Part shown: positions 1 through 64,000 of the stretch, one piece after another
Numbering within the stretch: position 1 is the stretch's first letter
How the letters are laid out: each line of letters begins with the position of its first letter
Source of the DNA: Giardia intestinalis
Taxonomy: Eukaryota
Assembly (NCBI GenBank): GCA_000002435.2
Contig: CM018793.1
Direction: 5' to 3' (one strand)
Length of the DNA: 64,000 nucleotides
The notes under the pieces: model-generated
The model's database searches: none
The model's input: only the letters and a program-made list of their open reading frames with translations
What the model was told of the DNA's origin: nothing
Position numbers and translations under genes: made by a program

Positions 1-2669
1 ATGCTGCTAGCGACATCAAGGCCATAGGTGGACTCTATGATGCCGTCATTCATGCGATAAAGCAGCCTCAGCTGATTATTGACCATTTTAGACAGCATGT
101 GCACAGGTTTTACAGCACTGACCCCTGCAAAACTGGCTGGTAGCTCAACTATGTGTGTGGAAAGAAGGGCCAAACAGTTCGGCTGCTGTACAAGGGTCTC
201 CACTATGCCTCTAGATATTCCGAAGCCCTCTGCGGTAGAAGTGCCCCTTCCCAGCTCATCTATTAGGACCAGCGATGCATCGTTCAAAGAGGACAGGATG
301 TGACTCATGCTTACCATTTCGTACATAAAAGTGGAGTACCCCTTACTCAAACAGTCTCCAGTACCCAGTCTAATAGAGAGACGCTTCTGGATAGGAATGT
401 ATGCGGCCTCACAAGGGACAAAGCAGCCAATCTGTGCTAGTACAATACAATATCCGATAGAGCGAAGCAGCGTTGTCTTCCCTCCGGCATTGGGACCAGT
501 GAGGAGTAGTATTCGTGAGCTGAAGTCAATGGTGTTACTCACCGTGGACTGTGTTCCAATTGTGCTCATCAAGACAGGGTTTTTGCATTCAATTAAGCGC
601 AACGAGCCAGCCTCAGATATCTTTGGTCGAGCCCACTTCCACACCATTGTATTATCTGTCTCTCCAAGAGTACCTGCAGAAACATATGAAAAAGATGCTA
701 GGCAATCTATTTCAGCCAACAACACTCCAATTCTATCTAACACTTGACTAAATGGAGCGAACTTTTGGACAATTTCCGGTTCCATCTCCTTCTGTAGCAA
801 GAAGTATGCATTATATGCATCCATTCTTTGGAGAGAGTAGTTCTTGAGCCCCTCTGTAGTAAACTTAACATAGTTAGCCTTGTTCTCTAGCACTATGACG
901 TTGGAACAACTTGAGATGCGCGCATACGAGCTCTTTGGTGCCCTAATAACGTATCCTTGAGACGGAATGAAAATCAACCTACACCCCTTAACGCTCTCTG
1001 CAATATCTAGGTAGTCTCTTTGTATAGATGCATTGTTAGTATCTAGATCTCTCCGCAAGGCGTCTAGTTCTTCGCTGTACCCAGGGCAAAGATATATCTC
1101 TTCAGGATCTGCAAAGAGGGTGTCTACATTCTTTGAGAGATACGGAGACTCGAGATCGAATGTCTTCTCAATGAGCTGGGAAAAATCTAGTATCTCTATT
1201 TGGAGCTCTTGAAGCTTTGTGGCTAATGCAACCACAGACGTCTCTGTTGAGTTGGAGTTAGCATCGCTGGAGTCGCAGAAGATATCGATGATGAGCCCGT
1301 AAGTGTCACGCATGAATACGTAGACATCAAGAAGTTGCGAGAAAATGGTAGAAGACTGATGTGCTCTTGCATAAGCACGTAGAAGGAAGGCGGTTCTTGA
1401 AAATGAGGGGCATGATCGAAGTGTCCGCCGGACAGATGCATGAAGCGGTCCGCTCAGATGCTCTCCTGAAAGATACTGAACAATATCGTGCCTATATGAA
1501 ATGACAGCAAGATCAGTAGTGGGGGCGCGCAGCCATCTGAGTAGCTGCAGGGCTCCGTGTTGCGTGACTGTTTTGTTTAAAAGATTGTAGAGTGTCTTGC
1601 GCGTAGTGGATTGATAGTCTACTATTTTAAGAGAGTTCATATCTGCCATTGTGTAGAGCATGGTCGATGAAAAGATGGGCACCTCAAAAAGGAAAGTACC
1701 GACAGAAGAGGATGCATCAACAGAATCTTGGGAGTGTTGAGATTGCTCAGAGAGACTTTCTAAATTAACGTGCTCCAAAAGAGAAATAAGGCACGCCACA
1801 AGAACTTGGTTTCCTTGAACTGGAGCATGCTTTGCATTTAAAAAGGGGATCCTCGTGACAAGGCCGGCACCGCGTGACTGTGCCAGAAGAGAAGCATAAA
1901 CCTCATACGCTTCCATAAGAAGTAGCCGCCTTATGCGAACATGGGCTGCATCATAGTCAAAGCCTAGAGATCGCTTGAATGTTTCGGTTGCAACCGCATA
2001 TACCAAACCTTGTTCCACTAAGATGCCTTCTAGTGTCTTATTTTCAACAATAGCTGCCTCCCTGACACTTAGCTGGCAGATCTGCGCTGAAAGATTGGAC
2101 AGTTGAGGCGTGTCAGTGAGAATACAGCCTCCTATGGTTGTTTGACAGTCAGTGTATACAATATACACATTAACGACTTCTGTAGAAGCCACACTCGACC
2201 GTGAGCCGCTTATGGCACTGCTGGGAGCATCACTGAAGTGATCAACATAAATGAATGCGAAGACAGAGGTGTCATTAGATGCCAAAGAAGGGCATAGTTC
2301 ATAGAAGGCGTAAAGATTCCCCGGAGATCCTGAGCGTGTTCGTACAAAGCGCCCGTCGCTCCTTTCCTCAAAGAGGTCAAGCCCTCGCTTCAGCGAGAAA
2401 AACACTGCCCTCACAAGCCTTTCTACCTCTGTCTCACTAAATACTAAGATGGCAGTAGCCTCTGGTGTCTCAGTATCACAAATACCGTCGTCCTTCCAGT
2501 ACTGTACTGTCACCTGCATGAGTCTCCTCAATGCATCGACATCATCTCCAAGTACTAAGTATCCAGCTGAAGGCACTAGAAAGAGCTTGAACGAAGTTAA
2601 ATGTGCTGTATCTCGGAGAGCCTCCAAGAGCTCTCTGCGCAGAGATGGCGATGCCCACTGCTGCTCCAT
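1..2669 (-). CDS. MSH2: DNA mismatch repair protein MutS homolog 2 (MSH2-like). The 3' end is cut by the window start; the N-terminus is complete.
   Basis: Reverse-strand translation from ATG 2669 gives the Walker A motif LLLTGPNAGGKTTLLRSIGYCIVLAQIGCFVPCEAA (QIGCFVPCE is MSH2-like), then STFMYEM and DELGRGTSTAEGFGI, the MutS ABC-ATPase signature. An in-frame stop lies 9 codons upstream of the ATG, and GAAGAAAACAAAATG forms an A-rich initiator. The stop is outside the window, which is why the ORF track does not list it. Confidence 0.85.
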   Translation of the reverse strand, partial: MEQQWASPSLRRELLEALRDTAHLTSFKLFLVPSAGYLVLGDDVDALRRLMQVTVQYWKDDGICDTETPEATAILVFSETEVERLVRAVFFSLKRGLDLFEERSDGRFVRTRSGSPGNLYAFYELCPSLASNDTSVFAFIYVDHFSDAPSSAISGSRSSVASTEVVNVYIVYTDCQTTIGGCILTDTPQLSNLSAQICQLSVREAAIVENKTLEGILVEQGLVYAVATETFKRSLGFDYDAAHVRIRRLLLMEAYEVYASLLAQSRGAGLVTRIPFLNAKHAPVQGNQVLVACLISLLEHVNLESLSEQSQHSQDSVDASSSVGTFLFEVPIFSSTMLYTMADMNSLKIVDYQSTTRKTLYNLLNKTVTQHGALQLLRWLRAPTTDLAVISYRHDIVQYLSGEHLSGPLHASVRRTLRSCPSFSRTAFLLRAYARAHQSSTIFSQLLDVYVFMRDTYGLIIDIFCDSSDANSNSTETSVVALATKLQELQIEILDFSQLIEKTFDLESPYLSKNVDTLFADPEEIYLCPGYSEELDALRRDLDTNNASIQRDYLDIAESVKGCRLIFIPSQGYVIRAPKSSYARISSCSNVIVLENKANYVKFTTEGLKNYSLQRMDAYNAYFLLQKEMEPEIVQKFAPFSQVLDRIGVLLAEIDCLASFSYVSAGTLGETDNTMVWKWARPKISEAGSLRLIECKNPVLMSTIGTQSTVSNTIDFSSRILLLTGPNAGGKTTLLRSIGYCIVLAQIGCFVPCEAAYIPIQKRLSIRLGTGDCLSKGYSTFMYEMVSMSHILSSLNDASLVLIDELGRGTSTAEGFGISRGIVETLVQQPNCLALLSTHIVELPASFAGVSAVKPVHMLSKMVNNQLRLLYRMNDGIIESTYGLDVASS

Positions 2670-2757
2670 TTTGTTTTCTTCCCCTGAATGGAAAATTTAC
2701 ATGTGCACAGCTGACTGGGAGAGAGTCTATGCAGCTCAGTCTAATACAAGAGACACG

Positions 2758-3552
2758 CTAGTCATAGGCTGGCCTATATACTGCACTTCTAATGGACGCA
2801 CTGTTCATGTACTTCGGTCGCGTTTCCCGCTTTCTGACGTCATCGAGGCCTCCCTGCACGTCCCACATATCTGTGTATCTAGCCCAGTTGCTCACAGGAT
2901 CAGACTTTCTGAGCTTCTTCTCCTTGAGTGTATACTTACTAGTGCCAGAGTTAAACATGGCAGACTTGGCGGCAGGATCATAAGGGTCCGTCCCATCCGA
3001 TCGGTACCTTTGTGACATTTGTGTGCTCTGTCGATAAAACGGTTGGCCATATCCGCTACTCTGGCCCATGGGTCGTGCAGAGTTGGTTTTGCGGGAGAGG
3101 CGCATATTGCTGTAAGAGTCTCCACTGACTGGCCTCTGCTTGTAGTATCCACTTGATGGCTTACTATCCTCGTGAGGGTCGTAGTACTCATCATATTCAT
3201 TTATATCTTGCCGGTGCATTTTTCGTTGAGGAGCAGGAGCCGTCCGTGGCTGCTCCGGCATGTGCGCAGACACGTAACCTCTATCGTGAGTTAAAGGCTG
3301 CGGGTGCAACTCGTCCTGAGGCGAATCCTCCTCAGCCTCGGGACTATGTCTGCGCTGCTTTCTACGGCGGTGTCTAATGGGGGCTTCCTCGTGATCGTCT
3401 TCGTAGTCTTGTTCTGTGTCTCTCATTCCACTGGCCATACGACGCAGCAACTCGCCCTTCAGCTGCAGAAGAGTTTCCTCTGGAACTCCTTGATAGCCAA
3501 GGTCGGCGAGATACTCCTGTATGCGGTCTAAAGAGAGCTCCGACGAGTCCAT
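2758..3552 (-). CDS. Hypothetical protein, 264 aa, charged and low-complexity.
   Basis: ATG-initiated ORF (cat at 3550-3552). It is divergent from ICMT across a 67-bp A/T-rich spacer. No recognisable domain. Confidence 0.45.
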   Translation of the reverse strand: MDSSELSLDRIQEYLADLGYQGVPEETLLQLKGELLRRMASGMRDTEQDYEDDHEEAPIRHRRRKQRRHSPEAEEDSPQDELHPQPLTHDRGYVSAHMPEQPRTAPAPQRKMHRQDINEYDEYYDPHEDSKPSSGYYKQRPVSGDSYSNMRLSRKTNSARPMGQSSGYGQPFYRQSTQMSQRYRSDGTDPYDPAAKSAMFNSGTSKYTLKEKKLRKSDPVSNWARYTDMWDVQGGLDDVRKRETRPKYMNSASIRSAVYRPAYD

Positions 3553-3619
3553 ATTTAGTGCGTACTAAATTTTGTTGTAGCGAAAACTCCGCGCTCTTAG
3601 TAAAAGTGAAAATGCAAAA

Positions 3620-4267
3620 ATGCAAAAAATATTGTATCTCCATTCTGCTGAAATGCTCGTGGAATCCATTCCCACTCTCAGAGTTTTCACACTAGCGGGA
3701 TCTCTTATCTTGTACCACGCTCTAGATTTTTCTCTCCACAATAGACACCATCCGCAGCCCATCAGCTTCGCTGCTTGCCTCTGTTCTACGGAGTATGTGG
3801 CAGCATTTGCATTCGCCCTCACAGAATACTATTTAGAATACTTCTTCTGCTCATGGAAGAGGTCTAAGCCACTAGTAACTATATGCTATGTGATCGGGTT
3901 AATTGGGATGGTTCTCGGTGATGGTCTGCGCAAGCTTGCTATGATGCAGAATGGAATTGGATTCACTCACAAGATAGCCACAACCCGTGAGAAAGACCAC
4001 CAACTAGTTGTCTCAGGGGTATACCGATTGACCAGACATCCCGGATACCTTGGCTGGTTCATTTGGGCCGTTTCCACCCAAGTGATGCTCGCCAATCCAC
4101 TATCAATTATAGTTTACATTTTCGTTTCCTGGAAGTTCTTCAGTGACAGAATTAGATACGAAGAAGAAACCCTCCTTGCCTTGTTCGGAGACGAGTACTT
4201 AGAGTATATGAAGCGCACGCGGTGTTACATACCGTTTGTCTCGAGACACGCAGCTACCGCCCACTGA
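3620..4267 (+). CDS. ICMT: Protein-S-isoprenylcysteine O-methyltransferase (ICMT/Ste14 family).
   Basis: The C-terminal block VVSGVYRLTRHPGYLGWFIWAVSTQVMLANPL...RYEEETLLALFGDEYLEYMKRT matches the ICMT signature (RHPxY, EE..L...FG.EY..Y). It is a multi-TM protein with a true ATG at 3620. Confidence 0.85.
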   Translation: MQKILYLHSAEMLVESIPTLRVFTLAGSLILYHALDFSLHNRHHPQPISFAACLCSTEYVAAFAFALTEYYLEYFFCSWKRSKPLVTICYVIGLIGMVLGDGLRKLAMMQNGIGFTHKIATTREKDHQLVVSGVYRLTRHPGYLGWFIWAVSTQVMLANPLSIIVYIFVSWKFFSDRIRYEEETLLALFGDEYLEYMKRTRCYIPFVSRHAATAH

Positions 4268-6797
4268 CTTTCTTACGCCGGACCTTAAGTGTTATGGCCA
4301 CCACCAAGGTCGAGAGTTGCCGCTGGTCCACAACAAGGAAAGAGCGTGAGCTGCTATCGTATTTTAGCATAGACTCTATAATGCTCTGGGCCAGCTCATT
4401 TGGCATGTTGTCGGGCCCGTCAACCTTAATGAGACTACCGCTGAGCTCGTCAACCTTAACACATGAGTGATACGATTTACGTTCCGTATCTCTAAACACA
4501 AGAAGCAGGTGTCCACGTTCCCGAGACACGTTATCCATGGCTAACATTCTCCTTTCGTAATTTGCAGTCCCTGGGAGAAGGTTGTGGAGAATGAGTTTCT
4601 GCACAAAACTGGAGTTGTCAAACTTCGCAGGGGGCAGGTACTCTATGAAGTGCGATTCCTGCTGAACCGCAGACTTCGTTGGCCTATTGGCAACCTTGTA
4701 GACGAGCTCTGTGCCCTCGGCCCCACCTTCTTTGACACCGCTATCGCTGTCCAAATAGCTTGCTACTCCAGAGTTGGCATGTACACTAAAGCTGTTACGC
4801 CTCCCAACGTAGCTTTTAGAAGAGCCGGACTCTCTGTCAGGATTCGTCGTGCTAGAGCTAACATGGGTGTCTTGGTATGAACCTTGATATGAGCTTCCTG
4901 CTGATGACTGCTTTTCTCGAGGCCGTGCGCTTCGTCTGTTGAGATGGACGCCACGTCTGTTGCTTCCTGGCGACCCAAGTATGCTGCTGGAACTTCTCGA
5001 ATGTACCAAATCGCTCTGTTCCGCTGCCTCCTCAAGCTCACGTTGCCGCATCTGTGCACGCCGCTCCTTGAATTGCTGCACGCGTTGATTCTGAGCCTCT
5101 AACAGCTTCTGATTCCGAGCTACCGATATCTGCTTATTAGGTGCATCATCGAACATAATTTCCAAGGCAACACCTGCCCCAGCTGCTTTAGTTACCAGAC
5201 CCGCCTCGTCTTCCTCTGCTGCGGTGGTCTCTGCTGCGTTGTGTAGTGCATTGTCTTGTGTGCACTCTACTTCTGCTTTAGAAATGTTTTTCGTAGTATT
5301 GTCTATTGTTTGTTTAATGGTCCCTAGGATCATAGAATCAAGTCCTGATGAGTTGATGCTGTTCTCACCCTGGGACATTTGCTTATCAGCTCTCCCTACA
5401 CATATCTCCTCCGTGTTGGCACATGCAATTTCGCCGTCGTTTGCTGCGTTGCTACCATAATTGTTGGCGAAGCTATGAGATCTCATCAGTGATGCACTCA
5501 GGTGAGAAGCCTGAACACAGTCGTCTGAGCCATTTTCTTGGATAACAAGTTCAAGTTCTGCGGCGTGCGATATTGCATGCGGACTCAAGGAGCCATTTAG
5601 CAAAGATTCTTGCATGTCACCTAATAGGGATGTGTTGCGAGACTTGCTGCGGGAACAGTACACCTCCGAGTATGATGCATCATCACACGGAAGGCCGTGT
5701 CCTGTTGAGTTGTCTTTTGGATTATCAACCACTTCTCTCGTGGGCCTTAGCTCGTCTGCATAAGATCCAGTAATATTAGTATTATCATCCTGACCGTCCA
5801 GCTCAAGATCATCTAGGTCCTCAACATTATCCAGGTATGCTGTGTAATTATGTGCACTTGTTCCTCGCTGTCGCCTCTGGTGTCCCTCGTCAGGGTATCC
5901 GCCAAGAAAGTCACTGGGTTTGCTTACGCTAGCATGTAGGCCAGTAGTGGGGTTGAGAAAGACAGGGTCTGTGGCTCCTTGACTAATTGCAATGTAAGAC
6001 TCTACACATTCCTCAGGACTGCTAGTTGAGTGGGGGACTAACTTATCAGATAATCTATCAGATGATATTTGAGAAGATGAGTTATGTGACGTGGTCTCTT
6101 CCTTGTCAAGAGACAGGCGCTTAGCGATAGATTGCATTGTATGGATACTGCGTGCGTTACAAGGTCCACTGAGTTCATGGGTGGTAAGCCCCGTAGAAAT
6201 ATCTCCATCAAATTTGGTAGATGAGGTCAGATCTTCAAGTTTTTTCCGCAAGATGGAATTTTCAATCTGGAGGGTGTCATGTGCCTCCTGAAGGGCTGTA
6301 AATTTGCTCAGAAGATCAGCAGTAATTACTTGTTCTGTCTCCAGCTGGCCAGTCTTTTCAACCAGCTGGCGTGTCTTCTCCTTGAGCTGTGCAGTGAGCT
6401 CCTCCAGTTCCTTCTGAAGACCGTCCATAATGGCCCTATTAGTCGCACAATGCGCTGTAAGCTCTTCGTTTTCTGCCGTTAAGACAGAGATTTGCTTGTC
6501 TCTCTCATCGAGTCGCTTTTTGAGATGTTCTTCCAGCCTCGTTGTATGCAGTGGTGTTTCCGTTTTACTTGTGACTCGGGGGAGATCGGGAAGAAAGGAC
6601 GGCGTCTTCGTGGCCTGCTGACCTGGTACAGCACTGTTCTGTCGCGTTGTAAACATTCCAACGGTGCCACTTAACTCTAGCTCGTCGTAATACGCACATT
6701 CTGTTGTTTTGTTATTGCTTGCTGCAGAACCTTGGTGGGTACTCACCGCCGCTTGCACCTGTGCCTTGAGCCCACGAGGCCGTACAACCCTGGCCAT
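4254..6797 (-). CDS. Coiled-coil protein (847 aa) with a C-terminal CKK-like domain of the CAMSAP/Patronin type that binds microtubule minus ends.
   Basis: ATG at 6797. The N-terminus is coiled-coil (LEEHLKKRLDERDKQISVLTAENEELT...). The last ~120 aa (SSFVQKLILHNLLPG...HLLLVFRDTERKSYHSCVKVDELSGSLIKVDGPDNMPNELAQSIIESMLKYDSSSRSFLVV...LVVAITLKVRRKK) align block-by-block with the CAMSAP CKK consensus (NKQIIQNAI...HFLILFRD...GYGPRTVTP.MVEGIYKYNSDRKRF...SVDAFTI). No CH domain is evident. The 3' end overlaps the ICMT stop by 14 bp (convergent). Confidence 0.6.
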   Translation of the reverse strand: MARVVRPRGLKAQVQAAVSTHQGSAASNNKTTECAYYDELELSGTVGMFTTRQNSAVPGQQATKTPSFLPDLPRVTSKTETPLHTTRLEEHLKKRLDERDKQISVLTAENEELTAHCATNRAIMDGLQKELEELTAQLKEKTRQLVEKTGQLETEQVITADLLSKFTALQEAHDTLQIENSILRKKLEDLTSSTKFDGDISTGLTTHELSGPCNARSIHTMQSIAKRLSLDKEETTSHNSSSQISSDRLSDKLVPHSTSSPEECVESYIAISQGATDPVFLNPTTGLHASVSKPSDFLGGYPDEGHQRRQRGTSAHNYTAYLDNVEDLDDLELDGQDDNTNITGSYADELRPTREVVDNPKDNSTGHGLPCDDASYSEVYCSRSKSRNTSLLGDMQESLLNGSLSPHAISHAAELELVIQENGSDDCVQASHLSASLMRSHSFANNYGSNAANDGEIACANTEEICVGRADKQMSQGENSINSSGLDSMILGTIKQTIDNTTKNISKAEVECTQDNALHNAAETTAAEEDEAGLVTKAAGAGVALEIMFDDAPNKQISVARNQKLLEAQNQRVQQFKERRAQMRQRELEEAAEQSDLVHSRSSSSILGSPGSNRRGVHLNRRSARPREKQSSAGSSYQGSYQDTHVSSSTTNPDRESGSSKSYVGRRNSFSVHANSGVASYLDSDSGVKEGGAEGTELVYKVANRPTKSAVQQESHFIEYLPPAKFDNSSFVQKLILHNLLPGTANYERRMLAMDNVSRERGHLLLVFRDTERKSYHSCVKVDELSGSLIKVDGPDNMPNELAQSIIESMLKYDSSSRSFLVVDQRQLSTLVVAITLKVRRKKVSGR

Positions 6798-6879
6798 ATC
6801 TTACGAGATTTCTAAAAATTCGCTTCTTAAAATTGATATTGACTTACAAAGTATTAGAGTGGCAAGGACTAAAGTGGTA

Positions 6880-7386
6880 ATGCAAGGTACTGACAGCTCC
6901 GACCCTCTCTACTACACCAGCCCCGATCTGGCCATTGGAATTACCGGGTTCACCATACGAAACCCCAGCACAGGAAAAATCTACTTTAACCGCAACACAG
7001 CGTCGCCAGACGTTGGTCAAATAGAGCTCTTACCAGACGTTCCTCCCACAAACGGCATTTGCTACATCCTTCCTACAGAGTTCCTGCGCGCATCGGCCAT
7101 CGCATGTCAGATTGTGATTACTAACAGAGGAGATGAACCCATAAGCGGCATAAAGATAGTCGAAGAGCACATCCTTCAAGGAGTTCCTCTTCAGCGGTAC
7201 GACTTTGACCTCATGTTTCTTGCCCCTAGAACGCAGAATACATGGGAAACACTATATGAGCCTGAATTCAAGCGTGGACACAACTTCGAGGAGCAAGCCC
7301 TCGCGGGTCCGTGGATCATTATCACGTCGTTGTATATTAGTGACAAGCTGATGCTGCGCAATCGGGCACAGCTGAAGTTTCAGTGA
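6880..7386 (+). CDS. Hypothetical protein, 168 aa.
   Basis: The listed ORF begins with TTG at 6709, so I trimmed it to the first ATG at 6880, which has an 82-bp A/T-rich divergent spacer upstream. Family not recognised. Confidence 0.4.
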   Translation: MQGTDSSDPLYYTSPDLAIGITGFTIRNPSTGKIYFNRNTASPDVGQIELLPDVPPTNGICYILPTEFLRASAIACQIVITNRGDEPISGIKIVEEHILQGVPLQRYDFDLMFLAPRTQNTWETLYEPEFKRGHNFEEQALAGPWIIITSLYISDKLMLRNRAQLKFQ

Positions 7387-7620
7387 GACCTTGCTCTTCT
7401 GGCTTTATGAAAACACAAGAGAGGTGCAAGGCCAGAGCAGGACAACTCTTATTCTTCCACCACTTGCTTTCATCGCGTGTTTACTTGCGTTTTCGTGCGC
7501 TTATTACTGGGATTAGCCATCATCAAGCATTTGCTCTCCAACAGCAACATGTACTACTTCTTCTATCCTAATTTGTCTTCCCTATTTTCACTTTTCAAAG
7601 CTCTCAGTACGCATTGCCTG

Positions 7621-8673
7621 CTACTTTATGAAATTGTAATTCTTAAAGTCTTTACCTACTTTAATAAGAAAGGTTGTAGAATCCTCAGAGCAGCTTACCA
7701 AATCCTCACCATTGGGATTAAATGCAAGGTCGTGGACAGGCCCGACATGTGCCTGGATGCTGCCTAACTTCACGTCCTGGGCTATGTCAATAAAGAACAG
7801 CTTAAACGTGTTCTCAATATGTGTTGTTTGAGTGACTATTTTGCTGTCCATCCCTCCGGCGTAGACCATGAGATTGGGAATGTTTGGGTGGATGGCGCAA
7901 CAGTGCACCGGGTACTCTGTGCTGACCTTCTTAAGAACCGTTAGTGTCTTGGCCCCCAGTATGACTATCTTCTTATCACTGCAGCAGATAGTAAACATGG
8001 AGTTGTTATACAGTTGTATGCTCATTATCTGACCGTTCCCGACGACTATTGGGTCCTTCATCTTTGAGTACGGCTCTAGGGTCTCTGCATCAAAGAGCTG
8101 CACTACACCAGACGCGAACCCCACGACCAGGTAGTCGTCCAGGGGGGACAAAGCTATGCAAGTGACGTCTTCGGACATGCACTTTATCTTGGTGCACTTC
8201 ACATCCTTTGGGTCGCTGGCATCAAGGACAAGGATACCAGCCTTGGACTTCATGATCAACCGTCCTCCAACAAACAGGCGCCTTCCATCTCTGCTATACT
8301 GGATGGCGCTGTAGGCTGTGATTTCCGGGAATTTATAGGTCCTGATGTATGCGCGGTCACTGGTGACCTTGTAGAGAGCAATGAAGTCGAGAACATGGGA
8401 CACTGCAACGTACTCACCGTCAGAGCTCACTGTGAAGTCAGACACAGCTATACCTTGGTCAGATGCTATTGTTCCAGGGTCTCCTTCCGAGCCGATCGGT
8501 CCAAAAGTCTGGACAAACTGCCCGTTTGTACTGGTCCACATGTGTGTATAGCCGTCTGTGGACCCGGTGATGATATAATCTCCGTCGGGAGTGTATCGTA
8601 GCTTTGTAATAGGGCGTGTATGCCCATGGAGACTGAAGACATGGGCTGTGTAGACGTTGGCGACCTTTCCCAT
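7621..8673 (-). CDS. EIF3I: Translation initiation factor eIF3 subunit I (WD40, TRIP-1 family).
   Basis: WD-repeat protein. The C-terminal segment VYAGGMDSKIVTQTTHIENTFKLFFIDIAQDVKLGSIQAHVGPVHDLAFNPNGEDLVSCSEDSTTFLI parallels eIF3i ([25 protein letters not shown]...[30 protein letters not shown]). The listed start at 8688 is TTG, so I trimmed to ATG 8673, which has AATAAATTAAAAACT upstream. Confidence 0.8.
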   Translation of the reverse strand: MGKVANVYTAHVFSLHGHTRPITKLRYTPDGDYIITGSTDGYTHMWTSTNGQFVQTFGPIGSEGDPGTIASDQGIAVSDFTVSSDGEYVAVSHVLDFIALYKVTSDRAYIRTYKFPEITAYSAIQYSRDGRRLFVGGRLIMKSKAGILVLDASDPKDVKCTKIKCMSEDVTCIALSPLDDYLVVGFASGVVQLFDAETLEPYSKMKDPIVVGNGQIMSIQLYNNSMFTICCSDKKIVILGAKTLTVLKKVSTEYPVHCCAIHPNIPNLMVYAGGMDSKIVTQTTHIENTFKLFFIDIAQDVKLGSIQAHVGPVHDLAFNPNGEDLVSCSEDSTTFLIKVGKDFKNYNFIK

Positions 8674-8758
8674 CCAGACGGAGGCCAACCAAAGTTTTTA
8701 ATTTATTCAGATTCGGTAATCCTAGCTAGCTGTTCTGACTAATGGCCTTGCCTCTAAA

Positions 8759-10018
8759 CTACGCTCGGCCAGCATTGCCAGATGTGGCAGCTCTTGCACT
8801 GCGCTGCTCTGGGGTCCACCTGGGCTTTTTTGAAGGGTCCCGCGGAGCCTTCATCTCTACAGGCCTTACGGATCTGGCTGGGCCAGTGGAATTGAACGTA
8901 CTCCGTGCTGCTCGCTCATCTTCGCGAGAACGCTGTGCCCTTTCAGTCTGGTCGCGATACTTGTTTTGCATTGTTCGCAGAATTGCAGGACCGTCCCGTT
9001 GTTGCCGATCTATGAATTGATTCTGGCCCATGCGTGATTGTCTGAATTTCTCGCTACGAATGCTCTTCTCCTTGCGCTTCTGAGCCTTCTTCTCACTCAC
9101 GCACTTCATAATCTTGAAGGTTACCTCCGTGTCGGGAATGGTGTCTTCCGTAAGCCATATTCGATTGTCTAAAGGCCAGCAGGATTTGTCCAGCTCAACT
9201 ATGCAAAAGCTACGCCGTTCAGATGTGCCCTCCGCCTTAAAAATACGCAAATTGGTAAGAATGAACTTGTACTTCTTCTCCAAGTAATCCAGCAACAGCT
9301 CTATGTCCATCTTCTTGTCTGTCAGGCCGCTTATAAAGATGCTTTGGGGTTGCTTGAGCTCGGCGTGCTCCAGCTTCCCTGGGTACATGAAGATATGACG
9401 GCCATCGATCTTGATACGCCCAGAAAAATGTGTGATGATGAGATCTATTAGGGTATCATTTGTGAATCGTACCAGTGCTAATTTGGTCGCTCCCTGTGCC
9501 TTGCTCCCGCCGCCACTGATAGCTATGAGCTTCTTATCGAGGCAAGTAGCCACCTTAGACGGGTCGTCTACTTCAATGCCTCTGTAGTAGACGACCTCGA
9601 TAGAAGGGAAGCGGATTGGATCCACCTGCACCAGGGGTGTGGTCGACTCTATGGCATCTATGGCTGCGTAGTCATGCCGCGTACTAGGGTGCACAATGGT
9701 TATCGTCTGCCCAGTGAGGTTCTTGATTAGGACCAAGAACGTCTGCTCGAGGGTTTTGCGGGTTGTAGAGACTGCCACATTGGTCAGAACAAGGGTTCTG
9801 GACTGCTGTTCGTTGAGCTCAAGTTTTGACAACTTCTGCATGCGGCCCACCTTCGTGGTAGAGAGAGTCGGATCGGTTTTCACATCCTCTTTGATCGGCT
9901 GGTTATACACCGCTGGATCTGTGAATGCCTTAAACGCTGCTGCAATATCAATATCCACTTCGTCTTCGGCTGCCTGTGCAACGTCTTTAGAGAAATCAGC
10001 AGGGTATGCATCAACCAT
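8759..10018 (-). CDS. Hypothetical protein (419 aa) with two RRM-like alpha/beta modules and a strongly basic C-terminal tail; possibly a nucleolar or RNA-binding protein.
   Basis: ATG at 10018. The C-terminal 110 aa are K/R/Q-rich (KKAQKRKEKSIRSEKFRQSRMGQNQFIDRQQRDG...). It is divergent from the next gene across only 30 bp. Confidence 0.5.
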   Translation of the reverse strand: MVDAYPADFSKDVAQAAEDEVDIDIAAAFKAFTDPAVYNQPIKEDVKTDPTLSTTKVGRMQKLSKLELNEQQSRTLVLTNVAVSTTRKTLEQTFLVLIKNLTGQTITIVHPSTRHDYAAIDAIESTTPLVQVDPIRFPSIEVVYYRGIEVDDPSKVATCLDKKLIAISGGGSKAQGATKLALVRFTNDTLIDLIITHFSGRIKIDGRHIFMYPGKLEHAELKQPQSIFISGLTDKKMDIELLLDYLEKKYKFILTNLRIFKAEGTSERRSFCIVELDKSCWPLDNRIWLTEDTIPDTEVTFKIMKCVSEKKAQKRKEKSIRSEKFRQSRMGQNQFIDRQQRDGPAILRTMQNKYRDQTERAQRSREDERAARSTFNSTGPARSVRPVEMKAPRDPSKKPRWTPEQRSARAATSGNAGRA

Positions 10019-10048
10019 TTTAGTTGCAATTAAATTGAAAATTTAAGC
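10019..10048. promoter_or_regulatory. A 30-bp A/T-rich bidirectional promoter spacer between the divergent genes 8759..10018(-) and 10049..11548(+).
   Basis: The sequence tagttgcaattaaattgaaaatttaagc lies between two ATG codons. Giardia promoters are short A/T-rich initiators. Confidence 0.4.
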
Positions 10049-11548
10049 ATGCCCCCCAAACCTGCCAAAAGTGATCCCTCGCAACCAGACGTTCTATGGT
10101 CAAAGGGGTACAATTTGGAGAAATTTGAAGAGAACAAGGATAAGTTTCCTCCTACACTCAAGATTGACAAGGGGGCATCAAAGTGTTTCTTTGAGGTCTA
10201 TAGTCAGTGCCTCGCAGCATTACAAATGGCACCGCTTCCCTGTCTTCAACTTGCTCTCAAAACAATAAAGCCTTGTGAACATATTCACATTCACTCTCAT
10301 GATATTGACAGCGCGTCTGCAACCGTTATCGGGTATGCATTAACAGAAGCAGCAGATGTTAGGGCGCTCACATTGACAGATGTACTTTTGGATTCTGAAG
10401 CAATCTTCGGATTTGCTAAATCCAATCCAAATATAATGAGTTTATCATTTGAACGCATGTGTATCAGCTCTGCCCTTTTAGATATGCTCTTCGAATCCTT
10501 GGGCTCTACACCGTTTGTCAGAAAACTCTCATTCCGTCAATGCAAGTTCCTAGACTTCGATAAGCTGTGCAAATATATATCCAGTCCACAAGCGTACGCT
10601 ATAACTCATCTGACAATAGCAAACTGCAGCCTAGGGACAACTGAACTGACTGCCCTAACAAATTCGCTTGCTGTTAGCGAGTCAACGTTCACACTAGATG
10701 CATATGATGCGCTCGAATGCCTCATGCATAAAAACTGTGGAGTTAAGTTCTTAAACCTTGAGGATAATGAATTAGACTCAGATCAGGTAATTCTGTTGTT
10801 AGAGTCCCTATTCAAGAAGCGCCAACTAAAGTCCCCAGAAATCCAGCTAGCATTTGTGAAAAAAGAGCTATGCTACGCATTACTCAATGCTATCCTTCTG
10901 CAGGACTGTCCACTCGACTTACCAGGCACTATCAGAAAAGTAGGTCGAATTCTTCCTTCATTCGAATCCGCCACAGAGACCTTAGCCACCAAGATAGCTG
11001 ACATAGTATCTGCCGGAAAGTCTCTCTGTTATCCACCAGCCAACACGGCTGGTGGATCTGCTGCTAAGGCGAAGCTGAAAGACGATGCCCCGCAACCACT
11101 CATGATGGCCAACACTGTTAGGGAATTTGTACAAAGTATACACCGAAGCAAGTCACTCATAGACATTACTGATGACGAGCTGCATGTAATAGCCGTTGCC
11201 TTGCCTCCATCAAATCTGCAATCAGTATCCTTTGAATACAGTCAGGTAGGAGAGTATGTGACACCGAACAATTCTATACTCGGGATAAATCTTAAGGGAA
11301 ATGAGATCGACCTAGACGATGTAGCAACTGTGAAGAGACTAGAAGGACTATTGCAGCATACATCGCTTTGCTATTTGGGAACGGATGCCAAGTTGTCATA
11401 TGCAGATGAGCAGACAGGAGGAGAAGAGCAAGTCAAGAAGGAAGACGTGCTCGCACTTATATTTGAGGAGAATCGGCGGCGGATGAGCTCTCTAGAGCAG
11501 CCATACCTTTATGAACCTTGCTCTGGTGTCCCGGCGAAAAAGAAGTAA
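10049..11548 (+). CDS. Leucine-rich-repeat protein, 499 aa (RNI-like LRRs).
   Basis: ATG at 10049. Repeated L..L.L..N.L motifs occur (KFLNLEDNELDSDQVILLLESL, THLTIANCSLGTTELTALTNSL, LGINLKGNEIDLDDVATV). Confidence 0.55.
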   Translation: MPPKPAKSDPSQPDVLWSKGYNLEKFEENKDKFPPTLKIDKGASKCFFEVYSQCLAALQMAPLPCLQLALKTIKPCEHIHIHSHDIDSASATVIGYALTEAADVRALTLTDVLLDSEAIFGFAKSNPNIMSLSFERMCISSALLDMLFESLGSTPFVRKLSFRQCKFLDFDKLCKYISSPQAYAITHLTIANCSLGTTELTALTNSLAVSESTFTLDAYDALECLMHKNCGVKFLNLEDNELDSDQVILLLESLFKKRQLKSPEIQLAFVKKELCYALLNAILLQDCPLDLPGTIRKVGRILPSFESATETLATKIADIVSAGKSLCYPPANTAGGSAAKAKLKDDAPQPLMMANTVREFVQSIHRSKSLIDITDDELHVIAVALPPSNLQSVSFEYSQVGEYVTPNNSILGINLKGNEIDLDDVATVKRLEGLLQHTSLCYLGTDAKLSYADEQTGGEEQVKKEDVLALIFEENRRRMSSLEQPYLYEPCSGVPAKKK

Positions 11549-11577
11549 GTGCTATCCTAGGTTGCAGCAGCTGTACG

Positions 11578-12315
11578 CTAGTGTATGTGAGATGCCATCC
11601 GGGGGTGTATCACTGTAAATCTACGCATTTTTTCCCGCCTCACTGCCTTGGATCGGTTCAATTCATCGAAAATCCGGCCCAGAACCTGCGCCTCTGTTTC
11701 TCCGGCAATAAATATAGCCCCTGGTGGAAGAACCATCTCGCTACGTTCTCGCTTGCTATCAGAATCACGGCCATAGTCAAGGTATAAGATTAGATCACTA
11801 CGCAGGATAGTCTGCGAGCTGCAAAGGACCCCGGTGCAAAGAACGCCTTTGTAACCCGCACGCTTAGCCTGTTGCGAAAGTGCAGCAACAAGCCCCTTGG
11901 AATATGTATACAAGGCTTGACTGTTCTTCAAGCATTCCATTTCTGTACTCATCAGTGTCATCTGGTCTCTAAGGGCTTTTTGAGCGATGGGGTGGTCACC
12001 GCAACTGAGCACAAACGTATCCCTTGTAAGCGTGAAGGTGCATGCTCTATCAAATGAAGACATCAAGTACCGAAGCCTGTTGTCGTCCACACTGATCTTG
12101 TGCCTCCCAGCATAATATGCGAGTCCCTGAAGAATATAATTTGTGTTGATATGGACCAGATTATATCTCTCCCCCACAGCAGCAAGAGAGTCAGCTGAGA
12201 TCTCTCCGAGTAGCGAGATTGCAAAGAAGCCATCACGGTTGATGGTGAATAACGTTAGTATCACTACGCTGAGGAGAAAATTGGCCGTGATTAGGAGCCC
12301 AGTGAACGTGAGCAT
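11578..12315 (-). CDS. Hypothetical signal-anchored membrane protein, 245 aa.
   Basis: ATG at 12315. The N-terminal hydrophobic segment is LLITANFLLSVVILTLF. No confident family assignment. Confidence 0.45.
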   Translation of the reverse strand: MLTFTGLLITANFLLSVVILTLFTINRDGFFAISLLGEISADSLAAVGERYNLVHINTNYILQGLAYYAGRHKISVDDNRLRYLMSSFDRACTFTLTRDTFVLSCGDHPIAQKALRDQMTLMSTEMECLKNSQALYTYSKGLVAALSQQAKRAGYKGVLCTGVLCSSQTILRSDLILYLDYGRDSDSKRERSEMVLPPGAIFIAGETEAQVLGRIFDELNRSKAVRREKMRRFTVIHPRMASHIH

Positions 12316-12425
12316 GGCAAGGCAACGGGGCGACTTTTACTCTAATATGCCATATTGTCATAAAATATAAAAGATAAAAGTAAGTTTATTGAACAAATTC
12401 TGCAGCTGAGGAGTGCAGCCGAGTT

Positions 12426-14906
12426 ATGGACATCATAGGCTCTCGAGAAATAGGAGATTTTGATCTTGATGAGGTAGAAGATTCCATCCGTAAATGTGAG
12501 GCATTTCTTGCCAACGAGGACTTTACTCTGGACTTCAGCCATCTTCCGATTGAAGCATCACTTCCCGGCACTGAGCAACAGCCGGTCTTATCTGCTCCTA
12601 CATATTCTGTCACAACTGACGATGGTGTAGGGTTGCTGAATAAGCGCATGGATGCAAATGCCTCGTTGTCCGTCTCAAAGAGTGAGAAGAGCTACAAGGA
12701 AGATGATGGGGTAAGGTTAGATAGTCAACCAGTACTAGAGATATTTCAGAAGAGTAGATCAGAATCTAAGAGGAATGCACCCAGCAAGCCTCTTATGCTG
12801 CCCAAGTCGGCATCTAGTGGAAGTATTCCTGATCGCCAGGCAGTCCCGATAGAAGAAAATCCACTTGTGAAGCGTACGATCAATCTTCTCCCTCGCAAGC
12901 GCGGGCAAGATAGACCGTCTGTCTCTTCCTATCATGAGCCCACTGTCAAAGTCGGGTCGGAATCTAATTCGATTACAGCAGAAGAAGCGCCAAAACCAGC
13001 CACTACAGATCCTCGAAGGGGCTCTGATGCAAAGGAGATGAGATCTAGTGTAGATAAGGAGGGTAGTACGGCGCTTATTAAAAACACCGCACTGGCCGCA
13101 CCTAGGAAACCAGCATCCCCCACACAAAACCGTCTAGCTGCAAACAGATCACCTCATAGCCAACAGCCTGGTGCAGCCGCTCAACGAAGTAATACACCAA
13201 AGCATAGGCCTCCCAAACTATCGCGTCCAGGAACACCAGACAGAATACCACGTTCTTCTTCATCAGGGATTCCTCGAGCAGCGTCGGCAAGGAGCAAAAT
13301 GGCAGCATCTATAGCCGAATCTCGCCTGGAGGCATACCTACGCGAAAAGGAGGAGCGTGAACTCAAGGAGTGTACATTTCATCCCAAAATATTGACAAAA
13401 AAGCACCCCAAGAAGGATTCAGAGAGAGAAGCGCCTGAAGATAGACTTAGAAACGAGGGAGAGAGAAAGCGGATAGAGCACGAGAAAATGCGTGTGTACA
13501 AAGAACGTGCTGAGTTCGAAGTTTGCACCTTCAAGCCAGAACTGTCGGCTCGCACCGAAAAGATAATGGCAAAGAAGAATATGAAGCCTATATATGAAAG
13601 GTATGCCGAAACCATGGAGCAGCACAGACAGAAAGTCGAAGAGCTTGCAGCTTTGGCAGAGGCTGAACAGTACTATCCCGAAATTGATGAGAAGGCTCGA
13701 ATGCGAAGAGATATACTGGCGCAGAAAGCACTGACGAGAAGTGGAATAGATCCATTTGCTCCCCCAGAAGAGCGCTTGTACAGTCCAGGAGCTAAGCGTG
13801 CCAATCTCAGAGTCGCAAAGGACAGTACACCACAGGATGCCAACGAGGCCATTGAATGCTCTTTCAAGCCACAAATTAATAAGGAAAGTATGGCTATAGC
13901 TCGAAAAAATAGTCAGCTTAGTGGGGATTTCTTTCAGAGACAGACATATTATAAAGACAAGAAGATGCGTCATATCCAAGCAATGGAGCGAGATGAGGCA
14001 TCTGCACTTACGTTTCAACCCAATATACGACGTGCGTCCTCGGCTGGAACGGGCGGTAAGAGACGAGAGTCAGATGGTAGCCCCACATTCCCGTGTGCCC
14101 CCAGCAGAGTAAGCGAGGATATAGATGGTGTGTCTGTGCATGAAAGACTTTACAGACGATCAATCTCTAGATCCAAAGGCACTGTGCATCAGCCAGAGCC
14201 ACAAGGTGTGCATGATGAGTGTCGTTTCATCCCTGAGATCAACCAGCACTCAAAGAACATAGGAAGAAAGTCGACAATTGAGGAATTATACAGAAATACT
14301 TTAGCAAGTAACAAGAAGGATGCTCTATGTAAGGTTATCGATGAAGAACAGCAGAAGGAGTGCACATTCAAGCCTACAATCCACTCTGACAAGGCCAAAT
14401 CGCACTACAATATCCATCGGCCAGAATCCTTGTTGGTCCAAATCGAGATGGAGCGGCAGCAGAAGGCAGTCAAACTAAACATGATGAAGAAGAAATTGGA
14501 ATATGATGAAGTGCAAACGTGCTCTTTCAGGCCTGAGATAAAAAGCACAGTGCCTCGAACCGTTTACAATGGCCCAACCGTCACGCAGGACGTGGATGAG
14601 GCATTTGGAAGCAGTATAAAGGGCTTAGGACGGTTCATGGAAAAGCAAGAGTTGGCAAGGAAAAAGGTGGAGGAACAAAAGCTTCGGGAAAGCAAGGTAT
14701 TTGGGCTCAATCCGTCAGGAAAGACAGGAAAGCCGTACACGATACCTCAGCCGTTTAACCTATCATATGAAATGAGCGCAAGGAAGTCTGCTTTTGAAAG
14801 AGATAAGATAGCCTCGGTCGCCCTCAAGGATTACACATTTCAACCCCAGACATCTGAAAAGCGTGTAAAGGACCTTGTTGCTCACATACTCAGTAATGAC
14901 GAGTGA
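12426..14906 (+). CDS. Hypothetical protein (826 aa) with an S/P/R-rich N-terminus followed by about 8-10 tandem ~50-aa charged helical modules. Each module is marked by C[TS]F[KHRQ]P.[IL].
   Basis: ATG at 12426. Motif copies seen directly are ECTFHPKI, VCTFKPEL, ECSFKPQI, LTFQPNI, ECRFIPEI, ECTFKPTI, TCSFRPEI and YTFQPQT. Degenerate copies are DPFAPPE and YTIPQPFNL. Spacing is about 48-68 aa, with double-length gaps holding the degenerate copies. Confidence 0.6.
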   Translation: MDIIGSREIGDFDLDEVEDSIRKCEAFLANEDFTLDFSHLPIEASLPGTEQQPVLSAPTYSVTTDDGVGLLNKRMDANASLSVSKSEKSYKEDDGVRLDSQPVLEIFQKSRSESKRNAPSKPLMLPKSASSGSIPDRQAVPIEENPLVKRTINLLPRKRGQDRPSVSSYHEPTVKVGSESNSITAEEAPKPATTDPRRGSDAKEMRSSVDKEGSTALIKNTALAAPRKPASPTQNRLAANRSPHSQQPGAAAQRSNTPKHRPPKLSRPGTPDRIPRSSSSGIPRAASARSKMAASIAESRLEAYLREKEERELKECTFHPKILTKKHPKKDSEREAPEDRLRNEGERKRIEHEKMRVYKERAEFEVCTFKPELSARTEKIMAKKNMKPIYERYAETMEQHRQKVEELAALAEAEQYYPEIDEKARMRRDILAQKALTRSGIDPFAPPEERLYSPGAKRANLRVAKDSTPQDANEAIECSFKPQINKESMAIARKNSQLSGDFFQRQTYYKDKKMRHIQAMERDEASALTFQPNIRRASSAGTGGKRRESDGSPTFPCAPSRVSEDIDGVSVHERLYRRSISRSKGTVHQPEPQGVHDECRFIPEINQHSKNIGRKSTIEELYRNTLASNKKDALCKVIDEEQQKECTFKPTIHSDKAKSHYNIHRPESLLVQIEMERQQKAVKLNMMKKKLEYDEVQTCSFRPEIKSTVPRTVYNGPTVTQDVDEAFGSSIKGLGRFMEKQELARKKVEEQKLRESKVFGLNPSGKTGKPYTIPQPFNLSYEMSARKSAFERDKIASVALKDYTFQPQTSEKRVKDLVAHILSNDE
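13367..14852 (+). repeat. Intragenic tandem protein-module repeat (C-[TS]-F-x-P motif, period about 150 nt) inside the 12426..14906 CDS.
   Basis: Motif codons lie at about 13367, 13521, 13854, 14009, 14215, 14356, 14518 and 14829. Confidence 0.6.
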
Positions 14907-14987
14907 TATCTATCTCTTGATTAATGTAAACTACATGGCATGTCTTTCTCCCTGTTGGGAATTGATGCCCGGACTCTCTGTCTCGAA

Positions 14988-15347
14988 TTAGTGCCGCTTG
15001 ATGACAGAGAATTGGCTGACCGGGCCGATAACTGGACCACCATAAAGGGCTGTCTCGTTGGGAAACGTGTCAATAGACGCGCTCTGCTTGCCCGAGGTCA
15101 GACCCTTTGACAGTTGCTGTTGGGGCTGTGCTAACGTTTCTGATTTAAACTCGTCAGTGATATTGGGAAGAATAGCAGCGACAGCCGCTGGGGACGCAGA
15201 CGGAGGAATTTGGAGGAAGGTAATGGCATTGTCAAGCTGCTCATAAAGCCGAGCCTGGCTAAGCAGATACTTTCCATAGTCTGAACTGGCAAGTGTCTTT
15301 TTGCAGTGTGTTGAGGCATATTGGATTGTCTGTAGGTAGTTAGACAT
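14988..15347 (-). CDS. Hypothetical small protein, 119 aa.
   Basis: ATG-initiated. It is divergent from the Pcc1-like gene across a 16-bp spacer. No recognisable domain. Confidence 0.3.
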   Translation of the reverse strand: MSNYLQTIQYASTHCKKTLASSDYGKYLLSQARLYEQLDNAITFLQIPPSASPAAVAAILPNITDEFKSETLAQPQQQLSKGLTSGKQSASIDTFPNETALYGGPVIGPVSQFSVIKRH

Positions 15348-15363
15348 GGGCGCGATTTTTTAA

Positions 15364-15633
15364 ATGTCCAACGGCAAACAGTTCTCTGGCACCTTGATTC
15401 TGACGCTGTCCAGCTCTGAGGAGATAGGTATCCTGATAAAGTCTCTCCAGGGAGGTGTTTCTCTTGACGCCGCAGATACTGTTACCTTTTCTGTTGACGA
15501 TACAACCTTGACAGTTGCAATGCATGCTCCTACGCTGAAGCAGCTTCGAAAAATGTATGGATCTTATTGCGAGGCGGCTGACCTGGTTCTAGAAACGATG
15601 TCTCGACTTGGAAGAACAACTGTTAAGGCCTAG
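15364..15633 (+). CDS. PCC1: Small Pcc1/CTAG-family-like protein (KEOPS/EKC complex subunit candidate), 89 aa.
   Basis: The alternating pattern TLILTLSSSEEIGILIKSL...VTFSVDDTTLTVAMHAPTLKQLRKMYGSYCEAADLVLETM resembles Pcc1/LAGE3 (l.i.F.s.e.A....sL......v.v.g..L.i...A.d...LRasvnS.l....lv.e.m). The assignment rests on pattern only. Confidence 0.45.
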   Translation: MSNGKQFSGTLILTLSSSEEIGILIKSLQGGVSLDAADTVTFSVDDTTLTVAMHAPTLKQLRKMYGSYCEAADLVLETMSRLGRTTVKA

Positions 15634-15872
15634 TCTACTGTTGAGAACTAGCAGATATAAATGTGTTGGTTTACTTTTAATTTCAACCTCTTCGAGAGCT
15701 GTAAATGGATGTCCAAGGGCTCTTTTGAGGAGGTTGCAACGTATCTCCTATCTCTACACTCTAGTTAACAATCCTTACTAAGATTGGTTTAATACATATT
15801 CTATCAATTGTAATAGTAAGCAGCATAAAAAAGATTGTACAGGAAGTCAATTCACTACCGCCTTCGTTAAAG

Positions 15873-16679
15873 TTAAAACATAATATCTGGGTCTTCTACA
15901 GCGCACTCAATGATATCTGAGTGTGGTTCTGCCCCCTTCCCCTGTTGGCGCTCCGCCTCTGCAGCTTCACGCCTTCCATCTGCCACCTTCTTTATACGAG
16001 CAAACTCCTCTCTTTCCGTCTCCTCCAGAGAGTCTGTAATCCACTTTATAGTGTTCTCTAGCTTAGGTAAAAGGATGTACTCGATGGCATTGACACGTCG
16101 GGATGTCACCTTAACCTCTTCGGTCAGATCCGCACAGGACCTCTGGAGCCCCGCCACGGCAACCATAGCGCTGAGGGCAACAATCCACTTCGCCTTGGTC
16201 TCGTTCAGGTGGCCCTGATTGCTAGAGAAACCGAGAGAAACAGAGTTCATGGCAGTGAGCCCGGCAGCTGTTGTGTTTGGACTCTGCTTTGTGGGGTCAT
16301 CCGGACGAATGTCCAGCGCCTTCCCCGTGAAGTCACATAGAGTAAACGATGAGACACGTACCCCAGCTACATTCTGGATGATCTTATGGACAGTAAGGTT
16401 GGGGGCTGCTTCGCATGCACTGAAAAGCGTCGAATACAGATCCGATCCCGACGTCACGGACCGCTGGGCGAGGGTGAGAGACCAGTTCGCCTCCTTGAGA
16501 GCACTAACCATTGCCTCACGAGCTGTTACCAGTTGAGAGTTTAGGGATCTGAGCTGCAAAGTCATCGCATCCAGCTTCTTTTTGAGGAGGCTGTGTCCCC
16601 TCTGCGAAGCAGCATATCGCTGCCGCAGCGCCATAAGCTGCATCTTTGTCGGTAGCACATTAAGTCTTTGGTCGCTCAT
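15873..16679 (-). CDS. ATP6V1D: V-type H+-ATPase subunit D.
   Basis: The sequence is colinear with VMA8/ATP6V1D: PTKMQLMALRQRYAASQRGHSLLKKKLDAMTLQLR ... VKVTSRRVNAIEYILLPKLENTIKWITDSLEETEREEFARIKKV (compare [42 protein letters not shown]). Confidence 0.9.
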   Translation of the reverse strand: MSDQRLNVLPTKMQLMALRQRYAASQRGHSLLKKKLDAMTLQLRSLNSQLVTAREAMVSALKEANWSLTLAQRSVTSGSDLYSTLFSACEAAPNLTVHKIIQNVAGVRVSSFTLCDFTGKALDIRPDDPTKQSPNTTAAGLTAMNSVSLGFSSNQGHLNETKAKWIVALSAMVAVAGLQRSCADLTEEVKVTSRRVNAIEYILLPKLENTIKWITDSLEETEREEFARIKKVADGRREAAEAERQQGKGAEPHSDIIECAVEDPDIMF

Positions 16680-16882
16680 GTAGCAGCTTTTTTCAGTTGA
16701 GATGGTTTTTGGAAATATCCCAGGTCCAACAACGGTCCACCAGAGACACTGAAAGCATCCAAGATCAATGAGGAAACAAGCAGGATTGAATGCACAAGTT
16801 CACAAAAGAGAGAGTGTGTTAGGAGACTCGCAGAAGCGTCTTATCCCTTTAACCTATATATGCACATGACAACTTCATGGAC

Positions 16883-19417
16883 TCAGGTTAAGACGGTACT
16901 GCCGCCCAGGAATTCTGCGACGTCTTGCTGTCCATACTGCTTTGCTAATTGAAGGGCGGTGCAACAATCTGCATCAACGACATCGCGCTCATGTTCCGCT
17001 AAGGCTTTAACCACACTAACATGGCCATTCATGGCGGCGTGCATCAAGGCTGTTCTCAAATCTGCATCCTGCAAGTTGCATTCAACATCGAGAAGAATCT
17101 GCACCACCTCTAAGTATCCTGCTGCAGCTCCTAACATAAGGCTGGTCATGCCCTTAGAATTCTTCATACCCTTCTCATGATCAAGCAGCAGGGAGACAGA
17201 TTTGCTATGTCCGTTCCGTGAAGCCCACATCATGGCAGTGTGACCATCCTTGTCTAGGATACCATGCTCATGCTCAACCAGTAGCTCTACAAGCTCGTGA
17301 TGGCCGTGCATCGCAGCCCACATGAGAGCTGTCATTCCTGTGTCATCCTTACGCTTCACCTCATGGAGGTTTTGTGCAGCCAGCTCAGCATCTCCAATAC
17401 ACGATGCATACATAAGAACAGTCCACCCCGAGACACCACTTTCATGCTGCGCAAGTTTCTTAACTGCTGCAATCTTGTTATTTTGGGCAGCAATAATGAG
17501 AGATGTCCTTCCCAGATTGTCTGCTTGTCCTCGCTCGTGTATAGAGCGCTCTATCAATTGGACGTCTCCAAGAGCCGCCGCACACATAAGCGTGGTCCAG
17601 TTGGAAGCGTCCTTTTCATAGGCCATAAGAACCTCTGCAGCCTCCTTATTAGAGTTCTCTGCAGCAATCATTAAGGCCGTGCGACCGTCGTTTGCTCGCA
17701 AATTCTCCTCCACCTCTACCAGTAGACGTATAACCTCGGTGTGTCCCTTTCGAGCAGCTTCCATAAGAGCTGTGTATCCCAGCCTGGACTGTGCCTTTGA
17801 TTCGTAATCCATTAGTACCTTGACTGTCTCTATGTGTCCGTGCTGCGCAGCAATCATGAGGGAGGTCTCGCCCTTGCCATTTGTTAGGTTCTTCTCATAG
17901 TTGATGAGGATCTTAACCGAGTCAACGTGGTTTTTTCCGGCGGCAACCATCAGCGCTGTAAGGGTTTGGTTATTTCTCAATTCGCTCTCATACGCAGCAA
18001 GCTTCTTTACAACATCAGTATGGCCACTGTACGCGGCATGCATGAGCGCAGTATAGCCATACTTATCCTGGATTCCCTTTTCTTTGTCCACAAGAAGCGG
18101 AATAAAAGCAGTGCGACCACGTTGAGCTGCGTGCATCAGTGCCGTAAATGAGCGGTCATCCCTCTTCTGTGCGTCCTCGTCTATGAAGGCATGTGCCAGC
18201 ATTATATTATTGCTTATAACTGTGCGCATCAGTCTAGTGAGCATTGAAAAGCGCTGCAGCGACTCCATGCATTCTAGTTTTTTCCTCAACTCGTCATTTT
18301 CATAGGTTAAGGATTTCTTTAAAAGCTGTTCGTCTTTGAGTGTGTGTTCTAGTGCTGAGACTGTTGCCTTGAGAGAGTTCAGTTGTTGCTTTAACGTGGC
18401 CACCTCTGTCTCTAATTTTGTGCTGTGTTCTTTATAACCAATTAGGTCTGCGTCTTTGGCTTCACACATTTTCTTGAGCAAATTTATCTCAACAGTGCAT
18501 TGCTTGTGAGTATTCTGCAACGCACTATGCTCGGCTTCTAGCTCTTTAAAACGAAACGTTCCCTTAGACTCTTTGGAAGTAAGGTATTCATCTAGTTCCT
18601 TCAAGAGTTGCTCAGCTGAAGGACGGTCACTTGGGTTTGGAACGAGAAGCGTCTCTAGCACGCTTTTAATGAACCCATCATTAATGGCATTCAAGTCAGG
18701 TCTCCATGCCTCAGATAGGTCACTCTCCGATTTAACATTTGACAGGAAAAAGGGTCTAACACCACTAGCAAGCTCGTAAATGATTACCCCAAGGCTCCAC
18801 ATGTCTGAGGCTGGACTGTACTTTTTCTTCAAGAGAACCTCTGGAGCAAAGTACATAGGAGAGCCTGCCGTGGTGGATCCGTCTTTAAGAGCCTCTCTGC
18901 AGAACCCAAAATCTGCAATAACAAACTGCGTCTCGTCATCATTAGTCAAAATGTTAGCTGGTTTAAGGTCGCGATGAATGATAACAGCAGATAGCGGATT
19001 CCCAGTGGTATCATGCTTATTTGGGCTGTGAAGGTACATGAGCCCTGTCGTCACTTGCAGAAGAACTTCTATTATCTTATCCCTTGGAAATTCCTTTCTT
19101 TTTCTTTTGTACACCTTTATTGTGTCCTCTAGGGACTTAGCATAGCGCTGCATGCGAATATACACAAAATCACCTTCCTGATGCACCGCTTTATATCTAA
19201 GGATATTCGGATGAGATAGCTGAGGCATAATTCTTATCTCTGTTTCGAAAGCCTCTAGCACGTCCTCAGGCATGCCGTCTATTCGCATCTCTTTGACCGC
19301 CTCATCAGGGTTATCGCTCAGCGAGTAAACAGTTCCATAGACTCCTTGCCCTATGCAGTGGCCAAACCGATTCAAAAAGCCATCATCAGAAGTGGTATCT
19401 GAACCATCCGATGACAT
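16883..19417 (-). CDS. NEK-like Ser/Thr protein kinase with a central coiled coil and a long C-terminal ankyrin-repeat array. Predicted catalytically active.
   Basis: The kinase has GQGVYGTVYS, AVKEM, HRDLKPANIL, DFG and APE motifs. After about 100 aa of coiled coil come more than 12 ankyrin repeats (TALMHAA..GH...V..L). The listed start is TTG, and the first ATG is 19417 (MSSDGSD). Confidence 0.85.
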   Translation of the reverse strand: MSSDGSDTTSDDGFLNRFGHCIGQGVYGTVYSLSDNPDEAVKEMRIDGMPEDVLEAFETEIRIMPQLSHPNILRYKAVHQEGDFVYIRMQRYAKSLEDTIKVYKRKRKEFPRDKIIEVLLQVTTGLMYLHSPNKHDTTGNPLSAVIIHRDLKPANILTNDDETQFVIADFGFCREALKDGSTTAGSPMYFAPEVLLKKKYSPASDMWSLGVIIYELASGVRPFFLSNVKSESDLSEAWRPDLNAINDGFIKSVLETLLVPNPSDRPSAEQLLKELDEYLTSKESKGTFRFKELEAEHSALQNTHKQCTVEINLLKKMCEAKDADLIGYKEHSTKLETEVATLKQQLNSLKATVSALEHTLKDEQLLKKSLTYENDELRKKLECMESLQRFSMLTRLMRTVISNNIMLAHAFIDEDAQKRDDRSFTALMHAAQRGRTAFIPLLVDKEKGIQDKYGYTALMHAAYSGHTDVVKKLAAYESELRNNQTLTALMVAAGKNHVDSVKILINYEKNLTNGKGETSLMIAAQHGHIETVKVLMDYESKAQSRLGYTALMEAARKGHTEVIRLLVEVEENLRANDGRTALMIAAENSNKEAAEVLMAYEKDASNWTTLMCAAALGDVQLIERSIHERGQADNLGRTSLIIAAQNNKIAAVKKLAQHESGVSGWTVLMYASCIGDAELAAQNLHEVKRKDDTGMTALMWAAMHGHHELVELLVEHEHGILDKDGHTAMMWASRNGHSKSVSLLLDHEKGMKNSKGMTSLMLGAAAGYLEVVQILLDVECNLQDADLRTALMHAAMNGHVSVVKALAEHERDVVDADCCTALQLAKQYGQQDVAEFLGGSTVLT

Positions 19418-20004
19418 TGCAGGCAAAGATTATTTTCAATATTGCAATTATTTGAATAGATAGGCCCAATCCAATCTTTATGTTTTTATAAACACAAAGG
19501 AGGATACGTATTACATCCCCAAGCAGCTTGTAAGATGGAGCATGAGGGTACTGCATTTAGGCTTCTTTAAGCCCATAAATAAACTAGTTACGTACTAAAG
19601 CCTTTTTTGCGTTCTGCACCAACGGAGTTGGGAACCAACGCTAACATCATCACGGCGTAGGAGCCACCCGGAAGACTCCCGCGCCGGGTCAGAGCAGAGA
19701 TAGGTGCTTCTGCGAGGCTGTGGTCCTGCTGGGAGGCACGACTCTCCGGGCACGGAGCACACGATAGCCATCTCACGGCATTAAGCCAGCTGTGGCCTGG
19801 CATCGTCCATCCGTTCATCGCCGCAGACGATCCCCAAGCAGATGTTATCGATATATGAATCGTTCCCGGCCCCCGCTGCCAGACGGCGAGACACTTGGCC
19901 GTGGACGCGCTTGCAGACGGCCCTACGCTAACGGACACACGGGCGGCAGGCAGGGGTGCATCTGGGGTGTCGGAGCCCGGAGAGCACACTCACGCCCCTG
20001 GTAA

Positions 20005-21959
20005 GTGGCGAACGTACACATACAGAACTCCTTCGTCTCGCAGTGTGTCACGTCCTGTGAAAAAGCGGGTGGTCGCTGCCCCTCCTGCGGGCCTCCACAG
20101 GCACGCATCACAACAGCCTCGGTGCGGAGTGCAGCAAGCACAAGGATGGCTGTGCCCAGAATAGGTGCGCCCCTGGCCAAGTCCGATGAACGGAACGCGC
20201 ACGGCGTACTCCGAGAGCGCTTCCTCTGTGTGCATCCTGGACAGCACCGCGGCTCGGTCCACTGCGTCGAGTGCAGGGGCTCGGGCTCGGAGGCGAACGC
20301 GTTCCTGCTCTACGAGGTGGACACGAGTGCAGCGTGGTAGGGGCGGGCGGTGTGTGCTCGTCAACCCGAACAGCGGTGCGACCGAGGGATCTCACAGCTG
20401 CAGCAGCGGCTACTGCACGTCATGCCACAAGACGCATCTGTTCTGTAAGTATGGATGCTACAGCCGACACAGTTCGACTGGATTTGCCATATGCGCGGGG
20501 GCGAACCAGTGCGAGCTAGACAACGTGACGATCTGCACAGAATGCGTGAACACGTCGCATGCACCCAAGAATGGGGGGTGCACCTTCGTCGGGGAAAGCG
20601 CCTCCAGAAGCCTGTTTTCTGACTGCACGAAAGATGCAAGCAGAGGGTTGTGCACAGGTTGCTCCAGCACCGGGAAGTCTTTCTTGTTCTATGGTGGTTG
20701 CTATAACAGAGACTCCCACGTTGGTTCAAAGCTCTGTCTGGAAGCAGCGGGCGGAGTGTGTAAGCAGTGGCGTAGCAATTTTAACTTCACCTTCTCTAAA
20801 GCTGAGGGGGCCGACCGATACCTGTGCGGTGATACCAGCAGTGGTGTGCGTGGCTGCGCTACATGCGGGTACAATAACGGTGTGACGTGTACGCGGTGCT
20901 CGACGGGATACCTCGGGGTGGATGGGAGGTCCTGCAGTGAAGGCTGCAGCGGAGACACTCGGGGGGGCGTGTACGGAGGTAACAGAAGGGAGCGAATCAA
21001 CTGAAGTGTCGTGTCGATGCGTCTGCAAGCCGACGTTCTACAACAGCTCCGGAACGTGCATATCATGTACGGACTCGTGCGCTGTCTGCAAGGATGGCAC
21101 ACTAACCGGCTGCCAGCAGTGCAGCCCTGGCAAGATCCTAAGCTTCTCGATCGTCTCCAGCGAGAGTGCAGACTGTGTCGATCAGTGTTCTGTTAGTAGT
21201 GAGTGTGCAGAATGCGGCATCACCATCGACGGCAGCAGGTACTGCACGCGCTGCAAGGACGCAAGCACGTATCCGTTCAACGGGGTGTGTATTCTGAACA
21301 CACAAAGGGACGCGTACTGCACCAGCAAGGCAAATGGCGTCTGCACCACCTGTTCCTCAGGCGCCTTCCTGATGAACGGGGGCTGCTACACAACGGAGCA
21401 CTATCCGGGAAGCACTATCTGTGGTAAGCAGTCAAACGGAAAGTGTGAGAAGACCAAGGAGGGGTACGGGATATCGCCCGATGGAAAGCTGCTGGAGTGC
21501 GATCCGACATGTCTGGCGTGCACCGCCCCTGGCCCCGGCCGCTGCACCAGGTGCCCCTCTGGAGCGCTCCTGAAGAGGGCCTCGGGTGCCGCCACCGGGA
21601 GCTGCGTCGGCCTTAATGCCTGTGTAGACGGGTACTATGCAGACGGAGACGCGTGCCTGCCCTGCGCCACTCCGGGGTGCAAGACCTGCGGGCATGCCTC
21701 CTTCTGCACAGAGTGCGCGGGGGAGCTCTTCGTGAGCCTGGACGGGCGGTCGTGCCTGGGGGAGTGCACCGGGAACAAGGTGGTGGGAGAGGTGCCCGGC
21801 GGCGTGCGGAGGTGCTGGTGCGAACGGGGCTTCTACAGCCATGGTCCAAGGGTCGCACGAATAAACCCACCTCCCCGCTCCTGTGTGAAGACGGGGACGA
21901 ACCAGGCCCGCTCGACCTCGGTGACCGGTAGTCCTTCCTCTCCCCAGTCGGTCTGAGCT
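20005..21959 (+). pseudogene. Variant-specific surface protein (VSP) pseudogene or fragment. It is split across three reading frames and has no signal peptide, no TM and no CRGKA tail.
   Basis: VSP-type CXXC and GGCY motifs continue through ORFs 20005-20340 (frame 1: CVTSCEKAGGRCPSCG), 20165-21004 (frame 2: KSFLFYGGCYNRDSH...) and 20922-21956 (frame 0: AFLMNGGCYTTEHY...CTRCPSG...). The last frame stops at ...STSVTGSPSSPQSV* before any TM segment. The block is very GC-rich. Confidence 0.7.
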
Positions 21960-22600
21960 ATCCGGCAAGGATCAAGAGTATCGGCTGGACGAGGCCCATA
22001 GGGGGCATCGGGTGACTGGCTCGGACCCATCCGGCAGGCCTCGTCCGTGCCTGTTCCTGACCTAACAACTTGCTGCCCGCTGCAGGTGCTGAGAGCAACC
22101 CATCTCTAGGGCCTCCGCCCTCTCATACAACAGTCCATTCGGGGATGCCCCCGTGTCCATCACTCTGTGCTGGCTGGCACACGTCTGTGGCCGGGATGTC
22201 TATTTTCCCCAAGAGCTAGCATAGGCGGGAGACATCTTTAGAGGGCCTGCTCCTCTTAGAAATAGTGATCCCGTACACCGACTCACCGTGTAGTCAGAGA
22301 GGCCATAATGGGGCGGGTTTGCCTGTGTGGCTCCGGATCAGATCACAATTAGTTCGAGACAATATTCAGATCCATGAACTGTGATGGTGACCGATGAGCG
22401 ATGAATATTAAATAGATAATAGAAGAGCTTAGTAGTAGATACAATCAAGTAGCACCTAACCATTATGTATATTAGCAGCTTTATTAAGACAACCAACCAG
22501 ACGGAAAGAGACTAACCAATCAGCGAACACAGAACTTACAACATGACACCGACCATACATGCCTTGCTTTAAAGTAAACTATACAATAAACTTATTAGCT

Positions 22601-23752
22601 TTACAGTCCGATAACATGGGATAGAGCTAAGACCTTTTCGGAAGGGAGAATCCAGGTCTCTGCCTCAAGACGCTCGTCGATGGTCACCTCAGCCCAGTTG
22701 AGATAAAGAAGTTGAGGGAGGATATAGATCAGTAGCGCTCTAATGGTATTTGCTGGGGTAGGGAGTGTGGCCACGGCATTCTTCCTGTATTGTTCAAATA
22801 GACTTTTGTTTGCGCTCGGGGCATCTGCATACGGATCAACTGTTCTATTGACTCCCACAGCAAATGAGACCTCGTCCTGGCGGGCCATCAAGTCCCCTAG
22901 TGCTAAGATCCGTGCGTCCTTAAGTGTCACGGCCACGTGGAGCCCGTCATTGTCTGGACGCTTAAATCGTCTTCCATTAGTAAACTCTTTTTGAGAGGGC
23001 GATAACGTATCGTCAGATGTCACAACAAGTTCCCTCAGTAGCTTGAAGGGAATGAGCTTCTTTATGCAGGAAAGTTGATTAATGCAATTCGCGTGGAGGA
23101 GGAGTGTTCTGAGATTGGGGTTTTGTAACGGTGCTAGGTGTTCAATAGAAGTGATTCTGTTATGGCTAAGGTTGCAGTATCGAAGACTTGGGAAGCGGTC
23201 TATATGTGCATCGCTAGTTAAAATGTTATGAGCAGCATCGAGCCAAAACACGTTGGGACAACAATTATTGCCTTTGAGAGATGAAATGACGTTTCGAGAA
23301 ATGTCTAAACGCTCCAGGTATGGGAGAGCATCTCCAGAGACCTCTGACGGAAACTCAAACAATTTGTTACGGCTCAAGTCCAGGTTAACTAGATTAGGAC
23401 AGAAGCGAAGAGATGGAAGCTCTTCAAGATCATTGCACGAGAGAGTTAACGTAAGTAACAGGGGGCAAACAGGGAGCATGTGCCACTCGACCTGTGCATC
23501 ATTCAGCCCGCAGTTCGAAAGGTTCAGCTCAGTAAGATGTGGCAGGGAGAAAAGATCCGTTACATCTGCAGAACTCAGTCTCCGTCCAGCGACAGAGAGG
23601 CGCTCTACAAAAGAAAACTGGCTATATATCTCCGAAATGGCGAAATCAGGCACTGATGAACAATCCAGCGATCGTGTAATGTACGTGGCTCCGTCCGCAG
23701 AGGGCCCAAAGTGCCCCAGTAAAGGGACCACGTCTAGGATGGTCGGGGGCAT
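22601..23752 (-). CDS. Leucine-rich-repeat protein (SDS22-like LRRs plus an LRRcap-like region), 383 aa.
   Basis: Repeats include LTELNLSNCGLND, LTLTLSCNDLEELPSL, LVNLDLSRNKLFEFP, LERLDISRNVISSL and LRYCNLSHNRITSIEHL. The listed start is GTG, and the first ATG is 23752, preceded by CTTAAAATTCCTATG. Confidence 0.6.
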   Translation of the reverse strand: MPPTILDVVPLLGHFGPSADGATYITRSLDCSSVPDFAISEIYSQFSFVERLSVAGRRLSSADVTDLFSLPHLTELNLSNCGLNDAQVEWHMLPVCPLLLTLTLSCNDLEELPSLRFCPNLVNLDLSRNKLFEFPSEVSGDALPYLERLDISRNVISSLKGNNCCPNVFWLDAAHNILTSDAHIDRFPSLRYCNLSHNRITSIEHLAPLQNPNLRTLLLHANCINQLSCIKKLIPFKLLRELVVTSDDTLSPSQKEFTNGRRFKRPDNDGLHVAVTLKDARILALGDLMARQDEVSFAVGVNRTVDPYADAPSANKSLFEQYRKNAVATLPTPANTIRALLIYILPQLLYLNWAEVTIDERLEAETWILPSEKVLALSHVIGL

Positions 23753-23777
23753 AGGAATTTTAAGGAAGTTCACTAGG

Positions 23778-24590
23778 CTAGTGTCTTATCTCTGAAAGTC
23801 CATGCAGCTGGTTGCGGAGTGAATTCTTGTTTGTCCATTCTCGGGTATATACCTCCTCGGTAGTGTTTAGCTCAGCTTCCTTGAGGCTTTTCTCGCGCTT
23901 AAACATGTAGCTCATCATAGCTGCACGTGCCTCATCATCTGCTTTGCGCGGCACAACTGTGTTTGATCGACTTGGTATGACCTTTAGCACTGCATTTGCT
24001 CCGCACTTGATGCTACTCATAGCAGGCCCCTTAGAGCACAAAGAAGACCCTGCAAAGAAAAGGCAGCTAGTCTCCGTGCTATAATACTTCTGGGGCTCTA
24101 CCTTTCCTTCTAGGATGTCCTCCTCTGCATCCAGAAGCTCTTTGGCTGGATCGTAGTCGGGAAGACCCATTGGCCAGACCATCATCAGTGCCCCCTTTGC
24201 TATGGCGATCGCCTCTTTGACAACTTCCTCTGTCACAGGGTTTCGCTGGGATGGTAGTGTATAACAAACTCGACGTATTTCAGCCGCGACATCCGTCAGG
24301 GTCTTCTTGCCCGTTTCGTCAGGAGCATGACCCGTTCGCAGGTTGTAGGCATCGACGCTTGGGCCAAGGGGCTCTTCACCTTCCTGCTGGCCTGTCAATG
24401 CTTTGTACTCAGGAGCCCGCAGGGGTCCGTGCTTCGCTAGATCCTCCAGGGGATCAACCAAGGATGACAAAAAGATCAGACTATTCAGGAGGCGGATTCC
24501 TCGGTTGTTTACATCCTCTGTGCTTTCGGCCTTGTCGCATTCGAAGTAGAATGCGAGCTTTGTGTCGGTAGGAGCCACATTGATCAACAT
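23778..24590 (-). CDS. CFAP298: CFAP298 (C21orf59/Kurly/FBB18) homolog, a cilia motility and dynein-arm assembly factor.
   Basis: The protein is colinear with human CFAP298: ...DLAKHGPLRAPEYKALTGQQ (ELAEHGIFLPPNMQGLTDDQ); KEAIAIAKGALMMVWPMGLPDYDPAKELLD (KDALDQLRGAVMIVYPMGLPPYDPIRMEFEN); and a C-terminal ...NSLRNQLHGLSEIRH (NTALKRHFHGVKDIKWRP). Its ATG lies 5 nt downstream of the neighbouring gene's stop. Confidence 0.8.
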   Translation of the reverse strand: MLINVAPTDTKLAFYFECDKAESTEDVNNRGIRLLNSLIFLSSLVDPLEDLAKHGPLRAPEYKALTGQQEGEEPLGPSVDAYNLRTGHAPDETGKKTLTDVAAEIRRVCYTLPSQRNPVTEEVVKEAIAIAKGALMMVWPMGLPDYDPAKELLDAEEDILEGKVEPQKYYSTETSCLFFAGSSLCSKGPAMSSIKCGANAVLKVIPSRSNTVVPRKADDEARAAMMSYMFKREKSLKEAELNTTEEVYTREWTNKNSLRNQLHGLSEIRH

Positions 24591-24595
24591 TTAAT

Positions 24596-27500
24596 TTAGA
24601 TTTCCATTAGGCCATAATGCCGAAGAGGGTAGCCATACGGTGCACTTGCAGCCTCGCAGAATAAGTTGCGAAGAACTGCAGGCAGGGACTGAACACTGAA
24701 CCGTTCTTCGTCACCAGACGCAAAAACAAGTAGATCTGCTTGAATTGTCGCCCAGATCATCTCACAGGCAAACGATGGATACGTATAGACGTCCCACTGA
24801 ACCTTGCTGTGTGAGTATGAGTACGCCCGTGGACCAGGCTTGATGGTGAAGAGCCTCTTCAGCTTTTTCTCCATAAGCGTTGTTCTCCATTGCCGCTTGT
24901 CTCCTTGATCTATGTATACTTCTGTGAGTTGCTCATATACTACGGTTTCTGCCTCAGATAAAGTAGAGGGGAGAGAGTCGCCAATGGATAAGCACTGAAT
25001 GCTGTGTTCTATGGCATGCTTCATGGCCTTCACCCCCAGTGTCTTTGCCACATCTTGATCGTCAGGGTCAATCTGTGATGGGGCAGTATCAAGGACAGAG
25101 ATAAGAAGGGCGCTAAACGAAGATGATCCATACGCTGCTCCGAAAGGCGAGACCTGATCTACATTGAAAGGAGATGCCCCAATAGAGGCTAGTGGGATTG
25201 GTTCGAAGCTGGTGGTGTCTACACTGGCCAGCTGAGTTTGTGAAGGAGGCGGTGAAAATGAGGGGAGCTCTTGACGCGCAGAGCCCTCTTCAAGAGCTCT
25301 ATTATGGGCATCAAGACGACTCTGGGCGATGGAGCCCAGGTCAACGGAAACGTCTTCTGCGTCCAGGCCTACTTCAGCCAGCTCATCCGCAATGTCATTG
25401 GCAATGTTATGCGGAGCCATTGGGGTATTGTTCCCTATAGCACTCTTGTTGCTGCGACCGTGAGCTACAGGCGTTTCAGTTGGCTGCTTTCTAGAAGGAG
25501 ATTCCATAGCCATTTCTTCAACAGCAACTGCAGAGTGAGACATGGCTGTTAGATTGCTGGACGCCAGCGGTGAAAATACAAAGGCCCGTTGTAGAATATA
25601 GGCTCCGTTAAATAGTTGGTATATATCTGCTTCTCTAATGTCCCAACCACGCGGAGAGATACAGTGGAATAAAAAGATAGAGGCCTTGAGCACTTCTCGT
25701 CTACGTGTGTCCGTAGTTGCGCTTTCCTCTAGATCCTTGTAGTGCGTCATCAAACACGCATTGATAGTCTCCTGATTTGAATTTTTGTATACATTTCCAG
25801 AAAAGCAATGATCATAGCATTTGGCTAACTTAGTAATCACTTGGCACAACTTATCATCAGTAGACGATATGGCAAAGACAAATATGAACTTGAGCAATAG
25901 GTCCACAAGACCCCGTCGAGAGTCAGGATGGGAAAAGACTCCAGCCAAGCTGTAATCCTGATAGGTATAGTCGTCAGTCATAAGAGAAAACTTATACCTT
26001 GGTAGCCAGTACCACTTCCTTGTAGATGCTGAAGCAGATTTTCTGCCACTAGCGACCGGATTGACAGCAACATCTGCGTGTTCCAGGGCTTCTGCATTAG
26101 GAGATGTAACGCTTGCCTGCATCTCAGTGGCAGCCTTCTTCCCTGGTTTGGCCTTACGCTCACGGCGAGTTGCTGCGTTATAAAGCTCTTCCAGGCTTAC
26201 TCTCTCCACGGTATGGCACGAGGTTTCCTTTGTTTCCAGCGCCGTAACGTTGCACAGGACACCAGTTGCAAAGGATAGCATCCCCATAGAGCGAAGGATG
26301 AGCATGTTTTTACCGCTGAGAAGGACGACAACATCACCCGGTCGCATGCCGCCATACCCAATAGGTGTAAGGAGAGGAAGAATGGTCCCCTGAGTACCCA
26401 ATGCCCCAGAGTCCAGCTTCGATCTAAACAGGCAGCAAAAGCTGGCTTCTGAACTCATGTCCTGGCTCCATCCACTGAGGCTTTGCAGTGCGGAGTCATA
26501 GAACATAATGTCATCTGTATCCTCTGGCTTCAGTCGACCATCGTTGTCGAGAATTGTGGATACAACGGTCTTCATATAGTCCCCAAAGGTGAGATTAATA
26601 TCAACAGAGCTGTAGAAGAACTGAGAATACCGAGGGTAAGATGGTACCAAAATCGGTGTGCCTCCAATTGGAAGCGGGGGGATGTTGAGTAGTGATGAGA
26701 GTACAAGGACGAGCATGTTCCACGGAATTAGTATGGGCAGCAAGTAGAGCATGACCTTTCTCCAACCCGTGCGTGGCTTAGAAAATGCAAACTTGGCCAC
26801 AGAGATATACATGTTGATACCTACAGTGAGCCGGTGGAGGAACCCGTCCGCAACTGCTCCCACAAGCGCAGAGACAGCTATTGCTGGAAGATTTGTAGGC
26901 CGCAGTTCTAAAGGCAGAGAGCTGAAGTTGTTAGATGATGACCCTAGCGCAAGTTGTACTATCGTTAGGATGAGACCACCGAGTAGGAGAGATACATAGA
27001 GAGCTGCTGGATCTGTGCATGCAGACACAGTAAGATGAAGCAGCGACAGGGCGTGGATTGTGCCAGCCTCTAGGTTTAGGGTCATTAAGCTGGACTCTTT
27101 GGTAGACTGTGTATATGAAGAAATCGAGACAATGCCGTCAAAAATTCCTAGAATAAGAATAGCTACTCCGGAAATATGATTAATTATGGCGTATATGCGA
27201 CTCTGTATACGTCGCTTACGCGCAAACAAAGACCCCAGCTGAAACAGCAAGTAACAGCCAGCGCCAATCCCGAGTGGAACAAGAAACTTGATATGAGAGG
27301 ACCACATAGTAATGACCTGAGATGGCAACGGGCTAATGTGTATATCAGCTAGCAAAAGCAAACAGAAGATTGTAATTGATGCAACTGCCGCTAGAATTGC
27401 AAAGGCAAACCGAATGAAGATGCGCGCTGTATAGCTCTTAAGCGTACCATACTTAACATTCATGAGGACAAAGAAGACGCCTGGAACAAAGGAGAGAAAA

Positions 27501-28336
27501 TTAGTACCGACTATTGCTAACAATACACTCGGAAATAGAAGGATAGACCAACCGCCAAAAGTGGGCAGCTTGACGATCCTACAGATTAAATCAATGACAT
27601 ACAAGAGCAGGCAGCGGAACTGTGGGAGGACCCCGAAAAAAGAGAGGGGAGGAATAAGTGCATAGGCCACATTAAACCACTTTATATCTTGAGCAACAAG
27701 CTCACGAGGTTTATCACTTAGAAATATTATGTTGGGAATAAAGATGCAAAAGGTATAGAACAGATTGGTGAAGGAGCATTCAAACAGCTGTGCTGGTGTG
27801 AAAACATTCATGGCAGAGTCCAAACCCCTGAGTGCCGGGACCCATAGCATTGCGACAAAGACACCGACCCAACGCTCTGCTACACCGAAGTAAACAGCGA
27901 TATGGAAGATCACCGCTAGAGACAGTGCGAGAAGCTGAATGGCTGCCTGCACGCACGGACCCTTGTTGACAGGAAACAAGACAGCCCCGATAGCCCCTGC
28001 TGTCGGACACCGCCTTGTGGAGCTGGCACCACCTCTGGAGCCCACTTTGGAAGATCTCTTATAGCGTTCTCCCGCTCGAGCCAAAAGTCCGTATGTCACG
28101 GAGAGACAGAGACTCAAGACGAGCGACGTCACGAGCGACCATATCCTTCTTGGAAACTGACTAAACACGACTGCCACAACCAGGGGGATAAGATTTATGA
28201 GAGATGCGATAGCATAGACTGCACCACCAAAATTGCCCGTACTTCTGATGGTGATCCCAAAGAGTAAGTGGTCCAGAAACTTTTGGCAAAAGAGTGCCCC
28301 GCTGCCTTCATCGAAGACAGGGTAATTTCCGGCCAT
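24596..28336 (-). CDS. Large polytopic membrane protein (1246 aa): about 14-20 predicted TM helices in the N-terminal ~650 aa, then a ~600-aa soluble C-terminal region. Family unknown.
   Basis: ATG at 28336. A long run of hydrophobic segments is followed by a hydrophilic C-terminal half. There is no in-window interruption. Confidence 0.65.
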   Translation of the reverse strand: MAGNYPVFDEGSGALFCQKFLDHLLFGITIRSTGNFGGAVYAIASLINLIPLVVAVVFSQFPRRIWSLVTSLVLSLCLSVTYGLLARAGERYKRSSKVGSRGGASSTRRCPTAGAIGAVLFPVNKGPCVQAAIQLLALSLAVIFHIAVYFGVAERWVGVFVAMLWVPALRGLDSAMNVFTPAQLFECSFTNLFYTFCIFIPNIIFLSDKPRELVAQDIKWFNVAYALIPPLSFFGVLPQFRCLLLYVIDLICRIVKLPTFGGWSILLFPSVLLAIVGTNFLSFVPGVFFVLMNVKYGTLKSYTARIFIRFAFAILAAVASITIFCLLLLADIHISPLPSQVITMWSSHIKFLVPLGIGAGCYLLFQLGSLFARKRRIQSRIYAIINHISGVAILILGIFDGIVSISSYTQSTKESSLMTLNLEAGTIHALSLLHLTVSACTDPAALYVSLLLGGLILTIVQLALGSSSNNFSSLPLELRPTNLPAIAVSALVGAVADGFLHRLTVGINMYISVAKFAFSKPRTGWRKVMLYLLPILIPWNMLVLVLSSLLNIPPLPIGGTPILVPSYPRYSQFFYSSVDINLTFGDYMKTVVSTILDNDGRLKPEDTDDIMFYDSALQSLSGWSQDMSSEASFCCLFRSKLDSGALGTQGTILPLLTPIGYGGMRPGDVVVLLSGKNMLILRSMGMLSFATGVLCNVTALETKETSCHTVERVSLEELYNAATRRERKAKPGKKAATEMQASVTSPNAEALEHADVAVNPVASGRKSASASTRKWYWLPRYKFSLMTDDYTYQDYSLAGVFSHPDSRRGLVDLLLKFIFVFAISSTDDKLCQVITKLAKCYDHCFSGNVYKNSNQETINACLMTHYKDLEESATTDTRRREVLKASIFLFHCISPRGWDIREADIYQLFNGAYILQRAFVFSPLASSNLTAMSHSAVAVEEMAMESPSRKQPTETPVAHGRSNKSAIGNNTPMAPHNIANDIADELAEVGLDAEDVSVDLGSIAQSRLDAHNRALEEGSARQELPSFSPPPSQTQLASVDTTSFEPIPLASIGASPFNVDQVSPFGAAYGSSSFSALLISVLDTAPSQIDPDDQDVAKTLGVKAMKHAIEHSIQCLSIGDSLPSTLSEAETVVYEQLTEVYIDQGDKRQWRTTLMEKKLKRLFTIKPGPRAYSYSHSKVQWDVYTYPSFACEMIWATIQADLLVFASGDEERFSVQSLPAVLRNLFCEAASAPYGYPLRHYGLMEI

Positions 28337-28514
28337 TTTTAGATTGACACACAGTACCTATACGTCCTCATAGACTATTTACTCGTCAGTTCTGGTTTGA
28401 TAAAAGACTCCTACGCTTGATAAGAGCTATAGAAGGGAGAACGATGTGGGACTGAGAGGCTTTGGATCGGAGTGACTCAGCCCTGGTAAAGAGTGTGAAC
28501 GTACCAGTAGAGCG

Positions 28515-30107
28515 TTAAGAGATCGTGACCTCCTTGATTATCTTGCAATCTATTGCTTCCTTCAGCATAACACGGTAGTTGAATGTGATCCTGTTGAGAT
28601 AATAATGCTTAACTCCCCCGTTGGTCTCGCTGACCAGACAGCCAAGCTGCTGCATGGCGTTTAGAATGTCTGTGGCCGTAGTTACATTGACGTGGATCAT
28701 CTCAATGATCCTGTGGACACTTACACACGGATGTTTAATAGGTCGACGGTTTCGCACCCTATTGTACTCGTTATATAAAATTAGTATGACATATAAGTAG
28801 AACATCTTGTATGAACGAACCTCCTTAGTAACCAAGTATCTGTGGCCATTGAGGGTCCATGGCACGTAGGGAAATGCATCATGTCCTCGTGTACGCCTTT
28901 CGTTCTCGATATAGTCGAAAATACCATTTAGCTCTGTGACATGGACAGGGTTATTGGGTCGAGACCGATTAATAAGAGCAAATACCTCGTCTACTGGCAG
29001 AAAGACGCACTGCAAAATGCGCTGCTGTATGTAGAGCGGCGAAAGGGCGACATAATACTCAATAGCACTCATGAGCTCAGTCACAAACGCGTCCTTGTCA
29101 CTGACAGGCGAGGCAACCGAGGATGGCCTGATTGATAGAAAGGCATGCAAAACATCAGAAAGCTCAATGGCAAGGTCAAAGGGCTGCGTCCTATTAAATA
29201 TGACAACCTGTGCATAAGACTGACAGAGCTTCTCATCGTTATACAGCTTAAATACGGTGATCCCTCCCCCGGTCCCGTTAGCGCTGCTAGGCAGCTCCTT
29301 GACGGGGGTAGGAGAGACAAAGTTGGGGGGTGCAAGAGACACTGTGTCTTTTGCAGTCATTGCTAACGTGTCTCTTGTCATAGCAGTCTCATGCAGAAGC
29401 GTTTTTGCAGCCTTGATCCCATCTTCGTACTTCTTCGTATGCAGATATCGAGAGCTCTCTTTCTTGAATGCGTCTTGCTCCACCCAGTGCTCAGCCAACT
29501 TGATCAGTTTGGTGTATATTTCTTTATTTCTGATGCTGGTAATATTAAATCTGAAGTCTTTAGGAAGGTCGATTTCCCTCAGGATTTGGCTGTACCGCTC
29601 ACGAAGGGGGTTTAGTATACAAGCAGACCTTACGTCCTCTACAGAATCGCGGCTACTGGTCTGATAGGCCGGCATAAGCTTGGCCTCTAAGTCCTGAAAG
29701 TCTTCTGCGGGCGTTCTTGGAAGCTTTTCGCCCTTTTTGGGTTGGCCAAACACAAGCGTAAGTGAATTAGAGGCATTATCGTTTGCCAAATCGTTGTACT
29801 TACTGTCAGTGTTACAAACAATCACGACCGCGTTGTCGCTCACCCGTTTACCGTTGACCTTTGTACCTTTCTTTCGGAACTCTATGCCATTCACTCGCTT
29901 AAGTGGAAGCCTAAGCGAATAGGGAGGAGATCTAGAGTAAACATAAAGGTAACACCTGGAGAGCAAAAGGTAGGCGTTATGGGTGAAGTAGGAATGCCCG
30001 TTGGGCTCGTCAATTATACTGACTGGATTGATGGAGGAGTAAGTGGAGCGAGACACCTCCTCGGGAGAGCCGTCGTACTTATGTTTAACGACATCAAATG
30101 CCTTCAT
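28515..30107 (-). CDS. Hypothetical protein (530 aa), with a possible N-terminal PH/GLUE-like fold and a C-terminal winged-helix-like region.
   Basis: The listed start is TTG, and the first ATG is 30107, preceded by GTAGAAAAAAGATG. The domain guess rests only on residue patterning (LYVYSR...LPLKRVNGIEFRK; GCLVSETNGGVKHYYLN). Confidence 0.5.
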   Translation of the reverse strand: MKAFDVVKHKYDGSPEEVSRSTYSSINPVSIIDEPNGHSYFTHNAYLLLSRCYLYVYSRSPPYSLRLPLKRVNGIEFRKKGTKVNGKRVSDNAVVIVCNTDSKYNDLANDNASNSLTLVFGQPKKGEKLPRTPAEDFQDLEAKLMPAYQTSSRDSVEDVRSACILNPLRERYSQILREIDLPKDFRFNITSIRNKEIYTKLIKLAEHWVEQDAFKKESSRYLHTKKYEDGIKAAKTLLHETAMTRDTLAMTAKDTVSLAPPNFVSPTPVKELPSSANGTGGGITVFKLYNDEKLCQSYAQVVIFNRTQPFDLAIELSDVLHAFLSIRPSSVASPVSDKDAFVTELMSAIEYYVALSPLYIQQRILQCVFLPVDEVFALINRSRPNNPVHVTELNGIFDYIENERRTRGHDAFPYVPWTLNGHRYLVTKEVRSYKMFYLYVILILYNEYNRVRNRRPIKHPCVSVHRIIEMIHVNVTTATDILNAMQQLGCLVSETNGGVKHYYLNRITFNYRVMLKEAIDCKIIKEVTIS

Positions 30108-30277
30108 CTTTTTTCTACATCGGGTCACCAAGCGTTTTACTTAAATTAACTGTATCTTACAATTGGGATGAGCGCAGAAGGGTGCTAGAAAGGCTTCGCA
30201 ACTTGTAATGTCTAACGCTGTGTACAGCGACTTGACACTCGGTGAAGTTAAAAGTTAACGCGAGGGCAGTCCGACCA

Positions 30278-31093
30278 ATGACTATACACTATGCCCCAGA
30301 GTCCATGCGGCTGTCTACCAGTGTGATAGACGTTCGAGAATATCTACCCCCGGCTAGGGTCTATGCTCCTGTCAGTCGGAATATGGGTGTTACCACAGAG
30401 GCTCAAAGCAATCACAGGTGCGAAACCCCCCGCACACACCCCTGGTACATCGGAGCAGATGGTAGGGCTATAGAAGAAGGCCTTCTATGCTTCTTAAAGT
30501 CCACTGTGCGGATTAAGAAGGAAGCAAGCCTACCTGTGGCTAACTCTGTCAACCTGCTGGAGCACAGGGGCACCTTTGATAGCATTGATTCTGTCGAACC
30601 ACCCTATTCTAATACTGCTCTTAACGAGTTTCATCGGAAACTCACCAGTGCTAAAGGGGCTGAGATCAGGGTTGCGGCGCCGCAGCCCCGCATATATTCA
30701 GCACATTCTCGCTCTAGCATGATACCGTACACTATCAGTAGACCGTGTGCTCTATCTATTGCGTCGAGGGCCAAGCTGCAGCAGACGGCCGCTATCTCCC
30801 CCGTTGAAGACGATATCAGTCTTTCCGACTTTACAGTACCTCACAACTCCTCAAGCCATAGCAATTTCACGACTGAATTGAACCCCTACAGCGTGTCTAA
30901 GCAGAGAGCCGAAACTGTCTGCAGCGCCCTCAACTTAACAGCGACCAGTCTGCCCCGGAGGTCGAACGTAGACCTCGTTAGATCTAAGGCTGCGGCGTCA
31001 GAGCTCCTTACTACGATATTAACTGATTCTTTAACCTTTAGCAACGACGCTAGGCGGCGTCGATCACCAAAATCTGTGATGAGTAAACAGTAG
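30278..31093 (+). CDS. Hypothetical protein, S/T/P-rich, 271 aa.
   Basis: The first ATG lies in a GTG-initiated listed ORF. There is no domain signal. It may share a locus with the next same-frame ORF, but several stops separate them. Confidence 0.3.
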   Translation: MTIHYAPESMRLSTSVIDVREYLPPARVYAPVSRNMGVTTEAQSNHRCETPRTHPWYIGADGRAIEEGLLCFLKSTVRIKKEASLPVANSVNLLEHRGTFDSIDSVEPPYSNTALNEFHRKLTSAKGAEIRVAAPQPRIYSAHSRSSMIPYTISRPCALSIASRAKLQQTAAISPVEDDISLSDFTVPHNSSSHSNFTTELNPYSVSKQRAETVCSALNLTATSLPRRSNVDLVRSKAAASELLTTILTDSLTFSNDARRRRSPKSVMSKQ

Positions 31094-31183
31094 CTACAGG
31101 TTTAAGTTAAGGCTCTAATTTACAGGCAAATCTGTTTCATATTGCTCAGTTCAATCACTTTCTGTGAGAACTTCAAAATTTGA

Positions 31184-31831
31184 ATGTTTCGCTTTTTCCG
31201 GCGTAGCGCACGCTTGGACACCATGCAGCAGTGCCCCGTTGTTCCTTCTAGCGTTCAGCAGGGGTGTCCCTCGCAAGAGTCTTTCTCAGAGACCATTGTG
31301 CCACAGCAGAATACCGGGCATTCAGCGGCTGATTATCTAAGGGAAGTCTTTCTTAGAGAGTGTGACACGCGCATTCATGATACGCCTGGGGTGTCCCGAG
31401 CTGCCACTGCTGGTCTAGATGCCCCCTCTATTTCAGTTCCTGCACCTCTCTCTGGTGTCACAGCCTCTCAAGAAAGGCAATCGGTACCCTCCTTACTACT
31501 CAAAGACAGTATCCGAGCGGTGCCGCTCGCCGTTAGTTCTAGTAAAATGATTTCAACGTCTTCCAATCCTCCTATGAAAGCCACACGCCCGCGCGTTCCA
31601 ATCACAAAGACCACGAAATTTGAGGGTGTCACGTATCTTACACTTTCTCAAGCGCCCACGCAAGAAAGCCCAGAGTTCACTGATCCCGATTCTGTTGCTG
31701 GTATGAGACCTCAGATTCGCGAGACTCAAGAGTCTCCTAGTGATAGTCTTGAGCATGATCTCGCGGATAGTCTACTGTTTGACATGGCGAACGCTGTCTC
31801 TAGCTCTGTGGCTGTGCGGGCGTTAAGTTGA
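31184..31831 (+). CDS. Hypothetical protein, S/P-rich, 215 aa.
   Basis: ATG at 31184, preceded by CTTCAAAATTTGAATG. The 3' end overlaps the convergent gene by 9 bp. Confidence 0.3.
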   Translation: MFRFFRRSARLDTMQQCPVVPSSVQQGCPSQESFSETIVPQQNTGHSAADYLREVFLRECDTRIHDTPGVSRAATAGLDAPSISVPAPLSGVTASQERQSVPSLLLKDSIRAVPLAVSSSKMISTSSNPPMKATRPRVPITKTTKFEGVTYLTLSQAPTQESPEFTDPDSVAGMRPQIRETQESPSDSLEHDLADSLLFDMANAVSSSVAVRALS

Positions 31832-33805
31832 GCATCGTGAATGACGTTTGCAGTACATCTCTCTCTTTTCGGTTATGACCAATCCCTTACTTACTACACA
31901 GGGATAGTGGGCCGTAAACTGGCATGCTTTGTTATAACATCCTATCAAGGCGCCTGGCTTTCCACAAATGGAGCAACTAAGCTCAATGCGATTCTTCTTG
32001 AATGTTTTCCTGAAGTTGAGGTAGACACGTGGACTAAACTCTGTGAGCAGTGCCCGAAGGACACGGTCAAGGGCTGTTGCCTGGACGATCAGAGGTATTG
32101 GGGTCTGATTTCTTGTGACGCGCTTAGCTACAGTAAGGTCGAAGCGCTTTTCTGACAAGATTCGAGTATGCTCTGACTTGAGGTCCTTGGCTTTAAGGAA
32201 TGCTACCTCTGGGGTATAGAAAGCACAAGAGTGGTGGGCCACGAAGAGCACCGGAGGCACATACTGTGCTAAAAACAGTGGCGTAGGGCACTTCACCAAT
32301 GCATAGATAAATGGGCCAGCAACCCTATCCTCCCCTGTCAGTGCATCACCACAGTAGCAGCACTGGAATTTCCTAGCGACAGCAATGTTACTGGTCCTCT
32401 CCAATATGCGTTCCGCCAATTCTAACAGCTCATTAAGGGATCTGTCCGTGACCTTGCTATATGTGTATGTGCACGGAGCTGTGTAAAGCCACGGCTCCTG
32501 TGTGACGACAGACTGCTCTGCGTCATATGACTTTCTCAAATCAAAGAACGAGACCGGACTGGGCTCTGAGTTCGGATCTTGTTCGTGAATAGTAACACTT
32601 CCATCACGTCCGTGCTTCCATGAAGCTACATGCTCTCCGGTAGGTATTTTATAAATGTTTCCTTGAACATAGAGATACCTACACAGAGAGCACTCGATCG
32701 GAGTAGCATATGTAACCTCAGCGTCATTGGGGGAAAGGTAGACATCCAGTGCACTCACAAAGTTGAATCCTGTTTGCATATCTATTGTAGCGATGTAATG
32801 ATTTTCCTCTTGAATGTGTTCTGCTGTGACCAGTGTCCAGAGATCATACACATCAGAATCTATTTGGAACTCTTCAGCAAAGCTGGTTGAATCTGTGCTT
32901 ACCAGCTGCTCGACCAAGGAGACAGGATAAACACAGGGCACAATATCTGAGGTACTGCGGGAATCGCTGAGGTACGTGAGTCCATATATGTATATCTTTT
33001 GATCTGTGGAATGGCCACCGGTGCCATTCGGGCCCATCTCCAAGATTCTGTCTATCCTCACGGGCTGCAAAGCTCCAGTTACTCTGCAGATATCGCCCAC
33101 TGAAAGCTCAACACCGTGGATATTATAGCATCTACTGTACTCATTGATGATAAAGTTCCCTAATGTATCACTTCCCTTGGTGCTATAGTTAGCCACACTT
33201 GGGGTTCTGCACGTGAAGGTATCCTTGGGATCTGGCTCTTCTAGCTTTTGATCGTAGTCGTGCAAGGTAAGGAAACGCCAGAGATCACGGAGACAAAGTA
33301 GGGTCGGTTCTCTTTGTAGTTTTAATGCCAAAGTTTTGAGATACCTGAGTGTGAAGCTATGGTTTATGCTGGTCAAAAACATTGGACTAAGAGGAACGCC
33401 CAATGTCCCACAGGGACTTGGGCTTTTATACGTTGGATGATAAATTAAAACATGTTGGCCGAAGACTTGCTCTGGACAAATTTCCCCTATATTCAGCAGA
33501 GATAGGAAAGAGATAACGGTTGGGGTTTGGGGTGCTCCAGTCAGAGAGTCCCGTGTGGCCAAAGATATGTCCTTTTCTGGTATTAAATGGTAGACGAGCC
33601 TTCCTTGGTCTTCGCTTCGCACGAGGCATGTAAGTTCATGGCTGTCACCGTAATAGCTTTCCCTGAGAGCTGGAGAAAGCTCTGTGATTGAGGCAATAAT
33701 CCCCATGTCCTGCACATCCGACAGAGTATAGTGCACCACGACGCCGGGGACAAAAGGCCGTACAGCGCGCACGTTCGTACTTATATTTGCTTCGTGCCCC
33801 TCCAT
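31823..33805 (-). CDS. Chromatin-reader-like protein (660 aa): a BAH-like region plus a PHD / Zn-knuckle / extended-PHD (PZP-like) C-terminus.
   Basis: The C-terminus has CCYCGDALTGEDRVAGPFIYALVKCP...VAHHSCAFYTPEV and CSICGKPGALIGCYNKACQFTAHYPCV...YCKRHSRC, Cys/His spacings typical of PHD and ePHD fingers. A central stretch LSVGDICRVTGALQPVRIDRILE... is BAH-like. Confidence 0.55.
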   Translation of the reverse strand: MEGHEANISTNVRAVRPFVPGVVVHYTLSDVQDMGIIASITELSPALRESYYGDSHELTCLVRSEDQGRLVYHLIPEKDISLATRDSLTGAPQTPTVISFLSLLNIGEICPEQVFGQHVLIYHPTYKSPSPCGTLGVPLSPMFLTSINHSFTLRYLKTLALKLQREPTLLCLRDLWRFLTLHDYDQKLEEPDPKDTFTCRTPSVANYSTKGSDTLGNFIINEYSRCYNIHGVELSVGDICRVTGALQPVRIDRILEMGPNGTGGHSTDQKIYIYGLTYLSDSRSTSDIVPCVYPVSLVEQLVSTDSTSFAEEFQIDSDVYDLWTLVTAEHIQEENHYIATIDMQTGFNFVSALDVYLSPNDAEVTYATPIECSLCRYLYVQGNIYKIPTGEHVASWKHGRDGSVTIHEQDPNSEPSPVSFFDLRKSYDAEQSVVTQEPWLYTAPCTYTYSKVTDRSLNELLELAERILERTSNIAVARKFQCCYCGDALTGEDRVAGPFIYALVKCPTPLFLAQYVPPVLFVAHHSCAFYTPEVAFLKAKDLKSEHTRILSEKRFDLTVAKRVTRNQTPIPLIVQATALDRVLRALLTEFSPRVYLNFRKTFKKNRIELSCSICGKPGALIGCYNKACQFTAHYPCVVSKGLVITEKREMYCKRHSRCST

Positions 33806-33921
33806 GGCCTCGCACGCCTAACAGACTAGCAGGAATAGGCAAGGGGAGGGTTCGGATTGAAAAACAAAAAAAGCTGTCCAATTAATGATAAAAATAAAGG
33901 GTTTAAATAAGAAGTAAAAAG

Positions 33922-35025
33922 ATGGCTGTCACAAAGCACGTCTGGTTGGACACCGATTGCGGCATCGACGACGCTCTGGCTCTGATGATCCTCGGACTCT
34001 CCACGACTGTCCAGCTCGTCGGGGTCTCGTGTACTTACGGCAACAACAAGCGCAGCGCCGTGGAGCGCAATGTTACACGAGTCCTGAACATCATAAGGGA
34101 GTCGTGCAGACAGCGTGGCGTGAAATTTACCATGCCAGTCCTGTGTAGGGGTCCTTTGGACTCGGCATCCGACTTGGCCTTTCTCAAGACTGGAAAAGGA
34201 GAGCGAGGCAAGTCGAATGATGAAAACTGGCATGGGAATGATGGTCTCGGTGATGCCGACTTCAGTATTCATATGAGTTCTGAGGAGAGGAGGATAATAG
34301 ACACCCCCATTCCGTTTTCTGACGAGGCTCCTTCTGTCCTCATCAAGAGGGCGTGCGTCACCGCCAAGCAGGCAACGGGGAAGAACCTCTCCGTAGTTGC
34401 TATTGGTCCCTTCACGAGTCTCATGAGCATCATCCATCTTCATGCCGAGATTGACCTCTACATCATGGGAGCTGGGTTCTATCCTGCTTTCAAGGCGTAT
34501 TCGCAAAATAAATTCACAGCTGGGAAGATAAAGCAATACGAAGACAGTGGGATGACGGGGCTTCTCCAGGGCAACATGCCTGAATGCGGTATGCCTCACG
34601 CGGAGCACAACATTGGGTGCGACCCCGTGGCGGCCCAGGTGATGTTCAACAGCTTCGATAACATTCGCGTCGTTGATTGGACACTCACTCTTGTGGCCTC
34701 CGTCAGCATAGCGGAGATGGACGAGCTCAATTCGAAGTCTCTCGTCGGGCGCTTCCACCGATCCATCTCAAAGCACATGGAGGACATGACTCGCAAGCAC
34801 GGAGGCGACTACTTCGCCCTCTGTGACCCACTTGCCGCAATGGTCTGCTGTAACGAGGCAATCATCGAAGAAGAGATGCGCGGGTCTGTGGAGGTCGTCC
34901 TGGAAGACACGCCTCACTTCGGGGAAACCGTCTTTCGCAAGAATGACAAGGGCAATACAAGGGCTATCTTTGCCGTCAGCAGAGACGCAGTCATGGAGAC
35001 CCTTCGCTACACCCTAACGAAATAG
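33922..35025 (+). CDS. Inosine-uridine preferring nucleoside hydrolase family protein (purine/pyrimidine salvage).
   Basis: The N-terminal Asp cluster WLDTDCGIDDALALMILG matches the IUNH signature DxDxxxDD. The protein is 367 aa with ATG at 33922. Confidence 0.85.
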   Translation: MAVTKHVWLDTDCGIDDALALMILGLSTTVQLVGVSCTYGNNKRSAVERNVTRVLNIIRESCRQRGVKFTMPVLCRGPLDSASDLAFLKTGKGERGKSNDENWHGNDGLGDADFSIHMSSEERRIIDTPIPFSDEAPSVLIKRACVTAKQATGKNLSVVAIGPFTSLMSIIHLHAEIDLYIMGAGFYPAFKAYSQNKFTAGKIKQYEDSGMTGLLQGNMPECGMPHAEHNIGCDPVAAQVMFNSFDNIRVVDWTLTLVASVSIAEMDELNSKSLVGRFHRSISKHMEDMTRKHGGDYFALCDPLAAMVCCNEAIIEEEMRGSVEVVLEDTPHFGETVFRKNDKGNTRAIFAVSRDAVMETLRYTLTK

Positions 35026-35133
35026 TGAATTCGCGTTGTTCACTCTGTATTTCTTCTCTGCTCAGTTGTAGCAACCATAGTGGCTGTGACAACGTGCTCT
35101 GCTAGAGATCCAGGTAAGAGAGATTTTAAAAAA

Positions 35134-35841
35134 ATGAGCTCAACCCTTAGGGAGTCCCTTGTCCGTTATGACCCACCTATGCAGGCAACAGCTGCAAAGG
35201 AGAAACAAAAGAAGGCAAAGGCATCCCAGGCCACTAACCAGGGCACAAAAGGGACTCTTCAGACAGAGGACATCCTGAACTCTATCCTCCCCCCGAGGAC
35301 CTTCGAGCAAGACGGAGAACAGTGGGTCCAGTTTGTGTCCAGCACCCCAGCTACACGGCTTGATGTCCTCAACCTACAAGAGAAACTGGATCAGCAGTTA
35401 AAGGTTCGCCAGGCTCGTGAGATGGGCTTGTGTCCGATCAGAGAAGACATATACAGCCAATGCTTCGATGAGTTGATTCGTCACGTCGCCATTAACTGCG
35501 CTGAGCGTGGCGTGCTACTGACCCGCGTCCGTGACGAGCTACGCATGACTATTGCAGCATATCAGACACTATATGAATCGGCAGTGTCGTTCGGGATCAG
35601 AAAAACGTTACTGGCCGAGCAAGGAAAAGCAGAGATGAAAGCAAAGATTGAAGAACTAGAGTCAGAAAACGAAAGGCTCAAGAGGCAACTGGCAGAGCAT
35701 AAGGCAAGGCTGGACGCTGCCGAGAGGACAGAAGCCGAAAGGCGTGCTTTAGATGAAAAGAGGCATGCAGAGGAAGTTGTTTTCCTAAAGAAGCAAGTAG
35801 TCCAGCTGAAGTCCCAGCTGGAGAACATTCTATCAGTGTGA
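35134..35841 (+). CDS. DNALI1: Axonemal inner-arm dynein light chain p28 (DNALI1/IDA4).
   Basis: ILNSILPPRTFEQDGEQWVQFVSSTPATRLDVLNLQEKLDQQLKVRQAREMGLCPIREDIYSQCFDELIRHVAINCAERGVLLTRVRDELRMTIAAYQTLYES... is nearly colinear with human and Chlamydomonas p28. The listed start is GTG, and the first ATG is 35134, preceded by GATTTTAAAAAAATG. Confidence 0.85.
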   Translation: MSSTLRESLVRYDPPMQATAAKEKQKKAKASQATNQGTKGTLQTEDILNSILPPRTFEQDGEQWVQFVSSTPATRLDVLNLQEKLDQQLKVRQAREMGLCPIREDIYSQCFDELIRHVAINCAERGVLLTRVRDELRMTIAAYQTLYESAVSFGIRKTLLAEQGKAEMKAKIEELESENERLKRQLAEHKARLDAAERTEAERRALDEKRHAEEVVFLKKQVVQLKSQLENILSV

Positions 35842-35909
35842 GGTAGGTGTGTGTAAATGGAAGCATGATAAAAGATCATTGATGAATAGTAAGAATACAG
35901 GGACAGGCA

Positions 35910-36938
35910 TCATAGCTTCAGGCTGAGCAGAGAGAGGAACCTATAAAGCCAGGGGTTCCCGATGCAACCGGCATTTCGCAGGCTGTTGATGAGCCGCGCC
36001 TGAGCTGTATTGACAACTCCTCGGGGAAGAAGAGAAGAAGGACATATAAGGGTGGGAGAGCGATTGTTGAATACGCTGCTGGAACAAATCTGGTGCTGCT
36101 CGATAATGGTATCTGACATGGTGTGCACAAGTACATGGTCTGGAGCACTGTGAAAGAGAACGTCGTGCTGGTCCCCTTCGACGGAAACATACTGCAGTGT
36201 GATAAAGGTGTGCTTTTGAAGGGGAGTCTGCAGAGAAGAGAGCAGAAGAGACATAATGACTCCATTCATTAGGATGTCTGCCACGGTCTTGTGCTGGACT
36301 AAGTTGTAGCTGCTACTGGACGAGTCTGAGGCTGCCGTGTCTTCATCCCCACGACCTTCATTCAGCTGACACGAGAATGCTAGCCTGTAGTAAACGAAAT
36401 AGGGGTCCAGACTAACGATGTAAGTCACTGGGTCCTGGAGTTTATCTGGTATCTGAATCATGGCCAAAGTGCTGCACTCGTAAGCACACAAGGTGGCACT
36501 TTTGACTTGGAGCTTATCATCAATTACAGCCTTGGCCACAGGAGTGAATCTGTATACCTCCCGCAGAAGATTGGCCCCTGAAAGCCTGAGCATGTGGAGG
36601 AAGTTAGAGTAGTTCCTGGTTACTTCTATGAACCCTGAGGGCGAGAGCGAGAATAGCCGTTTGCAGCTACTACTATAGAGAAAGTGCACAGCGCTGGTTT
36701 TGCTTCCCTGCTTATCTGCAGCCTCCTGGTCTGGATCCCCTGCATTAATTAAGTAACTGAACAGGTAAAAGGAAAGGTTACACTGAGCTCCTTCGTAATA
36801 TATGGCCAAATCCTCAGTGTTGATGCTTCTGAAGATCATGGTCACCACACGTCGAGCTTCTGTTAAAGGGATTTCAAGGTCCTCAAGAGTATCGGCCTCC
36901 TGGTTGTACACCTTTGGAACATAAAAAAGCTGAGCCAT
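35910..36938 (-). CDS. Hypothetical protein, 343 aa.
   Basis: I trimmed the ORF to the internal ATG (MAQLFYVPKVY). The longer N-terminal extension would run antisense through the A-rich-initiated gene at 36987. Confidence 0.4.
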   Translation of the reverse strand: MAQLFYVPKVYNQEADTLEDLEIPLTEARRVVTMIFRSINTEDLAIYYEGAQCNLSFYLFSYLINAGDPDQEAADKQGSKTSAVHFLYSSSCKRLFSLSPSGFIEVTRNYSNFLHMLRLSGANLLREVYRFTPVAKAVIDDKLQVKSATLCAYECSTLAMIQIPDKLQDPVTYIVSLDPYFVYYRLAFSCQLNEGRGDEDTAASDSSSSSYNLVQHKTVADILMNGVIMSLLLSSLQTPLQKHTFITLQYVSVEGDQHDVLFHSAPDHVLVHTMSDTIIEQHQICSSSVFNNRSPTLICPSSLLPRGVVNTAQARLINSLRNAGCIGNPWLYRFLSLLSLKL

Positions 36939-36986
36939 GGAGGACCCGAGCAGCTGTGGACAAATTAAAAGAGCAAAATTCAAAAA

Positions 36987-37502
36987 ATGAAACCTACATG
37001 GTCCACTGCATGCACGGCTCCGAGACAGAGCATAATGAACCGCCCCATTAAGGAGCCGTCCAAGTCCAATATGGAGTCTATGGAGCGCCAGTACACGGCT
37101 GAGGATGCAGCTCTGCGTCGTCGACGAGAGCAATACATGCAGCAGGAAGCGGAGAGGCTTCGAGCCATCCATGGCACACGCGAGGAAAAGAGGGAGATCG
37201 CTCAGAAATTGGCGTCTGAGCTCGATACTCTCATTTCAGAGCGGAAGGCGCAGGAATCTCTGGAGGCACAGGAGAACCGTAGGCACGCCCTGGAGGTCCT
37301 GGAGCGGATCAAGTATGAGGAGATGCTTGAGCAGGAGCAGAAAGAAGCCCGTAGAGCATACGAGGAGTATGTCGCAGAGCAAAACAGACGTGCGATAGCA
37401 GAACGTAGGGACGCGCAGGAAAGGGCGCGCCACGAAGAGGTGGCCGAGGAGAAGATGCAGCCAAGCTTCTTTGCCAACCATTTCATGAAGTCCACACGGT
37501 AG
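36987..37502 (+). CDS. Hypothetical charged coiled-coil protein, 171 aa, E/R/K-rich.
   Basis: ATG at 36987, preceded by GAGCAAAATTCAAAAAATG. Confidence 0.4.
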   Translation: MKPTWSTACTAPRQSIMNRPIKEPSKSNMESMERQYTAEDAALRRRREQYMQQEAERLRAIHGTREEKREIAQKLASELDTLISERKAQESLEAQENRRHALEVLERIKYEEMLEQEQKEARRAYEEYVAEQNRRAIAERRDAQERARHEEVAEEKMQPSFFANHFMKSTR

Positions 37503-37711
37503 GTCAGAGTCCACTTATGTCATCATTCCCCTTTGGAATAAGAGTGTGGAGAGAGGGCAAAGTTATGCTCAACTTTGTATGCACAACTCTCCAGCGTGTT
37601 CATGTAAACCATGCGCGGCGTTCTACTTTCTCCAAAACGAAACGCCGCTGCACTCCTCTAATGTTGAGCTTTTGTTTCATAATTAGGAACGCTGTAAGAA
37701 GGGCAAAAAAT

Positions 37712-38728
37712 ATGTCCCGGAAGAAGATTGGCCCGTATGAGGTCACCGGCGTCCTGGGGAGGGGAACGTATGCGACCGTAAAGTTGGCGACAGACTCACG
37801 TACGAAGGAGGAGGTTGCCATAAAGATAATAACAAAGTCTGGCCAACTTACTAAGAAGCAGCTCAAGCACATACGAACAGAGATCGTCGTCCTTCGTCTG
37901 GTCTCGCATCCCAACATAGTCAAGCTGAAAGAGATCTTAGCCAGCAAGAACAAGATCTATATAGTCATGGAGTACCTGGAGGGCGGAGACATCCTGACTG
38001 CTCTCAGAGAGAACGATTTCACCATAGAGCAGGTTCGCCGCTACTTCATTCAGATCTGCTCCGCTCTGGAGTACTGCCAGAAGCTCCACATATCCCACAG
38101 AGACATCAAGGCGGAGAATCTCCTGCTGAGAAAGGGCCGCCAATCGGTCGTCATCACAGACTTTGGGCTTTCTGCCCTCACTGAAGATGCTGAGGACGAC
38201 GACGGGCAAGGAGGGGGCGAGCAGAAGGCCCCCGGTACAAGGGGCAGCAAGCTTCTGACAACCGCCTGTGGGTCTCCTCACTATGTTTCTCCAGAGGTGG
38301 TGTCGAAGACGAATGTGGGCTACTTCGGAGAAAAGGCAGACATTTGGTCTGTCGGCGTTCTTCTCTACCTCATGCTCGGCCGCACGCTTCCGTTCCAGGC
38401 CAATACACTAGAGGCTCTTTTCGAGCGCATCCGTACCGGACAATTCTCGTTCCCCGAGGACCGCGTGAAGAAGGGCTACTTCACCAAGGAGTCAATGGGG
38501 CTGATCATATCCATGCTCAACATAGATCCTGCAAAGCGCCCTTCGTTCACTCAAATTTTGGAAAGCGACTATGTGATGCAGGACAAGGAGTACCTTGATT
38601 CGTACCGCGAAGAGTGCAAGCAGATTTACGGCGAGAAGCAAGACGAGATCTTTAAGAAGGCTCAGCGCATCATGAGCGGGGAGGAAAAGATAGAGGAAAA
38701 CAACGAATTCAACGAGGAGGTCGAGTAA
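37712..38728 (+). CDS. Ser/Thr protein kinase of the CAMK/CAMKL (AMPK-related) group. Predicted active.
   Basis: Motifs are GVLGRGTYATVKLA, AIKII, HRDIKAENLLL, DFG and GSPHYVSPEV. I started at the internal ATG 37712, preceded by GGGCAAAAAATATG. The upstream 65 codons, which follow the ATG at 37517, are Cys/Phe-rich and not kinase-like. Confidence 0.8.
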   Translation: MSRKKIGPYEVTGVLGRGTYATVKLATDSRTKEEVAIKIITKSGQLTKKQLKHIRTEIVVLRLVSHPNIVKLKEILASKNKIYIVMEYLEGGDILTALRENDFTIEQVRRYFIQICSALEYCQKLHISHRDIKAENLLLRKGRQSVVITDFGLSALTEDAEDDDGQGGGEQKAPGTRGSKLLTTACGSPHYVSPEVVSKTNVGYFGEKADIWSVGVLLYLMLGRTLPFQANTLEALFERIRTGQFSFPEDRVKKGYFTKESMGLIISMLNIDPAKRPSFTQILESDYVMQDKEYLDSYREECKQIYGEKQDEIFKKAQRIMSGEEKIEENNEFNEEVE

Positions 38729-38788
38729 AAGTTCCCTGCTTAAAACAATTTAAATTTCACTTTTTAACCCTTCAAAAGGGCGTGCCCG

Positions 38789-39097
38789 ATGGTCACGACA
38801 AATCAGTGCAGCTACTCGGGCAGGAAGATCCTCCCTGGGTACGGCAAGCGCATGAGCCGCCACGACAAGGTCCTCCTTATTTTCCTCAACAGAAAGGCCT
38901 CTGTGCACTACTTAAACAAGTGGAATCCTCGCAAGATCCGCTGGACTCTTGCATCTCGTAGAGCGCGCGGAAAGGAGGTGATCGTCAAGGCCCGCGAGCG
39001 CGTAACCAGGAAGGCAGTGGTCAGCAAGCGCAACTTCCTCAGCATTGATGACTCCAAGCTGGAGGCTCTTAAGAGCAAGTACTCCAGGGTCAACTAA
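38789..39097 (+). CDS. RPL24: Ribosomal protein L24e (an Rlp24-like assignment is less likely).
   Basis: CSYSGRKILPGYGKRMSRHDKVLLIFLNRKASVHYLNKWNPRKIRWT matches the L24e consensus [31 protein letters not shown]...KRNPRQINWT. Confidence 0.85.
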   Translation: MVTTNQCSYSGRKILPGYGKRMSRHDKVLLIFLNRKASVHYLNKWNPRKIRWTLASRRARGKEVIVKARERVTRKAVVSKRNFLSIDDSKLEALKSKYSRVN

Positions 39098-39178
39098 GCG
39101 CCATGAGTAAACGGTAGACAGCTAGTCAAATGGGCAATTGAGCACGTGGGCTGTCAAGTAGCTCGACAGGGTCTTGGT

Positions 39179-39955
39179 CTACGTGAGTATTGTGAAGACG
39201 GGGTATTGCATGAGGAAGTGGTGGGCCAGGAGTTTCCTAAGTGGTGTGAGATAGCAAGATGGAGGGATGCGGAGAGACGCGCGCAAAAGCTCTGTAGGTC
39301 GAGTAGCCTCAGAAGACAGTCGTTCATCCTCAAGAAAGATTGCAGGGTTGTCTGTTGAATCCAGAATGGAGCAAGGGGTGGAGAGAATCGCCTCGAGAAT
39401 CTTTTGAATGGTGTCTGTCTCTGGGATGGCGGGTAGCATCCTATCTATGAGCAGACTTGTCTCTGAATTGACAAGGCGTACCCTGAGAGGCCATTTGAGG
39501 AGGTCTGCGCGGAGATCGTAGGTAGGGACATACCGTCGCCTGGCAGATGCAGGTGGTGCCATGCACAGGAACGTCTCGCGCTGCAAACACGCTTGCATTA
39601 TAGCGCGTTGCGTCTCAGTAAAATAGGGCAAATCTATGTACTCTTTGTAGCGTGCCTGAAGGGTAGCGAGGCTTTGCCTGCCTGACGTCCAGAGCGCGAA
39701 AGGCGGATCCATGGCATCATCAGAAGCACGGGATTCCGGTGCATGGATAATCTTTCGCTGAAGGAAAGCTATATCCCGGTAGAAGGCATTCTCGTCATAC
39801 TCTGTTAAGGGGATATAGGCGGTTGGAAGGTCTGCCTTTCCACTGCACCCGGTGACTTCCTTGTGTGTCGTGAAGCATGCTAGTGAGCATGTCATGAGCT
39901 GGCATGAGGGGCAGCGATAGCGAGCAGGTTGCTGGCATGCACTGCATGACTCCAT
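39179..39955 (-). CDS. zf-HIT domain protein (Bcd1/ZNHIT6-like; possibly a box C/D snoRNP assembly factor).
   Basis: The N-terminal CSACQQPARYRCPSCQLMTCSLACFTTHKEVTGC fits the HIT zinc-finger spacing. The start is ambiguous: ATG 39955 (MESCSAC) or ATG 39985 (MVSPLFF). The listed 40150 start is TTG. Confidence 0.55.
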   Translation of the reverse strand: MESCSACQQPARYRCPSCQLMTCSLACFTTHKEVTGCSGKADLPTAYIPLTEYDENAFYRDIAFLQRKIIHAPESRASDDAMDPPFALWTSGRQSLATLQARYKEYIDLPYFTETQRAIMQACLQRETFLCMAPPASARRRYVPTYDLRADLLKWPLRVRLVNSETSLLIDRMLPAIPETDTIQKILEAILSTPCSILDSTDNPAIFLEDERLSSEATRPTELLRASLRIPPSCYLTPLRKLLAHHFLMQYPVFTILT

Positions 39956-39983
39956 CAAGAATCCAAAAAATAGTGGCGATACC

Positions 39984-40307
39984 ATGTGTCCAGATTCGCT
40001 TGGCGAGCCCAATCCCCGAGAGCAGTATACGAATAGGCTAGAACTAGATGTTTCTATTGCACAAAATGAGCTGGAGATGATGCGGTTTGGGCTGCAGCGA
40101 CTAGAAGAAAGTCGACGTGCAAAGATTGAAAAGCTGGCAGAGTTGCGCAACTATTATCAGTCACTCAAGCAAGAAAGTGCCATAAGGACCGCTGCAGCAA
40201 AGGAGAGGCAATATCCACTACTCTGGCTGTGCACGGGATTGTCTGTCGGCGTCCTCTTTCTGCTGGGCAAAGCACTCCTGCTTAATACATATCATTCCTC
40301 TTGCTAA
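39984..40307 (+). CDS. Small tail-anchored coiled-coil protein, 107 aa (possibly SNARE-like or a membrane trafficking component).
   Basis: ATG at 39984 is preceded by CCAAAAAATAGTGGCGATACC. A coiled-coil segment comes first, then a C-terminal TM (LLWLCTGLSVGVLFLLGKALLL). Confidence 0.3.
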   Translation: MCPDSLGEPNPREQYTNRLELDVSIAQNELEMMRFGLQRLEESRRAKIEKLAELRNYYQSLKQESAIRTAAAKERQYPLLWLCTGLSVGVLFLLGKALLLNTYHSSC

Positions 40308-40505
40308 TCTCCTCCTTTATACTCCAAGATTGTGTAGAGCTGGTAAATCGAATACCTTGTTCTAAGCTGCCCGACAAAACTTTTCACTGTTGTTTCATTT
40401 AGTTTTGAACTCACTGGAACGCTCAGAGTTTTTACGCAACAGGTAAGTAAACTCCCAGAGCCCACGGACAGAGATTAGCTTGCTACTGCATCATTCCACT
40501 CTTCT

Positions 40506-42143
40506 CTACGTGCGTGAACTAAGTCTTCCTCGAAAGACAGACTTGTCTCGACGTATACTAATAAAGATAATAATTGTACCGACAATCAGGACCCCGGTAA
40601 ATGTCAAGGGAGTCCCATACGACTTGCCATTATTTAGACGAACAAGATCACTAACAAACCCCGCGAGAGGAGGCAGAGCAAACTGATAGACATTAAGAAA
40701 ACTCTCCGAAATGGCATAGGCAGTGTTGATTTGAGAGCTGCTCACAACCTTGCTGAAGAGGCTCTTGAGGAAGGCCGAGCTACCACCGTCTGCAATCCCA
40801 ATGATCGCCATCGGAATCAGATTGTACCACGCCGGGAGGACCATGATGAGGACAAATGCCACAGTAATGCTGATGTACGTAATGCACCCCAGAAAGGGCC
40901 GCCTGCCGACTGCGCCAGCAAGGATTCCACAAAGTGGCCCAAAAATGACGGCAAAGAGGGTCCGCATGACACCAAAGTACTCCGCAGTATGGCTAGTGAT
41001 CTCCTCATGTTGCACTTGAATGAAGGTGAGAAGAAGAGTCTGACAGCTCTCACAAACGGCAAGGAGGATGCTGAAGCTGAAGTTAATTAGCCAGAAGTCC
41101 GGGGGCAGGCTGACCAGCTGTTTCAGAAAGAATGTCTGAGAGGAGCGATTCGGCCTTGCAGGTAGTCGTGGAAGGATTGTAGTATTGATGTACACCGGAA
41201 GCGTGGGCACGAACGCTGTGTGTTTGAAGTATTCTTCCCGGGCCACCCGTGCTCGCTTGTCAATCCTCACCAATGGCAGACTGCACGCGGAAAAGATGAC
41301 TAGGGATAATACGGCAATGACAACAGATAGCCAGTATGAGAGTATTATTCTCTTCTCTAACCTAAGGTACTCTACTTGAGCCATGGGCTCTGGTCCCTCC
41401 AAGACAGATAAGTTTATGTCGCTGAAGAGGGGAGGAATCGTGCCAAAGCAAAGCAAGGCAGCTGCGGTAGAGATGCTCATGCACAGGCCGAACCCAAAGG
41501 ACTCTAGGTGGATTGGCATATACTTGGCTATCAGAGAGGCCTGGACGATCCACGATGATTCAGAGAAAAGACCAAACAAGACACGGGTGACAAGTAGCCA
41601 GCTAAAAGACGCCTGCACAAAGGGAATAAGGATGGAGACAGCTACAAACCAAATGCAGCAAAAGATCCCTACTGCTACGGGTCCGTATTTGTCTATTAGA
41701 GGGGCTACTAAAATAGTAATGACTAATGAGGGAAGGAAAGGCACAGAGGTCAGCCATCCCATTGCAGAATCTGTGATCCCCTTATAATAGTAGGGCAGAT
41801 ACGTGCTAAGAGGCACAAGAGCGTCATTAATGTACATGGAAGGAAAAGCGGCGAAGATCCCAGCGGTGAATACAAGGATGAGCTCACATTTATTGAGCAT
41901 AACACCAGGTGGGAGCGATGGCCGTGAAGGACGGCAGTACGCCCTACCGGAGTAAAACATCGTCGAGTGCATGGAGAACCGTCGGTCCAATAGGCGCTCG
42001 CGAGGAGAGCCGATGTGCTTCGGAGATAGCGCATTGCGGGTGCCCACCCGCAAGCGTTGGAAATCCTCAGGAAGAAGAGGCTCCACCTCGCTACCCTTGC
42101 AAAACCTGGCGAGTTTCACACGTGCGCCATACGCACTCCGCAT
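40506..42143 (-). CDS. Major facilitator superfamily transporter (12 TM).
   Basis: ATG at 42143. Two groups of six hydrophobic segments are separated by a central loop. The true start could be one of the internal Mets (MHSTMFY or MLNKCEL). Confidence 0.7.
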   Translation of the reverse strand: MRSAYGARVKLARFCKGSEVEPLLPEDFQRLRVGTRNALSPKHIGSPRERLLDRRFSMHSTMFYSGRAYCRPSRPSLPPGVMLNKCELILVFTAGIFAAFPSMYINDALVPLSTYLPYYYKGITDSAMGWLTSVPFLPSLVITILVAPLIDKYGPVAVGIFCCIWFVAVSILIPFVQASFSWLLVTRVLFGLFSESSWIVQASLIAKYMPIHLESFGFGLCMSISTAAALLCFGTIPPLFSDINLSVLEGPEPMAQVEYLRLEKRIILSYWLSVVIAVLSLVIFSACSLPLVRIDKRARVAREEYFKHTAFVPTLPVYINTTILPRLPARPNRSSQTFFLKQLVSLPPDFWLINFSFSILLAVCESCQTLLLTFIQVQHEEITSHTAEYFGVMRTLFAVIFGPLCGILAGAVGRRPFLGCITYISITVAFVLIMVLPAWYNLIPMAIIGIADGGSSAFLKSLFSKVVSSSQINTAYAISESFLNVYQFALPPLAGFVSDLVRLNNGKSYGTPLTFTGVLIVGTIIIFISIRRDKSVFRGRLSSRT

Positions 42144-42201
42144 CTGCTATGTTCTACGCGGTGAAAGGGAAGCAAGAGAGTATTTACTAACACCAGGGTG
42201 C

Positions 42202-42609
42202 TCAGACCTTTACAGCATACTTCAGCTTCGGGAACTGGAGCTTGCGCTTCATGAGCTTGCTTGGCAGGAGGCGCTTTTGCTTCTCTGTCAGTTGGCAGCG
42301 CATGGCATGTGTCAGTCTTGGACGAAATGTCTTTGGAATGTGCTCCGCGCCCTCGAACGCGGCGCGCGCCTCGTCTCTTGCCTTTTGATTAATGACGGTG
42401 AGGACGCGAGCGACGTCCTTCTTGCAGACACGGAAACGGGCAATGCGCTCCGGGACTGGGCCTGCAGTGGCCTTCATTGTGCGGAGGCTTAGCAGCTCGC
42501 GCTTGAGATCTGCCAACTTGCGCTGAAGGTCCTCCTGGGAGAGGCCGACGAGATCTTTTGCTTTAAGTCCGGGCATCGCGGGCCCCCGATCTTTTTCGCT
42601 AGATTTCAT
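42202..42609 (-). CDS. RPL35: Ribosomal protein L35 (uL29).
   Basis: MPGLKAKDLVGLSQEDLQRKLADLKRELLSLRTMKATAGPVPERIARFRVCKKDVARVLTVINQ ... KYAVKV matches RPL35 ([39 protein letters not shown]...LRKYAVKA). I chose the start at 42609, which has TATTTTAAAAATG, over the alternative ATG at 42576. Confidence 0.85.
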   Translation of the reverse strand: MKSSEKDRGPAMPGLKAKDLVGLSQEDLQRKLADLKRELLSLRTMKATAGPVPERIARFRVCKKDVARVLTVINQKARDEARAAFEGAEHIPKTFRPRLTHAMRCQLTEKQKRLLPSKLMKRKLQFPKLKYAVKV

Positions 42610-42653
42610 TTTAAAATACATTGAATAACATCTATCTGGTAGGGGCAAACAGG

Positions 42654-43145
42654 ATGCCATGGCAAGTTGACTCTTCGGTGTGCGAGACGCTACAAAGAGC
42701 CAGGGGTATATGCCAGATGGTTACTCAGGCTTATCTTGCACGCCAAGCATGGTTCAGTGATGGATCCTGTGCAAACAAGAAGCAAGCTTTGTCACCAGAA
42801 CTGCGCTTGTCGGGAAGGCAGATCAAAAAGCGCGTGCTGGATAGCACAATATGCATCCAACGTGCGTGGCGGCAGCGATTACGTACCGAAGCCCGTCTGA
42901 AGCATCGCGAAAGCTGCCGGATTGCTGCGGCCTTGGGGGGTTCAGCAGGCTACCTTTACATAGGAGGTCTTGCAGGCCCGAGATCTCTGGCTGCAGACAT
43001 CGTAGAGAAGCTGAGTAGGGATGGTAAGTATTCATCATCAGCCGCTGCCGCTGCTTTTGCGCGTCGCTGGAAGCTCCTCCGAGCATTTTTCGCACTCAAG
43101 CGGGCCCGATTCTATGCACCCCGCGAAGGTCGTAGGCGCAGCTAG
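42654..43145 (+). CDS. Hypothetical protein with an IQ-like motif (ICIQRAWRQRLR), 163 aa.
   Basis: The first ATG lies in a TTG-initiated listed ORF. The ORF fills an otherwise 550-bp gap between RPL35 and RPS17. Coding status is uncertain. Confidence 0.25.
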   Translation: MPWQVDSSVCETLQRARGICQMVTQAYLARQAWFSDGSCANKKQALSPELRLSGRQIKKRVLDSTICIQRAWRQRLRTEARLKHRESCRIAAALGGSAGYLYIGGLAGPRSLAADIVEKLSRDGKYSSSAAAAAFARRWKLLRAFFALKRARFYAPREGRRRS

Positions 43146-43154
43146 AAGACGATC

Positions 43155-43161
43155 ATTTACT
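43155..43161 (-). promoter_or_regulatory. AGTAAAT poly(A) signal overlapping the RPS17 stop codon.
   Basis: Minus-strand GAGTAAATGA. The TAA stop is embedded in the AGTRAAY motif, which is typical for Giardia. Confidence 0.5.
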
Positions 43162-43570
43162 CCCGGGTGTCCCTGGCCCTCTTTCTCATCGTTGGGTCGA
43201 TGACCTTCAGAGAGGTGGACATGCATTTGAAGCCAATCGAGTCTATCATCTGCTGCGTTGCCCCAGAGACGGTGATGTTCTCTACATCAAACTCAGACTT
43301 CTTTGGGGCATAGTTGTCCCTACGCTCGCGCTCCTCCTCCTGGAGCCTCAGAGAGATGCCGTGGACGGGTCCCTTAACGACGCGATTCATGAGCGTTGTG
43401 ACATAGCCAGCAACCTTATTCCTCAGGCGCTTGGATGGTATTATAGCTACGTTCCTCTTCGAGCAAATAGCCTTGTTGTTCTGGAAATCCTTGGGTTTCA
43501 GTGATTCGTAATTGTTCTCAACAATCTTGCGCGCAGCACGCTTGATTGTCTTGGTCCTGACTTTGCCCAT
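43157..43570 (-). CDS. RPS17: Ribosomal protein S17e.
   Basis: [21 protein letters not shown]...[48 protein letters not shown] is near-identical in pattern to RPS17 ([21 protein letters not shown]...[48 protein letters not shown]). The stop lies inside an AGTAAAT motif. Confidence 0.9.
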   Translation of the reverse strand: [137 protein letters not shown]

Positions 43571-43676
43571 CTCGCGGCGAGGCCACTTTTACTGTAAAAA
43601 GTCAATTTAAAATGGTTTATTATTTAAGCGTGCCCGCGGGCCGGTTTTTGGCAATTTTTACGCAACCAAATTCGGC

Positions 43677-45713
43677 ATGAACAACCAGACGGACCGTCAA
43701 AAGCGAATTGCCGAACGCAGGAAGAACATTCGTGCAAAGTTAGCAGAGCTAACACAAGACATGGATCTAACCGGGGAGAACGCAGGGGTGGTGATTTCGT
43801 CATCGGTTGACCAAATAGCAGTATCAAACGCAGAGAAAGTTGTGTATGACACACTAGCGGGGTTTAGGGACAAGACTAGCGGTTTCATGGCCCACGTCGA
43901 TGGCCTACGGACACGAGCTGACAAAGAAGCCTTAGTAATCTTTAACACAGACAAAGAGAGCGCCCTTATCAGGCGGCAGACGCTTGCCAATGAAAAGACG
44001 GCTTGCAATAAGATTGATGCCTCTTTCAGTATGCGGTGGTCGACACTCATGGAAAAGGATACCCCAGAGGAGCTTGCAGCTGGAATTCTAGAGCTTCGTC
44101 GATACACGTTGGAAATGTTGGAGTCCAAAGATAGAGTGGTGAGCGCATTCGAGGAGTATCTAGCCACAGTGGATGAGGATTATATCCGTCTAATTCGAGA
44201 ACAATCGAAAGAGATTGATGAAGTCATTACGTATATGCGAAAGGTACTGGGAGAACTAAAGAATTACTCCCTCGCCAAAATAAAGGAGTGCGAAGACGCA
44301 TTCAACGAAGATCGTGCTGCTTTTATTAAAGAACGCGAGGCAGGACTCGACAAGCTGCGCGACGAGATAACTGCAATAGAAAATGCGTCTCTTGATGCGC
44401 GCACTAAATTGGCAGAGGAATATAACGACAACGTGGCCTTACAGGTTCTGCAGGACTACGAGGAATATACCTCTCTAAAACGGCGCTTAGAGGCAGAGGG
44501 CGTTGCTCTTCGGCAGCAGCTAGAAGAGATGCGCTCTGTCTATCAATTGAACACAGACAAGCTGGAATATAACTACCGCTTGCTTGCTGCAAGGGACGTA
44601 GAGAGCCAGAATCTCATGGTCCAGCAAAAGAAAAAGATCTCAAAGCTTCAAAATCAGCTTACCGCCCTCATTGCGCGGCACACAACCATAGATAGTCAAC
44701 TCAGGGAGGAGAATCTAGAGCTATCAACATCTTACAAGCGAATGTCCAACTTATATTGCGACCTCCAGGCCAAGTTCAAGTTGTTTGAACGAGTAGACAC
44801 CCAAAAGTTTCGTGAACTCTGGGCATACCATGAGCGTCGCATAGCCGAGTCCCTCAGGGACCTTCTGTTAGCAGAGCAGATCATCAACGAGTCTGTGCTC
44901 TGTGTTGAGGCCAAGAAAGGGATTAATGAAAGCTCAATAGAGTATTCTGTGATGGTGATGCTTAAGAAGTTACAGCATGCAGCTGGAGTCGCTGAGTATG
45001 ACGACACCATGACCGTTACCAAGGAAAATTCAATCCTGGATATTACCCGCTCAATTGATCCCATTGCATCGTGCGCCTTGGGGCCTGTTGCAGCCTCGCG
45101 ACTTCTGACAGAGCTAGCGGCTGAAGCAAGCTTCCTTGCAAGTGATGACCTCTTAAAGATTATGGCACCAGGCGAGGAACTGACACCCAAGATGCGTACC
45201 GATGCACTCCTCTCCACCTTGGGAATACGAAATGCAAGTGAGCTTGACTTGTTGTTCACACACGTTACTGTTAACGGAAAGGGATTTGAACTATTGCCAC
45301 GAGACAAGATCGTGAACTCTCTGCGTGCATTTGCAGCTGAGGTGGTTGTTAAACGAGAGGCTGGGCGGCAAGGTGAGACCACTACAGCAGGAAGCTCAAA
45401 GAAGGGCGGCATCTGGAGCAACGCGTCCCTCAAGACCTTCTGGAGAGAGCTCGCCAACCTTATATCTCCGGAGAAACAGGTCCTTTGGAAAGCTTTGGAC
45501 GACTCCCTGATTCAGTACAAAGAGATCCTGCAGGCCCGGACAGACCTAGTGACGCATAATGATCAGCTAGCAGCTCAGAATGAAGAGTTGCGGAACCTCC
45601 TTCAACAATACATCTCTCAGGAGCGGCAAGCACTGAGTGTGGGCGGAACGATGGTTGTTCCTGAGACAAACAACACACAATTTGTCGGTAACGCTCAGCC
45701 AGCGCATGCTTGA
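43677..45713 (+). CDS. DRC1: Dynein regulatory complex subunit 1 (DRC1/CCDC164; NYD-SP28 family), a component of the axonemal nexin-DRC.
   Basis: The N-terminal RQKRIAERRKNIRAKLAEL parallels DRC1 QERIQARRLRIAARLEARR. The central YQLNTDKLEYNYRLLAARDVESQNLMVQQKKKISKLQNQLTALIARHTTIDSQLREENLELSTSYKRM...FRELWAYHERRIAESL parallels human [68 protein letters not shown]...FWEIWLMNEEEAKDL. The C-terminal KQVLWKALDDSLIQYKEILQARTDLVTHNDQLAAQNEELRNLLQQY parallels [46 protein letters not shown]. Confidence 0.8.
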   Translation: MNNQTDRQKRIAERRKNIRAKLAELTQDMDLTGENAGVVISSSVDQIAVSNAEKVVYDTLAGFRDKTSGFMAHVDGLRTRADKEALVIFNTDKESALIRRQTLANEKTACNKIDASFSMRWSTLMEKDTPEELAAGILELRRYTLEMLESKDRVVSAFEEYLATVDEDYIRLIREQSKEIDEVITYMRKVLGELKNYSLAKIKECEDAFNEDRAAFIKEREAGLDKLRDEITAIENASLDARTKLAEEYNDNVALQVLQDYEEYTSLKRRLEAEGVALRQQLEEMRSVYQLNTDKLEYNYRLLAARDVESQNLMVQQKKKISKLQNQLTALIARHTTIDSQLREENLELSTSYKRMSNLYCDLQAKFKLFERVDTQKFRELWAYHERRIAESLRDLLLAEQIINESVLCVEAKKGINESSIEYSVMVMLKKLQHAAGVAEYDDTMTVTKENSILDITRSIDPIASCALGPVAASRLLTELAAEASFLASDDLLKIMAPGEELTPKMRTDALLSTLGIRNASELDLLFTHVTVNGKGFELLPRDKIVNSLRAFAAEVVVKREAGRQGETTTAGSSKKGGIWSNASLKTFWRELANLISPEKQVLWKALDDSLIQYKEILQARTDLVTHNDQLAAQNEELRNLLQQYISQERQALSVGGTMVVPETNNTQFVGNAQPAHA

Positions 45714-45754
45714 TGACTGTCTAAAGTGATGAGTAAATTATGATGCGAATAATG

Positions 45755-46243
45755 CTAGACGAAGTAGTCGACGGCAAATGACCACTTTCCGGTGACGTTA
45801 TCAAAGGAAATGAATCGGGCGCCCATTTCCAGGGTTCTCTGCTCTACCTGCGTCTGAAGGAAGGATTCTTGCGGCCCGGGCAGGAAAAACTCGATGCGGA
45901 GAAGTGTAATAATCGCGTGCTTATTGAGCTTAGTGCCCCGCGGCGGTGCATTACCATTGGGGTAGACCTCGCAGCCGCCCTTCTCCAGCACCAGATCCTT
46001 GGTAAAGTCCACGCCAGATATGTCAGTTTCACCAGACCAGCATATCATTCCGTACTCATTTGACACCATGAAGTTGTTAACACGTTGCAGCTCGGTAAGA
46101 GACAATTTGCGCAGAAGTTCTGCAGAGGGATTGTAGCGATATCTATTGTCGAGGATGGGCCTTCCAGTAGGCACGGCTCGTGGACTATACACGCATTCAG
46201 AATCCATTCGAGCGAAGATATTGCTAGTGGCTAGAGGGGCCAT
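45755..46243 (-). CDS. Stand-alone Nup98/Nup145N-type autoproteolytic (APD, Nucleoporin2) domain protein, 162 aa, with no FG-repeat region.
   Basis: NPSAELLRKLSLTELQRVNNFMVSNEYGMICWSGETDISGVDFTKDLVLEKGGCEVYPNG...LNKHAIITLLRI...MGARFISFDNVTGKWSFAVDYFV* follows the Nup98 APD consensus (...L.K....L..V..F.V.R.GYG.I.F.G..DL..LDLD.IV.I....V.VYPD...KPP.G.GLN.PA.ITL..V.P....YE..LK....GAEFVSYDP.TG.W.FKV.HF|S). The ORF terminates one residue after the Phe equivalent to the autocleavage P1 site. A stop lies in frame 2 codons upstream of the ATG, so this is a free-standing gene. Confidence 0.75.
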   Translation of the reverse strand: MAPLATSNIFARMDSECVYSPRAVPTGRPILDNRYRYNPSAELLRKLSLTELQRVNNFMVSNEYGMICWSGETDISGVDFTKDLVLEKGGCEVYPNGNAPPRGTKLNKHAIITLLRIEFFLPGPQESFLQTQVEQRTLEMGARFISFDNVTGKWSFAVDYFV

Positions 46244-46256
46244 CCGAGCTTAAAAA
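46244..46256. promoter_or_regulatory. A 13-bp spacer (ccgagcttaaaaa) shared by the divergent APD-only and FG-repeat genes.
   Basis: Both genes start at an ATG, and an in-frame TAA lies immediately upstream of the minus-strand ATG. Confidence 0.4.
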
Positions 46257-47957
46257 ATGTATGGACAACAGTCCAATGGAGCACAGGGCTTTGGCCTGAA
46301 TTTTTTCAACCAGGGACAACAACCTACGCAGCAGAACCCTTTTCAAAACACACAGGGGAACTCGCTAAGCTCGACTTTTGGGAACGCGTTCTCAACGTCT
46401 ACCACGAATCAATTTTTGGGCAACAAACTGAATACGGGCCAAGGCAACGTGTTTGGCCAACCGCAGAATCAATTCACTACATCTAGTAGTAACTTTCTTT
46501 CGACACCTCAGGTAGGGGGGTTTAACAGCTCAATGAACAAGCTTTCCACAGGACCCGGGCAATCGTCCTTTGGAGGGTTTGGAACATCTTTTGGACAAAC
46601 TTATACAGGCACTACACAGCAAAGCAATTCATTTGGGACATTGGGCAGCCAGACAACCTCAATGGGCACTGGGATGTTTAATCAGCAACAAAATAACTTA
46701 TTTAGTGGGCCAATGGTTAACAACCAAGGATCCATGGGGACCACCATGGGATTTGGAAATGCTGTGGGCCAAATTTCAAATCAGAATGGAAATACCTGCA
46801 TTTATAATACGGCCAGCAACACCAACGCCGATGTAGTGTGTATCCAAATTATCGATAAGACAGATTTTGTTTACGGGTTGATTGATGGTACCGTTGCCAT
46901 AGGATCCACAACTGCCCCACAGGCGCCTATTCAGCAATTCAAGCTGTCGAGCCCAATTCTTTCTTTGGCGGTCAATAATAACAAGGAGATCTTTACTGGG
47001 ACAATGAACGGCCTGTATGTAATTCAGCAGGGCAGCCAGCCCGTGCAAATTGGCACCTATAGTGGCCCAGTCTTCCAGATAGCTACAATTGGCAAGTACA
47101 TCTTTCATAGTGAGATGGTGCTTACCCAGGCTGGGCCGAAGCGTACGATCCAGCAGAGCAAGAACTCCTGGAGTGCCCACGTGAATACCGGCAACCAAGA
47201 GAACCTCCCTATAGCGTATACGATTAAGGTAGGAATGTACGATGGAACTTACAAGCCGGAGCTAGATGTCGCTGAGGCAGCGTGTAGCGGGCACTTCTTC
47301 TTGGTGTCCACTGGAGCGACCACTGGAGGATCGCTTAGCTGCGTACTTATGGTCCCGAACATTAACAATGAGAGGCCGTTTATCGTCTACAATATTAAGC
47401 AGGGAGGAGTAGGCATAAGTTCAAGAATGAGCATTGCTGAAGATACATCCATTAGTGTGAAGCTCAGTACTATTGCTGGAAATAAGCGCCTAAGTTCTGG
47501 AGTAATTGGGTGTGGCTACGATAGAGTAGGGCTTAAGGCCATGGTAGTTACTAATGACAGATGCATGCTGGTGTATGACCTTAACAACAAACTGGTCAAT
47601 CAGAAACAGCTTCAATTCCCGATCTTACATGCATGTTATTCAGATCATCACAGGACGTTTCTTTTCACCGCTGGAACTGAAATAGCATACTATCAAACGG
47701 TTGGAAACAACACTGGCGAGTGGGGCAAGATCCCGGGTACGTCTTTTGGAGAGATATGCAGCTTCAGTATCGATGATCAGAAACTTGCTATAGCCGTCGG
47801 CAGCGCCAGTGCATTGTATCAAGGGACGCCGAGTCAAGGGGCGTCAGGTCAAGTCCGGGTCTCCATTGCTCTTGTGAACCTTCCGTCAGTTCGTCAGGGA
47901 GTATACCCCAACACTTATCATCTGATAAGCAACAAGACTCCTACCAATGTCATTTAA
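46257..47957 (+). CDS. FG-repeat protein (candidate FG-nucleoporin): an N-terminal ~190-aa Q/N/G-rich region with repeated FG and GFG motifs, then a ~370-aa beta-rich (propeller-like) domain.
   Basis: ATG at 46257 is preceded by CTTAAAAAATG. FG motifs include GFGLNFF, STFGNAFS, NVFGQP, SSFGGFGTSFGQ, NSFGTLG and GFGNAVGQ. The gene lies 13 bp from, and divergent to, the APD-only gene. Confidence 0.65.
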   Translation: MYGQQSNGAQGFGLNFFNQGQQPTQQNPFQNTQGNSLSSTFGNAFSTSTTNQFLGNKLNTGQGNVFGQPQNQFTTSSSNFLSTPQVGGFNSSMNKLSTGPGQSSFGGFGTSFGQTYTGTTQQSNSFGTLGSQTTSMGTGMFNQQQNNLFSGPMVNNQGSMGTTMGFGNAVGQISNQNGNTCIYNTASNTNADVVCIQIIDKTDFVYGLIDGTVAIGSTTAPQAPIQQFKLSSPILSLAVNNNKEIFTGTMNGLYVIQQGSQPVQIGTYSGPVFQIATIGKYIFHSEMVLTQAGPKRTIQQSKNSWSAHVNTGNQENLPIAYTIKVGMYDGTYKPELDVAEAACSGHFFLVSTGATTGGSLSCVLMVPNINNERPFIVYNIKQGGVGISSRMSIAEDTSISVKLSTIAGNKRLSSGVIGCGYDRVGLKAMVVTNDRCMLVYDLNNKLVNQKQLQFPILHACYSDHHRTFLFTAGTEIAYYQTVGNNTGEWGKIPGTSFGEICSFSIDDQKLAIAVGSASALYQGTPSQGASGQVRVSIALVNLPSVRQGVYPNTYHLISNKTPTNVI

Positions 47958-48417
47958 TCTCAGATACAGCAAGTTTGTGTGTAGTAAATCGGGGTCTGCC
48001 TCATTTCAGTTCCACGGTTTCATGCACAACAGGAGGATGAAAGGAACCATGAAGTAGAAGTAAACCTGCAGATACGCATGTACAGCAGGGTAGTATTCAT
48101 GGTTAGGCAGCTAGAGCACTGTCTCGAGACTAGTATTCTTCTACTTTTAACAGAACAACAGTGACCTACAGTGTTACATCAATTAAAGAGGTGGCCCCTG
48201 AGGAGAGGTAATCTGAAAGTCTATAATTTTCTTTTACCAGAAGTTCTTAGATTATAAAGTAAGATGGGATTGATTTGTTAGGTGGATACTCAGTACTAGG
48301 GCCACCGGTCCCAGTAAACTAATGCTACGGAACTTACTACCTGGTTCTACGGATAGAAAGCCTATCAATTATAAAGCTGATTGAAGTCAAGGCTTTACCA
48401 AAAATATCAGCAGCCTC

Positions 48418-50334
48418 ATGGCCAGTGTAAGCCCCACCAGCTCTCCGCTCGAGAAACCTGAGGGAGAGGCCATCGTAGACGCCTTGGGTCCTGTACTTTA
48501 CCAAGGAGTGGGTGCAAGCATCTATGCACACATCACCCGCCCTGGCAAAGTTATTAAAGAGGTGTCGATTTACGGTCTTCAGGAAGCAAAGCTTAAAGCT
48601 TTGAGGATGTCGTTCCAGGACCTTGCGCGCATCCATCACCCAAACATCGTGCACTCCGAGTTCCCCATAGAACACGATGGATACTTATACGTGCAGATGG
48701 ACCGCTACTGCACATCTCTTGAGACTATGATACGTACTTCCAGGCTAAGAAGACTGCAATTTTCGAAGTCACAAATACTTACAATTGTTACCCAAGTCTC
48801 TGCCGCTCTCGCATACCTCCACAGTGCGCATAAGGACAGAGAATCTCTGTCAGCTATAGTACACGGAAGAGTTCAGCCTGCTAATATCCTTGTCAACGAA
48901 GATGGAAGACAGTTTGCTCTCTCCAATGCGGGCGTTCATAGAAGCAGGCAGAAGTTTAGCAATACAGTATACACGGCGCCAGAGATATTACTAGATGCTG
49001 ACCTTACGCCTGCAGCTGATATGTGGAGTCTTGGGGTCATTCTGTATGAGCTCGCAACAAAGAACAGACCTGAGTTTATAAGTGGCTGTATGCTCGAATG
49101 TGGCTTCGCTGAAGGATGGGTACCAGACTTAAGTAGTGTCGAGGATGTATTACTTAATAATATCATCCGACGCCTACTTATCTTTGATCCAATCAGTAGA
49201 ATGTCTTCATCTGAGCTATCATCCATTCTACAGGATAGCCAATCACTAGCTGATATAGAGAACTACTTTCGCCTAGATATTCTTGAAAGAGACGTCGTGC
49301 AACTGGCTTTGGAAATATCCATGCTGCATAGTGTTATAGAAAAAAGGCAGCTCCTACCAAGAAGCGATGGCCTCACGACATTAATGTGTGCAGCTCGCTC
49401 CGGAAATGTTGACGTCATAAAACAATTAATCGATACTGGTGAGGGAGTCCGTGCTCAAGATGCAGCGGGGTTAACAGCACTAATGCATGCAACTGTTAAA
49501 AAGCAGTATGATGCTATCAAGGTCCTTGTTGCATTTGAACATGGTATCTATGATAATGGTGGTCAAACAGCCTTGATGCACGCTGCTCAGATGAACGATC
49601 CTCAGGCCATTCACCTATTGGCACAATACGAGGCAGGGATGAAAACCAAGAGACTGAACTCCTTGGCAGGAATTTCTGTCAAGTCTAGAACAGCACTCAT
49701 GGGTGCCGCGGCACAAGGATTCACACGAGCAGTTGAAGCGCTTCTTCAGTACGAAGGGGGACTTCGTGATGAGCTTCATCAGACAGCGCTCATGTATGCT
49801 GCTAGCCAAAATCATCTTGAAGCGGTGCAGCTCCTAGCTTCTCGTGAGGGAGGGTTACAAGATAGTATGAGCCAAACAGCTCTCATCTTGGCTGTACAAC
49901 GTGGAAACGTGAATGTTGTTCCCTTCTTGCTTTGCGAAGTGGGCATGAAGAATAACATGGGCTATAGTGCGCTTATGATTGCAGCGAACGAAGGCCAGTT
50001 TGACATCGTGCAGCTTCTTGTTGAGCATGAAAAGGGGATGCGGAGCTTGACGCAAAGCACTGCGCTTATCAGTGCTGCATACAATAACCACTCTCAGATT
50101 GTGGAACTCCTTATACCCTACGAGTCTCGAATGCAGAATCGTCATGGTCTTACAGCACTGATGGAGGCAGCTAAGCACGGGTACATTGATGTAGTAAGGA
50201 TACTTGTGGATCATGAGAAAGGAGTTAAAGATAATCTAGGGCGGACAGCGCGTACTATGGCTCTTAAGTTTGGACACTCAGAGATTGCAGACTTTCTCTC
50301 TCAATATCCAGAAGAGCAATGTACTCTCCTGTGA
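48418..50334 (+). CDS. NEK-like kinase-fold protein with a C-terminal ankyrin-repeat array. Predicted catalytically inactive (pseudokinase).
   Basis: The kinase fold is recognisable, but the catalytic loop reads AIVHGRVQPANIL in place of HRDLKPxN, and LSNAG replaces DFG. Eleven or more ankyrin repeats follow (TALMHA...V..L). ATG at 48418. Confidence 0.8.
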   Translation: MASVSPTSSPLEKPEGEAIVDALGPVLYQGVGASIYAHITRPGKVIKEVSIYGLQEAKLKALRMSFQDLARIHHPNIVHSEFPIEHDGYLYVQMDRYCTSLETMIRTSRLRRLQFSKSQILTIVTQVSAALAYLHSAHKDRESLSAIVHGRVQPANILVNEDGRQFALSNAGVHRSRQKFSNTVYTAPEILLDADLTPAADMWSLGVILYELATKNRPEFISGCMLECGFAEGWVPDLSSVEDVLLNNIIRRLLIFDPISRMSSSELSSILQDSQSLADIENYFRLDILERDVVQLALEISMLHSVIEKRQLLPRSDGLTTLMCAARSGNVDVIKQLIDTGEGVRAQDAAGLTALMHATVKKQYDAIKVLVAFEHGIYDNGGQTALMHAAQMNDPQAIHLLAQYEAGMKTKRLNSLAGISVKSRTALMGAAAQGFTRAVEALLQYEGGLRDELHQTALMYAASQNHLEAVQLLASREGGLQDSMSQTALILAVQRGNVNVVPFLLCEVGMKNNMGYSALMIAANEGQFDIVQLLVEHEKGMRSLTQSTALISAAYNNHSQIVELLIPYESRMQNRHGLTALMEAAKHGYIDVVRILVDHEKGVKDNLGRTARTMALKFGHSEIADFLSQYPEEQCTLL

Positions 50335-50744
50335 TAGGACGCAAATCGTGTAAATCAGATCAGTATGGTTACATTGCTAATTTCTGCATGCGGTTTTTCA
50401 TGTGCGGATTTAGATAGGCATAGTAATGGGACTACTACGAAAAAGGCAATCTGATAAACTTACATTAGCTAATAAAGTACCGACATTCAGCCTGTTCTTA
50501 AGTATGCGTGCCGTATTTTCCCTGAGTTCATATCCATTACTAAGTACCACAATTTGCAATTGTCACGTTCTCAGCCTGATAGCCGACCATGAGTATTAGT
50601 ATATAGCAGTGTCCAGGACATAGGAATGAGGTATATTTGCAAGGATGTGGACGCCACTGCTCACCATATTCCTAGAACCTATCACGCACCGGGGGCTCCC
50701 TCGCAATCGGTGCCCAGAAAGTCACGAGCAGGATTCATCGGCGC

Positions 50745-50751
50745 GTTTACT
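50745..50751 (-). promoter_or_regulatory. Giardia poly(A) signal AGTAAAC within the conserved vsp 3' motif ACTTAGGTAGTAAAC.
   Basis: Seen directly 2-16 nt after the VSP TGA stop on the minus strand. It matches the AGTRAAY consensus and the extended vsp 3' element. Confidence 0.6.
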
Positions 50752-50758
50752 ACCTAAG

Positions 50759-52933
50759 TCATGCCTTCCCTCTGCATATGAACCACCAGCAGAGGAAGCC
50801 CACAAGGCCAGCCACGACAACCACCACAGCGACGGAGATACCTGCTATGGCGCCTGTGCTGAGGCCGCTTCTGCTGCCCCCGCTGGGCTTGGTGGACACG
50901 CACGCCTCACCCTCCAGCCTGTAGTCGTCCCCGCACTGGCCGCACTTGTTCTCCTCGCTGCACCTGATACACCCGTCGATACTGCAGGCGATGCACTGGG
51001 AGCCGTCTGTGTTCGGCCTCTTGCCCCCCTCTGTGCAGGCGGAGCACTTGTTGTCCATATCACAGTGTGAGCATCCAACAACGGCACATGCGAAGCACCC
51101 GCTCCCAGCCAGGTTGGGCTTGTTGTTGGCGCTACACGCTGTGCACGTGGCGGGGGCCATGCCAGGAGCCTCTAGCGCTGCTGGGGCCGTGCATGCTGTG
51201 CAGCCATATACCCCCACATATGCCTTAGCGGTGCTGCCAGCCCCTATCACTGTGCCAAGGGGGTTCTCGCAGGCCAGGACAGACTGATCAGTATTGGATG
51301 CCCCCGGGACCAGAAAGTACCGGCCGTTCTCGCTGGGGGCGGTGCACCTCCCTCCCTCGGCAGTCTTGCACATGTGGCTGCCAGGAGCCTTCTGAGTACT
51401 GTAGCAGCCGCCCATGTACAGGAAGAACCCGGCAGCACACCGGGTGCAGACGCCGTTCTCGCAGGTGTTGTCACCCTTAGTTCCTGTGCAGACGCCATCG
51501 ATGGGGAACGTGGCGGGGTCTCCGCACAGCGAGCAGTACTGGGAGAACGCCCCGGCGCTGTCAACGACGGTCGCCCCGCAGGTCCCAGACGTCCCCCCGC
51601 AGGCCGTGGGGTCCTCGCAGGCCTTTGTGCACTTCACCGGATTGGTTCCCTCCTTGCGATAGTTGAGCTTACAGGAGTTGCAGGTCAACGAGCCAGCGAA
51701 GGTGCACGTTGCACACCCATCGACTCCATCTGTCGGGTTATCACAGGGGACGCATGTGCCGGGGGAAGTGCCCCCTCTCAAGAAGAACCCGGTCTTGCAG
51801 GTTTGGCATTTGGTCTTGTCAGCTTTCTCAGAGCAGGTTGCGCAGTTCTCGCCACAGGCGTCACATGTGAAGCCGCTGTTGGTGTTCTTGATGTACCCCT
51901 CCAGGCACTCTGTGCAGGTCGGCGGTGTGGCGCCAGTCCTCGAGCACTTCTTACAGCCGACGATGCCCTGGTTCTTCTTCTCTTGCTCTGTCACTGTGTC
52001 GCTGCATAGAATACACGCTGTTGCGTCGTCTTTCATGAATAGCCCACTATCGGTGGCTTTGCAGCCGTCGTCTGTCTTTTCCACGCACGTCGTCGTCCCG
52101 TCGGCAGCAGTTCTTACCAGCTTCCCGTTACAATCGGTGCACCTCGGCTTTCCCGTGGCGTCACTATATTCGCATGCCGCGCACCCAGCTATGTCAGTAG
52201 CGCAGGCCTTGCACTCGTCTGCTTTTGGGTCTGCATAGCTATCACTACCACATCCACCAGCCTCTACACACTCAGTGCCCTTCAGGAACTTCCCCCCAAG
52301 GCAGGCGGTGCACTGGGTCGGCGTAGCAGACTCACACGTCAAACAGCCGGGTCCGCATTGCACACATGCACCATCCTTCGTAGCGTACCCTCCTTGGCAT
52401 GCAGTGCACGTGGCAGCCCCTGTACCGCCACCTGGCGCCGTGCATGTGTAGCAGCCCGCCACCCCCGTGACTCCGTCTCGCGGAGTGACGTCTGAGCAAA
52501 GCACGCACTCGTTGCCAGGGGCTACTGGGCTGGCCGGGTTCTGGAATAGATACGCGGCGCCTGCCTTGCAGGTGGTGCACACCCCCTTGTCGGCCGCCGT
52601 GCAGATCTCAGACCACTGGCTCGTCTTGTAGCACCCGCCCATGAAGAGGAAGTACCCGTCCCCGCACTTCCCGTAGGCAGTATCCGAGCCCGCCAACGCG
52701 GTCCCGTCTGCCCTGGTGCACCCGGCCGCCGCGGCCTGGGGGGAGCCGGGGGGCCAGCAGAAGCCGCCGACCGGGACGCCCCCGGCCCTGCACCCGGTGC
52801 AGATCTCGGAGTACCCGACCGTCTCGCACTTATCGGTCTGGCAATTCGCGGCATGGTCTCCGTCTGGCTGACAAGGCGCCGCGAGTGTGACTGCAAGCGT
52901 GGTTCCTACACACAGCAGTGGGTGCCGCCTCAG
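50759..52933 (-). CDS. Variant-specific surface protein (VSP). The 645-aa Cys-rich ectodomain, TM and CRGKA tail are intact, but the expected initiator ATG is CTG.
   Basis: The C-terminus ...GAIAGISVAVVVVVAGLVGFLCWWFICRGKA* is followed by TGACTTAGGTAGTAAAC. There are dozens of CXXC motifs and GGCY motifs. The frame stays open upstream through a signal-peptide-like (L)RRHPLLCVGTTLAVTLAAPCQ... to a TAA at about 53051 with no in-frame ATG. The codon where Met is expected is CTG (plus-strand cag at 52931-52933), and the upstream sequence is GC-rich rather than A-rich. Confidence 0.7.
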   Translation of the reverse strand: MRRHPLLCVGTTLAVTLAAPCQPDGDHAANCQTDKCETVGYSEICTGCRAGGVPVGGFCWPPGSPQAAAAGCTRADGTALAGSDTAYGKCGDGYFLFMGGCYKTSQWSEICTAADKGVCTTCKAGAAYLFQNPASPVAPGNECVLCSDVTPRDGVTGVAGCYTCTAPGGGTGAATCTACQGGYATKDGACVQCGPGCLTCESATPTQCTACLGGKFLKGTECVEAGGCGSDSYADPKADECKACATDIAGCAACEYSDATGKPRCTDCNGKLVRTAADGTTTCVEKTDDGCKATDSGLFMKDDATACILCSDTVTEQEKKNQGIVGCKKCSRTGATPPTCTECLEGYIKNTNSGFTCDACGENCATCSEKADKTKCQTCKTGFFLRGGTSPGTCVPCDNPTDGVDGCATCTFAGSLTCNSCKLNYRKEGTNPVKCTKACEDPTACGGTSGTCGATVVDSAGAFSQYCSLCGDPATFPIDGVCTGTKGDNTCENGVCTRCAAGFFLYMGGCYSTQKAPGSHMCKTAEGGRCTAPSENGRYFLVPGASNTDQSVLACENPLGTVIGAGSTAKAYVGVYGCTACTAPAALEAPGMAPATCTACSANNKPNLAGSGCFACAVVGCSHCDMDNKCSACTEGGKRPNTDGSQCIACSIDGCIRCSEENKCGQCGDDYRLEGEACVSTKPSGGSRSGLSTGAIAGISVAVVVVVAGLVGFLCWWFICRGKA

Positions 52934-53396
52934 AGGGTCCGCCTCCGCCGCCCGCTGTGTACCGAATGTTGTGCTTGCAATGGGGAGTGCATGTTGAGAT
53001 GTGGTCGATAGGCGCCCTGTAGACCCTGTGGTGGGCGGCGCTCGGCCTTCTTAGAAGCTATGCTCCCAGTAGATGGCTACAGTGAGCAAGCCCTGACTCG
53101 TCTGGCTTCAGTTCCGTACGTAGTTTATTGCTCAGTCGATTGTGAACAGCCCTTGAGGCCCGGTGCCCTAATCCGGTATTGGGGATCTGACTATGTAACA
53201 CGCCACTGAAGTAGAGTGGGTGTTTCCAAAAGCGCGTGACTTGATGCAACTCTCCAGTGCATCGGTTCGCCCTACCACGGGGATAGCCGGGGCTGGCCTG
53301 GACATGGCTTTTCTCTCGTACCGATCAGTTCACAGGTTTCCTTCTTATGTTTACAACATACTAATAAATAAGCCAAGCCAGTCCTAGGCACACCGC

Positions 53397-56300
53397 ATGC
53401 TGATTCTCCTGTGTGCTGCTGCATGTCTCGCCGAGGCGTGCGGGACAGGACCTGCATGTGTTAACGGAGACTGCGCCTACGGGGACGGAGCACACTTCTG
53501 CCAGTGCAGGCGGGGCTGGGCGGGGGCTGCGTGCGACGCCCCCCGTGCAGGGTTCCGCAGGGTAACTACTAATACTGGCAAGGCATCCACAGACAGGGCC
53601 GTCAACTACGCTTGCCTCGTGAACGGGACGGAGTGCACAGAGTCGAACAAGTGCACCTACTACGCGGGGGCGTACTCGTGCGACCCCTGTCCTGCTGGCT
53701 TCGTGTCTTACGAGGACGAGTGCCTGCCGAGGGGCTGCTTCAACACAGGTGACCTCTCAGGACAGGAGGCAACGAAGGCCCCCTGCAACGGCCGCGGCCG
53801 CTGCCTCCTGAAGGACCCCGGGCTGGCCGGGCTGAGTGCTGACGACTACGCGTGCGACTGCTACCCGATCTACCGCGGGGGCCTCTGCCAGTCGTGCGAC
53901 GACGCCAACGCGATCGCTGTGGAAAGCTCTTCGTCTGACGCCCTCCCTACGTGCAATGCGCGGGCCTGCCAGGACTCGGATGGCATCGTGTGCTCAGGCC
54001 AGGGAACGTGCACCCTCGACGTGGGCCTCGATCGCGAATCGTACCGCTACCGCTGCAAGTGCAATGATGGCTACACACGCGTTGGGCACAGGTGCGTCAA
54101 GACGGAGTGCGTGGCCACGATCGACGGGTCCCCGGTCGTCTGCGGGGGCTTTGGAAAATGTATAGAAGAGGGCGACGGTGCCCCCAAGTGTGCCTGCGAC
54201 CCAGATGCAGTCCAGGTCGATAAGTTCTGTACCTCTCCTACATGCACGACCGAAACCCCTGCGAAAATATGTGGCGGAGTGGGCGCCTGTGTGCGTGACG
54301 GCGCTGGTTATAGCTGCGATTGCCGAGGGCTTGCCACAGGAAACTTATGTGAAAACTGTGTTCCAGAGAAGTCTGAGAGTATAGACGGCACCTGTGTTCC
54401 AGTGGGGTGTCTTACTTCCAACAAACAGAGCTCATGTACGAATAAAGGAGTCTGCGTCAAGTCCGACGGCGAGTACCACTGCCGCTGCCCGGACATGCTC
54501 ATTGCCGTTGACGGAGAGTGCACGTCCCCCGCGTGCATGGACGAGGAACTTGGGAAGGTCTGCTCGGGGCACGGCACGTGCAAGACGGACGACCCACGAG
54601 ACATAAAGTGTACTTGCGAAGCTGATTATACCTACGTCGCCCCGGGGCGTTGCATCTTGAGCACTTTGGTAGATAGCCCTGCCACGGTTTGCAGCGATCA
54701 TGGACGCATTGTCGTTAGTGCTGAGGCTCCTGATACGATGACGTGCCAGTGTTCGCCTATCTACACAGGAGCTAAGTGCGCAGAATGTGATCAACAGAAC
54801 GCGCAAGTGATTGGCGAGAAATGTATTGCAAAGAAGTGCATTGTGCAGCAACAGCCACCGGATCCACAGCCCAGTCTGCGCACGGCTACTGCTCAGGATA
54901 TCTGCGGGAACACAGGCACGTACACCACTTATGGTGATCCGAGCAATCCGTTCATCACATGCGTCCCTAAAGATGCTGATAGTGGAAATGTCTCCGCCTA
55001 CAACGGCACCTTCTCTGCTAAACCTGGATGTGTATTTATCAGTAAGATAGACAAGACAAGAAGATTCTTTTGTGGATTCCTTGAGAATATAACAGAAAAC
55101 CTGTCAACTGGTAACTTGCCTACGTGCGCTAAACCTTCCGAAAAACCCGATCTGCCTGAAACATGTACTCACTGTCCAACTGACTTTCACCTTGTACACT
55201 TTGGGGAAAACAATAGCACATGTATGCACAAGAGTTGTCACGATGGCAAATCCAGTCATATGTGGTACAATTACTGCGGCGGCGTGGGAGACTGTATTCA
55301 GAAGAAGGATAAAAGCGGATACGAGTGTGATTGTGGGACTGCTGCTAAATGGGATCCAAATTTGAAGGCGTGTGTTACTGATGCATGCAAGCTCAACAAG
55401 AGTCTTGCTGGCCCCTATGCACCAGACTACTGTATTCCTCAGTCTACCTTTACACTCGAATGCACTGTCGGACGGGACGCAACGTGGCAGTGTAATTGCA
55501 CTGGGGACTATGTTACGTACAACAAGACGTGCATTTCAAAGAGTAAGAACGCTGATCCAAAGACTCAGCGAGCAAGGGGACTCTGTGGCGGCCCCGGGGC
55601 GGGATATATAGACAGTACTGGAACCTGCGTCTGCAGCAATGGCTTCCTCAAGATCGGTGACATGTGCTACAGCTACGACTGCCTGCCAGTTGGCATATCA
55701 GATAACATAAGGAATCCGGATATCAACGTGCTTGTCTGCTCCGGAAAGGGGGTCTGCGCATACAACCAGCTGACTGGCCGGTACGGCTGCGAGTGCAGCG
55801 ACGGACTGGAGGCCTTCGGGGGCTACTGCACTCATCCAGGATGCGCCGGAAAGGTAATGCATAACGGAGAAATTAAGTATGTTGAGTGCAAAATCTACGA
55901 TGGGACAACTGGAGATTGTACAAACGATAAGGGCACATATTCCTGCAAGTGTACTACTCCGTATAGATCTGTCAATGGGATCTGTGTTCATCAGCGTTGC
56001 GTATCGTATGATAACGTCTATTGCGGAGGAGATGTCCTGGCTGCATGCGTGCAGGGGAGTAATTACTATTACGGGTGTGTCTGCTCCGAAGGCTATGAGA
56101 GGGGCCAGCTCAATTCGGAATGCATTCCAAGTAAGTGTGTTTACAGAAGGCTGCTGAGTGATCCCACTATTGCATGCAATGGGTTAGGAACATGTGGCGG
56201 AGAAGGATCTTTGTTGAAGAATAGGCGGTGTGAGTGCAAGTCTGGTGCTAAGCTAGTCACACTTAGAGATGTGAATGGGGAGTTGAGAGAAACATGTATA

Positions 56301-58454
56301 TTAAGTGAGTGCATTTCTAGTGAGGACGGAGTGGAACCGCCGATTATCTGTGGAGGACTAGGCAGTTGTGGGCCCACAGGATGCGTATGCGATCTGGGGA
56401 CAAAGTTATTTAAAAGGGCTTGCTTTGGCATCAACTGCTTTATTAACACCGTAGATGATAGCGGACAACTTGTTGAGTCTGTGTGCGGTGGCGAGACCGT
56501 TGGGGTGTGCACAAAGATAGCGTCGCACGGCGATCGTCGAGACTACGCTTGTAAGTGCAAGGACCCGAAGCCTGACGAGTATGAAGAACTTGATGGGTTC
56601 TGTCTACCAAAAGCTTGCATATTTGAAATCACAACCTTGACTAATCAGCAGGTGAGGACGATGTGCGGTGGAAAGCAGTTTGGAACATGCGTTCTTAATG
56701 CTACTCAATCATCCAAGTCATACTGTAAGTGCATAAATCGATATGACATTATTCAAATAACAAATGGAAAGTGTATGAAGAAAACCTGTCTTAGCGACTC
56801 TCTTTCTGGAGGTCCGGAGGGATACGTTGAATGTTCTGGACATGGGAAGTGTATAGGGGATCATATTGTGGGGTACTCGTGCAATTGTGACGAAAATTAT
56901 CAAACGGTTGCAGACGATCGCCGTTATTTGTGCGTACCAGCTGTCTGTGTTGTATCAGAGACAAATTCCAGTACTATATGCAACGGAAGAGGGACCTGTC
57001 AGTTCAAGACAGACCCAGGAAAGTGCGAGTGTAGGCCTGGGTATGATGGTACCAAATGTGAGACGTGTGCAAATGGCTACAAGGAACACACAGATGCACA
57101 GTGCTACCTCAATGGCTGTCCGGCAGACAATTGTGGCACGGAGGAAAATACTAGCGTAGGGGCTTGCCAATTTAGCGGAAACAGTTTTGCTTGCGTCTGC
57201 GTCAACTCGAGCTTCGTCGTTGACAGTGCTAGCAAGAAGTGCCGAAAATCCAGATGCGTTTGGTCGGATCCATACGATCAGACAGAAAAAACGTGCTATG
57301 GCATGGGTACGTGCAATGATAACGGCGAGGACACTGGGGCGTGTGTTTGCAACCCCGGGACAACCCTAGTCGGGACAAACATCTGTGTTTATAGCCAGTG
57401 CATCTCGGATGGAAGCGACCCCAAAGCAATATGCAAGGGGCGCGGGACATGCGTAGAGGGCCCTGTCGCCGGGACAGGACTGTGCAGATGCAACAGCAGC
57501 AGATACCGCACAGACAAGAAGACCGGCCAGTGCTTTGTCAAGGAGTGCTTCGGGGCACACGAGAGCATCCTGGCCGAGGTCTGCGATGGCGGTGGAACAT
57601 GCAGTGAAGACACTAAAAAGTGCAACTGTAGCGTAGACGGCTTCCAGAGCCTCGACGGCCAGAACGGCTGCGTGCACAGCAGCTGCGTCTCGTCGAACAA
57701 CAAGCTTTGTAGCGGCTTTGGGGCCTGCGAGAAGACCGGCGACACCTACGGCTGCCTGTGCGCAAGTTACTATACTCTGGTCGATAAGGACTGCATCCCC
57801 ACAAGGTGTCTCAAGGACGGGAAAGTCTGCAACGGCGGCGGCACGTGCTCCGGCGAGGGATCCTCTGCGACCTGTAGCTGCAACCAGGGCTGGGCTTCGC
57901 TGAATAACCTCTGCTACCCGGCAGCCTGCGTTTCCAGTGGGACGCTCTGCGGGGGGAATGGCAACTGTCCACTTTCCACAGATAGTACATGCGAGTGCAA
58001 GTATGGGTATGAAAGTGTTCTTGACCAGCTCTGCATCAGCAGCCAGTGCGTCCAGCGCGGCACCGACGGCACCGTGACGATCTGCGGGGGCAACGGCAAG
58101 TGCGTGTCTGAGAACGGCGTGACTCCCAGCTGCGTGTGCAACGAGGGCTTCTCTCTCACAAGCGACTTCGTCTGCGGAGTCCCTGCTCCATCCAACAAGT
58201 CATCAAGTACCATAACGATTGCAGTCGTGGTCGTCGTCCTCCTCGTCCTCGTTGCAGTGGCCGGCTTCCTCGTCTGGTGGTTCGTGATACGGCCCAGGAA
58301 GAGCGGTGAGTTGAGGGAGCGCGCCCCGCGGAAAGGCCCTAGCTTTAGTGGCTCGCAAAAGCTCAAGAAGCAAGCAAGCTCCAAGGCGTCGCTCCACGCC
58401 ACTGCGCCCCTACTGAGCCGGTCATCTCATGCCGGTTCTAGTGTCCAACTCTAG
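53397..58454 (+). CDS. High-cysteine membrane protein (HCMP; EGF-like, Cys-rich type I membrane protein), 1685 aa.
   Basis: It has a signal peptide (MLILLCAAACLAEA), about 190 Cys in repeated C.C....G..C patterns, and a single TM (ITIAVVVVVLLVLVAVAGFLVWWFVI) with a 60-aa cytoplasmic tail, not CRGKA. The gene is GC-rich. Confidence 0.85.
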   Translation: MLILLCAAACLAEACGTGPACVNGDCAYGDGAHFCQCRRGWAGAACDAPRAGFRRVTTNTGKASTDRAVNYACLVNGTECTESNKCTYYAGAYSCDPCPAGFVSYEDECLPRGCFNTGDLSGQEATKAPCNGRGRCLLKDPGLAGLSADDYACDCYPIYRGGLCQSCDDANAIAVESSSSDALPTCNARACQDSDGIVCSGQGTCTLDVGLDRESYRYRCKCNDGYTRVGHRCVKTECVATIDGSPVVCGGFGKCIEEGDGAPKCACDPDAVQVDKFCTSPTCTTETPAKICGGVGACVRDGAGYSCDCRGLATGNLCENCVPEKSESIDGTCVPVGCLTSNKQSSCTNKGVCVKSDGEYHCRCPDMLIAVDGECTSPACMDEELGKVCSGHGTCKTDDPRDIKCTCEADYTYVAPGRCILSTLVDSPATVCSDHGRIVVSAEAPDTMTCQCSPIYTGAKCAECDQQNAQVIGEKCIAKKCIVQQQPPDPQPSLRTATAQDICGNTGTYTTYGDPSNPFITCVPKDADSGNVSAYNGTFSAKPGCVFISKIDKTRRFFCGFLENITENLSTGNLPTCAKPSEKPDLPETCTHCPTDFHLVHFGENNSTCMHKSCHDGKSSHMWYNYCGGVGDCIQKKDKSGYECDCGTAAKWDPNLKACVTDACKLNKSLAGPYAPDYCIPQSTFTLECTVGRDATWQCNCTGDYVTYNKTCISKSKNADPKTQRARGLCGGPGAGYIDSTGTCVCSNGFLKIGDMCYSYDCLPVGISDNIRNPDINVLVCSGKGVCAYNQLTGRYGCECSDGLEAFGGYCTHPGCAGKVMHNGEIKYVECKIYDGTTGDCTNDKGTYSCKCTTPYRSVNGICVHQRCVSYDNVYCGGDVLAACVQGSNYYYGCVCSEGYERGQLNSECIPSKCVYRRLLSDPTIACNGLGTCGGEGSLLKNRRCECKSGAKLVTLRDVNGELRETCILSECISSEDGVEPPIICGGLGSCGPTGCVCDLGTKLFKRACFGINCFINTVDDSGQLVESVCGGETVGVCTKIASHGDRRDYACKCKDPKPDEYEELDGFCLPKACIFEITTLTNQQVRTMCGGKQFGTCVLNATQSSKSYCKCINRYDIIQITNGKCMKKTCLSDSLSGGPEGYVECSGHGKCIGDHIVGYSCNCDENYQTVADDRRYLCVPAVCVVSETNSSTICNGRGTCQFKTDPGKCECRPGYDGTKCETCANGYKEHTDAQCYLNGCPADNCGTEENTSVGACQFSGNSFACVCVNSSFVVDSASKKCRKSRCVWSDPYDQTEKTCYGMGTCNDNGEDTGACVCNPGTTLVGTNICVYSQCISDGSDPKAICKGRGTCVEGPVAGTGLCRCNSSRYRTDKKTGQCFVKECFGAHESILAEVCDGGGTCSEDTKKCNCSVDGFQSLDGQNGCVHSSCVSSNNKLCSGFGACEKTGDTYGCLCASYYTLVDKDCIPTRCLKDGKVCNGGGTCSGEGSSATCSCNQGWASLNNLCYPAACVSSGTLCGGNGNCPLSTDSTCECKYGYESVLDQLCISSQCVQRGTDGTVTICGGNGKCVSENGVTPSCVCNEGFSLTSDFVCGVPAPSNKSSSTITIAVVVVVLLVLVAVAGFLVWWFVIRPRKSGELRERAPRKGPSFSGSQKLKKQASSKASLHATAPLLSRSSHAGSSVQL

Positions 58455-58632
58455 TTCGCCGCCATCCATGCAAGATATTACAGCATGCACGAGTTGGCCC
58501 TCCAAAACTGTAAATCTGGGTATAAGACTCACTCAGCTCGAGTAGAGGAATCATCTACTGAGAGTAATTGTCCCTCGCCTGAAGCGTGTCCAGACGTCTC
58601 ACGGGCAGCAAGCCTGGCCCTCTGAGGGTGGG

Positions 58633-59091
58633 GTGGTTGTAGGTAACAAGAGGGGCTCCCCTCCACTAGTGCAGAAGGACAACCATGGATCCAGTGCGGT
58701 CGTCGGTGCCTGGGCTTGTGTCTCGTGCAACGCGGGCTGGAGATCAGACCAGCACGGCGACCAGAACCAGAAGCCCGACATCTGGCTCGTCGACAAGTGC
58801 AAGGCGATAGAGGTGGGTGTCATCCAGCCCCGCCAGATGGATGCCTACTACAACGAGAAGGTCAAGAAGTACAAGGACGGGACGCTCCCGATCATCTATG
58901 GGACGGATGGATCCCTCCACCCCAAGTCCAAGAAGCACCTCGAGGAGCTCCACGTGGACCTCTGTCCGGGCTGCCTTCGCCATCGCCCACATGGCTGCAA
59001 AGGCGAACGAGCACCTGACGAAGCTGATCAAACGGGCCGGGCCGAAAGCCTGGTCACCCAGAGCGACCGTCTCCTGTCATCCTACTTCTGA
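58633..59091 (+). repeat. Copy A of a dispersed repeat of unknown family lying 3' of an HCMP gene. It shares a conserved protein-coding-like core with copy B.
   Basis: Copy A encodes ...YKDGTLPIIYGTDGSLHPKSKKHLEEL... and copy B encodes ...YGERTLPIILGIDGIIYEKTKRHLEE.... The shared nucleotide blocks are ctcccgatcat and cacctcgagga. Confidence 0.35.
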
Positions 59092-59696
59092 CAACTGAAC
59101 GAATCCATCCCTGGGACCCGACGACAACGACCGAGAGGGGGCGCAAGACTGGACACACAACCGAGTTGAATCCCAACCAGAAGAGAAAGCCCTGATAGCT
59201 GCTGCCGATCTGTATGGACAGTATTGAGGATGACAACAAAGACCAGAGCTTCACCTACTATGAAGAGAGACCAAGGAGAGGCACCCTAGTAGACCAGCGA
59301 GCCTGCAAGACGGCCTGATCTCCAAAAGGACCTATGTGCACACCTAGATCGAGCACACACCCGCAGAACAGCCGAGGAACGCAATAGCTCCTCCCTACCA
59401 CCACTGTGGTCTTTATATTGATACACGACCAACCCTCGTCTCTGGACATCGCCAAAAATTGAGCGGGAATTTACTCGCGAGATTTGCGGACAGCGCCCGC
59501 AGGCGAGGGCCCCAGCAGCACACCACTGGAAGCAACCGGTGGGTGGAGTAAATGACTAGTTGCTTTTTACGCGTTGCTTCTGGATGTGCGGGTCTCCAGT
59601 GTGTGCAGCACGCACTCTGCAACTGGCTAGTGTGTCCGGCCACAGGCGGTCATTTTTACCCTACACGGGGAAACATCAGCAATTAAAAATCTACTA

Positions 59697-62094
59697 ATGC
59701 TGGTATTATTGTTCTTCAACATGTTTTCTAACAATCTGATACCTCAGACAGACGACAGGTCTACTCTAGACAGGAGTACCTACTATGTTGCCTGTGAGGA
59801 GGACCAATCTGATTGTGTGGAAAATAAGTGCGTTATATTCGCTCACGAGAGGCCTCTATGTACCGAATGCAAGTCTGGAAAAATCCCTATCGACGGAGAG
59901 TGTGTCGACGCCAACAGTGTGCCAGGGACAACTGTGTGTGAACAAGAAAATGTTAACGGCGGTGGAACACGCTGTAAGTCATGTTCTAGTGGAAATGGAA
60001 GTAGGAATACTAGTGACGGTGTAGGTTATTTTCTATTTTACGGGGGCTGCTACAATAATGATGAGTGGCCTGGCACAGACATCTGCAAGACCGTTTCAAA
60101 CGGGGTGTGCACAGTTTGTGATACTGAGTATGGGGCCGTTTTTACAAATTTAGATACTACCACCGATGAAAGGTGTATCCTATGTAGTGATACACTATCC
60201 GGAATGGAAGGCTGTGCGACTTGTGTGTCCCTTCCTCAGAATCCTGCGCCAGATAATGCAAAGGGCGCCGCCAATCTCCAATGTACTTCCTGCTTAGATG
60301 AGACCAAAGCCCCAATCGATGGAGTATGCGCAACCTTTGGCTCTAACAGGTGCAGAAATGGATACTGTACTCATTGTGTAGTTGGTTATATTTATCATAG
60401 GGGCGGGTGCTATAGTAATAACAAGGAGGGAACTAAAATATGTGCTGAGGTCAACCAAATAGAGATAGGTGGCTATTCTGCTTGTAAGCAGTGTACCAAC
60501 ACTAGTGAGGCCCCACACAATGGAAACTGTAGGCAGGTAAGTATTTTACATAGCTGCAGAAAAGATAGTTCAACCGGAATGTGCGAAGCTTGCAACCAGC
60601 ATTTCTATGGCCGCCCTATCTTCCTGTACAAAGGCGGCTGCTACGTCATCACTGACCCCCTTGGAGACACCATATGCAAAAAGACGTTCAACGGTAAATG
60701 TACTATTTGTAATGGGGACCAAGGATACTTCATGAAGGATTCGACATGTACTAGATGCGATGAGTTTGTCCCTGGTTGCGCTGTGTGCACCCCTAGCCCT
60801 GATGCCTCCAGTGCTCCTGTGTGTGCCAGCTGCAGGGCCGGTAAATATGCAACCGTAGACGGTGCTTCCTGCGTCGACTCATGTCCATCGGGTAGCTCAG
60901 GTAGCTGCGATAAAAGTAATGTCTGTAGCTGTAAGTGCAGTACAGGAACCTACTTGGATGCCGCCACAAATACATGTAGCGCATGCAATTCAGCTTGCGC
61001 AGACTGTATAGGCCCTGAACCCGATAAGTGTACATCGTGTGCTTCAGGAAAATATCTCAAGCGCGATGCATCTGGTGCCATTGAATGTATAGATTCTGTT
61101 GACTGTGGTGAGGGGTATTATGCAGATAGTGCTACCAACACTTGTTCTTCGTGTGGTATTGACAAGTGCCAGACGTGTGCTTCTGATAGTGGTGTGGTCA
61201 AGTGTATGAAGTGCCTTTCTGGGTATCTTTCCATCGATAGCCTTTCATGTCAGTCCCAGTGTGATGGACCAAATCAGCAAGGACATGCCAATGGCAAATC
61301 CGTTTGCGAATGCATTGCAGGGGCTTATCTGGAGGGCTGTGTCCAGTGCGACTCAGCACGCCTGGAGTGGGTCCAGGGTCTGATCACTGCACAAGTGCTC
61401 CTCGGGAAAGTACACCAAGATGAATGGTTCTGACACGGCCACATGTGTCGACGCGTCTGGCTGTGGCGATGGATACTATGCGGATCCAGAAGAGCTCCAG
61501 TGTGCCACATGTGGAATTGAGAGCTGTCAAGCATGCACTCCTAAGGACAACGACCTCGTGTGCACACGGTGCTCCCCCGGACTTGTCTCCGTCGATGGTT
61601 TCTCGTGCCCACTCACATGCACGGAGCTGAGTCAGAGAGAGGAGGATGGAAGGTGCGTCTGTGCAGAGGGCTTCGAGCCCAGCAGTGACGGCGCATGCAT
61701 CGTTAAGAACACCTGTCCATCAGACGCCACAGGGTGCTCGAGCTGCAGCGCAAGTGGCGAGTGCCTCTCATGTGCGGACAGCAATCACAACGTCCAGCCG
61801 AGCAAGAGATCCTGCGCTTCAGGCTGTCCAAGCGGATCAGAATCAGTCGGCTCTCTCTGCATATGCATGGAGGGGTACACCCTCAGGGGTGACACATGCG
61901 TCTCTCAGACCAGGAAGGCCAGTTCCAGCTCCACGACGATCATCGTGGCAGTCGTTGTCTCTCTTCTCATCATAGCGGCTGTCGCCCTCACATGTTGGTT
62001 CGTCCTGCGGAGGCGGAGAGAATCGAGGGCAGCTTTGAAGAAAAGGGTGATAGCTGAGAATATGAAGCTCATGGGGACGGTGGACGAGTTCTAG
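59697..62094 (+). pseudogene. High-cysteine membrane protein gene disrupted by a frameshift near 61360-61400. It may be a pseudogene or an assembly error.
   Basis: ORF 59697-61433 (frame 0: GYFLFYGGCY, many CXXC) terminates after out-of-pattern residues (...CVQCDSARLEWVQGLITAQVLLGKVHQDEWF*). ORF 61420-62094 (frame 1) continues the Cys pattern and carries the TM (TIIVAVVVSLLIIAAVALTCWFVL) plus a charged tail. An intermediate frame reads GSDHCTSA, which is consistent with at least one 1-nt indel. Confidence 0.65.
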
Positions 62095-62403
62095 CTCTGT
62101 GGCCGTGCAGACTGTAGCTCATAACGAGTGAATGCTCAGTGATCCATTCTGAGCCCGCACCCTTCAGGCTGGCGCTTGGCTCCTCGTTAGTTTCCATCCT
62201 GGGCTGTGACTCAACCAGACTCTGCTCTGAGGCATGACCTACTTGGTTCACCGAGGCGAGTCACGTCACTGGACACCCTCGCCCTCTTACCCAATTGGCT
62301 CCAACGATTAGATGCCGCAATTCAGCAGAAGGGGAAACGCGATAGAGAAGCCGGAATTTAGTCTTTGCAGCTGCAGCCAAACACACTGCACAGAGTGAGC
62401 GTC

Positions 62404-62700
62404 GACATGATCTCGTACTGGATGACGGAGCATCTGCAAGAGCGCCCTGCGATCCATGAGCAGAGGGCCGGGCCTCTTCCCCGACACAACACATGGGAGC
62501 TGTCCGCCGGCATCCACGAACGCGTACTCTAACTCCAAGATAGAGGTGTACGGGGAGCGCACCCTCCCGATCATACTCGGGATCGACGGTATAATCTATG
62601 AGAAGACGAAGAGGCACCTCGAGGAACGGGGTAGACACCCGAGGTCGTGGCGTATCCTATCTTCGTCACGGAACACCAGGGCCACGAAGCAATCCTGAAG
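62404..62700 (+). repeat. Copy B of the same dispersed repeat, lying 3' of the second HCMP.
   Basis: See copy A. Similarity is concentrated over 62556-62620 versus 58868-58950. Confidence 0.35.
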
Positions 62701-64000
62701 TACATGGCCAGAGTCAATTGCTCTGAGACCAGACTGCTGTGACCGACGGCAGGCCCGAGACAACGGGTGTTCACTAGATATCAGACGATGGTTGACTCCG
62801 ACGGACCAAAGGAAGAGAAGTTCTAGAAGACACTGCGAGGAGCGGCAGCGAGTTTCTAAGGAAACAGAATATGAACTTTTCTTCTCCCACCAAGATCTGA
62901 GGACATCCAAATTCCAGATTCTGGATCCTGGGTTTCAAGTCTTGAATTCTGGACTTTGTTAAAAGTGAGTGGGAGGCCTGCTTGCCCAGAGCGGCGGTGA
63001 CTCACACTGGGGGTTTACTCGGACAATCAGTAAGCTAACTCCGGTGTTTCCCTTCTGGTAAGCTCCTAACATCCGACAGAACAGGACCACAGGCTCCTGT
63101 GTCGCCGCAGTACGTGTCTGTTTCCTTCACCAGGTGATCTTACTCTCGCAAATGACTCTGCCACCGGCTCTGTCGTCTTGAAAGAGTCTATACTGCAGAA
63201 CTTCCCGTGAACTGTTTCTATGCAGATTAGAAATCTTACGTGCTTACCAACGTAGGGATCCAATAACATGGCGCCATGCTCACAGTCCCAGGGTCACCAG
63301 ACAATGGAGCACGGGGCTGAGAAACTCAGATTGCAGCAGTCCAGCTCTTGAGAATCCCTGCATATATTAGGACAGAGTGACTGGGCTAGCACACAGTGAC
63401 ATATTGAACCAGCCAGAGAGGCAAACAATCTCCTCTCATGTAAGACCCCTGTATATCTAGGGCGCCCGGACCATCCGAACTCATAGGCATGCATCCAGTT
63501 CAATATCGGCAATCTAAGCACTGATGGACCGGTTGTGAAGCAGAGCCAGTGCCGACCCCAAGAGCTCAACTGCTCTGGGATAGAGCGTCGTATATGAGCT
63601 TGGTTACCATGAAATGTGTAGTCAGAGCCTGCCACTAGCTATAACTATTGTTTTACCTCAGCTGGTTGTGGAGTCTTCACGAAGCTCGATGCACACCCGA
63701 TCTGCTAAACTAATGAAAAGTAATTACTATGCCCTTGTTGAGATGTGATACGTTGAAATGCTTGTGTACTATAGATAATACCATATCAAGAGCTATGACA
63801 CCATCCATTGATCTACAAGAGGACGATTACATGACTGGCACAAATCTCAACTTCGCCAAATTGCTTAACCTAAAACACAAAACGCGGTGAGAAGAGAAAT
63901 ACTTTGCAGAATAATGGCGTTTAATGTTTCTATTAATTAGACACGTCATATGAATAGTTAAAAGTCAGCCTAAATTGCCACGTTCTTAAGGATTTATCTT

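What the first reader, a model, noticed from the sequence alone, without database searches (positions are those of the whole stretch)
4254..6797. C-terminal CKK-like domain of the CAMSAP/Patronin microtubule minus-end family, on a coiled-coil protein without a CH domain
The last ~120 residues align in several blocks with the CKK consensus: LLLVFRD with FLILFRD, VDGPDNMPNELAQSIIESMLKYDSSSRSF with GYGPRTVTPAMVEGIYKYNSDRKRF, and LVVAITL with SVDAFTI. CKK domains recognise microtubule minus ends. A Giardia member would be relevant to anchoring of basal-body or median-body microtubules. The N-terminus is a plain coiled coil rather than the CH domain of animal CAMSAPs.
Basis: partly seen in the sequence, partly recalled or inferred. 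Interest (0 to 1): 0.55.

Follow-up and report, generated by a model that had tools for sequence, protein, structure and literature searches.

The report
Giardia CKK-domain microtubule protein, already annotated
This Giardia gene does encode a coiled-coil protein ending in a CKK microtubule-binding domain like that of animal CAMSAP/Patronin proteins, but public databases already annotate it that way, and whether it recognises microtubule minus ends is untested and uncertain from its sequence.

Summary
Window 4254-6797 (-) is an 847-aa ORF. Its last ~125 residues pass Pfam CAMSAP_CKK (43.6 bits against a cutoff of 27, profile 7-119 of 119). They give a confident AlphaFold model whose only significant PDB matches are the nine CKK structures (rmsd 1.3-1.9 Å for ranks 2-8). 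No CH or CAMSAP_CC1 domain is present. Residues 87-191 form a real heptad coiled coil.

The protein is 100% identical to Giardia intestinalis WB XP_001705301.1, already named [quoted passage not shown]. Similarly annotated orthologs exist in G. muris and Spironucleus, and Chilomastix has one too. The domain call is therefore not new.

The functional step from CKK to minus-end recognition is weaker. The Naegleria CKK has the same fold but binds the whole lattice. All six diplomonad-type CKKs examined carry K/Q where human CAMSAP1 has N1492, whose mutation relaxes end selectivity. They carry H/Y in place of the tubulin-contacting R1535, and they have the Naegleria-type loop 3, one residue longer.

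I found no experimental study of the Giardia protein. The most likely role is a dimeric microtubule binder or stabiliser with uncertain end preference. Interest is low to moderate.

The parts
4254..6797 (-). Complete CDS, 847 aa plus TAG stop. Identical to Giardia intestinalis WB XP_001705301.1 / A8BRM3 / KAE8305978.1.
   Evidence: ORF list; 847/847 identity by BLASTP; names and accessions.
6798..6879 (.). 82-bp AT-rich divergent intergenic region shared with the PDE6-delta-like gene. It contains AAATTTTTAGAAATC just upstream of the ATG and is presumably the promoter/initiator region.
   Evidence: Sequence read directly. Promoter function is inferred and was not tested.
6648..6692 (-). Short conserved N-terminal motif YYDELELSGTVGMFT (residues 36-50) within an otherwise disordered N-terminus. 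Function unknown.
   Evidence: Invariant across four G. intestinalis assemblages and recognisable in G. muris as YFDNLNLCDSIGMFT. pLDDT <50.
6225..6539 (-). Coiled coil, residues 87-191, a likely dimerisation or oligomerisation module.
   Evidence: Single helix with pLDDT ~80. Heptad a/d LIVM fraction 0.60 vs 0.12, 0 of 2000 shuffles. 82% invariant columns among assemblages. Conserved in G. muris, E 3e-23.
5139..6224 (-). Long acidic, Ser/Thr/Asn-rich linker predicted to be disordered (residues 192-553).
   Evidence: pLDDT <50 with only short helices. 49-63% invariant columns and net charge about -32. No Pfam hit.
5001..5138 (-). Conserved charged helix, residues 554-599 (QKLLEAQNQRVQQFKERRAQMRQRELEE). 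It is not a heptad coiled coil and sits about 125 residues upstream of the CKK.
   Evidence: Helix with pLDDT 60-77. No heptad signal. 84% invariant columns. Conserved in G. muris, E 1e-8. A positionally analogous but non-significant match to an animal CAMSAP helix, E 1.7.
4653..5000 (-). Basic Ser/Arg-rich disordered linker, residues 600-715 (net charge +6). It could add electrostatic affinity for the acidic microtubule surface.
   Evidence: Composition; pLDDT <50. The microtubule role is inference only.
4287..4631 (-). CKK domain, residues 723-837 (Pfam envelope). Two helices followed by a beta-barrel.
   Evidence: Pfam PF08683, 43.6 bits, cutoff 27. PDB sequence hits to CAMSAP3 and CAMSAP1 CKK. 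AF2 model core pLDDT >90. Foldseek top 9 hits are all CKK structures, rmsd 1.3-1.9 Å for ranks 2-8. 96% invariant columns among assemblages.
4596..4598 (-). K734 codon, the position equivalent to human CAMSAP1 N1492 in helix alpha-1.
   Evidence: Numbering derived from the 6qus chain and alignment A3. The N1492A phenotype is from PMC6868217.
4467..4493 (-). Loop 3, RDTERKSYH (R769-H777). R769 corresponds to CAMSAP1 R1528 and is conserved. H777 corresponds to R1535 and is not conserved. The loop is one residue longer than in animal CKKs, as in Naegleria.
   Evidence: Roles of R1528 and R1535, and Naegleria R678/R686, are from PMC6868217 section 7.
4257..4286 (-). Strongly basic C-terminal tail KVRRKKVSGR (residues 838-847).
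   Evidence: Basic tails are present in all six diplomonad-type sequences. The CKK C-terminus contacts tubulin in the cryo-EM structures (PMC6868217). A role for the Giardia tail is inferred.

Best explanation
This is Giardia's CKK-domain protein, and apparently its only one. It is a CH-less relative of the animal CAMSAP/Patronin family that has been inherited vertically within the fornicate metamonads.

Shown here: it has a genuine CKK fold at the extreme C-terminus, a 105-residue heptad coiled coil near the N-terminus, a second conserved charged helix, and long disordered linkers.

Inferred mechanism: the coiled coil makes a parallel dimer or higher oligomer that presents two or more CKK domains. 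Each CKK wedges into the groove between two protofilaments at the intradimer tubulin junction, as solved for the human and Naegleria CKKs. The conserved FRD arginine (R769), the basic loop-3 residues R773/K774, the basic C-terminal tail and the basic Ser/Arg linker would help it bind.

The domain has Lys where CAMSAP1 has N1492, His where it has R1535, and the longer Naegleria-type loop 3. I therefore think it is more likely a microtubule binder or stabiliser with relaxed or altered end selectivity than a strict animal-type minus-end tracker. A plausible site of action is Giardia's arrays that are not attached to basal bodies, namely the ventral-disc dense-band zone and the median body. Location and end preference are both inference.
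For: - CKK identity: Pfam above the gathering score; PDB sequence hits; a confident model that matches only CKK structures at 1.3-1.9 Å.
- Purifying selection falls on exactly the modules the mechanism uses. Invariant columns among four assemblages are 96% in the CKK, 82% in the coiled coil and 84% in helix 554-599, against 46-63% in the linkers. The same two non-CKK blocks are the only ones conserved in G. muris.
- Coiled coil.
- Vertical inheritance and C-terminal placement: orthologs in G. muris, Spironucleus and Chilomastix, all with the CKK at the C-terminus. CH domains occur in only 6 of 19 relatives.
- Binding mode of the CKK, and the fact that a CKK fold can lack end preference: PMC6868217.
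- Lineage-wide substitutions at the N1492 and R1535 positions and the +1 loop 3.
- Longer CC-containing CAMSAP fragments bind and stabilise better than the CKK alone: PMC8490363.
- Disc minus ends arise from a dense-band zone of undefined composition: bioRxiv 10.1101/361105.
Against: - There is no experimental evidence for this protein. No localisation, binding or knock-down data turned up in the searchable literature.
- The structural model was built from an alignment of CKK family members, so it is not independent of the sequence homology.
- Predicting end selectivity from two residues and a loop length is weak. N1492A is an Ala substitution, not Lys, and the authors themselves note that the Naegleria CKK might recognise minus ends on its native microtubules.
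- Giardia tubulin may have co-evolved with the domain.
- From memory, not verified here: Atherton et al. 2017 reported that some protist CKKs, including one from the metamonad Trichomonas, do track minus ends.
- Dimerisation through the coiled coil is inferred.
Confidence: 0.5

Rival explanations
1. It is a full functional ortholog of CAMSAP/Patronin. The CKK selectively recognises and caps free microtubule minus ends in Giardia, for example at the ventral-disc dense bands, in the median body, or at the base of the axonemal central pair. This is essentially the first reader's reading.
For: It has a genuine CKK fold and family membership. The invariant family residues N728, G743, N746, G794, P799 and F820 and the FRD arginine R769 are kept. 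The domain is almost invariant across assemblages, which argues for a precise interaction surface. Giardia has non-basal-body minus ends whose protein composition is undefined. Mammalian CAMSAPs stabilise central-pair seeds in cilia, and the CKK alone suffices (PMC8490363).
Against: K734 replaces N1492, whose mutation reduces minus-end selectivity in human CAMSAP1. H777 replaces R1535. Loop 3 has the Naegleria-type extra residue, and the Naegleria CKK shows no end preference. These changes are shared by all six diplomonad-type sequences, while Chilomastix keeps N and R, so the diplomonad lineage has altered the tested interface.
Confidence: 0.35
2. The CKK fold is retained but has been repurposed. 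The protein does not bind microtubules in Giardia and acts as a coiled-coil scaffold for something else.
For: Outside the CKK, nothing resembles animal CAMSAPs. Two experimentally important tubulin-contact or selectivity residues are changed. No experimental data exist.
Against: Both CKK domains with microtubule-bound structures, human and Naegleria, bind microtubules in the same groove. R769, the basic loop 3 and a conserved basic tail are what an acidic tubulin surface would require. 96% invariance indicates a constrained interface.
Confidence: 0.1
3. The resemblance is due to chance, or the ORF is not a real gene.
For: None found. Sequence identity to animal CKKs is only about 20-27%.
Against: The Pfam E-value is 3.7e-11, above the curated cutoff. 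Profile-versus-PDB E-values reach 5e-50. The fold match is exclusive to CKK structures. Orthologs of 601-872 aa exist in five other fornicate lineages. The pattern of constrained modules and free linkers across assemblages is that of a coding gene.
Confidence: 0.01

Closest known systems
Animal CAMSAP1/2/3, Patronin (Drosophila) and PTRN-1 (C. elegans)
   Same: C-terminal CKK domain with the same fold (rmsd 1.3-1.7 Å to the 5lzn, 5m50 and 6qus chains) at the extreme C-terminus. Coiled-coil and helical regions lie upstream, separated by long disordered linkers. The FRD motif and the invariant N, G, N, G, P, F positions are conserved.
   Different: There is no N-terminal CH domain and no CAMSAP_CC1 region. 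No detectable similarity exists outside the CKK. K replaces N1492 and H replaces R1535, loop 3 is one residue longer, and a two-residue insertion (DNMP versus G-P) sits in the GxGP loop. At 847 aa the protein is shorter than the ~1100-1420-aa full-length animal CAMSAP-type relatives recovered here.
Naegleria gruberi CKK protein (NgCKK; PDB 6quy, 6qve)
   Same: A non-animal CKK protein with the same fold (rmsd 1.9 Å, TM 0.83). Loop 3 is one residue longer than in human: R678..R686 in Naegleria and R769..H777 in Giardia. It is the experimental precedent for a CKK that binds the lattice without minus-end preference.
   Different: NgCKK keeps an Arg at the R1535-equivalent position, whereas Giardia has His. 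NgCKK has a 34-residue insertion in loop 4 that Giardia lacks. Sequence identity is only about 15%. I could not retrieve the NgCKK residue at the N1492 position.
Fornicate orthologs: G. muris TNJ28893.1, Spironucleus salmonicida EST41499.1, accession CAL6063033.1 (probably Hexamita), Chilomastix cuspidata EP00767_P004428
   Same: The same CH-less architecture with a C-terminal CKK, 36-71% identity in the CKK, and basic C-terminal tails. The diplomonads share K/Q at the N1492 position and H/Y at the R1535 position. All except the Chilomastix entry are already annotated as 'Microtubule-binding calmodulin-regulated spectrin-associated (domain-containing) protein'.
   Different: The N-terminal regions have diverged beyond recognition outside the genus Giardia. 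Chilomastix retains the animal-type N and R.

Membership tests
CKK-domain family (Pfam PF08683, CAMSAP_CKK) | Sequence match to the CKK profile above the curated gathering score | tested here: met
   43.6 bits against a cutoff of 27, E 3.7e-11, profile positions 7-119 of 119. A profile of relatives hits the CAMSAP3 and CAMSAP1 CKK chains at E 5e-50 to 4e-40.
CKK-domain family (Pfam PF08683, CAMSAP_CKK) | CKK three-dimensional fold (two N-terminal helices packed on a beta-barrel) | tested here: met
   The AF2 model has core pLDDT >90 and elements H-H-E-E-E-E-E-E. The only Foldseek PDB matches with E<=0.001 are the nine CKK chains, at rmsd 1.3-1.9 Å for ranks 2-8. Caveat: this is a model, built from a family alignment.
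CKK-domain family (Pfam PF08683, CAMSAP_CKK) | Domain located at the extreme C-terminus of the protein | tested here: met
   Residues 723-837 of 847. The same placement is seen in all full-length relatives.
CKK-domain family (Pfam PF08683, CAMSAP_CKK) | Direct binding to microtubules at the interprotofilament, intradimer site | not testable with these tools
   This needs co-sedimentation, TIRF or cryo-EM. The binding mode is known for the human and Naegleria CKKs (PMC6868217).
Canonical CAMSAP/Patronin (animal architecture CH - CC - CKK) | N-terminal calponin-homology domain (PF11971 / PF25532) | tested here: not met
   No CH-type hit even at E<=10. Residues 1-86 are predicted disordered and are shorter than a CH domain. 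The same scan detects CH domains in 6 of 19 relatives.
Canonical CAMSAP/Patronin (animal architecture CH - CC - CKK) | CC1 spectrin/calmodulin-binding region (PF17095) or other similarity outside the CKK | tested here: not met
   No Pfam hit. BLASTP of residues 1-700 against a 1423-aa animal CAMSAP-type protein gives nothing better than E 1.7.
Canonical CAMSAP/Patronin (animal architecture CH - CC - CKK) | Coiled-coil regions upstream of the CKK | tested here: met
   Heptad coiled coil at 87-191. This is a generic feature and not homologous by sequence.
Minus-end-selective CKK (functional class defined on human CAMSAP1) | Asn at the N1492 position of helix alpha-1 (N1492A reduces end selectivity and raises lattice affinity) | tested here: not met
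   Giardia has K734. The diplomonads have K or Q, while Chilomastix and almost all animal sequences have N. Phenotype from PMC6868217.
Minus-end-selective CKK (functional class defined on human CAMSAP1) | Loop-3 arginines R1528 and R1535 with animal-type loop length | tested here: inconclusive
   The R1528 equivalent, R769, is present. The R1535 equivalent is H777. The loop is one residue longer, as in the non-selective NgCKK, but it contains the extra basic residues R773 and K774.
Minus-end-selective CKK (functional class defined on human CAMSAP1) | Preferential binding to microtubule minus ends; induction of protofilament skew | not testable with these tools
   This requires TIRF assays on dynamic microtubules and cryo-EM of decorated microtubules.

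The most novel reading that the evidence does not exclude
Diplomonads have re-tuned the CKK-tubulin interface: Lys/Gln at the N1492 selectivity position, His/Tyr at the R1535 position, a longer loop 3 and a poly-basic tail. As a result their single CH-less CKK protein would act not as a dynamic minus-end tracker but as a high-affinity interprotofilament lattice staple. It would contribute to the drug-resistant hyperstability of Giardia's ventral disc, or would organise the dense-band zone where disc microtubules originate away from basal bodies. That would be a new cellular use of the CKK module, and a natural experiment on what determines end selectivity.
Probability: 0.2. Interest if true: 0.5.

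Novelty: already known. Interest (0 to 1): 0.22.

Why it matters
The domain assignment itself adds nothing, because NCBI and UniProt already name this exact protein and its orthologs by the CKK domain. What is still open, and can now be tested, is the function.

Giardia builds very stable microtubule arrays that are not attached to basal bodies. Ventral-disc microtubules arise from a dense-band zone of undefined composition (bioRxiv 10.1101/361105). I found no study of this protein in the literature I could search. Some reviews still state that CAMSAPs are restricted to animals (PMC6678760).

The diplomonad CKK naturally varies at two positions that were mutated or structurally implicated in human CAMSAP1. 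It could therefore be a useful comparative probe of how CKK domains tell minus ends from lattice, and a candidate organiser of the disc, which Giardia uses to attach to the host.

Tried and rejected
1. Chance similarity. Rejected by the Pfam, PDB-profile and fold results.
2. A cryptic or divergent CH domain or other globular domain upstream. Rejected: there is no Pfam hit at E<=10, and the full-length AF2 model shows only two long helices. That model rests on four near-identical sequences and did not even fold the CKK, so the absence of small domains is not proven.
3. Helix 554-599 as a second coiled coil. Rejected: it has no heptad signal.
4. Homology of the non-CKK regions to animal CAMSAP or to Spironucleus. 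Nothing significant was found.
5. Searching with the CKK domain alone in the word-indexed protein database returned only one fragment. The exhaustive HMMER search and a profile search were needed instead.
6. Reading Atherton et al. 2017 (NSMB) for the phylogenetic distribution and for the protist CKKs tested. The paper is not held, so anything I say about it is from memory and marked as such.
7. An AFDB fold search to map the CKK fold across eukaryotes. That library is unavailable.
8. Literature searches by accession, locus tag, family name and Pfam id for any Giardia characterisation. None was found, and supplements of the two most relevant papers are not held.
9. I could not retrieve the Naegleria CKK sequence, so I could not read its residue at the N1492 position.
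Full report
**1. The observation**

Window 4254..6797 on the minus strand is a single uninterrupted ATG-to-TAG ORF of 847 aa (coordinates and stop codon re-checked). It is preceded by an 82-bp AT-rich divergent intergenic region.

**2. Is it a CKK domain?**

I ran both, and both came out in its favour.

(a) Pfam CAMSAP_CKK (PF08683) matches residues 723-837 over profile positions 7-119 of 119. The score is 43.6 bits for the whole protein (48.2 for the C-terminal fragment) against a curated cutoff of 27, with E 3.7e-11. A profile built from 18 CKK regions, including the Giardia one, hits the PDB CKK chains at E 5e-50 to 6e-20 and nothing else.

(b) An AlphaFold2 model of residues 695-847 was built from a 67-sequence alignment with the Giardia domain as query. 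Its core pLDDT is above 90, and its topology is two helices followed by six strands. Foldseek against 350,542 PDB chains returns nine matches with E<=0.001, and all nine are CKK structures. These include CAMSAP3 (5lzn at rmsd 1.3 Å and TM 0.89; 5m50), human CAMSAP1 (6qus at 1.5 Å; 6qvj, 5m5c, 5m54) and Naegleria CKK (6quy at 1.9 Å; 6qve). The tenth hit has E=1.3. One caveat applies: the alignment consists of CKK family members, so the model corroborates the homology but is not independent of it.

**3. What the whole protein looks like**

- No CH, CAMSAP_CH, CH_CAMSAP2_N or CAMSAP_CC1 match appears even at E<=10. The same scan finds CH domains in 6 of 19 relatives.
- A full-length AF2 run with a shallow four-sequence alignment is confident about only two elements. 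One is a 105-residue helix at 87-191 (pLDDT ~80). The other is a helix at 554-599 (pLDDT 60-77). Residues 1-86 are disordered and too short for a CH domain.
- The 87-191 helix keeps one heptad register throughout. LIVM occupy 60% of a/d positions against 12% elsewhere, a value reached by none of 2000 shuffles. The 554-599 helix has no heptad signal.
- Constraint follows this module map. Among four G. intestinalis assemblages (88%, 78% and 74% overall identity to the window protein), invariant columns are 96% in the CKK, 82% in the coiled coil, 84% in the 546-600 helix, and 46-63% in the linkers.
- Against G. muris, the only conserved non-CKK blocks are residues 36-188 (E 3e-23) and 542-601 (E 1e-8). 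The first block includes a short motif, YYDELELSGTVGMFT.
- Nothing outside the CKK is recognisably similar to Spironucleus or to an animal CAMSAP.

**4. Identity and prior knowledge**

The protein is 847/847 identical to XP_001705301.1 / KAE8305978.1 / UniProt A8BRM3 of Giardia intestinalis (duodenalis) WB. NCBI and UniProt already name it 'Microtubule-binding calmodulin-regulated spectrin-associated protein'. The P15 and GS orthologs are titled 'CKK domain-containing protein' in UniRef.

An exhaustive HMMER search of 1.84 billion representative proteins finds 22 relatives at E<=0.001. The nearest are G. muris TNJ28893.1 (71% in the domain), two unnamed diplomonad-like sequences, CAL6063033.1 (probably Hexamita; the organism name was not shown), Spironucleus salmonicida EST41499.1 and Chilomastix cuspidata. 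Most are already annotated by the same domain. All have the CKK at the C-terminus.

Only one G. intestinalis cluster appears in these searches, so the gene looks single-copy. The domain assignment is therefore already known. From memory, and not verifiable here because the paper is not held, Atherton et al. 2017 had already shown that CKK domains occur widely outside animals.

**5. From fold to function**

Atherton et al. 2019 (PMC6868217) show that the Naegleria CKK shares the fold and the interprotofilament, intradimer binding site. However, it decorates the whole lattice, has no minus-end preference and does not induce protofilament skew.

That paper also identifies three relevant features. 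N1492A in human CAMSAP1 raises lattice affinity and reduces end selectivity. The loop-3 residues R1528 and R1535 contribute significantly to microtubule affinity. NgCKK loop 3 is one residue longer, spanning R678 to R686.

I fixed the residue numbering from the 6qus chain, which is a 34-aa tag plus residues 1474-1613. Under this numbering R1528 and R1535 fall on Arg, as the paper describes. I then mapped these positions onto the domain alignment:

| CAMSAP1 position | Giardia equivalent | Status |
|---|---|---|
| N1492 | K734 | changed |
| R1528 | R769 | conserved |
| R1535 | H777 | changed |
| loop 3 (8 residues in animals) | RDTERKSYH (9 residues) | Naegleria-type length |

The changes are lineage-wide. 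All six diplomonad-type sequences have K or Q at the N1492 position and H or Y at the R1535 position. Chilomastix and nearly all animal sequences keep N and R. Diplomonad CKKs also end in a conserved poly-basic tail, KVRRKKVSGR in Giardia.

So microtubule binding is a well-supported inference, but minus-end selectivity is not. On present evidence I put strict minus-end specificity at about 0.35, and a binder or stabiliser with relaxed or altered selectivity at about 0.5.

**6. Proposed mechanism**

Shown:
- A CKK fold at the C-terminus.
- A heptad coiled coil.
- A conserved charged helix.
- Disordered linkers, acidic in the middle and basic next to the CKK.

Inferred:
- The coiled coil dimerises the protein.
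- Each CKK inserts between protofilaments at the intradimer junction.
- The basic linker and tail add electrostatic affinity. This is analogous to the finding that CC-containing CAMSAP fragments bind and stabilise better than the CKK alone (PMC8490363).

Plausible cellular targets are arrays whose minus ends are not on basal bodies. Disc microtubule minus ends arise from a dense-band nucleation zone whose composition is undefined (bioRxiv 10.1101/361105). The median body is another candidate, and so is the base of the axonemal central pair. No localisation or functional study of this protein turned up in the searchable literature.

**7. Comparison and membership**

The protein is a member of the CKK-domain family: profile, fold and C-terminal position were all tested and met. 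It is not a canonical animal-type CAMSAP/Patronin, because the CH domain and CC1 region were tested and not met. It most resembles the CH-less protist CKK proteins, of which Naegleria's is the only one with a solved structure. It shares Naegleria's longer loop 3 but lacks both its 34-residue loop-4 insert and its second loop-3 arginine.

**8. Verdict**

The finding is already recorded in public annotation, so novelty is 'already known' and interest is low to moderate (0.22). Two things remain of value. First, the protein is apparently uncharacterised in an organism with unusual non-centrosomal microtubule arrays. Second, the diplomonad lineage carries substitutions at two experimentally defined CKK positions, which makes both the function and the end-selectivity question directly testable.

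Noticed in passing
window 4467-4469, 4596-4598; alignment A3: The diplomonad-type CKK domains (Giardia, G. muris, Spironucleus, CAL6063033.1, two unnamed) all have K/Q at the human CAMSAP1 N1492 position and H/Y at the R1535 position. The fornicate Chilomastix and nearly all animal sequences keep N and R. All fornicates have a 9-residue loop 3, against 8 in animals.
   Followed up: partly
window 3620-4267 (+): The convergent downstream neighbour encodes an isoprenylcysteine carboxyl methyltransferase (Pfam ICMT, E 6.7e-28). Its last 14 nt, including the TGA stop, overlap the 3' end of the CKK gene on the opposite strand.
   Followed up: partly
window 6880-7386 (+) (mechanical ORF from 6709): The divergent upstream neighbour encodes a PDE6-delta/UNC119-type protein (Pfam GMP_PDE_delta, E 4e-18), a family known as lipid-binding chaperones. 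Its first ATG is only 82 bp from the CKK gene's ATG. From general knowledge, both neighbours of the CKK gene (ICMT and PDE6-delta-like) act on prenylated proteins. This may be coincidence.
   Followed up: no
window 7621-8688 (-): A WD40 beta-propeller ORF of 355 aa. Its best Pfam match is EIF3I (E 3.8e-39), but at 135 bits it is below that model's 200-bit cutoff, so it is probably a divergent translation initiation factor 3 subunit I.
   Followed up: no
window 2758-3552 (-): A 264-aa ORF rich in charged and low-complexity sequence, with no Pfam match at E<=0.01. Unknown function.
   Followed up: no
window 6648-6692 (-), residues 36-50: The short motif YYDELELSGTVGMFT lies in the otherwise disordered N-terminus. 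It is invariant across G. intestinalis assemblages and recognisable in G. muris (YFDNLNLCDSIGMFT). It could be a short linear interaction motif, but its function is unknown.
   Followed up: partly
literature (PMC6678760): [quoted passage not shown] The searches here recover CKK-domain proteins in Giardia, Spironucleus and Chilomastix, and the PDB holds a Naegleria CKK. That statement therefore holds only for the CH-CC-CKK architecture, not for the CKK domain.
   Followed up: partly
models m2ed960ac61ff and m3ab693a63960: Method note. With only four near-identical Giardia sequences, AlphaFold2 left the CKK region unfolded (pLDDT <50). With a 67-sequence family alignment the same residues were modelled at pLDDT >90. 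The lack of other confident domains in the full-length model is therefore weak evidence that none exist.
   Followed up: yes

Follow-up and report, generated by a model that had tools for sequence, protein, structure and literature searches.

The locus and its product

In the 64-kb window (the whole stretch of DNA that was analysed), a complete open reading frame, which runs from ATG to TGA and has the same coordinates as in the first-pass annotation, encodes a protein with 100% identity to Giardia duodenalis GL50803_17011, annotated as 'hypothetical protein'. The genes flanking it are unrelated to it, no further copy or paralogue was found within the 64-kb window, and literature searches for GL50803_17011, its Chlamydomonas orthologue Cre08.g358567, Mp8g01460 or the module motif described below retrieved nothing relevant. 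The protein is organized as follows.

12426..14906, plus strand: complete ORF, GL50803_17011; 826 aa, then the TGA stop
12456..12521, plus strand: N-terminal acidic helix peptide DFDLDEVEDSIRKCEAFLANED; aa 11-32, conserved
12546..13307, plus strand: Ser/Pro/Ala/Arg-rich basic linker; aa 41-294, pI 10.2, low-complexity, poorly conserved
13308..14903, plus strand: repeat region by which the family is defined; nine tandem modules and one PF element, aa 295-826, pI 9.2

The linker (S 15%, P 11%, A 10%, R 9%) is mostly missing from the G. muris orthologue, and the repeat region (E 12%, K 11%, R 9%) is collinear with relatives in many eukaryotic supergroups. The AF2 model of the protein (pTM 0.19, mean pLDDT 54-65) consists of isolated confident helices with coil between them, every copy of the motif lying in coil. 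As would be expected at such a pTM, a Foldseek search of PDB with this model gave no match (E≥6), and phmmer with the whole protein against PDB returned nothing meaningful.

The helical peptide at the N-terminus was missed in the first-pass annotation. It is kept at the very N-terminus in members of the family that belong to several supergroups; its consensus is L-[DE]-x-[VI]-E-x-x-I-R-x-[CA]-E-x-[FYL]-L, and its profile has no significant match in PDB.

The nine modules and their family

The canonical motif [C][TS]F-x-P-x-[ILT] occurs in GL50803_17011 in 8 copies, with approximately 0.02-0.08 expected by chance. Written as [TSR]F[KHRQI]Px[ILT], it is found 8 times as well (aa 317, 368, 479, 529, 600, 647, 700, and 804), while 20,000 shuffles gave a mean of 0.018 and a maximum of 2. 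All 8 copies are invariant in G. muris, the overall identity to which is only 47%, and all of them are recovered by a module HMM trained without any Giardia sequence (104 bits, while the best of 500 shuffles reached 9.8 bits). At the family level nine positional modules of about 50 aa are recognizable, each built of a charged helix, a non-helical loop E-C-T-F-x-P-x-[ILV]-N-x-x-S and a short helix. Their cores in the Giardia protein are located as follows.

13350..13397, plus strand: module 1 core EERELKECTFHPKILT; aa 309-324, module HMM 19.3 bits
13503..13580, plus strand: module 2 core ERAEFEVCTFKPELSARTEKIMAKKN; aa 360-385, module HMM 16.6 bits
13650..13715, plus strand: module 3 ALAEAEQYYPEIDEKARMRRDI, a degenerate copy in Giardia; aa 409-430
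13842..13910, plus strand: module 4 core NEAIECSFKPQINKESMAIARKN; aa 473-495, module HMM 16.1 bits
13986..14042, plus strand: module 5 core ERDEASALTFQPNIRRASS; aa 521-539, module HMM 11.0 bits
14217..14273, plus strand: module 6 core ECRFIPEINQHSKNIGRKS; aa 598-616, module HMM 7.7 bits
14340..14399, plus strand: module 7 core DEEQQKECTFKPTIHSDKAK; aa 639-658, module HMM 19.7 bits
14514..14564, plus strand: module 8 core QTCSFRPEIKSTVPRTV; aa 697-713, module HMM 7.6 bits
14820..14870, plus strand: module 9 core ALKDYTFQPQTSEKRVK; aa 799-815, module HMM 12.3 bits

The successive copies of the motif are 51, 111, 50, 71, 47, 53, and 104 aa apart. Of the two double gaps, that of 111 aa is due to the degenerate ninth copy (module 3) lying inside it, and that of 104 aa to a distinct PF element, both being visible at the family level. 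Module 3 reads Y416-Y-P418-E-I420, where Y416 falls in the F column and P418 in the P column, both nearly invariant in the family. After the core of module 9 there is a conserved C-terminal helix VKDLVAHILSNDE.

The nine modules are mutually homologous at the family level (HHalign 91-98%, often over 40-60 aligned columns), and their spacing is kept across supergroups, with medians of 47-58 aa and an interquartile range often of 1-3 aa. The description given in the first-pass annotation is borne out by these data: all eight peptides quoted there are present, its estimate of about 8-10 tandem modules of some 50 aa is correct, and the charged K/E/R helical repeats that it placed after a Ser/Pro/Arg-rich N-terminus agree with both the composition and the AF2 helices. 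As to the internal periodicity, the lack of which would have refuted that annotation, BLAST self-comparison of GL50803_17011 finds no internal repeat, and the module HMM clearly exceeds its shuffle control. Inside this single protein the similarity between copies is limited to approximately 10-23 aa, and profiles are required to see the repeats.

The Cys column of the module is 51% Cys across the family and otherwise L, F, or Y. A zinc-finger or another metal-binding repeat was ruled out, since each module has a single Cys and CxxC is absent.

An exhaustive HMMER search retrieved 1,232 relatives of GL50803_17011, and in many of these the collinearity extends over about 500 aa. They come from metamonads, jakobids, heteroloboseans, euglenids, ciliates, stramenopiles, Rhizaria, green algae, and Marchantia. 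Membership in this large pan-eukaryotic family had been missed in the first-pass annotation. Those members that are named are all annotated as 'hypothetical', and a Pfam scan that covered GL50803_17011 with 5 orthologues, and another 59 members, assigned no family, yielding random singletons only. The F and P columns of the modules are invariant to nearly invariant across supergroups, and the median pI of the family is 9.3, compared to 9.2 for the Giardia repeat region. The named sequences are few (about 30) and come from flagellated organisms, the one named match in land plants being Marchantia, whose sperm is flagellated; on this small sample the family appears restricted to flagellated taxa. 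As far as the sequences tell, the nine-module family is ancient, with no Pfam model and no member named beyond 'hypothetical'. The wide occurrence of the family in eukaryotes that lack a ventral disc weakens the suggestion that the Giardia protein is specific to this organelle.

Considering the E/K/R-rich composition of the region and the modest confidence of the AF2 model, the recurrence of the motif might be thought of as a by-product of biased, charged low-complexity sequence, devoid of any specific function. We assign to this explanation practically no probability: it is refuted by the shuffle controls, by the invariance of every copy in G. muris at the low overall identity to this species, by the homologues with their F and P columns, and by the module HMM.

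Relations to known microtubule-associated proteins

The first-pass annotation had compared the repeated motif with the short microtubule-binding modules of TPX2 ('FKARP' type), FAM161/UPF0564, and SAXO/MAP6 Mn proteins, and had suggested a binder of the microtubule lattice. The general suggestion finds support in the matches to CIP3 and to the TPX2 ridge described below; none of the three specific family leads is supported for the flagged motif.

When 177,635 distinct PDB sequences were searched with the module profile, the sole match was CIP3 (CPH1-interacting protein 3, Toxoplasma gondii TGME49_225020, PDB 9y9z), a component of the conoid fibre, in which four copies were found (E=5.8e-7). 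The full family profile aligned collinearly to residues 479-645 of CIP3 (hmmsearch E=1.1e-4), and HHalign of the family against CIP3 gave 95.6% (E=1.2e-8, 92 columns). Both proteins carry the module [E]CTFxPx[IV]N (in CIP3 at about residues 235, 484, 570, and 621) at a similar spacing in a collinear multi-module alignment, and both are long, extended and non-globular, with no annotated domain in either apart from coiled coil and disorder. However, CIP3 has only 3-4 recognizable modules in 1,010 aa, compared to nine in the Giardia protein, and neither the PF (ridge-type) element nor the N-terminal helix is detectable in it. Moreover, its distribution is reported as restricted to coccidians, unlike that of the Giardia family, and it sits on the conoid fibre, a specialized structure, open and C-shaped, that is absent from Giardia. 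According to cryo-EM, CIP3 runs as an extended 'glue' around protofilaments 2-5, spans the seam and crosses the tubulin wall (PMC12819142); residue-level contacts of CIP3 with tubulin are given neither in the text nor in the supplements of that paper, so that the shared modules are candidates for the parts that touch tubulin. Association with the tubulin lattice is known for CIP3 from cryo-EM and is putative for the Giardia protein.

The second link to tubulin is provided by the PF element, which lies between modules 8 and 9.

14727..14771, plus strand: PF element GKPYTIPQPFNLSYE, TPX2-ridge-type loop; aa 768-782

It contains a loop of the ridge type, T-[IV]-x-x-P-F-x-[LF]-S/T (PYTIPQPFNLS, aa 770-780), and P776 and F777 in it are invariant family-wide. 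This TPX2-like piece was unflagged in the first-pass annotation. When the whole PDB was searched with the family PF profile, TPX2 was the sole significant match and occupied the top two places (3knd_B, E=3.5e-4, and 6bjc_T, E=3.7e-4, from Xenopus and human), with the best domain on the ridge, residues 298-310; the profile scored 25.2 bits on TPX2 and no more than 8.7 bits on any of 2,000 shuffles. The loops to be compared are human 300-GCTIVKPFNLSQ-311, Xenopus GHTVPKPFNLS, and Giardia 770-PYTIPQPFNLS-780. Experiments have shown that the TPX2 ridge, with its F307, binds across the longitudinal interface between dimers (PMC5679754). The link amounts to one short loop of about 13 aa with E of about 3e-4, homology to TPX2 over the whole protein being not significant.

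One alternative is that GL50803_17011 is a highly divergent true member of the TPX2/FAM161 superfamily, whose modules would derive from the nine TPX2 repeats, with ECTFxPxI as a variant of FKA±PxP, and whose function would be TPX2-like (microtubule nucleation or spindle assembly) or FAM161-like (the centriole inner scaffold). The overall plans are similar: TPX2 (human Q9ULW0; PDB 6bjc, 3knd) consists of nine repeats of 45-60 aa, each running from a ridge-like loop through a charged helix to an FKA±PxP loop (PMC7551519), while the Giardia family has nine modules, spaced 47-58 aa apart, in which loops alternate with charged helices, and the microtubule-facing region is intrinsically non-globular in both. 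FAM161, homologous to TPX2 by profile-profile analysis, also has PF±Φ ridge-like loops and charged helices (PMC7551519), and FAM161A/B (UPF0564, PF10595; MAPs of the centriole inner scaffold and connecting cilium) share the loop-helix-loop style with the family. In addition to the ridge match, one human TPX2 loop, VPFKPQIP, lacks the Ala, and TPX2 repeat 7 (IEPFCLETDRR-helix-ACFKARPNT) pairs with the last unit of the family (TIPQPFNLS-helix-ECTFxPxT), the last-unit HMM scoring 14.3 bits on this repeat, against a shuffle maximum of 10.6 bits. However, this was the sole pairing by HHalign, whose probability for human TPX2 258-747 against the family alignment was only 3% (E=0.014; the comparison used a single TPX2 sequence instead of a family profile, which limited its sensitivity). 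The module HMM gives 0.1 bits on human TPX2 (P=0.38), F[KR]AxP occurs 0 times in GL50803_17011, and Pfam TPX2 (PF06886), TPX2_importin (PF12214), and UPF0564/FAM161 (PF10595) match neither the Giardia protein and its 5 orthologues nor any of 59 further members (0/60 members). The resemblance of the repeats is one of architecture and no demonstrated homology, the repeated loop being FKA±PxP in TPX2 and CTFxPxIN in the Giardia family; FAM161 is likewise set apart by the Pfam scan and the motif count, its FKA±PxP loops being missing here. Furthermore, TPX2 has six ridge-type loops and the Giardia family one. The TPX2 wedge (the F-H helix with F334/H335, about 11 aa past the ridge) has no evident counterpart after aa 780 in the family consensus, and the Aurora-A-binding N-terminus and the ridge-overlapping NLS are not evident in the family, whose N-terminus is a different conserved peptide. 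All in all, we regard membership in the TPX2/FAM161 superfamily as improbable.

As for a microtubule inner protein of the SAXO/MAP6/SPM1 type with Mn repeats, considered in the first-pass annotation, the likeness is confined to the filamentous architecture with tandem short repeated units, which in SAXO, MAP6, SPM1, and FAP363 contact the lattice at each tubulin repeat. The minimal Mn signature, [TS][TS]x4[YF] (PMC10973386), which forms a 7-residue helix in those proteins, is unenriched in GL50803_17011 (1 occurrence, 0.95 expected). Pfam STOP/MAP6 (PF05217) matches neither the Giardia proteins nor the 59 other family members, and the module profile matches no SPM1, FAP363, SAXO, or any MIP chain in PDB. 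By the signature count, Pfam and the PDB profile search, Mn-repeat identity is effectively refuted at the sequence level, and we consider it very improbable.

Another explanation is that the protein is a scaffold whose loops dock a partner other than tubulin (a cytoskeletal, membrane or nuclear folded domain), the likeness to lattice binders being incidental. The conserved core is short (approximately 10-23 aa) and is predicted as coil beside disorder, as linear motifs are; from the conservation of the N-terminal helix, one or more further partners are to be expected; and in the conoid fibre CIP3 touches, besides tubulin, SAS6L, PRP, CF1, and MIPs (PMC12819142). Nevertheless, the nine copies, whose spacing of about 50 aa is kept in more than five supergroups, suggest as the partner a polymer with a periodic structure, the independent match to the TPX2 ridge points specifically to tubulin, and both the protein and the family are basic. 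Among known docking motifs, neither SxIP nor PxIxIT is enriched in GL50803_17011 by motif counts; SxIP occurs 2 times at 0.96 expected, and this reading was rejected. We think that docking to a non-tubulin partner is rather unlikely.

Proposed role in microtubule arrays

Recognition of the microtubule lattice by short non-globular modules is an active question, and TPX2 ridge and wedge, Mn repeats, NWE, SNYG, and ELLEn are among the lattice modules catalogued recently. On balance, we favour the interpretation that GL50803_17011 represents in Giardia an ancient family of extended, non-globular, basic proteins that bind along the microtubule lattice, or around it, by means of numerous short contact loops set at regular intervals. 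The idea is supported by the fact that the modules match CIP3 and the PF loop matches the TPX2 ridge, both significantly. Conservation of the spacing is as expected of a ruler matched to a periodic partner, and the extended, non-globular character (the low pTM and the location of the motifs in coil), together with the basic pI, fits the same interpretation, as does the origin of the few named members in flagellated organisms.

The protein could act in the following way. In the loop of each module, Phe, Pro, and Ile would be docked into a repeating site on tubulin, and the charged helices would serve as spacers matching the lattice period: a helix of about 25-33 aa would span about 4-5 nm, which is near the 4-nm monomer repeat or the protofilament spacing of about 5 nm. 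F777 of the ridge-type loop would enter a hydrophobic pocket at the longitudinal inter-dimer interface, as F307 of TPX2 does in a pocket formed by alpha V435, Y262, and W346 and beta R401, and the N-terminal helix may dock a further partner. As a consequence, neighbouring tubulins or protofilaments would be stapled together and a long-lived array of Giardia would be stabilized, the candidates being axonemes with basal bodies, the median body, the funis, or the disc.

More tentatively, we suggest that the E-C-T-F-x-P-x-I-N-x-x-S module may represent an unrecognized class of tubulin-lattice 'staples' dating from the last eukaryotic common ancestor and distinct from Mn, TPX2/FAM161, and other MAP/MIP modules; CIP3 would then be a derived apicomplexan member, and the Giardia protein, with its nine modules and TPX2-type ridge, would brace the protofilaments of a hyperstable array. 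If this is true, a new lattice-binding module joins the catalogue, and CIP3, a component of the conoid fibre now regarded as lineage-specific, would be tied to an ancestral microtubule structure of flagellates; its ancestry would extend beyond Apicomplexa, a point relevant to the flagellar origin that has been proposed for the apical complex. The Giardia protein, in turn, would offer a specific candidate to explain densities so far unassigned on the microtubules of the axonemes, disc or median body. In any case, what was an anonymous Giardia ORF is placed in a nine-module family of more than 1,200 members from most eukaryotic supergroups, one relative of which has been solved on tubulin.

The gene and its repeats

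The open reading frame of GL50803_17011 runs from ATG to TGA exactly where the first-pass annotation had placed it, and in a sequence search its product is 100% identical to the Giardia duodenalis "hypothetical protein GL50803_17011". The gene and its N-terminal elements are as follows.

12426..14906, + strand: GL50803_17011, 826 aa
12456-12521 (aa 11-32), + strand: N-terminal acidic helix peptide DFDLDEVEDSIRKCEAFLANED, recognized by family conservation
12546-13307 (aa 41-294), + strand: S/P/A/R-rich basic linker, pI 10.2, variable

The motif [TSR]F[KHRQI]Px[ILT] occurs eight times (aa 317, 368, 479, 529, 600, 647, 700, and 804), as against a mean of 0.018 and a maximum of 2 in 20,000 shuffles, and all eight copies are unchanged in the G. 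muris orthologue despite 47% overall identity. A 28-residue module HMM, trained on non-Giardia relatives only, recovers 8/8 copies with a total of 104 bits vs at most 9.8 bits in any of 500 shuffles. The recurrence that had been read from the sequence by eye is thus real and far above chance. On the opposite (-) strand, ORFs of 87-199 aa overlie the gene (12386-12649, 12759-13127, and 13419-14018); most likely they do not code for protein and only reflect the sense frame.

The consensus of the family, that is, of GL50803_17011 and its eukaryotic relatives, contains nine ordered loops [E-C]-T-F-x-P-x-[ILV]-N-x-x-S-x-x-[LI]-[AV], with invariant or nearly invariant Phe and Pro columns. Only 51% of the residues in the Cys column of the family alignment are Cys, the others being L, F or Y, which rules out a metal ligand. 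In profile-profile comparisons the nine positional modules (M1-M9) are mutually homologous (HHalign 91-98%, often over 40-60 aligned columns), which indicates that the tandem modules proposed earlier are genuine ancient repeats of ~50 aa and more than a recurring short motif. Median distances between modules are 47-58 aa and are tightly kept across supergroups (interquartile range 47-48 from M6 to M7 and 54.75-56 from M5 to M6). Two gaps between the Giardia motifs are of double length: the first holds the degenerate module 3 (YYPEID, where Y416 and P418 occupy the family F and P columns), and the second holds a separately conserved loop between modules 8 and 9, 770-PYTIPQPFNLS-780, referred to here as the PF element. 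The latter does not represent a further copy of the module (HHalign ≤3% with those modules whose columns lie outside it).

The repeat region has a pI of 9.2 (family median 9.3). The AlphaFold2 model, built from a 29-sequence alignment (mean pLDDT 65, pTM 0.19), consists of confident isolated helices in series without tertiary packing, and a Foldseek search of the PDB with this model gave no fold match. Each module loop is predicted to be non-helical and to lie between a long charged helix directly preceding it, in agreement with the charged helical surroundings described in the first-pass annotation, and a short helix following it.

The N-terminal peptide (DFDLDEVEDSIRKCEAFLA; consensus L-[DE]-x-[VI]-E-x-x-I-R-x-[CA]-E-x-[FYL]-L), which had not been flagged before, is kept at the extreme N-terminus in metamonads, green algae, Marchantia, stramenopiles, and Rhizaria. 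This conservation supports ATG 12426 as the true start and implies a conserved docking function apart from the repeats; the peptide has no match in the PDB. In G. muris, whose orthologue has 643 aa vs 826 aa, the linker joining the peptide to the repeats is nearly all missing; it also differs in length and sequence between G. duodenalis assemblages, which marks it as a rapidly evolving disordered spacer.

The neighbouring genes are the following.

10049-11548, + strand: ORF of 499 aa, no Pfam match at E≤0.01
11578-12315, - strand: ORF of 245 aa, no Pfam match at E≤0.01
14988-15347, - strand: ORF of 119 aa, no Pfam match at E≤0.01
15364-15633, + strand: Pcc1/KEOPS subunit homologue, 89 aa (Pfam PF09341, E=1.9e-6)
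15873-16679, - strand: V-type ATPase subunit D, 268 aa (PF01813, E=1.3e-45)

The three ORFs without matches are probably Giardia-specific or strongly divergent proteins, and the Pcc1/KEOPS and ATPase genes downstream are functionally unrelated to the present finding.

The family and its distribution

Neither GL50803_17011 nor its Giardia orthologues match any Pfam model, and a word-indexed search with the protein returned Giardia sequences only. A profile of the conserved C-terminal 532 aa was run exhaustively with HMMER against 1.84 billion representatives. At E≤1e-3 it matched 1,232 proteins, many of them aligned end to end; 391 of these pass E≤1e-10 and 49 pass E≤1e-30. Members were found in Fornicata (Dysnectes, Carpediemonas), Andalucia (jakobid), Naegleria, Ploeotia (euglenid), ciliates (Blepharisma, Stentor), stramenopiles (oomycetes, Hondaea, and a probable Incisomonas sequence), Rhizaria (Amorphochlora), numerous green algae, including Chlamydomonas (CHLRE_08g358567v5) and Volvox, and the liverwort Marchantia (Mp8g01460). 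Metazoan, fungal or angiosperm names are absent from the best 150 of the 1,232 matches, few of which are named. To our knowledge, the organisms with named members are all flagellated at some stage, Botryococcus being uncertain. A consistent Pfam match was obtained for 0 of 60 diverse members tested, and every named member among the matches listed is "hypothetical" or "uncharacterized". The NCBI name of the Carpediemonas membranifera member, "pathogenesis-related genes transcriptional activator", looks like a spurious automatic transfer, since a DNA-binding domain is undetectable in the family.

Relation to microtubule-associated proteins

A module profile of 140 units from 36 diverse family members, run against 177,635 distinct PDB sequences, matched only CIP3, a conoid-fibre protein of Toxoplasma gondii (TGME49_225020, 9y9z; E=5.8e-7), with copies near residues 235, 484, 570, and 621; CIP3 had also ranked first with an earlier, Giardia-only profile. 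The full family profile aligns collinearly with three consecutive modules in CIP3 479-645 (E=1.1e-4), and HHalign between this segment and the family reaches a probability of 95.6% (E=1.2e-8, 92 columns). Earlier work described CIP3 as coiled-coil and disorder only (PMC5740107). According to conoid-fibre cryo-EM (2025), it is an extended "molecular glue" around protofilaments 2-5 (PMC12819142; see also PMC12905489), which spans the seam and passes through the tubulin wall, with one copy per 8 nm; its loss impairs growth modestly and is synthetically lethal in combination with loss of CF1 (PMC12819142). By these profile comparisons, the modules are homologous to a protein physically wrapped on tubulin protofilaments. 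They may be the tubulin contact sites of CIP3; neither the structure paper nor its supplements name the residues touching tubulin.

The best match of the family profile in the PDB after CIP3 was Xenopus TPX2, via the PF element. The ridge of human TPX2, 300-GCTIVKPFNLSQ-311, is an extended tubulin-binding loop along the protofilament crest; its F307 enters a pocket at the longitudinal inter-dimer interface, and mutation of F307 weakens microtubule binding (PMC5679754; PMC7551519). A PF-element profile made of protist family sequences only placed Xenopus (E=3.5e-4) and human TPX2 (E=3.7e-4) at the top of the whole PDB. In the human protein (258-747, 100% identical to PDB chain 6bjc_T) the best domain is exactly 298-310, the ridge, with weaker domains on the ridge-like repeats 591-600 and 658-670; the score is 25.2 bits vs a maximum of 8.7 in 2,000 TPX2 shuffles. 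The next protein, the Chlamydomonas central-apparatus FAP99 (TVPQPFNLT, residues 229-241; 7n6g/7sqc), carries a near-perfect copy of the element, which alone is not significant (E=0.11). Ridge-type loops may be commoner among axonemal microtubule-associated proteins than is now annotated.

The CTFxP module itself is not the "FKARP"-type (FKA±PxP) loop of TPX2 and FAM161 to which it had been likened: the protein has no F[KR]AxP, and TPX2 receives 0.1 bits from the module HMM (P=0.38). The profile-profile check against TPX2 was likewise not significant over the whole region (HHalign probability 3%). A very remote common ancestry of the family and TPX2 seems improbable to us. In its favour are the single HHalign alignment, in which repeat 7 of TPX2, with its ridge-like loop, charged helix and ACFKARPNT, is paired with the last family unit (PF loop, helix, ECTFxPxT), and the description of TPX2 as nine 45-60-aa repeats (PMC7551519). 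An inter-repeat loop of human TPX2 at ~520-527 (6bjc_T), VPFKPQIP, has F-K-P-Q-I without the usual Ala; its core is identical to that of Giardia module 4, SFKPQIN, with a non-significant module HMM score there, and this identity hints that the CTFxPxI and FKA±PxP loops could be related. The suggested SAXO/MAP6 kinship is not supported, the Mn signature being at chance level, and the CTFxP motif has no counterpart among the MIP modules catalogued recently (NWE, SNYG, ELLEn, PYG, GFG, DM10, Mn). Motif counts revealed no enrichment of SxIP, PxIxIT or CxxC.

Proposed function

GL50803_17011 is basic and non-globular; it combines nine conserved loops at even spacing with a single loop of the TPX2-ridge type and a conserved N-terminal helix. 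On balance, we lean towards regarding it as a candidate microtubule-lattice binder. The main alternative, a scaffold protein with loops that dock a partner other than tubulin, seems rather unlikely to us. The protein would be extended on or around the lattice, with every module loop docking at a repeating tubulin site and the charged helices serving as lattice-matched spacers; a helix of ~25-33 aa measures ~4-5 nm, similar to the monomer repeat (4 nm) and to the distance between protofilaments (~5 nm). F777 would fill the inter-dimer pocket like F307 of TPX2, while the N-terminal helix would recruit a partner.

The wide occurrence of the family in eukaryotes that lack a ventral disc makes a universal structure (axoneme, basal body or root microtubules) the more probable target and weakens the case for the disc, although Giardia could have redeployed a family protein there. 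Tandem short-module lattice binders are an already known kind of protein. The family has no Pfam model, no named member, and no literature that we found, and the module, the family, and their connection to CIP3 and the TPX2 ridge seem not to have been described before.

Follow-up and report, generated by a model that had tools for sequence, protein, structure and literature searches.

A divergent gene pair of Giardia intestinalis raises the question of whether the nucleoporin Nup98 has been split there into separately encoded parts, or whether two distinct proteins are simply encoded side by side. In the window analyzed here (a 64,000-nt stretch of contig CM018793.1), one member of the pair is a stand-alone gene for a 162-aa protein of the Nup98 family that carries the autoproteolytic domain, APD (45755..46243, minus strand), and the other is GL50803_006139 (46257..47957, plus strand), annotated as a hypothetical protein. 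We consider it rather probable that each gene encodes a probable nuclear-pore component of its own, one an inert APD docking adaptor and the other a lineage-specific FG-nucleoporin candidate, and that the two genes have become neighbours through ordinary genome compaction.

The 162-aa protein exactly matches the G. intestinalis WB protein XP_001705258.1 / A8BRG2; the gene is already known through the existing annotation of that entry, “Nucleoporin autopeptidase”, and is no new discovery. Its APD (Peptidase S59 / Nucleoporin2, aa 33–161, 45761..46147, minus strand) was identified via Pfam PF04096 and PDB matches. The Pfam score of 81.1 bits (E=1.2e-22, profile positions 2–143 of 148) is well above the curated cut-off of 28.4 bits, in line with the Nup98-type domain proposed at this place in the initial annotation, and the PDB matches, Nup145N (1.3e-8), Nup116 (1.9e-8) and human Nup98 (about 3e-5), extend across the whole domain. 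The core motifs YxxxPS...L, G.I.W/F.g.tD, VYP....PP.G..LNK.A.iTL and F.S.D...G.W.F.V..F are present in the Giardia protein, and an exhaustive HMMER search gave 1135 family matches at E<=1e-3. By fold and sequence, the protein can be assigned to the Nup98/Nup145N/Nup116 family, but it is no peptidase.

The latter point follows from the C-terminus. The initial annotation held that the protein stops one residue after the Phe equivalent to P1 and hence looks pre-cleaved. The position is as described: the protein ends with ...AVDYFV*, F161 aligns with the P1 Phe of the solved Nup145N and Nup98 domains, and Tyr160-Phe161-Val162-stop (45755..45766, minus strand) occupies the place of the canonical His-Phe|Ser cleavage site. 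The pre-cleaved state, on the contrary, would imply a protease, but Tyr replaces the catalytic His and the Ser/Thr nucleophile is absent. The His is changed to Tyr in all lineages of the G. intestinalis complex and to Ala in G. muris, with C-termini of the form YF-V/A* in the five former lineages and AF-V* in the latter; in all six, the stop codon comes one residue past the Phe, and no Nup96/Nup145C moiety follows. There is nothing to cleave.

Nor is such an ending special. Among 125 aligned family domains, the HF|S/T site is retained in 66 (HF|S in 50 and HF|T in 16), and HF|end is seen in 26; 33 domains end exactly at the Phe and 18 more do so at most three residues further, making 51 of the 125, some of which are fragments. 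The solved chains of the Nup116 C-terminal domains also end within about three residues of the Phe. The unusual feature of the Giardia APD is the complete absence of FG repeats: the domain is preceded by some 32 non-conserved residues with no FG at all, which bears out the earlier description of a free-standing domain with neither an FG region nor Nup96.

Canonical Nup98 proteins have FG repeats N-terminal to the APD, and a few cis- and trans-spliced genes are known in Giardia. Both facts would speak for an artefact, in which the ORF would be what is left of a longer FG-APD(-Nup96) gene broken up by misassembly, inversion, a missed intron or trans-splicing. We regard this as extremely improbable and effectively refuted already. 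Independently assembled genomes of five lineages of the G. intestinalis complex and of G. muris all show this gene structure, and in each the stop codon directly follows the position of Val162. The protein has 162 aa in four lineages of the complex and 150 aa in the fifth, all ending with AVDYF[V/A]*, and a G. muris-like genome encodes a stand-alone APD of 155 aa (the G. muris APD is 44% identical). Misassembly or inversion, which the initial annotation had set out as the alternative should relatives have a contiguous FG-APD gene, was rejected because gene order and the 13-bp gap are both preserved in a roughly 73%-identical lineage (L001). A hidden upstream exon or trans-splicing was rejected as well: the ATG is preceded, 9 nt upstream, by an in-frame TAA, and no strict Giardia 3' splice motif of the CT[AG]ACACACAG type occurs on the relevant strand anywhere in the window, the nearest loose matches (at 28345, 48162, and 59981) all being far from the gene. 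Substitutions relative to L001 are biased to the third codon position (32/17/71 by codon position), and codons 1–12 behave in the same coding-like manner (4/1/8). Across the five lineages and G. muris, the stand-alone form is conserved, and nothing points to splicing. The invariant Met13 could serve as an alternative start, and the protein of one lineage (P0032) begins there. Other short “APD-only” matches were rejected as precedents, since they come from contigs of 0.7–1.9 kb or from a transcript assembly and may be fragments.

What, then, might such a protein do? In known pores, the partners of the APD are the N-terminus of Nup96/Nup145C or the beta-propeller of Nup82/Nup88, and the C-terminal domains of the yeast proteins Nup116 and Nup100 act as docking modules. 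The latter domains, from Saccharomyces cerevisiae and Candida glabrata (2AIV, 3PBP, 3NF5, 7TBI), belong to the same fold family, and C. glabrata Nup116 is the best match of a profile of the Giardia APDs (E=1.9e-8). As in Nup116/Nup100, the Giardia domain is situated at the extreme C-terminus, with no Nup96 moiety and no autoproteolysis; unlike it, they have long N-terminal GLFG regions (with GLEBS in Nup116) and keep the His. The Nup98-Nup96 / Nup145 precursor (Peptidase S59) shares the PF04096 domain and the core motifs with the Giardia protein, which lacks the HF|S/T site, a downstream Nup96/Nup145C and any FG or GLEBS region. By analogy with Nup116/Nup100, the non-catalytic Giardia APD most likely serves as a docking domain. 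It would exist from birth in the post-cleavage form with the core motifs of the fold kept, the catalytic His having been lost and the P1' Ser/Thr and a Nup96 moiety to cleave off never having been present. Its most likely role is solely to attach to a scaffold partner, as a docking module or adaptor comparable to the C-terminal domains of Nup116 and Nup100. As an FG-less stand-alone APD has no obvious cargo to dock, analogy is the sole ground for this role. Purifying selection on the APD throughout the genus, in the absence of both FG repeats and a catalytic site, suggests that the docking function of the fold is selectable alone; the protein would separate scaffold binding from autoproteolysis and from barrier formation.

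The second gene encodes, in its N-terminal part (aa 1–180, 46257..46796, plus strand), a low-charge, FG-repeat region with predicted disorder (pLDDT 19–33). The region contains eight FG dipeptides compared to 3.1 expected, a 2.6-fold excess over shuffled sequences, 18 Phe and two charged residues, none of them D or E, and is rich in G, Q, N, S, and T. Phe is its best-conserved residue, being invariant at 17 of 18 positions compared to 54% of all positions (p=2e-4), while the S, T, and N residues of the spacers vary. The region contains neither a GLFG motif nor an acidic motif resembling GLEBS. Such FG enrichment, with Phe conserved amid variable spacers, is what a functional FG domain would be expected to show. 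Uncharged Q/N/F-rich regions occur in non-pore proteins too, which is a point against the nucleoporin reading of this gene.

The rest of the protein is predicted to be a seven-bladed beta-propeller (about aa 181–541, 46797..47879, plus strand), followed by a low-confidence C-terminal tail of 25 residues and the stop codon (aa 542–566, pLDDT about 25, 47880..47957, plus strand), with no helical tail in the model. The AF2 model of the full-length protein, built from five sequences, is poor (pLDDT 42.6), and that of the propeller alone is usable (pLDDT 64, also from a five-sequence alignment). The model agrees with the initial annotation, which had described FG repeats joined to a beta-rich domain, and gives the fold of the latter. 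In Nup159/Nup214, a seven-bladed beta-propeller and FG repeats likewise reside in one polypeptide, and the propeller of Nup82/Nup88 docks the APD. Compared to these proteins, GL50803_006139 has the reverse order, FG first and propeller C-terminal, and no coiled-coil tail; it has no sequence match to them, and structurally it resembles them no more closely than it does generic WD40 propellers. Rae1/Gle2 and Bub3 are GLEBS-binding WD40 propellers that bind Nup98, and their scores against the Giardia propeller are inseparable from those of dozens of unrelated WD40 proteins.

The generic character of the propeller speaks for a reading in which GL50803_006139 is a non-pore WD40-type scaffold with a prion-like Q/N/F-rich region that functions elsewhere, for instance in vesicle coats, RNA granules or the cytoskeleton, while the APD protein is a relic related to the pore or has taken on a new role, and the two are adjacent by chance. 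In structural comparisons, WD40 proteins of ribosome biogenesis, Gbeta/RACK1, COPI, and the axoneme rank highest, nucleoporin propellers matching no better than hundreds of other WD40-type ones, and Pfam gives no WD40 match and only sub-threshold hints of Vps41/WDR35/BBS2-type propellers. The flanking genes also are unrelated to the pair: an axonemal NYD-SP28 protein, encoded next downstream of the APD gene on the other strand, and a kinase-ankyrin protein. Homologs of GL50803_006139 outside Giardia were found neither in word-indexed searches nor in a metagenome scan with the propeller alignment. The former, run with the full protein, the propeller alone, and the APD, matched only lineages of the G. 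intestinalis complex; since exhaustive HMMER recovered a 44%-identical APD in G. muris that these searches had overlooked, an FG/propeller ortholog may have escaped them in that species too. Against the non-pore reading stand the excess of FG over shuffles, the conservation of Phe amid drifting spacers, and the near-absence of charge, also typical of cohesive FG domains, and we consider this reading unlikely. To regard GL50803_006139 as a candidate lineage-specific FG nucleoporin is reasonable but unproven. As such, it would have a short FG domain of the cohesive type (uncharged, N/Q/S/T/G-rich), anchored directly by the seven-bladed beta-propeller, with its Phe residues under strong constraint.

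The spacer between the two genes (46244..46256) is 13 bp long, CCGAGCTTAAAAA, and its A/T run abuts both start codons; the head-to-head order noted initially is syntenic in L001, with a spacer likewise of 13 bp and ending with TAAAAA. Giardia initiators are short and A/T-rich, and by analogy the spacer is presumed to be a shared initiator or promoter region. The two genes appear to be paired on contigs of other lineages too.

This arrangement is what would make a split Nup98 conceivable, in which the two proteins, co-expressed from the shared divergent promoter, would bind non-covalently and re-create Nup98 function. Order and spacer are kept across the G. intestinalis complex, and the FG domain is uncharged and cohesive in composition, as Nup98-type GLFG domains typically are. 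Moreover, solved APD complexes include a beta-propeller partner, Nup82 (3PBP and 3TKN). An unconventional anchor is plausible, since the tables of Neumann et al. (PMC2951903) have no Giardia entry for Nup214, Nup62, or Nup88. Still, we consider the split improbable. The stand-alone APD of G. muris adjoins an unrelated divergent gene, encoding a 1959-aa EF-hand protein, and no FG/propeller homolog was found on this 14-kb locus; hence the split state does not travel with adjacency. Divergent gaps this short are nothing unusual in the Giardia genome (–7, –2, 13, and 30 bp in the window), so that 13 bp is ordinary. Outside the G. intestinalis complex, in G. muris, the pairing is not kept; the split or rearranged module proposed initially receives no positive support and is left as possible but unsupported. 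The FG region has no remnant homology, and the zero D/E content and missing GLFG and GLEBS-like motifs also argue against the split; the propeller is not specifically Nup82/88-like, and no canonical Nup98 contains one. In such a split, the APD would link the FG domain borne by the propeller to the scaffold of the pore. Equally improbable is the wider picture of a dismantled Giardia Nup98, with a dead FG-less APD as a free adaptor, cohesive FG material moved to GL50803_006139 and docked by the APD, and the pore minimal and rewired.

The preferred reading of two separate pore components matters as few model eukaryotes have a nuclear pore as poorly characterised as that of Giardia. Comparative screens have yielded only a handful of nucleoporin candidates, and the tables of Neumann et al. 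have no Giardia entry for Nup58 either. The FG-then-propeller order of GL50803_006139 is an architecture unseen in characterised pores, and makes the protein a testable FG-nucleoporin candidate. If it proved to be situated at the nuclear rim, it would offer a starting point from which to purify and define the pore of Giardia, and one could ask whether the pores of the two nuclei are identical; if the two proteins are merely unrelated neighbours, the finding shrinks to a modest refinement of annotation.

In the literature searched by gene ID and accession, neither the APD gene nor GL50803_006139 (GL50803_6139) is mentioned. A Giardia Nup98 candidate was listed in 2010 (Neumann et al., Table S1, PMC2951903), and this GL50803_8038 is probably the 162-aa APD gene; APD peptides searched for in the alignment files of that study gave no match, probably owing to alignment gaps or incomplete files. 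The same Table S1 has the Giardia accession GL50803_102890 in what appears to be the Rae1 table, and the supplement contains a sequence named “rae1_giardia”.

The minus-strand gene at 45755..46243 (XP_001705258.1/A8BRG2, annotated as "Nucleoporin autopeptidase") encodes a 162-aa protein consisting of a Nup98-type autoproteolytic domain (APD). Its assignment to the family holds, with a score of 81.1 bits for Pfam PF04096 (E = 1.2e-22, aa 33–161) against a cut-off of 28.4 bits. The domain aligns over its full length with the solved domains of Nup145N, Nup116 and Nup98 (best E 1.3e-8), and the best match for a profile of Giardia APD sequences is C. glabrata Nup116 (1.9e-8). Three proteins encoded round the locus match RefSeq entries of Giardia intestinalis WB (ATCC 50803) exactly.

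In the alignment, F161 corresponds to the P1 Phe of the canonical HF|S cleavage site, and the solved chain 5cww_A has its last residue at the same position. The residue before F161 is Tyr, not His, and the protein stops one residue past the Phe (Val or Ala). The N-O acyl shift is the defining step of S59 autoproteolysis; since the His is replaced and the chain ends one residue past the Phe, this shift would, as judged from the sequence, be impossible in the Giardia APD, and there is nothing to cleave. The initial description of the domain as "pre-cleaved" is thus correct as to its end, one residue after the P1-equivalent Phe, and fails as to autocleavage. Alignment of the best 150 of 1135 hits from an exhaustive HMMER search yielded 125 domains with a residue at the site: HF|S is found in 50, HF|T in 16, and HF immediately followed by the protein end in 26, while YF|V/A or AF|V is seen only in Giardia sequences. 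The protein ends exactly at the Phe in 33 of these 125 domains and at most three residues beyond it in 18 more, though both counts include some fragmentary gene models. Ending at the Phe is common in the family, and in the yeast Nup116 C-terminal domain it is the natural state, solved chains stopping within approximately three residues of the aligned position.

Outside Giardia, the top APD match (E = 1.4e-23) is a 656-aa JGI metagenome protein. Its Gly/Met-rich N-terminus has one GLFG-type motif (GGLFGQ) and is followed by two tandem APD copies, both ending in VENF|G in place of HF|S: a duplicated, apparently non-canonical APD of a eukaryote.

The free-standing, FG-less state noted initially recurs in other lineages. 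The APD protein has 162 aa in four lineages of the G. intestinalis complex (72–100% identity) and 150 aa in one, and all five end in AVDYF[V/A]. The exhaustive search also identified a 155-aa protein, 44% identical and ending in EVDAFV, on a 19-kb contig (L002), where its neighbours share 90%-identity clusters with Giardia muris TNJ26175.1 and TNJ26178.1. As both the G. intestinalis complex and this G. muris-like contig have it, the FG-less, His-less, Phe-terminated form is genus-wide in Giardia. An artefact or a hidden exon is effectively excluded by an in-frame TAA 9 nt upstream of the APD ATG, the lack of a Giardia-type 3' splice motif near the APD start in a motif scan of the window, the coding-like codons 1–12 and the same form in other lineages. 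Third-position-biased substitution, compared with the locus of a ~73%-identical Giardia lineage (L001), is observed in codons 1–12 and in the remaining codons alike. Very probably, the gene encodes a real protein of the APD fold that is under selection, non-catalytic and devoid of FG repeats. Other short "APD-only" database hits were rejected as precedents, coming from contigs of 0.7–1.9 kb or a transcript assembly.

The true start could be Met13 (codons 1–13, 46208-46243(-)), because all five lineages have this Met and the protein of one of them, 150 aa long, begins with it; the product would then measure 150 aa and the spacer 49 bp. Codons 1–12 are coding-like despite this alternative, with 4/1/8 substitutions at the three codon positions. 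The sequence in the window that comes nearest to the 3' consensus of Giardia introns (CTRACACACAG), TGACACACAG at 28345-28354(+), lies just outside the start of a minus-strand gene (24596..28336, 1246 aa) with no obvious plus-strand exon downstream, and may be a chance match.

Thirteen base pairs (CCGAGCTTAAAAA) separate the APD ATG from that of a divergent gene at 46257..47957(+), encoding a 566-aa FG-repeat and beta-propeller protein (XP_001705257.1/A8BRG1, "hypothetical protein GL50803_006139"). Unrelated genes flank the pair, one (43677..45713(+)) for an axonemal NYD-SP28 protein of the dynein regulatory complex and the other (48418..50334(+)) for a kinase-ankyrin protein. The head-to-head placement reported initially is confirmed, and the order of all four genes and the 13-bp gap are identical in L001, whose spacer keeps the TAAAAA adjoining the FG/propeller ATG. 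From this pairing a split or rearranged Nup98-like module had been suggested. However, on L002 the APD gene (8001-8468(+)) lies 135 bp from another divergent partner (1986-7865(-)), whose 1959-aa product, a large propeller-containing protein with a faint Beta-prop_HPS5 match, is unrelated in sequence to GL50803_006139; its G. muris cluster representative is named "EF-hand domain-containing" in UniRef. Nothing resembling the FG/propeller gene is found on the 14-kb G. muris locus. Moreover, divergent gaps in a greedy gene map of the single 64-kb window are –7, –2, 13, 30, 67 bp and upward. The adjacency and the tiny spacer are therefore ordinary in this genome and not conserved with the stand-alone state, and the pairing cannot carry the inference of a split Nup98. 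It is unlikely that the two proteins bind each other and together replace Nup98.

The FG repeats ascribed to the neighbour are present. Residues 1–180 are predicted to be disordered and are made up largely of G (17%), Q (15%), N (14%), S (13%), T (13%) and F (10%); the only charged residues are two Lys. Eight FG motifs are observed versus 3.1 expected from shuffles (at least eight in 13 of 5000), with no literal GLFG or FxFG in this region. Of the 18 Phe in this region, 17 are invariant among the five lineages, versus 54% of the FG region overall (Fisher p = 2e-4), and the S, T and N spacers vary (22–40% invariant); Phe kept amid drifting spacers is the pattern that a working FG domain is expected to show. 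We take this uncharged region to be of the cohesive class. It also contains eight N-x-F motifs (46257-46796(+); e.g., NQF, NVF, NAF, NLF), which in our view resemble NIFN-type repeats in the micronuclear Nup98 of Tetrahymena; the likeness could be relevant, given that Giardia has two nuclei. Whether GL50803_006139 is an FG nucleoporin seems evenly balanced, the basis being composition and Phe conservation only. No homologs outside the G. intestinalis complex were found in word-indexed searches and a metagenome scan; absence elsewhere is not established, because the word-indexed searches missed the G. muris APD too. By analogy with Nup116 and Nup100, and with the APD–Nup96 and APD–Nup82/88 complexes whose structures are solved, the APD protein would somewhat more plausibly than not serve as a docking or adaptor subunit at the pore.

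The presence of an APD in Giardia is already known, since Neumann et al., 2010 (PMC2951903) give a Nup98 candidate, GL50803_8038, in their Table S1, together with Giardia candidates for Nup35, Nup54, Rae1, Sec13, Nup107 and Nup155. GL50803_8038 is probably the APD gene described here; no second Giardia APD is seen among the best HMMER hits. In the literature searched, no paper names either gene ID or accession or treats the architecture, and both the FG-less, His-less, genus-wide stand-alone APD and the FG-plus-propeller candidate beside its gene are undocumented there.

The NYD-SP28 gene (43677-45713(+)) is named inconsistently, "Sperm tail domain-containing protein" in RefSeq versus "Dynein regulatory complex protein 1" in UniRef (other assemblages). 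Two VSP (PF03302) genes, 20922-21956(+) and 50759-52642(-), coincide with GC-rich patches of the window (0.61–0.62 versus ~0.48 in the rest).

Follow-up and report, generated by a model that had tools for sequence, protein, structure and literature searches.

The Genie/Gil group of Giardia comprises early-branching non-LTR retrotransposons in which a single ORF encodes a reverse transcriptase (RT), a CCHC knuckle, and a PD-(D/E)XK endonuclease domain (RLE). The family named GilD by Arkhipova and Morrison in 2001 and Genie 2 by Burke and colleagues in 2002 is reportedly one and the same, a 'dead' non-LTR family of Giardia lamblia. GilD is disrupted by deletions, adjoins VSPs, and lies in gene-poor regions (PMC2861651); GilM is 5,474 bp long and occurs in subtelomeric tandem arrays (PMC7000408). 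Annotation of the WB reference genome places pseudo-RT remnants between VSP pairs (Xu et al. 2020, PMC7000408 Table 2), and RT, VSP, and HCMP genes cluster in islands where synteny breaks (PMC3091692). Outside Giardia, the RLE of R2 is defined by the motif set RH / PD / D-E / K..KY / RG.W (PMC4838377).

We examined two segments, copy A and copy B, of a 64-kb stretch of the Giardia intestinalis genome, referred to here as the window. With a probability of roughly 0.88, we consider both to be dead remnants of Genie/Gil-group non-LTR retrotransposons, derived from two related lineages.

Two related segments downstream of HCMP genes

The peptide YKDGTLPIIYGTDGSLHPKSKKHLEEL is encoded at nt 58870-58950, inside a 152-aa ORF (58633-59091, copy A), and YGERTLPIILGIDGIIYEKTKRHLEE at nt 62549-62626, inside an 80-aa ORF (62456-62698, copy B). 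When the copy A region was compared with the whole 64-kb window using tblastx, the sole strong non-self match paired 58816-58947 with 62495-62626, with 21 of 44 amino acids identical (47.7%, E=1.1e-9). By this alignment, the similarity of the two peptides exceeds chance, and a fortuitous resemblance was rejected. At the DNA level, the copies shared only two short collinear blocks, one of 20/23 identities that includes cacctcgagga and one of 21/27 that includes ctcccgatcat; the best 90-nt stretch had an ungapped identity of 52/90. The first-pass annotation had reported similar peptides and these two nucleotide blocks, and both observations were reproduced; it had set short chance matches as the alternative, and the 44-aa peptide alignment extends beyond these. 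Neither segment has a further copy in the 64-kb window, and no piece of a reverse transcriptase was found there.

Both copies lie on the same strand as their respective upstream HCMP gene. The HCMP1 stop ends at 58454, with the start of ORF A 179 bp later and the start of element homology ~243 bp later. For HCMP2, ~300 bp separate the end of the stop (62094) from the secure start of copy B. These distances agree with the position 0.2-0.4 kb 3' of the HCMP stops that had been claimed. Of the extents first assigned to the segments, the peptide coordinates held, but the ends had to be redrawn to ~58697-59553 for copy A and ~62395-62777 for copy B. Copy A is longer than first described because a conserved 3' untranslated region (3' UTR) of ~460 bp follows its stop. 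Rfam gave no match on 58400-64000.

Features of copies A and B in the window
Feature	Position	Strand	Description
Copy A, coding remnant	58697-59091	+	Last ~130 codons of the retrotransposon ORF; RLE domain from just after the RH motif to the stop
Copy A, KPD motif	58771-58779	+	
Copy A, second acidic residue	58810-58812	+	E; D in other copies
Copy A, K..KY	58858-58872	+	
Copy A, beta4 and GTDG motif	58882-58911	+	
Copy A, natural stop	59089-59091	+	
Copy A, 3' UTR of element	59092-59553	+	~460 bp; blastn, five-way 3'-end alignment
Copy B, possible upstream extension	62254-62394	+	Into the CCHC zinc-knuckle region; weak support
Copy B, coding remnant	62395-62777	+	Older remnant of the RLE domain, second lineage; spread over three reading frames
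Copy B, RRHD	62400-62411	+	
Copy B, K..VY	62537-62551	+	
Copy B, TLPIILGIDG	62561-62590	+	
Copy B, stop	62775-62777	+	

Identity of the encoded domain

Homologues of copy A comprised 23 Giardia proteins, mostly named 'Reverse transcriptase/endonuclease' (E down to 5.6e-57). In longer copies in GCA_000498715.1, an RVT_1 ORF (E=1e-19) was located directly upstream of the A-like part. Locus L002 has an RVT_1 match at 8296-9933 and the A-like segment directly after it, at 10001-10777, and L004 is collinear with L002 over 3.1 kb. The RT upstream of the endonuclease domain is present in these longer copies of the family and absent from the copies in the window.

A profile of the Giardia domain was searched against 1.84 billion proteins, and the long matches aligned at their C-termini, beyond the RT. 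In P0075, which carries an N-terminal C2H2 and RVT_1 at 371-627, the match covered residues 835-945; in P0067, a 2036-aa RT protein with RVT_1 at 1483-1680, it covered residues 1861-2025. P0075 is a true R2 protein, matching R2Bm (8gh6_A) over its full length (E=4.7e-170). Using hhalign, the CCHC, RHD, KPD, DV, and K.KY motifs were aligned to residues 849-946 of P0075 (prob 92%, E=5.5e-7), a remote relationship in which 32% of 95 aligned columns are identical. The alignment to P0067 reached a prob of 97% (E=3.3e-11) and includes ETLPVVLSTTGALYGRSAEHLDQL against GTLPIIYGTDGSLHPKSRRHLEEL.

When the motifs were examined separately, the family read TRHD, KPD, IDVGV, and EKVKKY, copy A read KPD, IEVGV, and EKVKKY with RH lost, and copy B read RRHD, a degraded PD, a deleted DVG, and SKIEVY. 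A CCHC lies between the RT and the endonuclease, with the family consensus CPGCHTARALDHDMNC (P0004, P0003) aligned to the R2 CCHC of P0075; it is absent from the truncated copy A, and in copy B there is a doubtful trace of it. The family resembles R2, CRE, NeSL, R4, HERO, and Genie both in the order RT, CCHC, PD-(D/E)XK RLE and in the motifs RH, PD, D/E, and K..KY. It differs from R2 at the RG.W position, where the Giardia copies have YGTDG or LGIDG, and in location, R2 being specific for a 28S rDNA site and the Giardia copies lying at varied sites in VSP/HCMP islands.

The I.YGTDGS stretch aligned after the K..KY helix of the RLE domain, at beta-strand 4 and the RG.W-equivalent motif (motif names as in PMC4838377). 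Judged from the alignments, the likeness of the A and B peptides is that of the conserved RLE core, which comprises the K..KY helix with beta-strand 4 and the motif that follows. An RNase H origin of this stretch, which the first-pass annotation had raised and rightly doubted, was rejected: Pfam gave no match even at E<=10, and in RT-containing proteins the stretch corresponds to RLE sequence that follows K..KY. Pfam likewise gave no match on the A and B ORFs or on the family's best C-terminal sequences, and phmmer of P0004 against the PDB sequences gave none. An AlphaFold2 model of P0004 from a 6-sequence alignment had a mean pLDDT of 33 and was unusable, so fold identity rests on the profile alignments.

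Both segments, earlier attributed to an unknown family, are therefore assigned to the RLE domain of Giardia non-LTR retrotransposons. The earlier suggestion that they could be decayed fragments of a mobile element is borne out by the RT/endonuclease homologues, the upstream RVT_1 ORF, and the profile matches to R2 and P0067.

Copies A and B and their relatives

Lesions in copy A were read from a DNA alignment to the intact reference L009 together with L001, L002, and L004. Small deletions of 1, 8, 1, and 8 nt lie within 58703-58760. Farther on, 11 bp are lost between 58959 and 58960, and the loss of 1 nt between 59034 and 59035 restores the frame. Frameshift-aware alignment of copy A with P0004 gave 111/153 identical residues; sequence upstream of ~58697 was not significantly similar to the family (score 41 vs 34.9+-4.5 for shuffles). 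The first-pass annotation had looked to copies elsewhere in Giardia, and A-like copies 87-91% identical to A were found in other Giardia assemblies: blastn identity was 91% to L001 over 58749-59524 and 87% to L002 over 58749-59485. Homology to the other copies stops at AGTAAAT (59547-59553), which fits the Giardia polyadenylation-signal consensus AGTRAAY. The divergence point of each copy is visible in the five-way alignment of 3' ends, and the ends are not uniform, which is atypical for fresh non-LTR insertions and points to later rearrangement.

From its described properties, and not from alignment to a type sequence, the copy A family is probably GilD/Genie 2. It was seen solely in degenerate form, with frameshifts and with deletions inside the element, the frame being interrupted in every genomic copy aligned (L001, L002, L004-L007, and copy A). 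Its longest copies, of ~3.1 kb, have an RT ORF followed by the endonuclease part, and its longest RT ORFs measure 545-595 aa. Both long copies, L002 and L004, carry at their other end the final ~160-200 bp of the 3' UTR in inverted orientation, and 59353-59553 of copy A matches the inverted segment at L002 8246-8049 (blastn). This arrangement recalls the inverted repeat reported for Genie 2. Copy A differs in being only the 3'-terminal ~0.86 kb, and an inverted repeat looked for within or around it in the window was not found. The family also adjoins VSP genes, as given for GilD (PMC2861651).

Copy B is much older and more eroded than copy A. Its PD is degraded to 'GPGLFPD', its xDVG motif is deleted, its tail reads VAYPIFVTEHQGHEAILKYMARVN, and it carries at least three frameshifts and an in-frame stop. 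Proteins of a second lineage gave collinear tblastn matches in two frames, 62438-62632 and 62638-62754. In frameshift-aware alignments, copy B scored 175 with P0044 (45.5+-7 for shuffles), 224 with P0031 (52/122 identical), and 201 with P0070 (52/107 identical). Residues 31-83 of P0047 scored 57 against the possible upstream extension (34.7+-5.6 for shuffles, maximum 47 in 15 shuffles). Copies A and B scored best with different lineages, and by these scores copy B is nearer to the second lineage of the RLE domain. A counterpart of copy B, 82% identical, is present in ENA contig L003. The lineage-2 fragments (P0031, P0044, P0070, P0043, and P0047) were found only in human-gut and other metagenome assemblies, and a JGI metagenome scan gave no confirmed lineage-2 relative.

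Like the present copies, GilM and GilT (Genie 1; telomeric and possibly active) are RT/endonuclease LINEs from the same organism, and the lineage behind copy B may be related to them. Unlike the GilM arrays, A and B are internal, solitary fragments. The homologues of A and B included no Giardia ORF that was both long and intact, so neither relic could be linked to GilM or GilT; with the L002 RT ORF as query, a word-indexed protein search aimed at GilM/GilT retrieved same-family fragments only. The pseudo-RT remnants of strain WB are similar as RT/endonuclease remnants among cysteine-rich surface-protein genes. They lie, however, between head-to-head VSP pairs, whereas A and B follow HCMP genes on the same strand and hold the endonuclease end only, without the RT part.

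An association with HCMP/VSP genes, for which the first-pass annotation had suggested testing, was evident in the neighbourhood of the copies: all eight examined lie within 3.3 kb of a VSP gene, an HCMP gene, or a VSP tail fragment. Four of the eight are 0.2-0.6 kb downstream of a cysteine-rich surface-protein gene on the same strand, among them the A-family relics of L005 and L007, 0.46-0.6 kb downstream of a same-strand VSP. At a fifth locus, L002, the inverted 3'-UTR segment that lies at the upstream end of the element joins, by its 3' end, the final 100 bp of a VSP. Further copies face a VSP tail-to-tail or are joined to an RT ORF.

Origin and meaning of the relics

Elements of this kind would insert by target-primed reverse transcription, in which a chromosomal nick made by the RLE is followed by RT copying of the element RNA, starting at the 3' end; 3'-terminal pieces could remain when copying stops short or when sequence is deleted afterwards. 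Copy A would be one such piece, comprising the RLE C-terminus and the 3' UTR. Copy B comes from the same RLE domain in the second lineage and is far older and more eroded. The position of the relics beside HCMP genes would reflect a build-up of the Genie/Gil group in the variable VSP/HCMP islands of Giardia chromosomes. We infer both this mode of insertion and the present lack of function of A and B.

The first-pass annotation had also considered a conserved 3' module duplicated together with the HCMP genes. Both copies do follow an HCMP stop at 0.2-0.3 kb on the same strand, and the L005 and L007 relics hold a comparable place behind a VSP; however, the HCMP stop-to-element spacers and the HCMP 3' ends of the two loci show no nucleotide similarity, and the HCMP1 and HCMP2 C-termini are only 27% identical over 164 aa. 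Copy A is far closer to copies at unrelated loci than to copy B (87-91% identical to the former, only ~48% at the protein level to the latter), their best-scoring lineages differ, and the tail-to-tail and RT-joined arrangements also argue against such a module, which we regard as extremely improbable. Equally improbable is a domesticated or still-expressed small endonuclease gene in copy A. The frame is open from 58633 to 59091 and reaches its natural stop, and the KPD, E, and K..KY residues are kept, yet that stop is reached because the 11-bp and 1-bp deletions together restore the frame, leaving ~25 codons between them out of frame. The first candidate start is a GTG, and the N-terminal 21 codons lack significant family similarity. 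The CCHC and RH needed for R2 endonuclease activity (PMC4838377) are missing, and the ORF lacks conservation, the frameshifts being different in other copies. Although the open 152-aa frame keeps the PD, E, and K residues, copy A, like copy B, is probably unable to encode a working protein.

It is also very unlikely that the relics are kept for an action in cis or through RNA on surface-protein genes, as recombination substrates or sources of antisense or small RNA. All eight copies examined are near cysteine-rich protein genes, retrotransposon relics have been proposed to accompany VSP duplications (bioRxiv 10.1101/2022.03.07.483299), and small RNAs from Giardia retroposons are reported in work cited by PMC2875222 and PMC10999387. 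Against this, insertion tolerance in gene-poor variable islands could equally account for the association, and A and B decay through frameshifts, deletions, and stops like neutral DNA, with no constraint seen in their sequence. Dead Genie/Gil-group remnants remain our preferred explanation.

A broader proposal, which we find unlikely, is that copy B and its relatives form a fourth, undescribed Giardia RLE lineage and that the group preferred to insert a few hundred bases 3' of surface-protein genes. If such a preference were real, the elements would themselves have driven turnover of the VSP/HCMP families. Relics of retrotransposons next to VSP/HCMP genes have already been published, and the present finding is real but ordinary. 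Its significance lies mainly in annotation: ORF 58633-59091 and the ORFs at ~62365-62698 should be masked as retrotransposon remnants, not listed as genes. Relatives are mislabelled in public assemblies, for example as 'Dihydrolipoamide acyltransferase' and 'Diadenosine tetraphosphatase'. The 11-bp deletion of copy A is common to L001 and L004, from which it follows that already-defective copies of its family propagated, a small point for the history of a 'dead' family. The relics also mark this stretch as one of the known variable VSP/HCMP/RT islands of Giardia.

Two segments of shared coding descent

Both relics lie in non-coding Giardia DNA, one 3' of each (+)-strand cysteine-rich gene: copy A behind HCMP1 and copy B behind HCMP2. 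The peptides that the first-pass annotation had read from the two segments were present where it had placed them. Comparison of the A region with the whole window using tblastx confirmed their likeness, with a sole strong non-self match between 58816-58947 and 62495-62626 (47.7% identity, 44 aa, E=1.1e-9). At the DNA level, the match was limited to two short collinear blocks (20/23 and 21/27), inside which the annotation's two quoted nucleotide words fall. The similarity is genuine and is found chiefly in the protein, suggesting that A and B are copies of one coding sequence that have diverged, rather than products of a recent duplication.

The two ORFs of HCMP2 overlap and differ in frame, and the expected CxxC...GKY pattern near 61340-61420 is regained only by a frame shift; HCMP2 is therefore either a pseudogene or a gene with an indel or sequencing error. 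Over the first 1.6 kb of HCMP2 the G+C content is 0.45-0.50, below that of its 3' part and of the HCMP1 ends. The drop to about 0.41 at 63500-64000, compared with 0.55-0.6 around the relics, may mark the edge of a GC-rich VSP/HCMP/RT island (VSP, a surface-protein family; RT, reverse transcriptase).

Features of the locus and of the sequences compared with it
Feature	Sequence	Position	Strand	Remarks
VSP with CRGKA tail	window	50759-52696	(-)	
HCMP1	window	53397-58454	(+)	1685-aa cysteine-rich membrane protein, EGF-like repeats
HCMP2	window	59697-61433 + 61420-62094	(+)	second cysteine-rich gene, as two ORFs; first ORF matches Pfam VSP
Copy B	window	RRHD 62400-62411 to stop 62775-62777	(+)	three frames
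Conserved block	window	62902-63119	(+)	~130 bp 3' of B
Conserved block	L002	11299-11517	(+)	~140 bp past A-family element end (11160)
Conserved block	L004	7241-7431	(-)	~500 bp upstream of element start (7933), opposite strand
Profile match	protein P0075	835-945		RVT_1 371-627, N-terminal C2H2 finger
Profile match	protein P0067	1861-2025		RVT_1 1483-1680

Identity of the encoded domain

The 152-aa ORF of A had 23 homologues in a collection of 5.8 billion proteins, all 23 from Giardia and mostly named 'Reverse transcriptase/endonuclease'; they are short fragments whose frameshifts vary. The least damaged, P0004 and P0003, gave a consensus in which a CCHC knuckle (CPGCHTARALDHDMNC) is followed by TRHD, KPD, IDVGV, EKVKKY, and LPIIYGTDGSLHPKS. 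The public Giardia gene models P0008, P0012, P0013, P0022, and P0038, actually frameshifted fragments of the retrotransposon domain, bear unrelated names such as 'Dihydrolipoamide acyltransferase', 'Diadenosine tetraphosphatase', and 'ATP-dependent RNA helicase', which are evidently annotation errors.

Used alone as query, the Giardia domain had no match in Pfam or among PDB sequences. An exhaustive search of 1.84 billion representative proteins with a profile built from six family members gave 64 matches, mostly short Giardia-like fragments; in the clearest long matches, the matched region was the C-terminus, downstream of the RT domain. P0075 is a true R2 protein, similar along its entire length to the Bombyx R2 structure 8gh6_A (E=4.7e-170), and hhalign aligned the Giardia CCHC, RHD, KPD, DV, and K.KY to its residues 849-946 (probability 92%, E=5.5e-7). 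The hhalign alignment with P0067 spanned 158 columns (probability 97%, E=3.3e-11) and set ETLPVVLSTTGALYGRSAEHLDQL against GTLPIIYGTDGSLHPKSRRHLEEL, the peptide singled out in the first-pass annotation. The R2 restriction-like endonuclease (RLE) has four motifs: RH in helix 1, PD...D/E, K..KY in helix 2, and RG.W after β-strand 4 (Govindaraju et al. 2016, PMC4838377). Judged by these alignments and this motif set, the stretch common to A and B is predicted to be helix 2, strand 4, and the RG.W-equivalent position of an R2-type RLE. An RNase H identity of the stretch was ruled out by the alignment to the RLE motifs. The AlphaFold model of the domain (pLDDT 33) was too poor for a direct fold test. 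P0067 is encoded by an intact 2036-aa ORF on a Logan contig (SRR31929897; L010, 1950-8060), its C-terminal domain aligned to the Giardia RLE domain, and may represent a relative of the Giardia elements that is full-length and possibly active.

Anatomy and lineages of the two copies

Two long copies in assembly GCA_000498715.1, L002 8049-11160 and L004 7933-10982, were collinear across 3.1 kb and carried an RVT_1 ORF (E=1e-19) immediately upstream of the A-like part. The DNA homology of A starts at about 58697, and the sequence preceding that point showed no significant similarity to the A family. Positions 58749-59524 were 91% identical to locus L001 and 87% to L002, and the match extended about 460 bp beyond the ORF stop, so A includes the 3' UTR of the element. 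A five-way alignment of 3' ends placed the last common base at about 59553, inside AGTAAAT, which fits the Giardia polyadenylation signal. Read against an intact reference (L009), A carries four small deletions close to the 5' end; between 58959 and 58960 it lacks 11 bp, a loss common to A, L001, and L004, and a 1-nt deletion at 59034/59035 restores the frame, so that the ORF still reaches its natural stop.

The 80-aa ORF of B had one homologue, on a 508-bp metagenome contig with 82% DNA identity to 62375-62802. The exhaustive profile search also yielded several members of another lineage of this domain, lineage 2 (P0031, P0044, P0070, P0042, P0043, and P0047; one contig is from a human-gut metagenome), whose proteins show collinear matches to B in two frames. 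In a frameshift-aware protein-to-DNA alignment written for this analysis, with shuffled sequences as control, B scored 175 with P0044 (shuffles 45.5±7), 224 with P0031 (52/122 identical), and 201 with P0070 (52/107 identical), compared with just 102-112 over 40-45 aa for lineage-1 proteins; A scored 487 with lineage 1 and about 195 with lineage 2. These scores and the collinear matches define the extent of B from RRHD to its stop, with a degraded PD motif, a deleted DVG motif, and an internal stop; an upstream extension into the CCHC region, to about 62254, is weakly supported. By sequence comparison, A and B belong to different lineages, their likeness being that of a conserved domain core.

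Origin and surroundings of the relics

The RT/endonuclease homologues, the RT ORF upstream in longer copies, and the R2-type domain bear out the first-pass proposal that the segments are decayed fragments of a mobile element. Its other proposal, a conserved 3' module accompanying HCMP duplication, is not supported, because the stop-to-relic spacers and HCMP 3' ends had no nucleotide similarity between the two loci, the HCMP C-termini shared 27% identity over 164 aa, and A resembles copies from unrelated loci far more than it does B.

By analogy with R2, we infer from the domain content and the anatomy of A (ORF end plus 3' UTR) that the parent elements would have used target-primed reverse transcription to insert: the RLE would nick the target, and with the nick as starting point the RT would copy the element RNA, beginning at the 3' UTR. 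Truncation or later deletion would then produce 3'-terminal fragments such as A. Since the 11-bp deletion is common to the 3-kb L004 copy and the 0.86-kb A, an already defective sequence was propagated, either in trans or through duplication or conversion of the DNA.

In seven of the seven A-family loci sampled besides the window, the relic or element lay ≤3.3 kb from a VSP gene or VSP tail fragment; the sample is small and was collected via called ORFs, so no target preference is claimed. At L005 and L007, the relic was 0.46-0.6 kb downstream of a same-strand VSP, and at L002 an inverted copy of the element's 3' UTR adjoined a VSP end. There (7943-8246, minus strand; GCA_000498715.1 AHGT01000021.1), the terminal ~200 bp of the 3' UTR is fused to the last ~100 bp of a VSP, comprising transmembrane segment, tail, and stop; the junction looks like an insertion into, or recombination with, the VSP 3' end. 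Because L004 has this inverted segment ahead of its RT ORF, the segment may belong to the element itself.

Downstream of B, a non-coding block some 100-200 bp long (core TGCCCAGAGCGGCGGTGRCTCRCA...CACYCCGGTG) is conserved. Among the sequences compared, nhmmer found three strong matches only, plus a marginal one (E=0.009, L002 1102-1155); Rfam gave no match, and in neither L002 nor L004 did a lineage-2 ORF relic adjoin the block. The block could belong to a retroelement UTR, or be a different repeat dispersed in the VSP/HCMP islands.

A is putatively assigned to GilD (Genie 2) from three properties of its family: only dead copies, a unit of ~3 kb, and a position beside VSPs. An inverted repeat of Genie 2 would have its counterpart in the inverted 3'-UTR segment that L002 and L004 carry.

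Pseudo-RT remnants have been listed between VSP pairs in the WB reference (PMC7000408), GC-rich islands at synteny breaks are formed by RT, VSP, and HCMP genes (PMC3091692), and a preprint has argued that duplicated VSP/CRMP pairs are surrounded by retrotransposon relics (10.1101/2022.03.07.483299). The association of retrotransposon relics with surface genes is already known from this literature, and the relics at both sites are of ordinary, already-described kinds.
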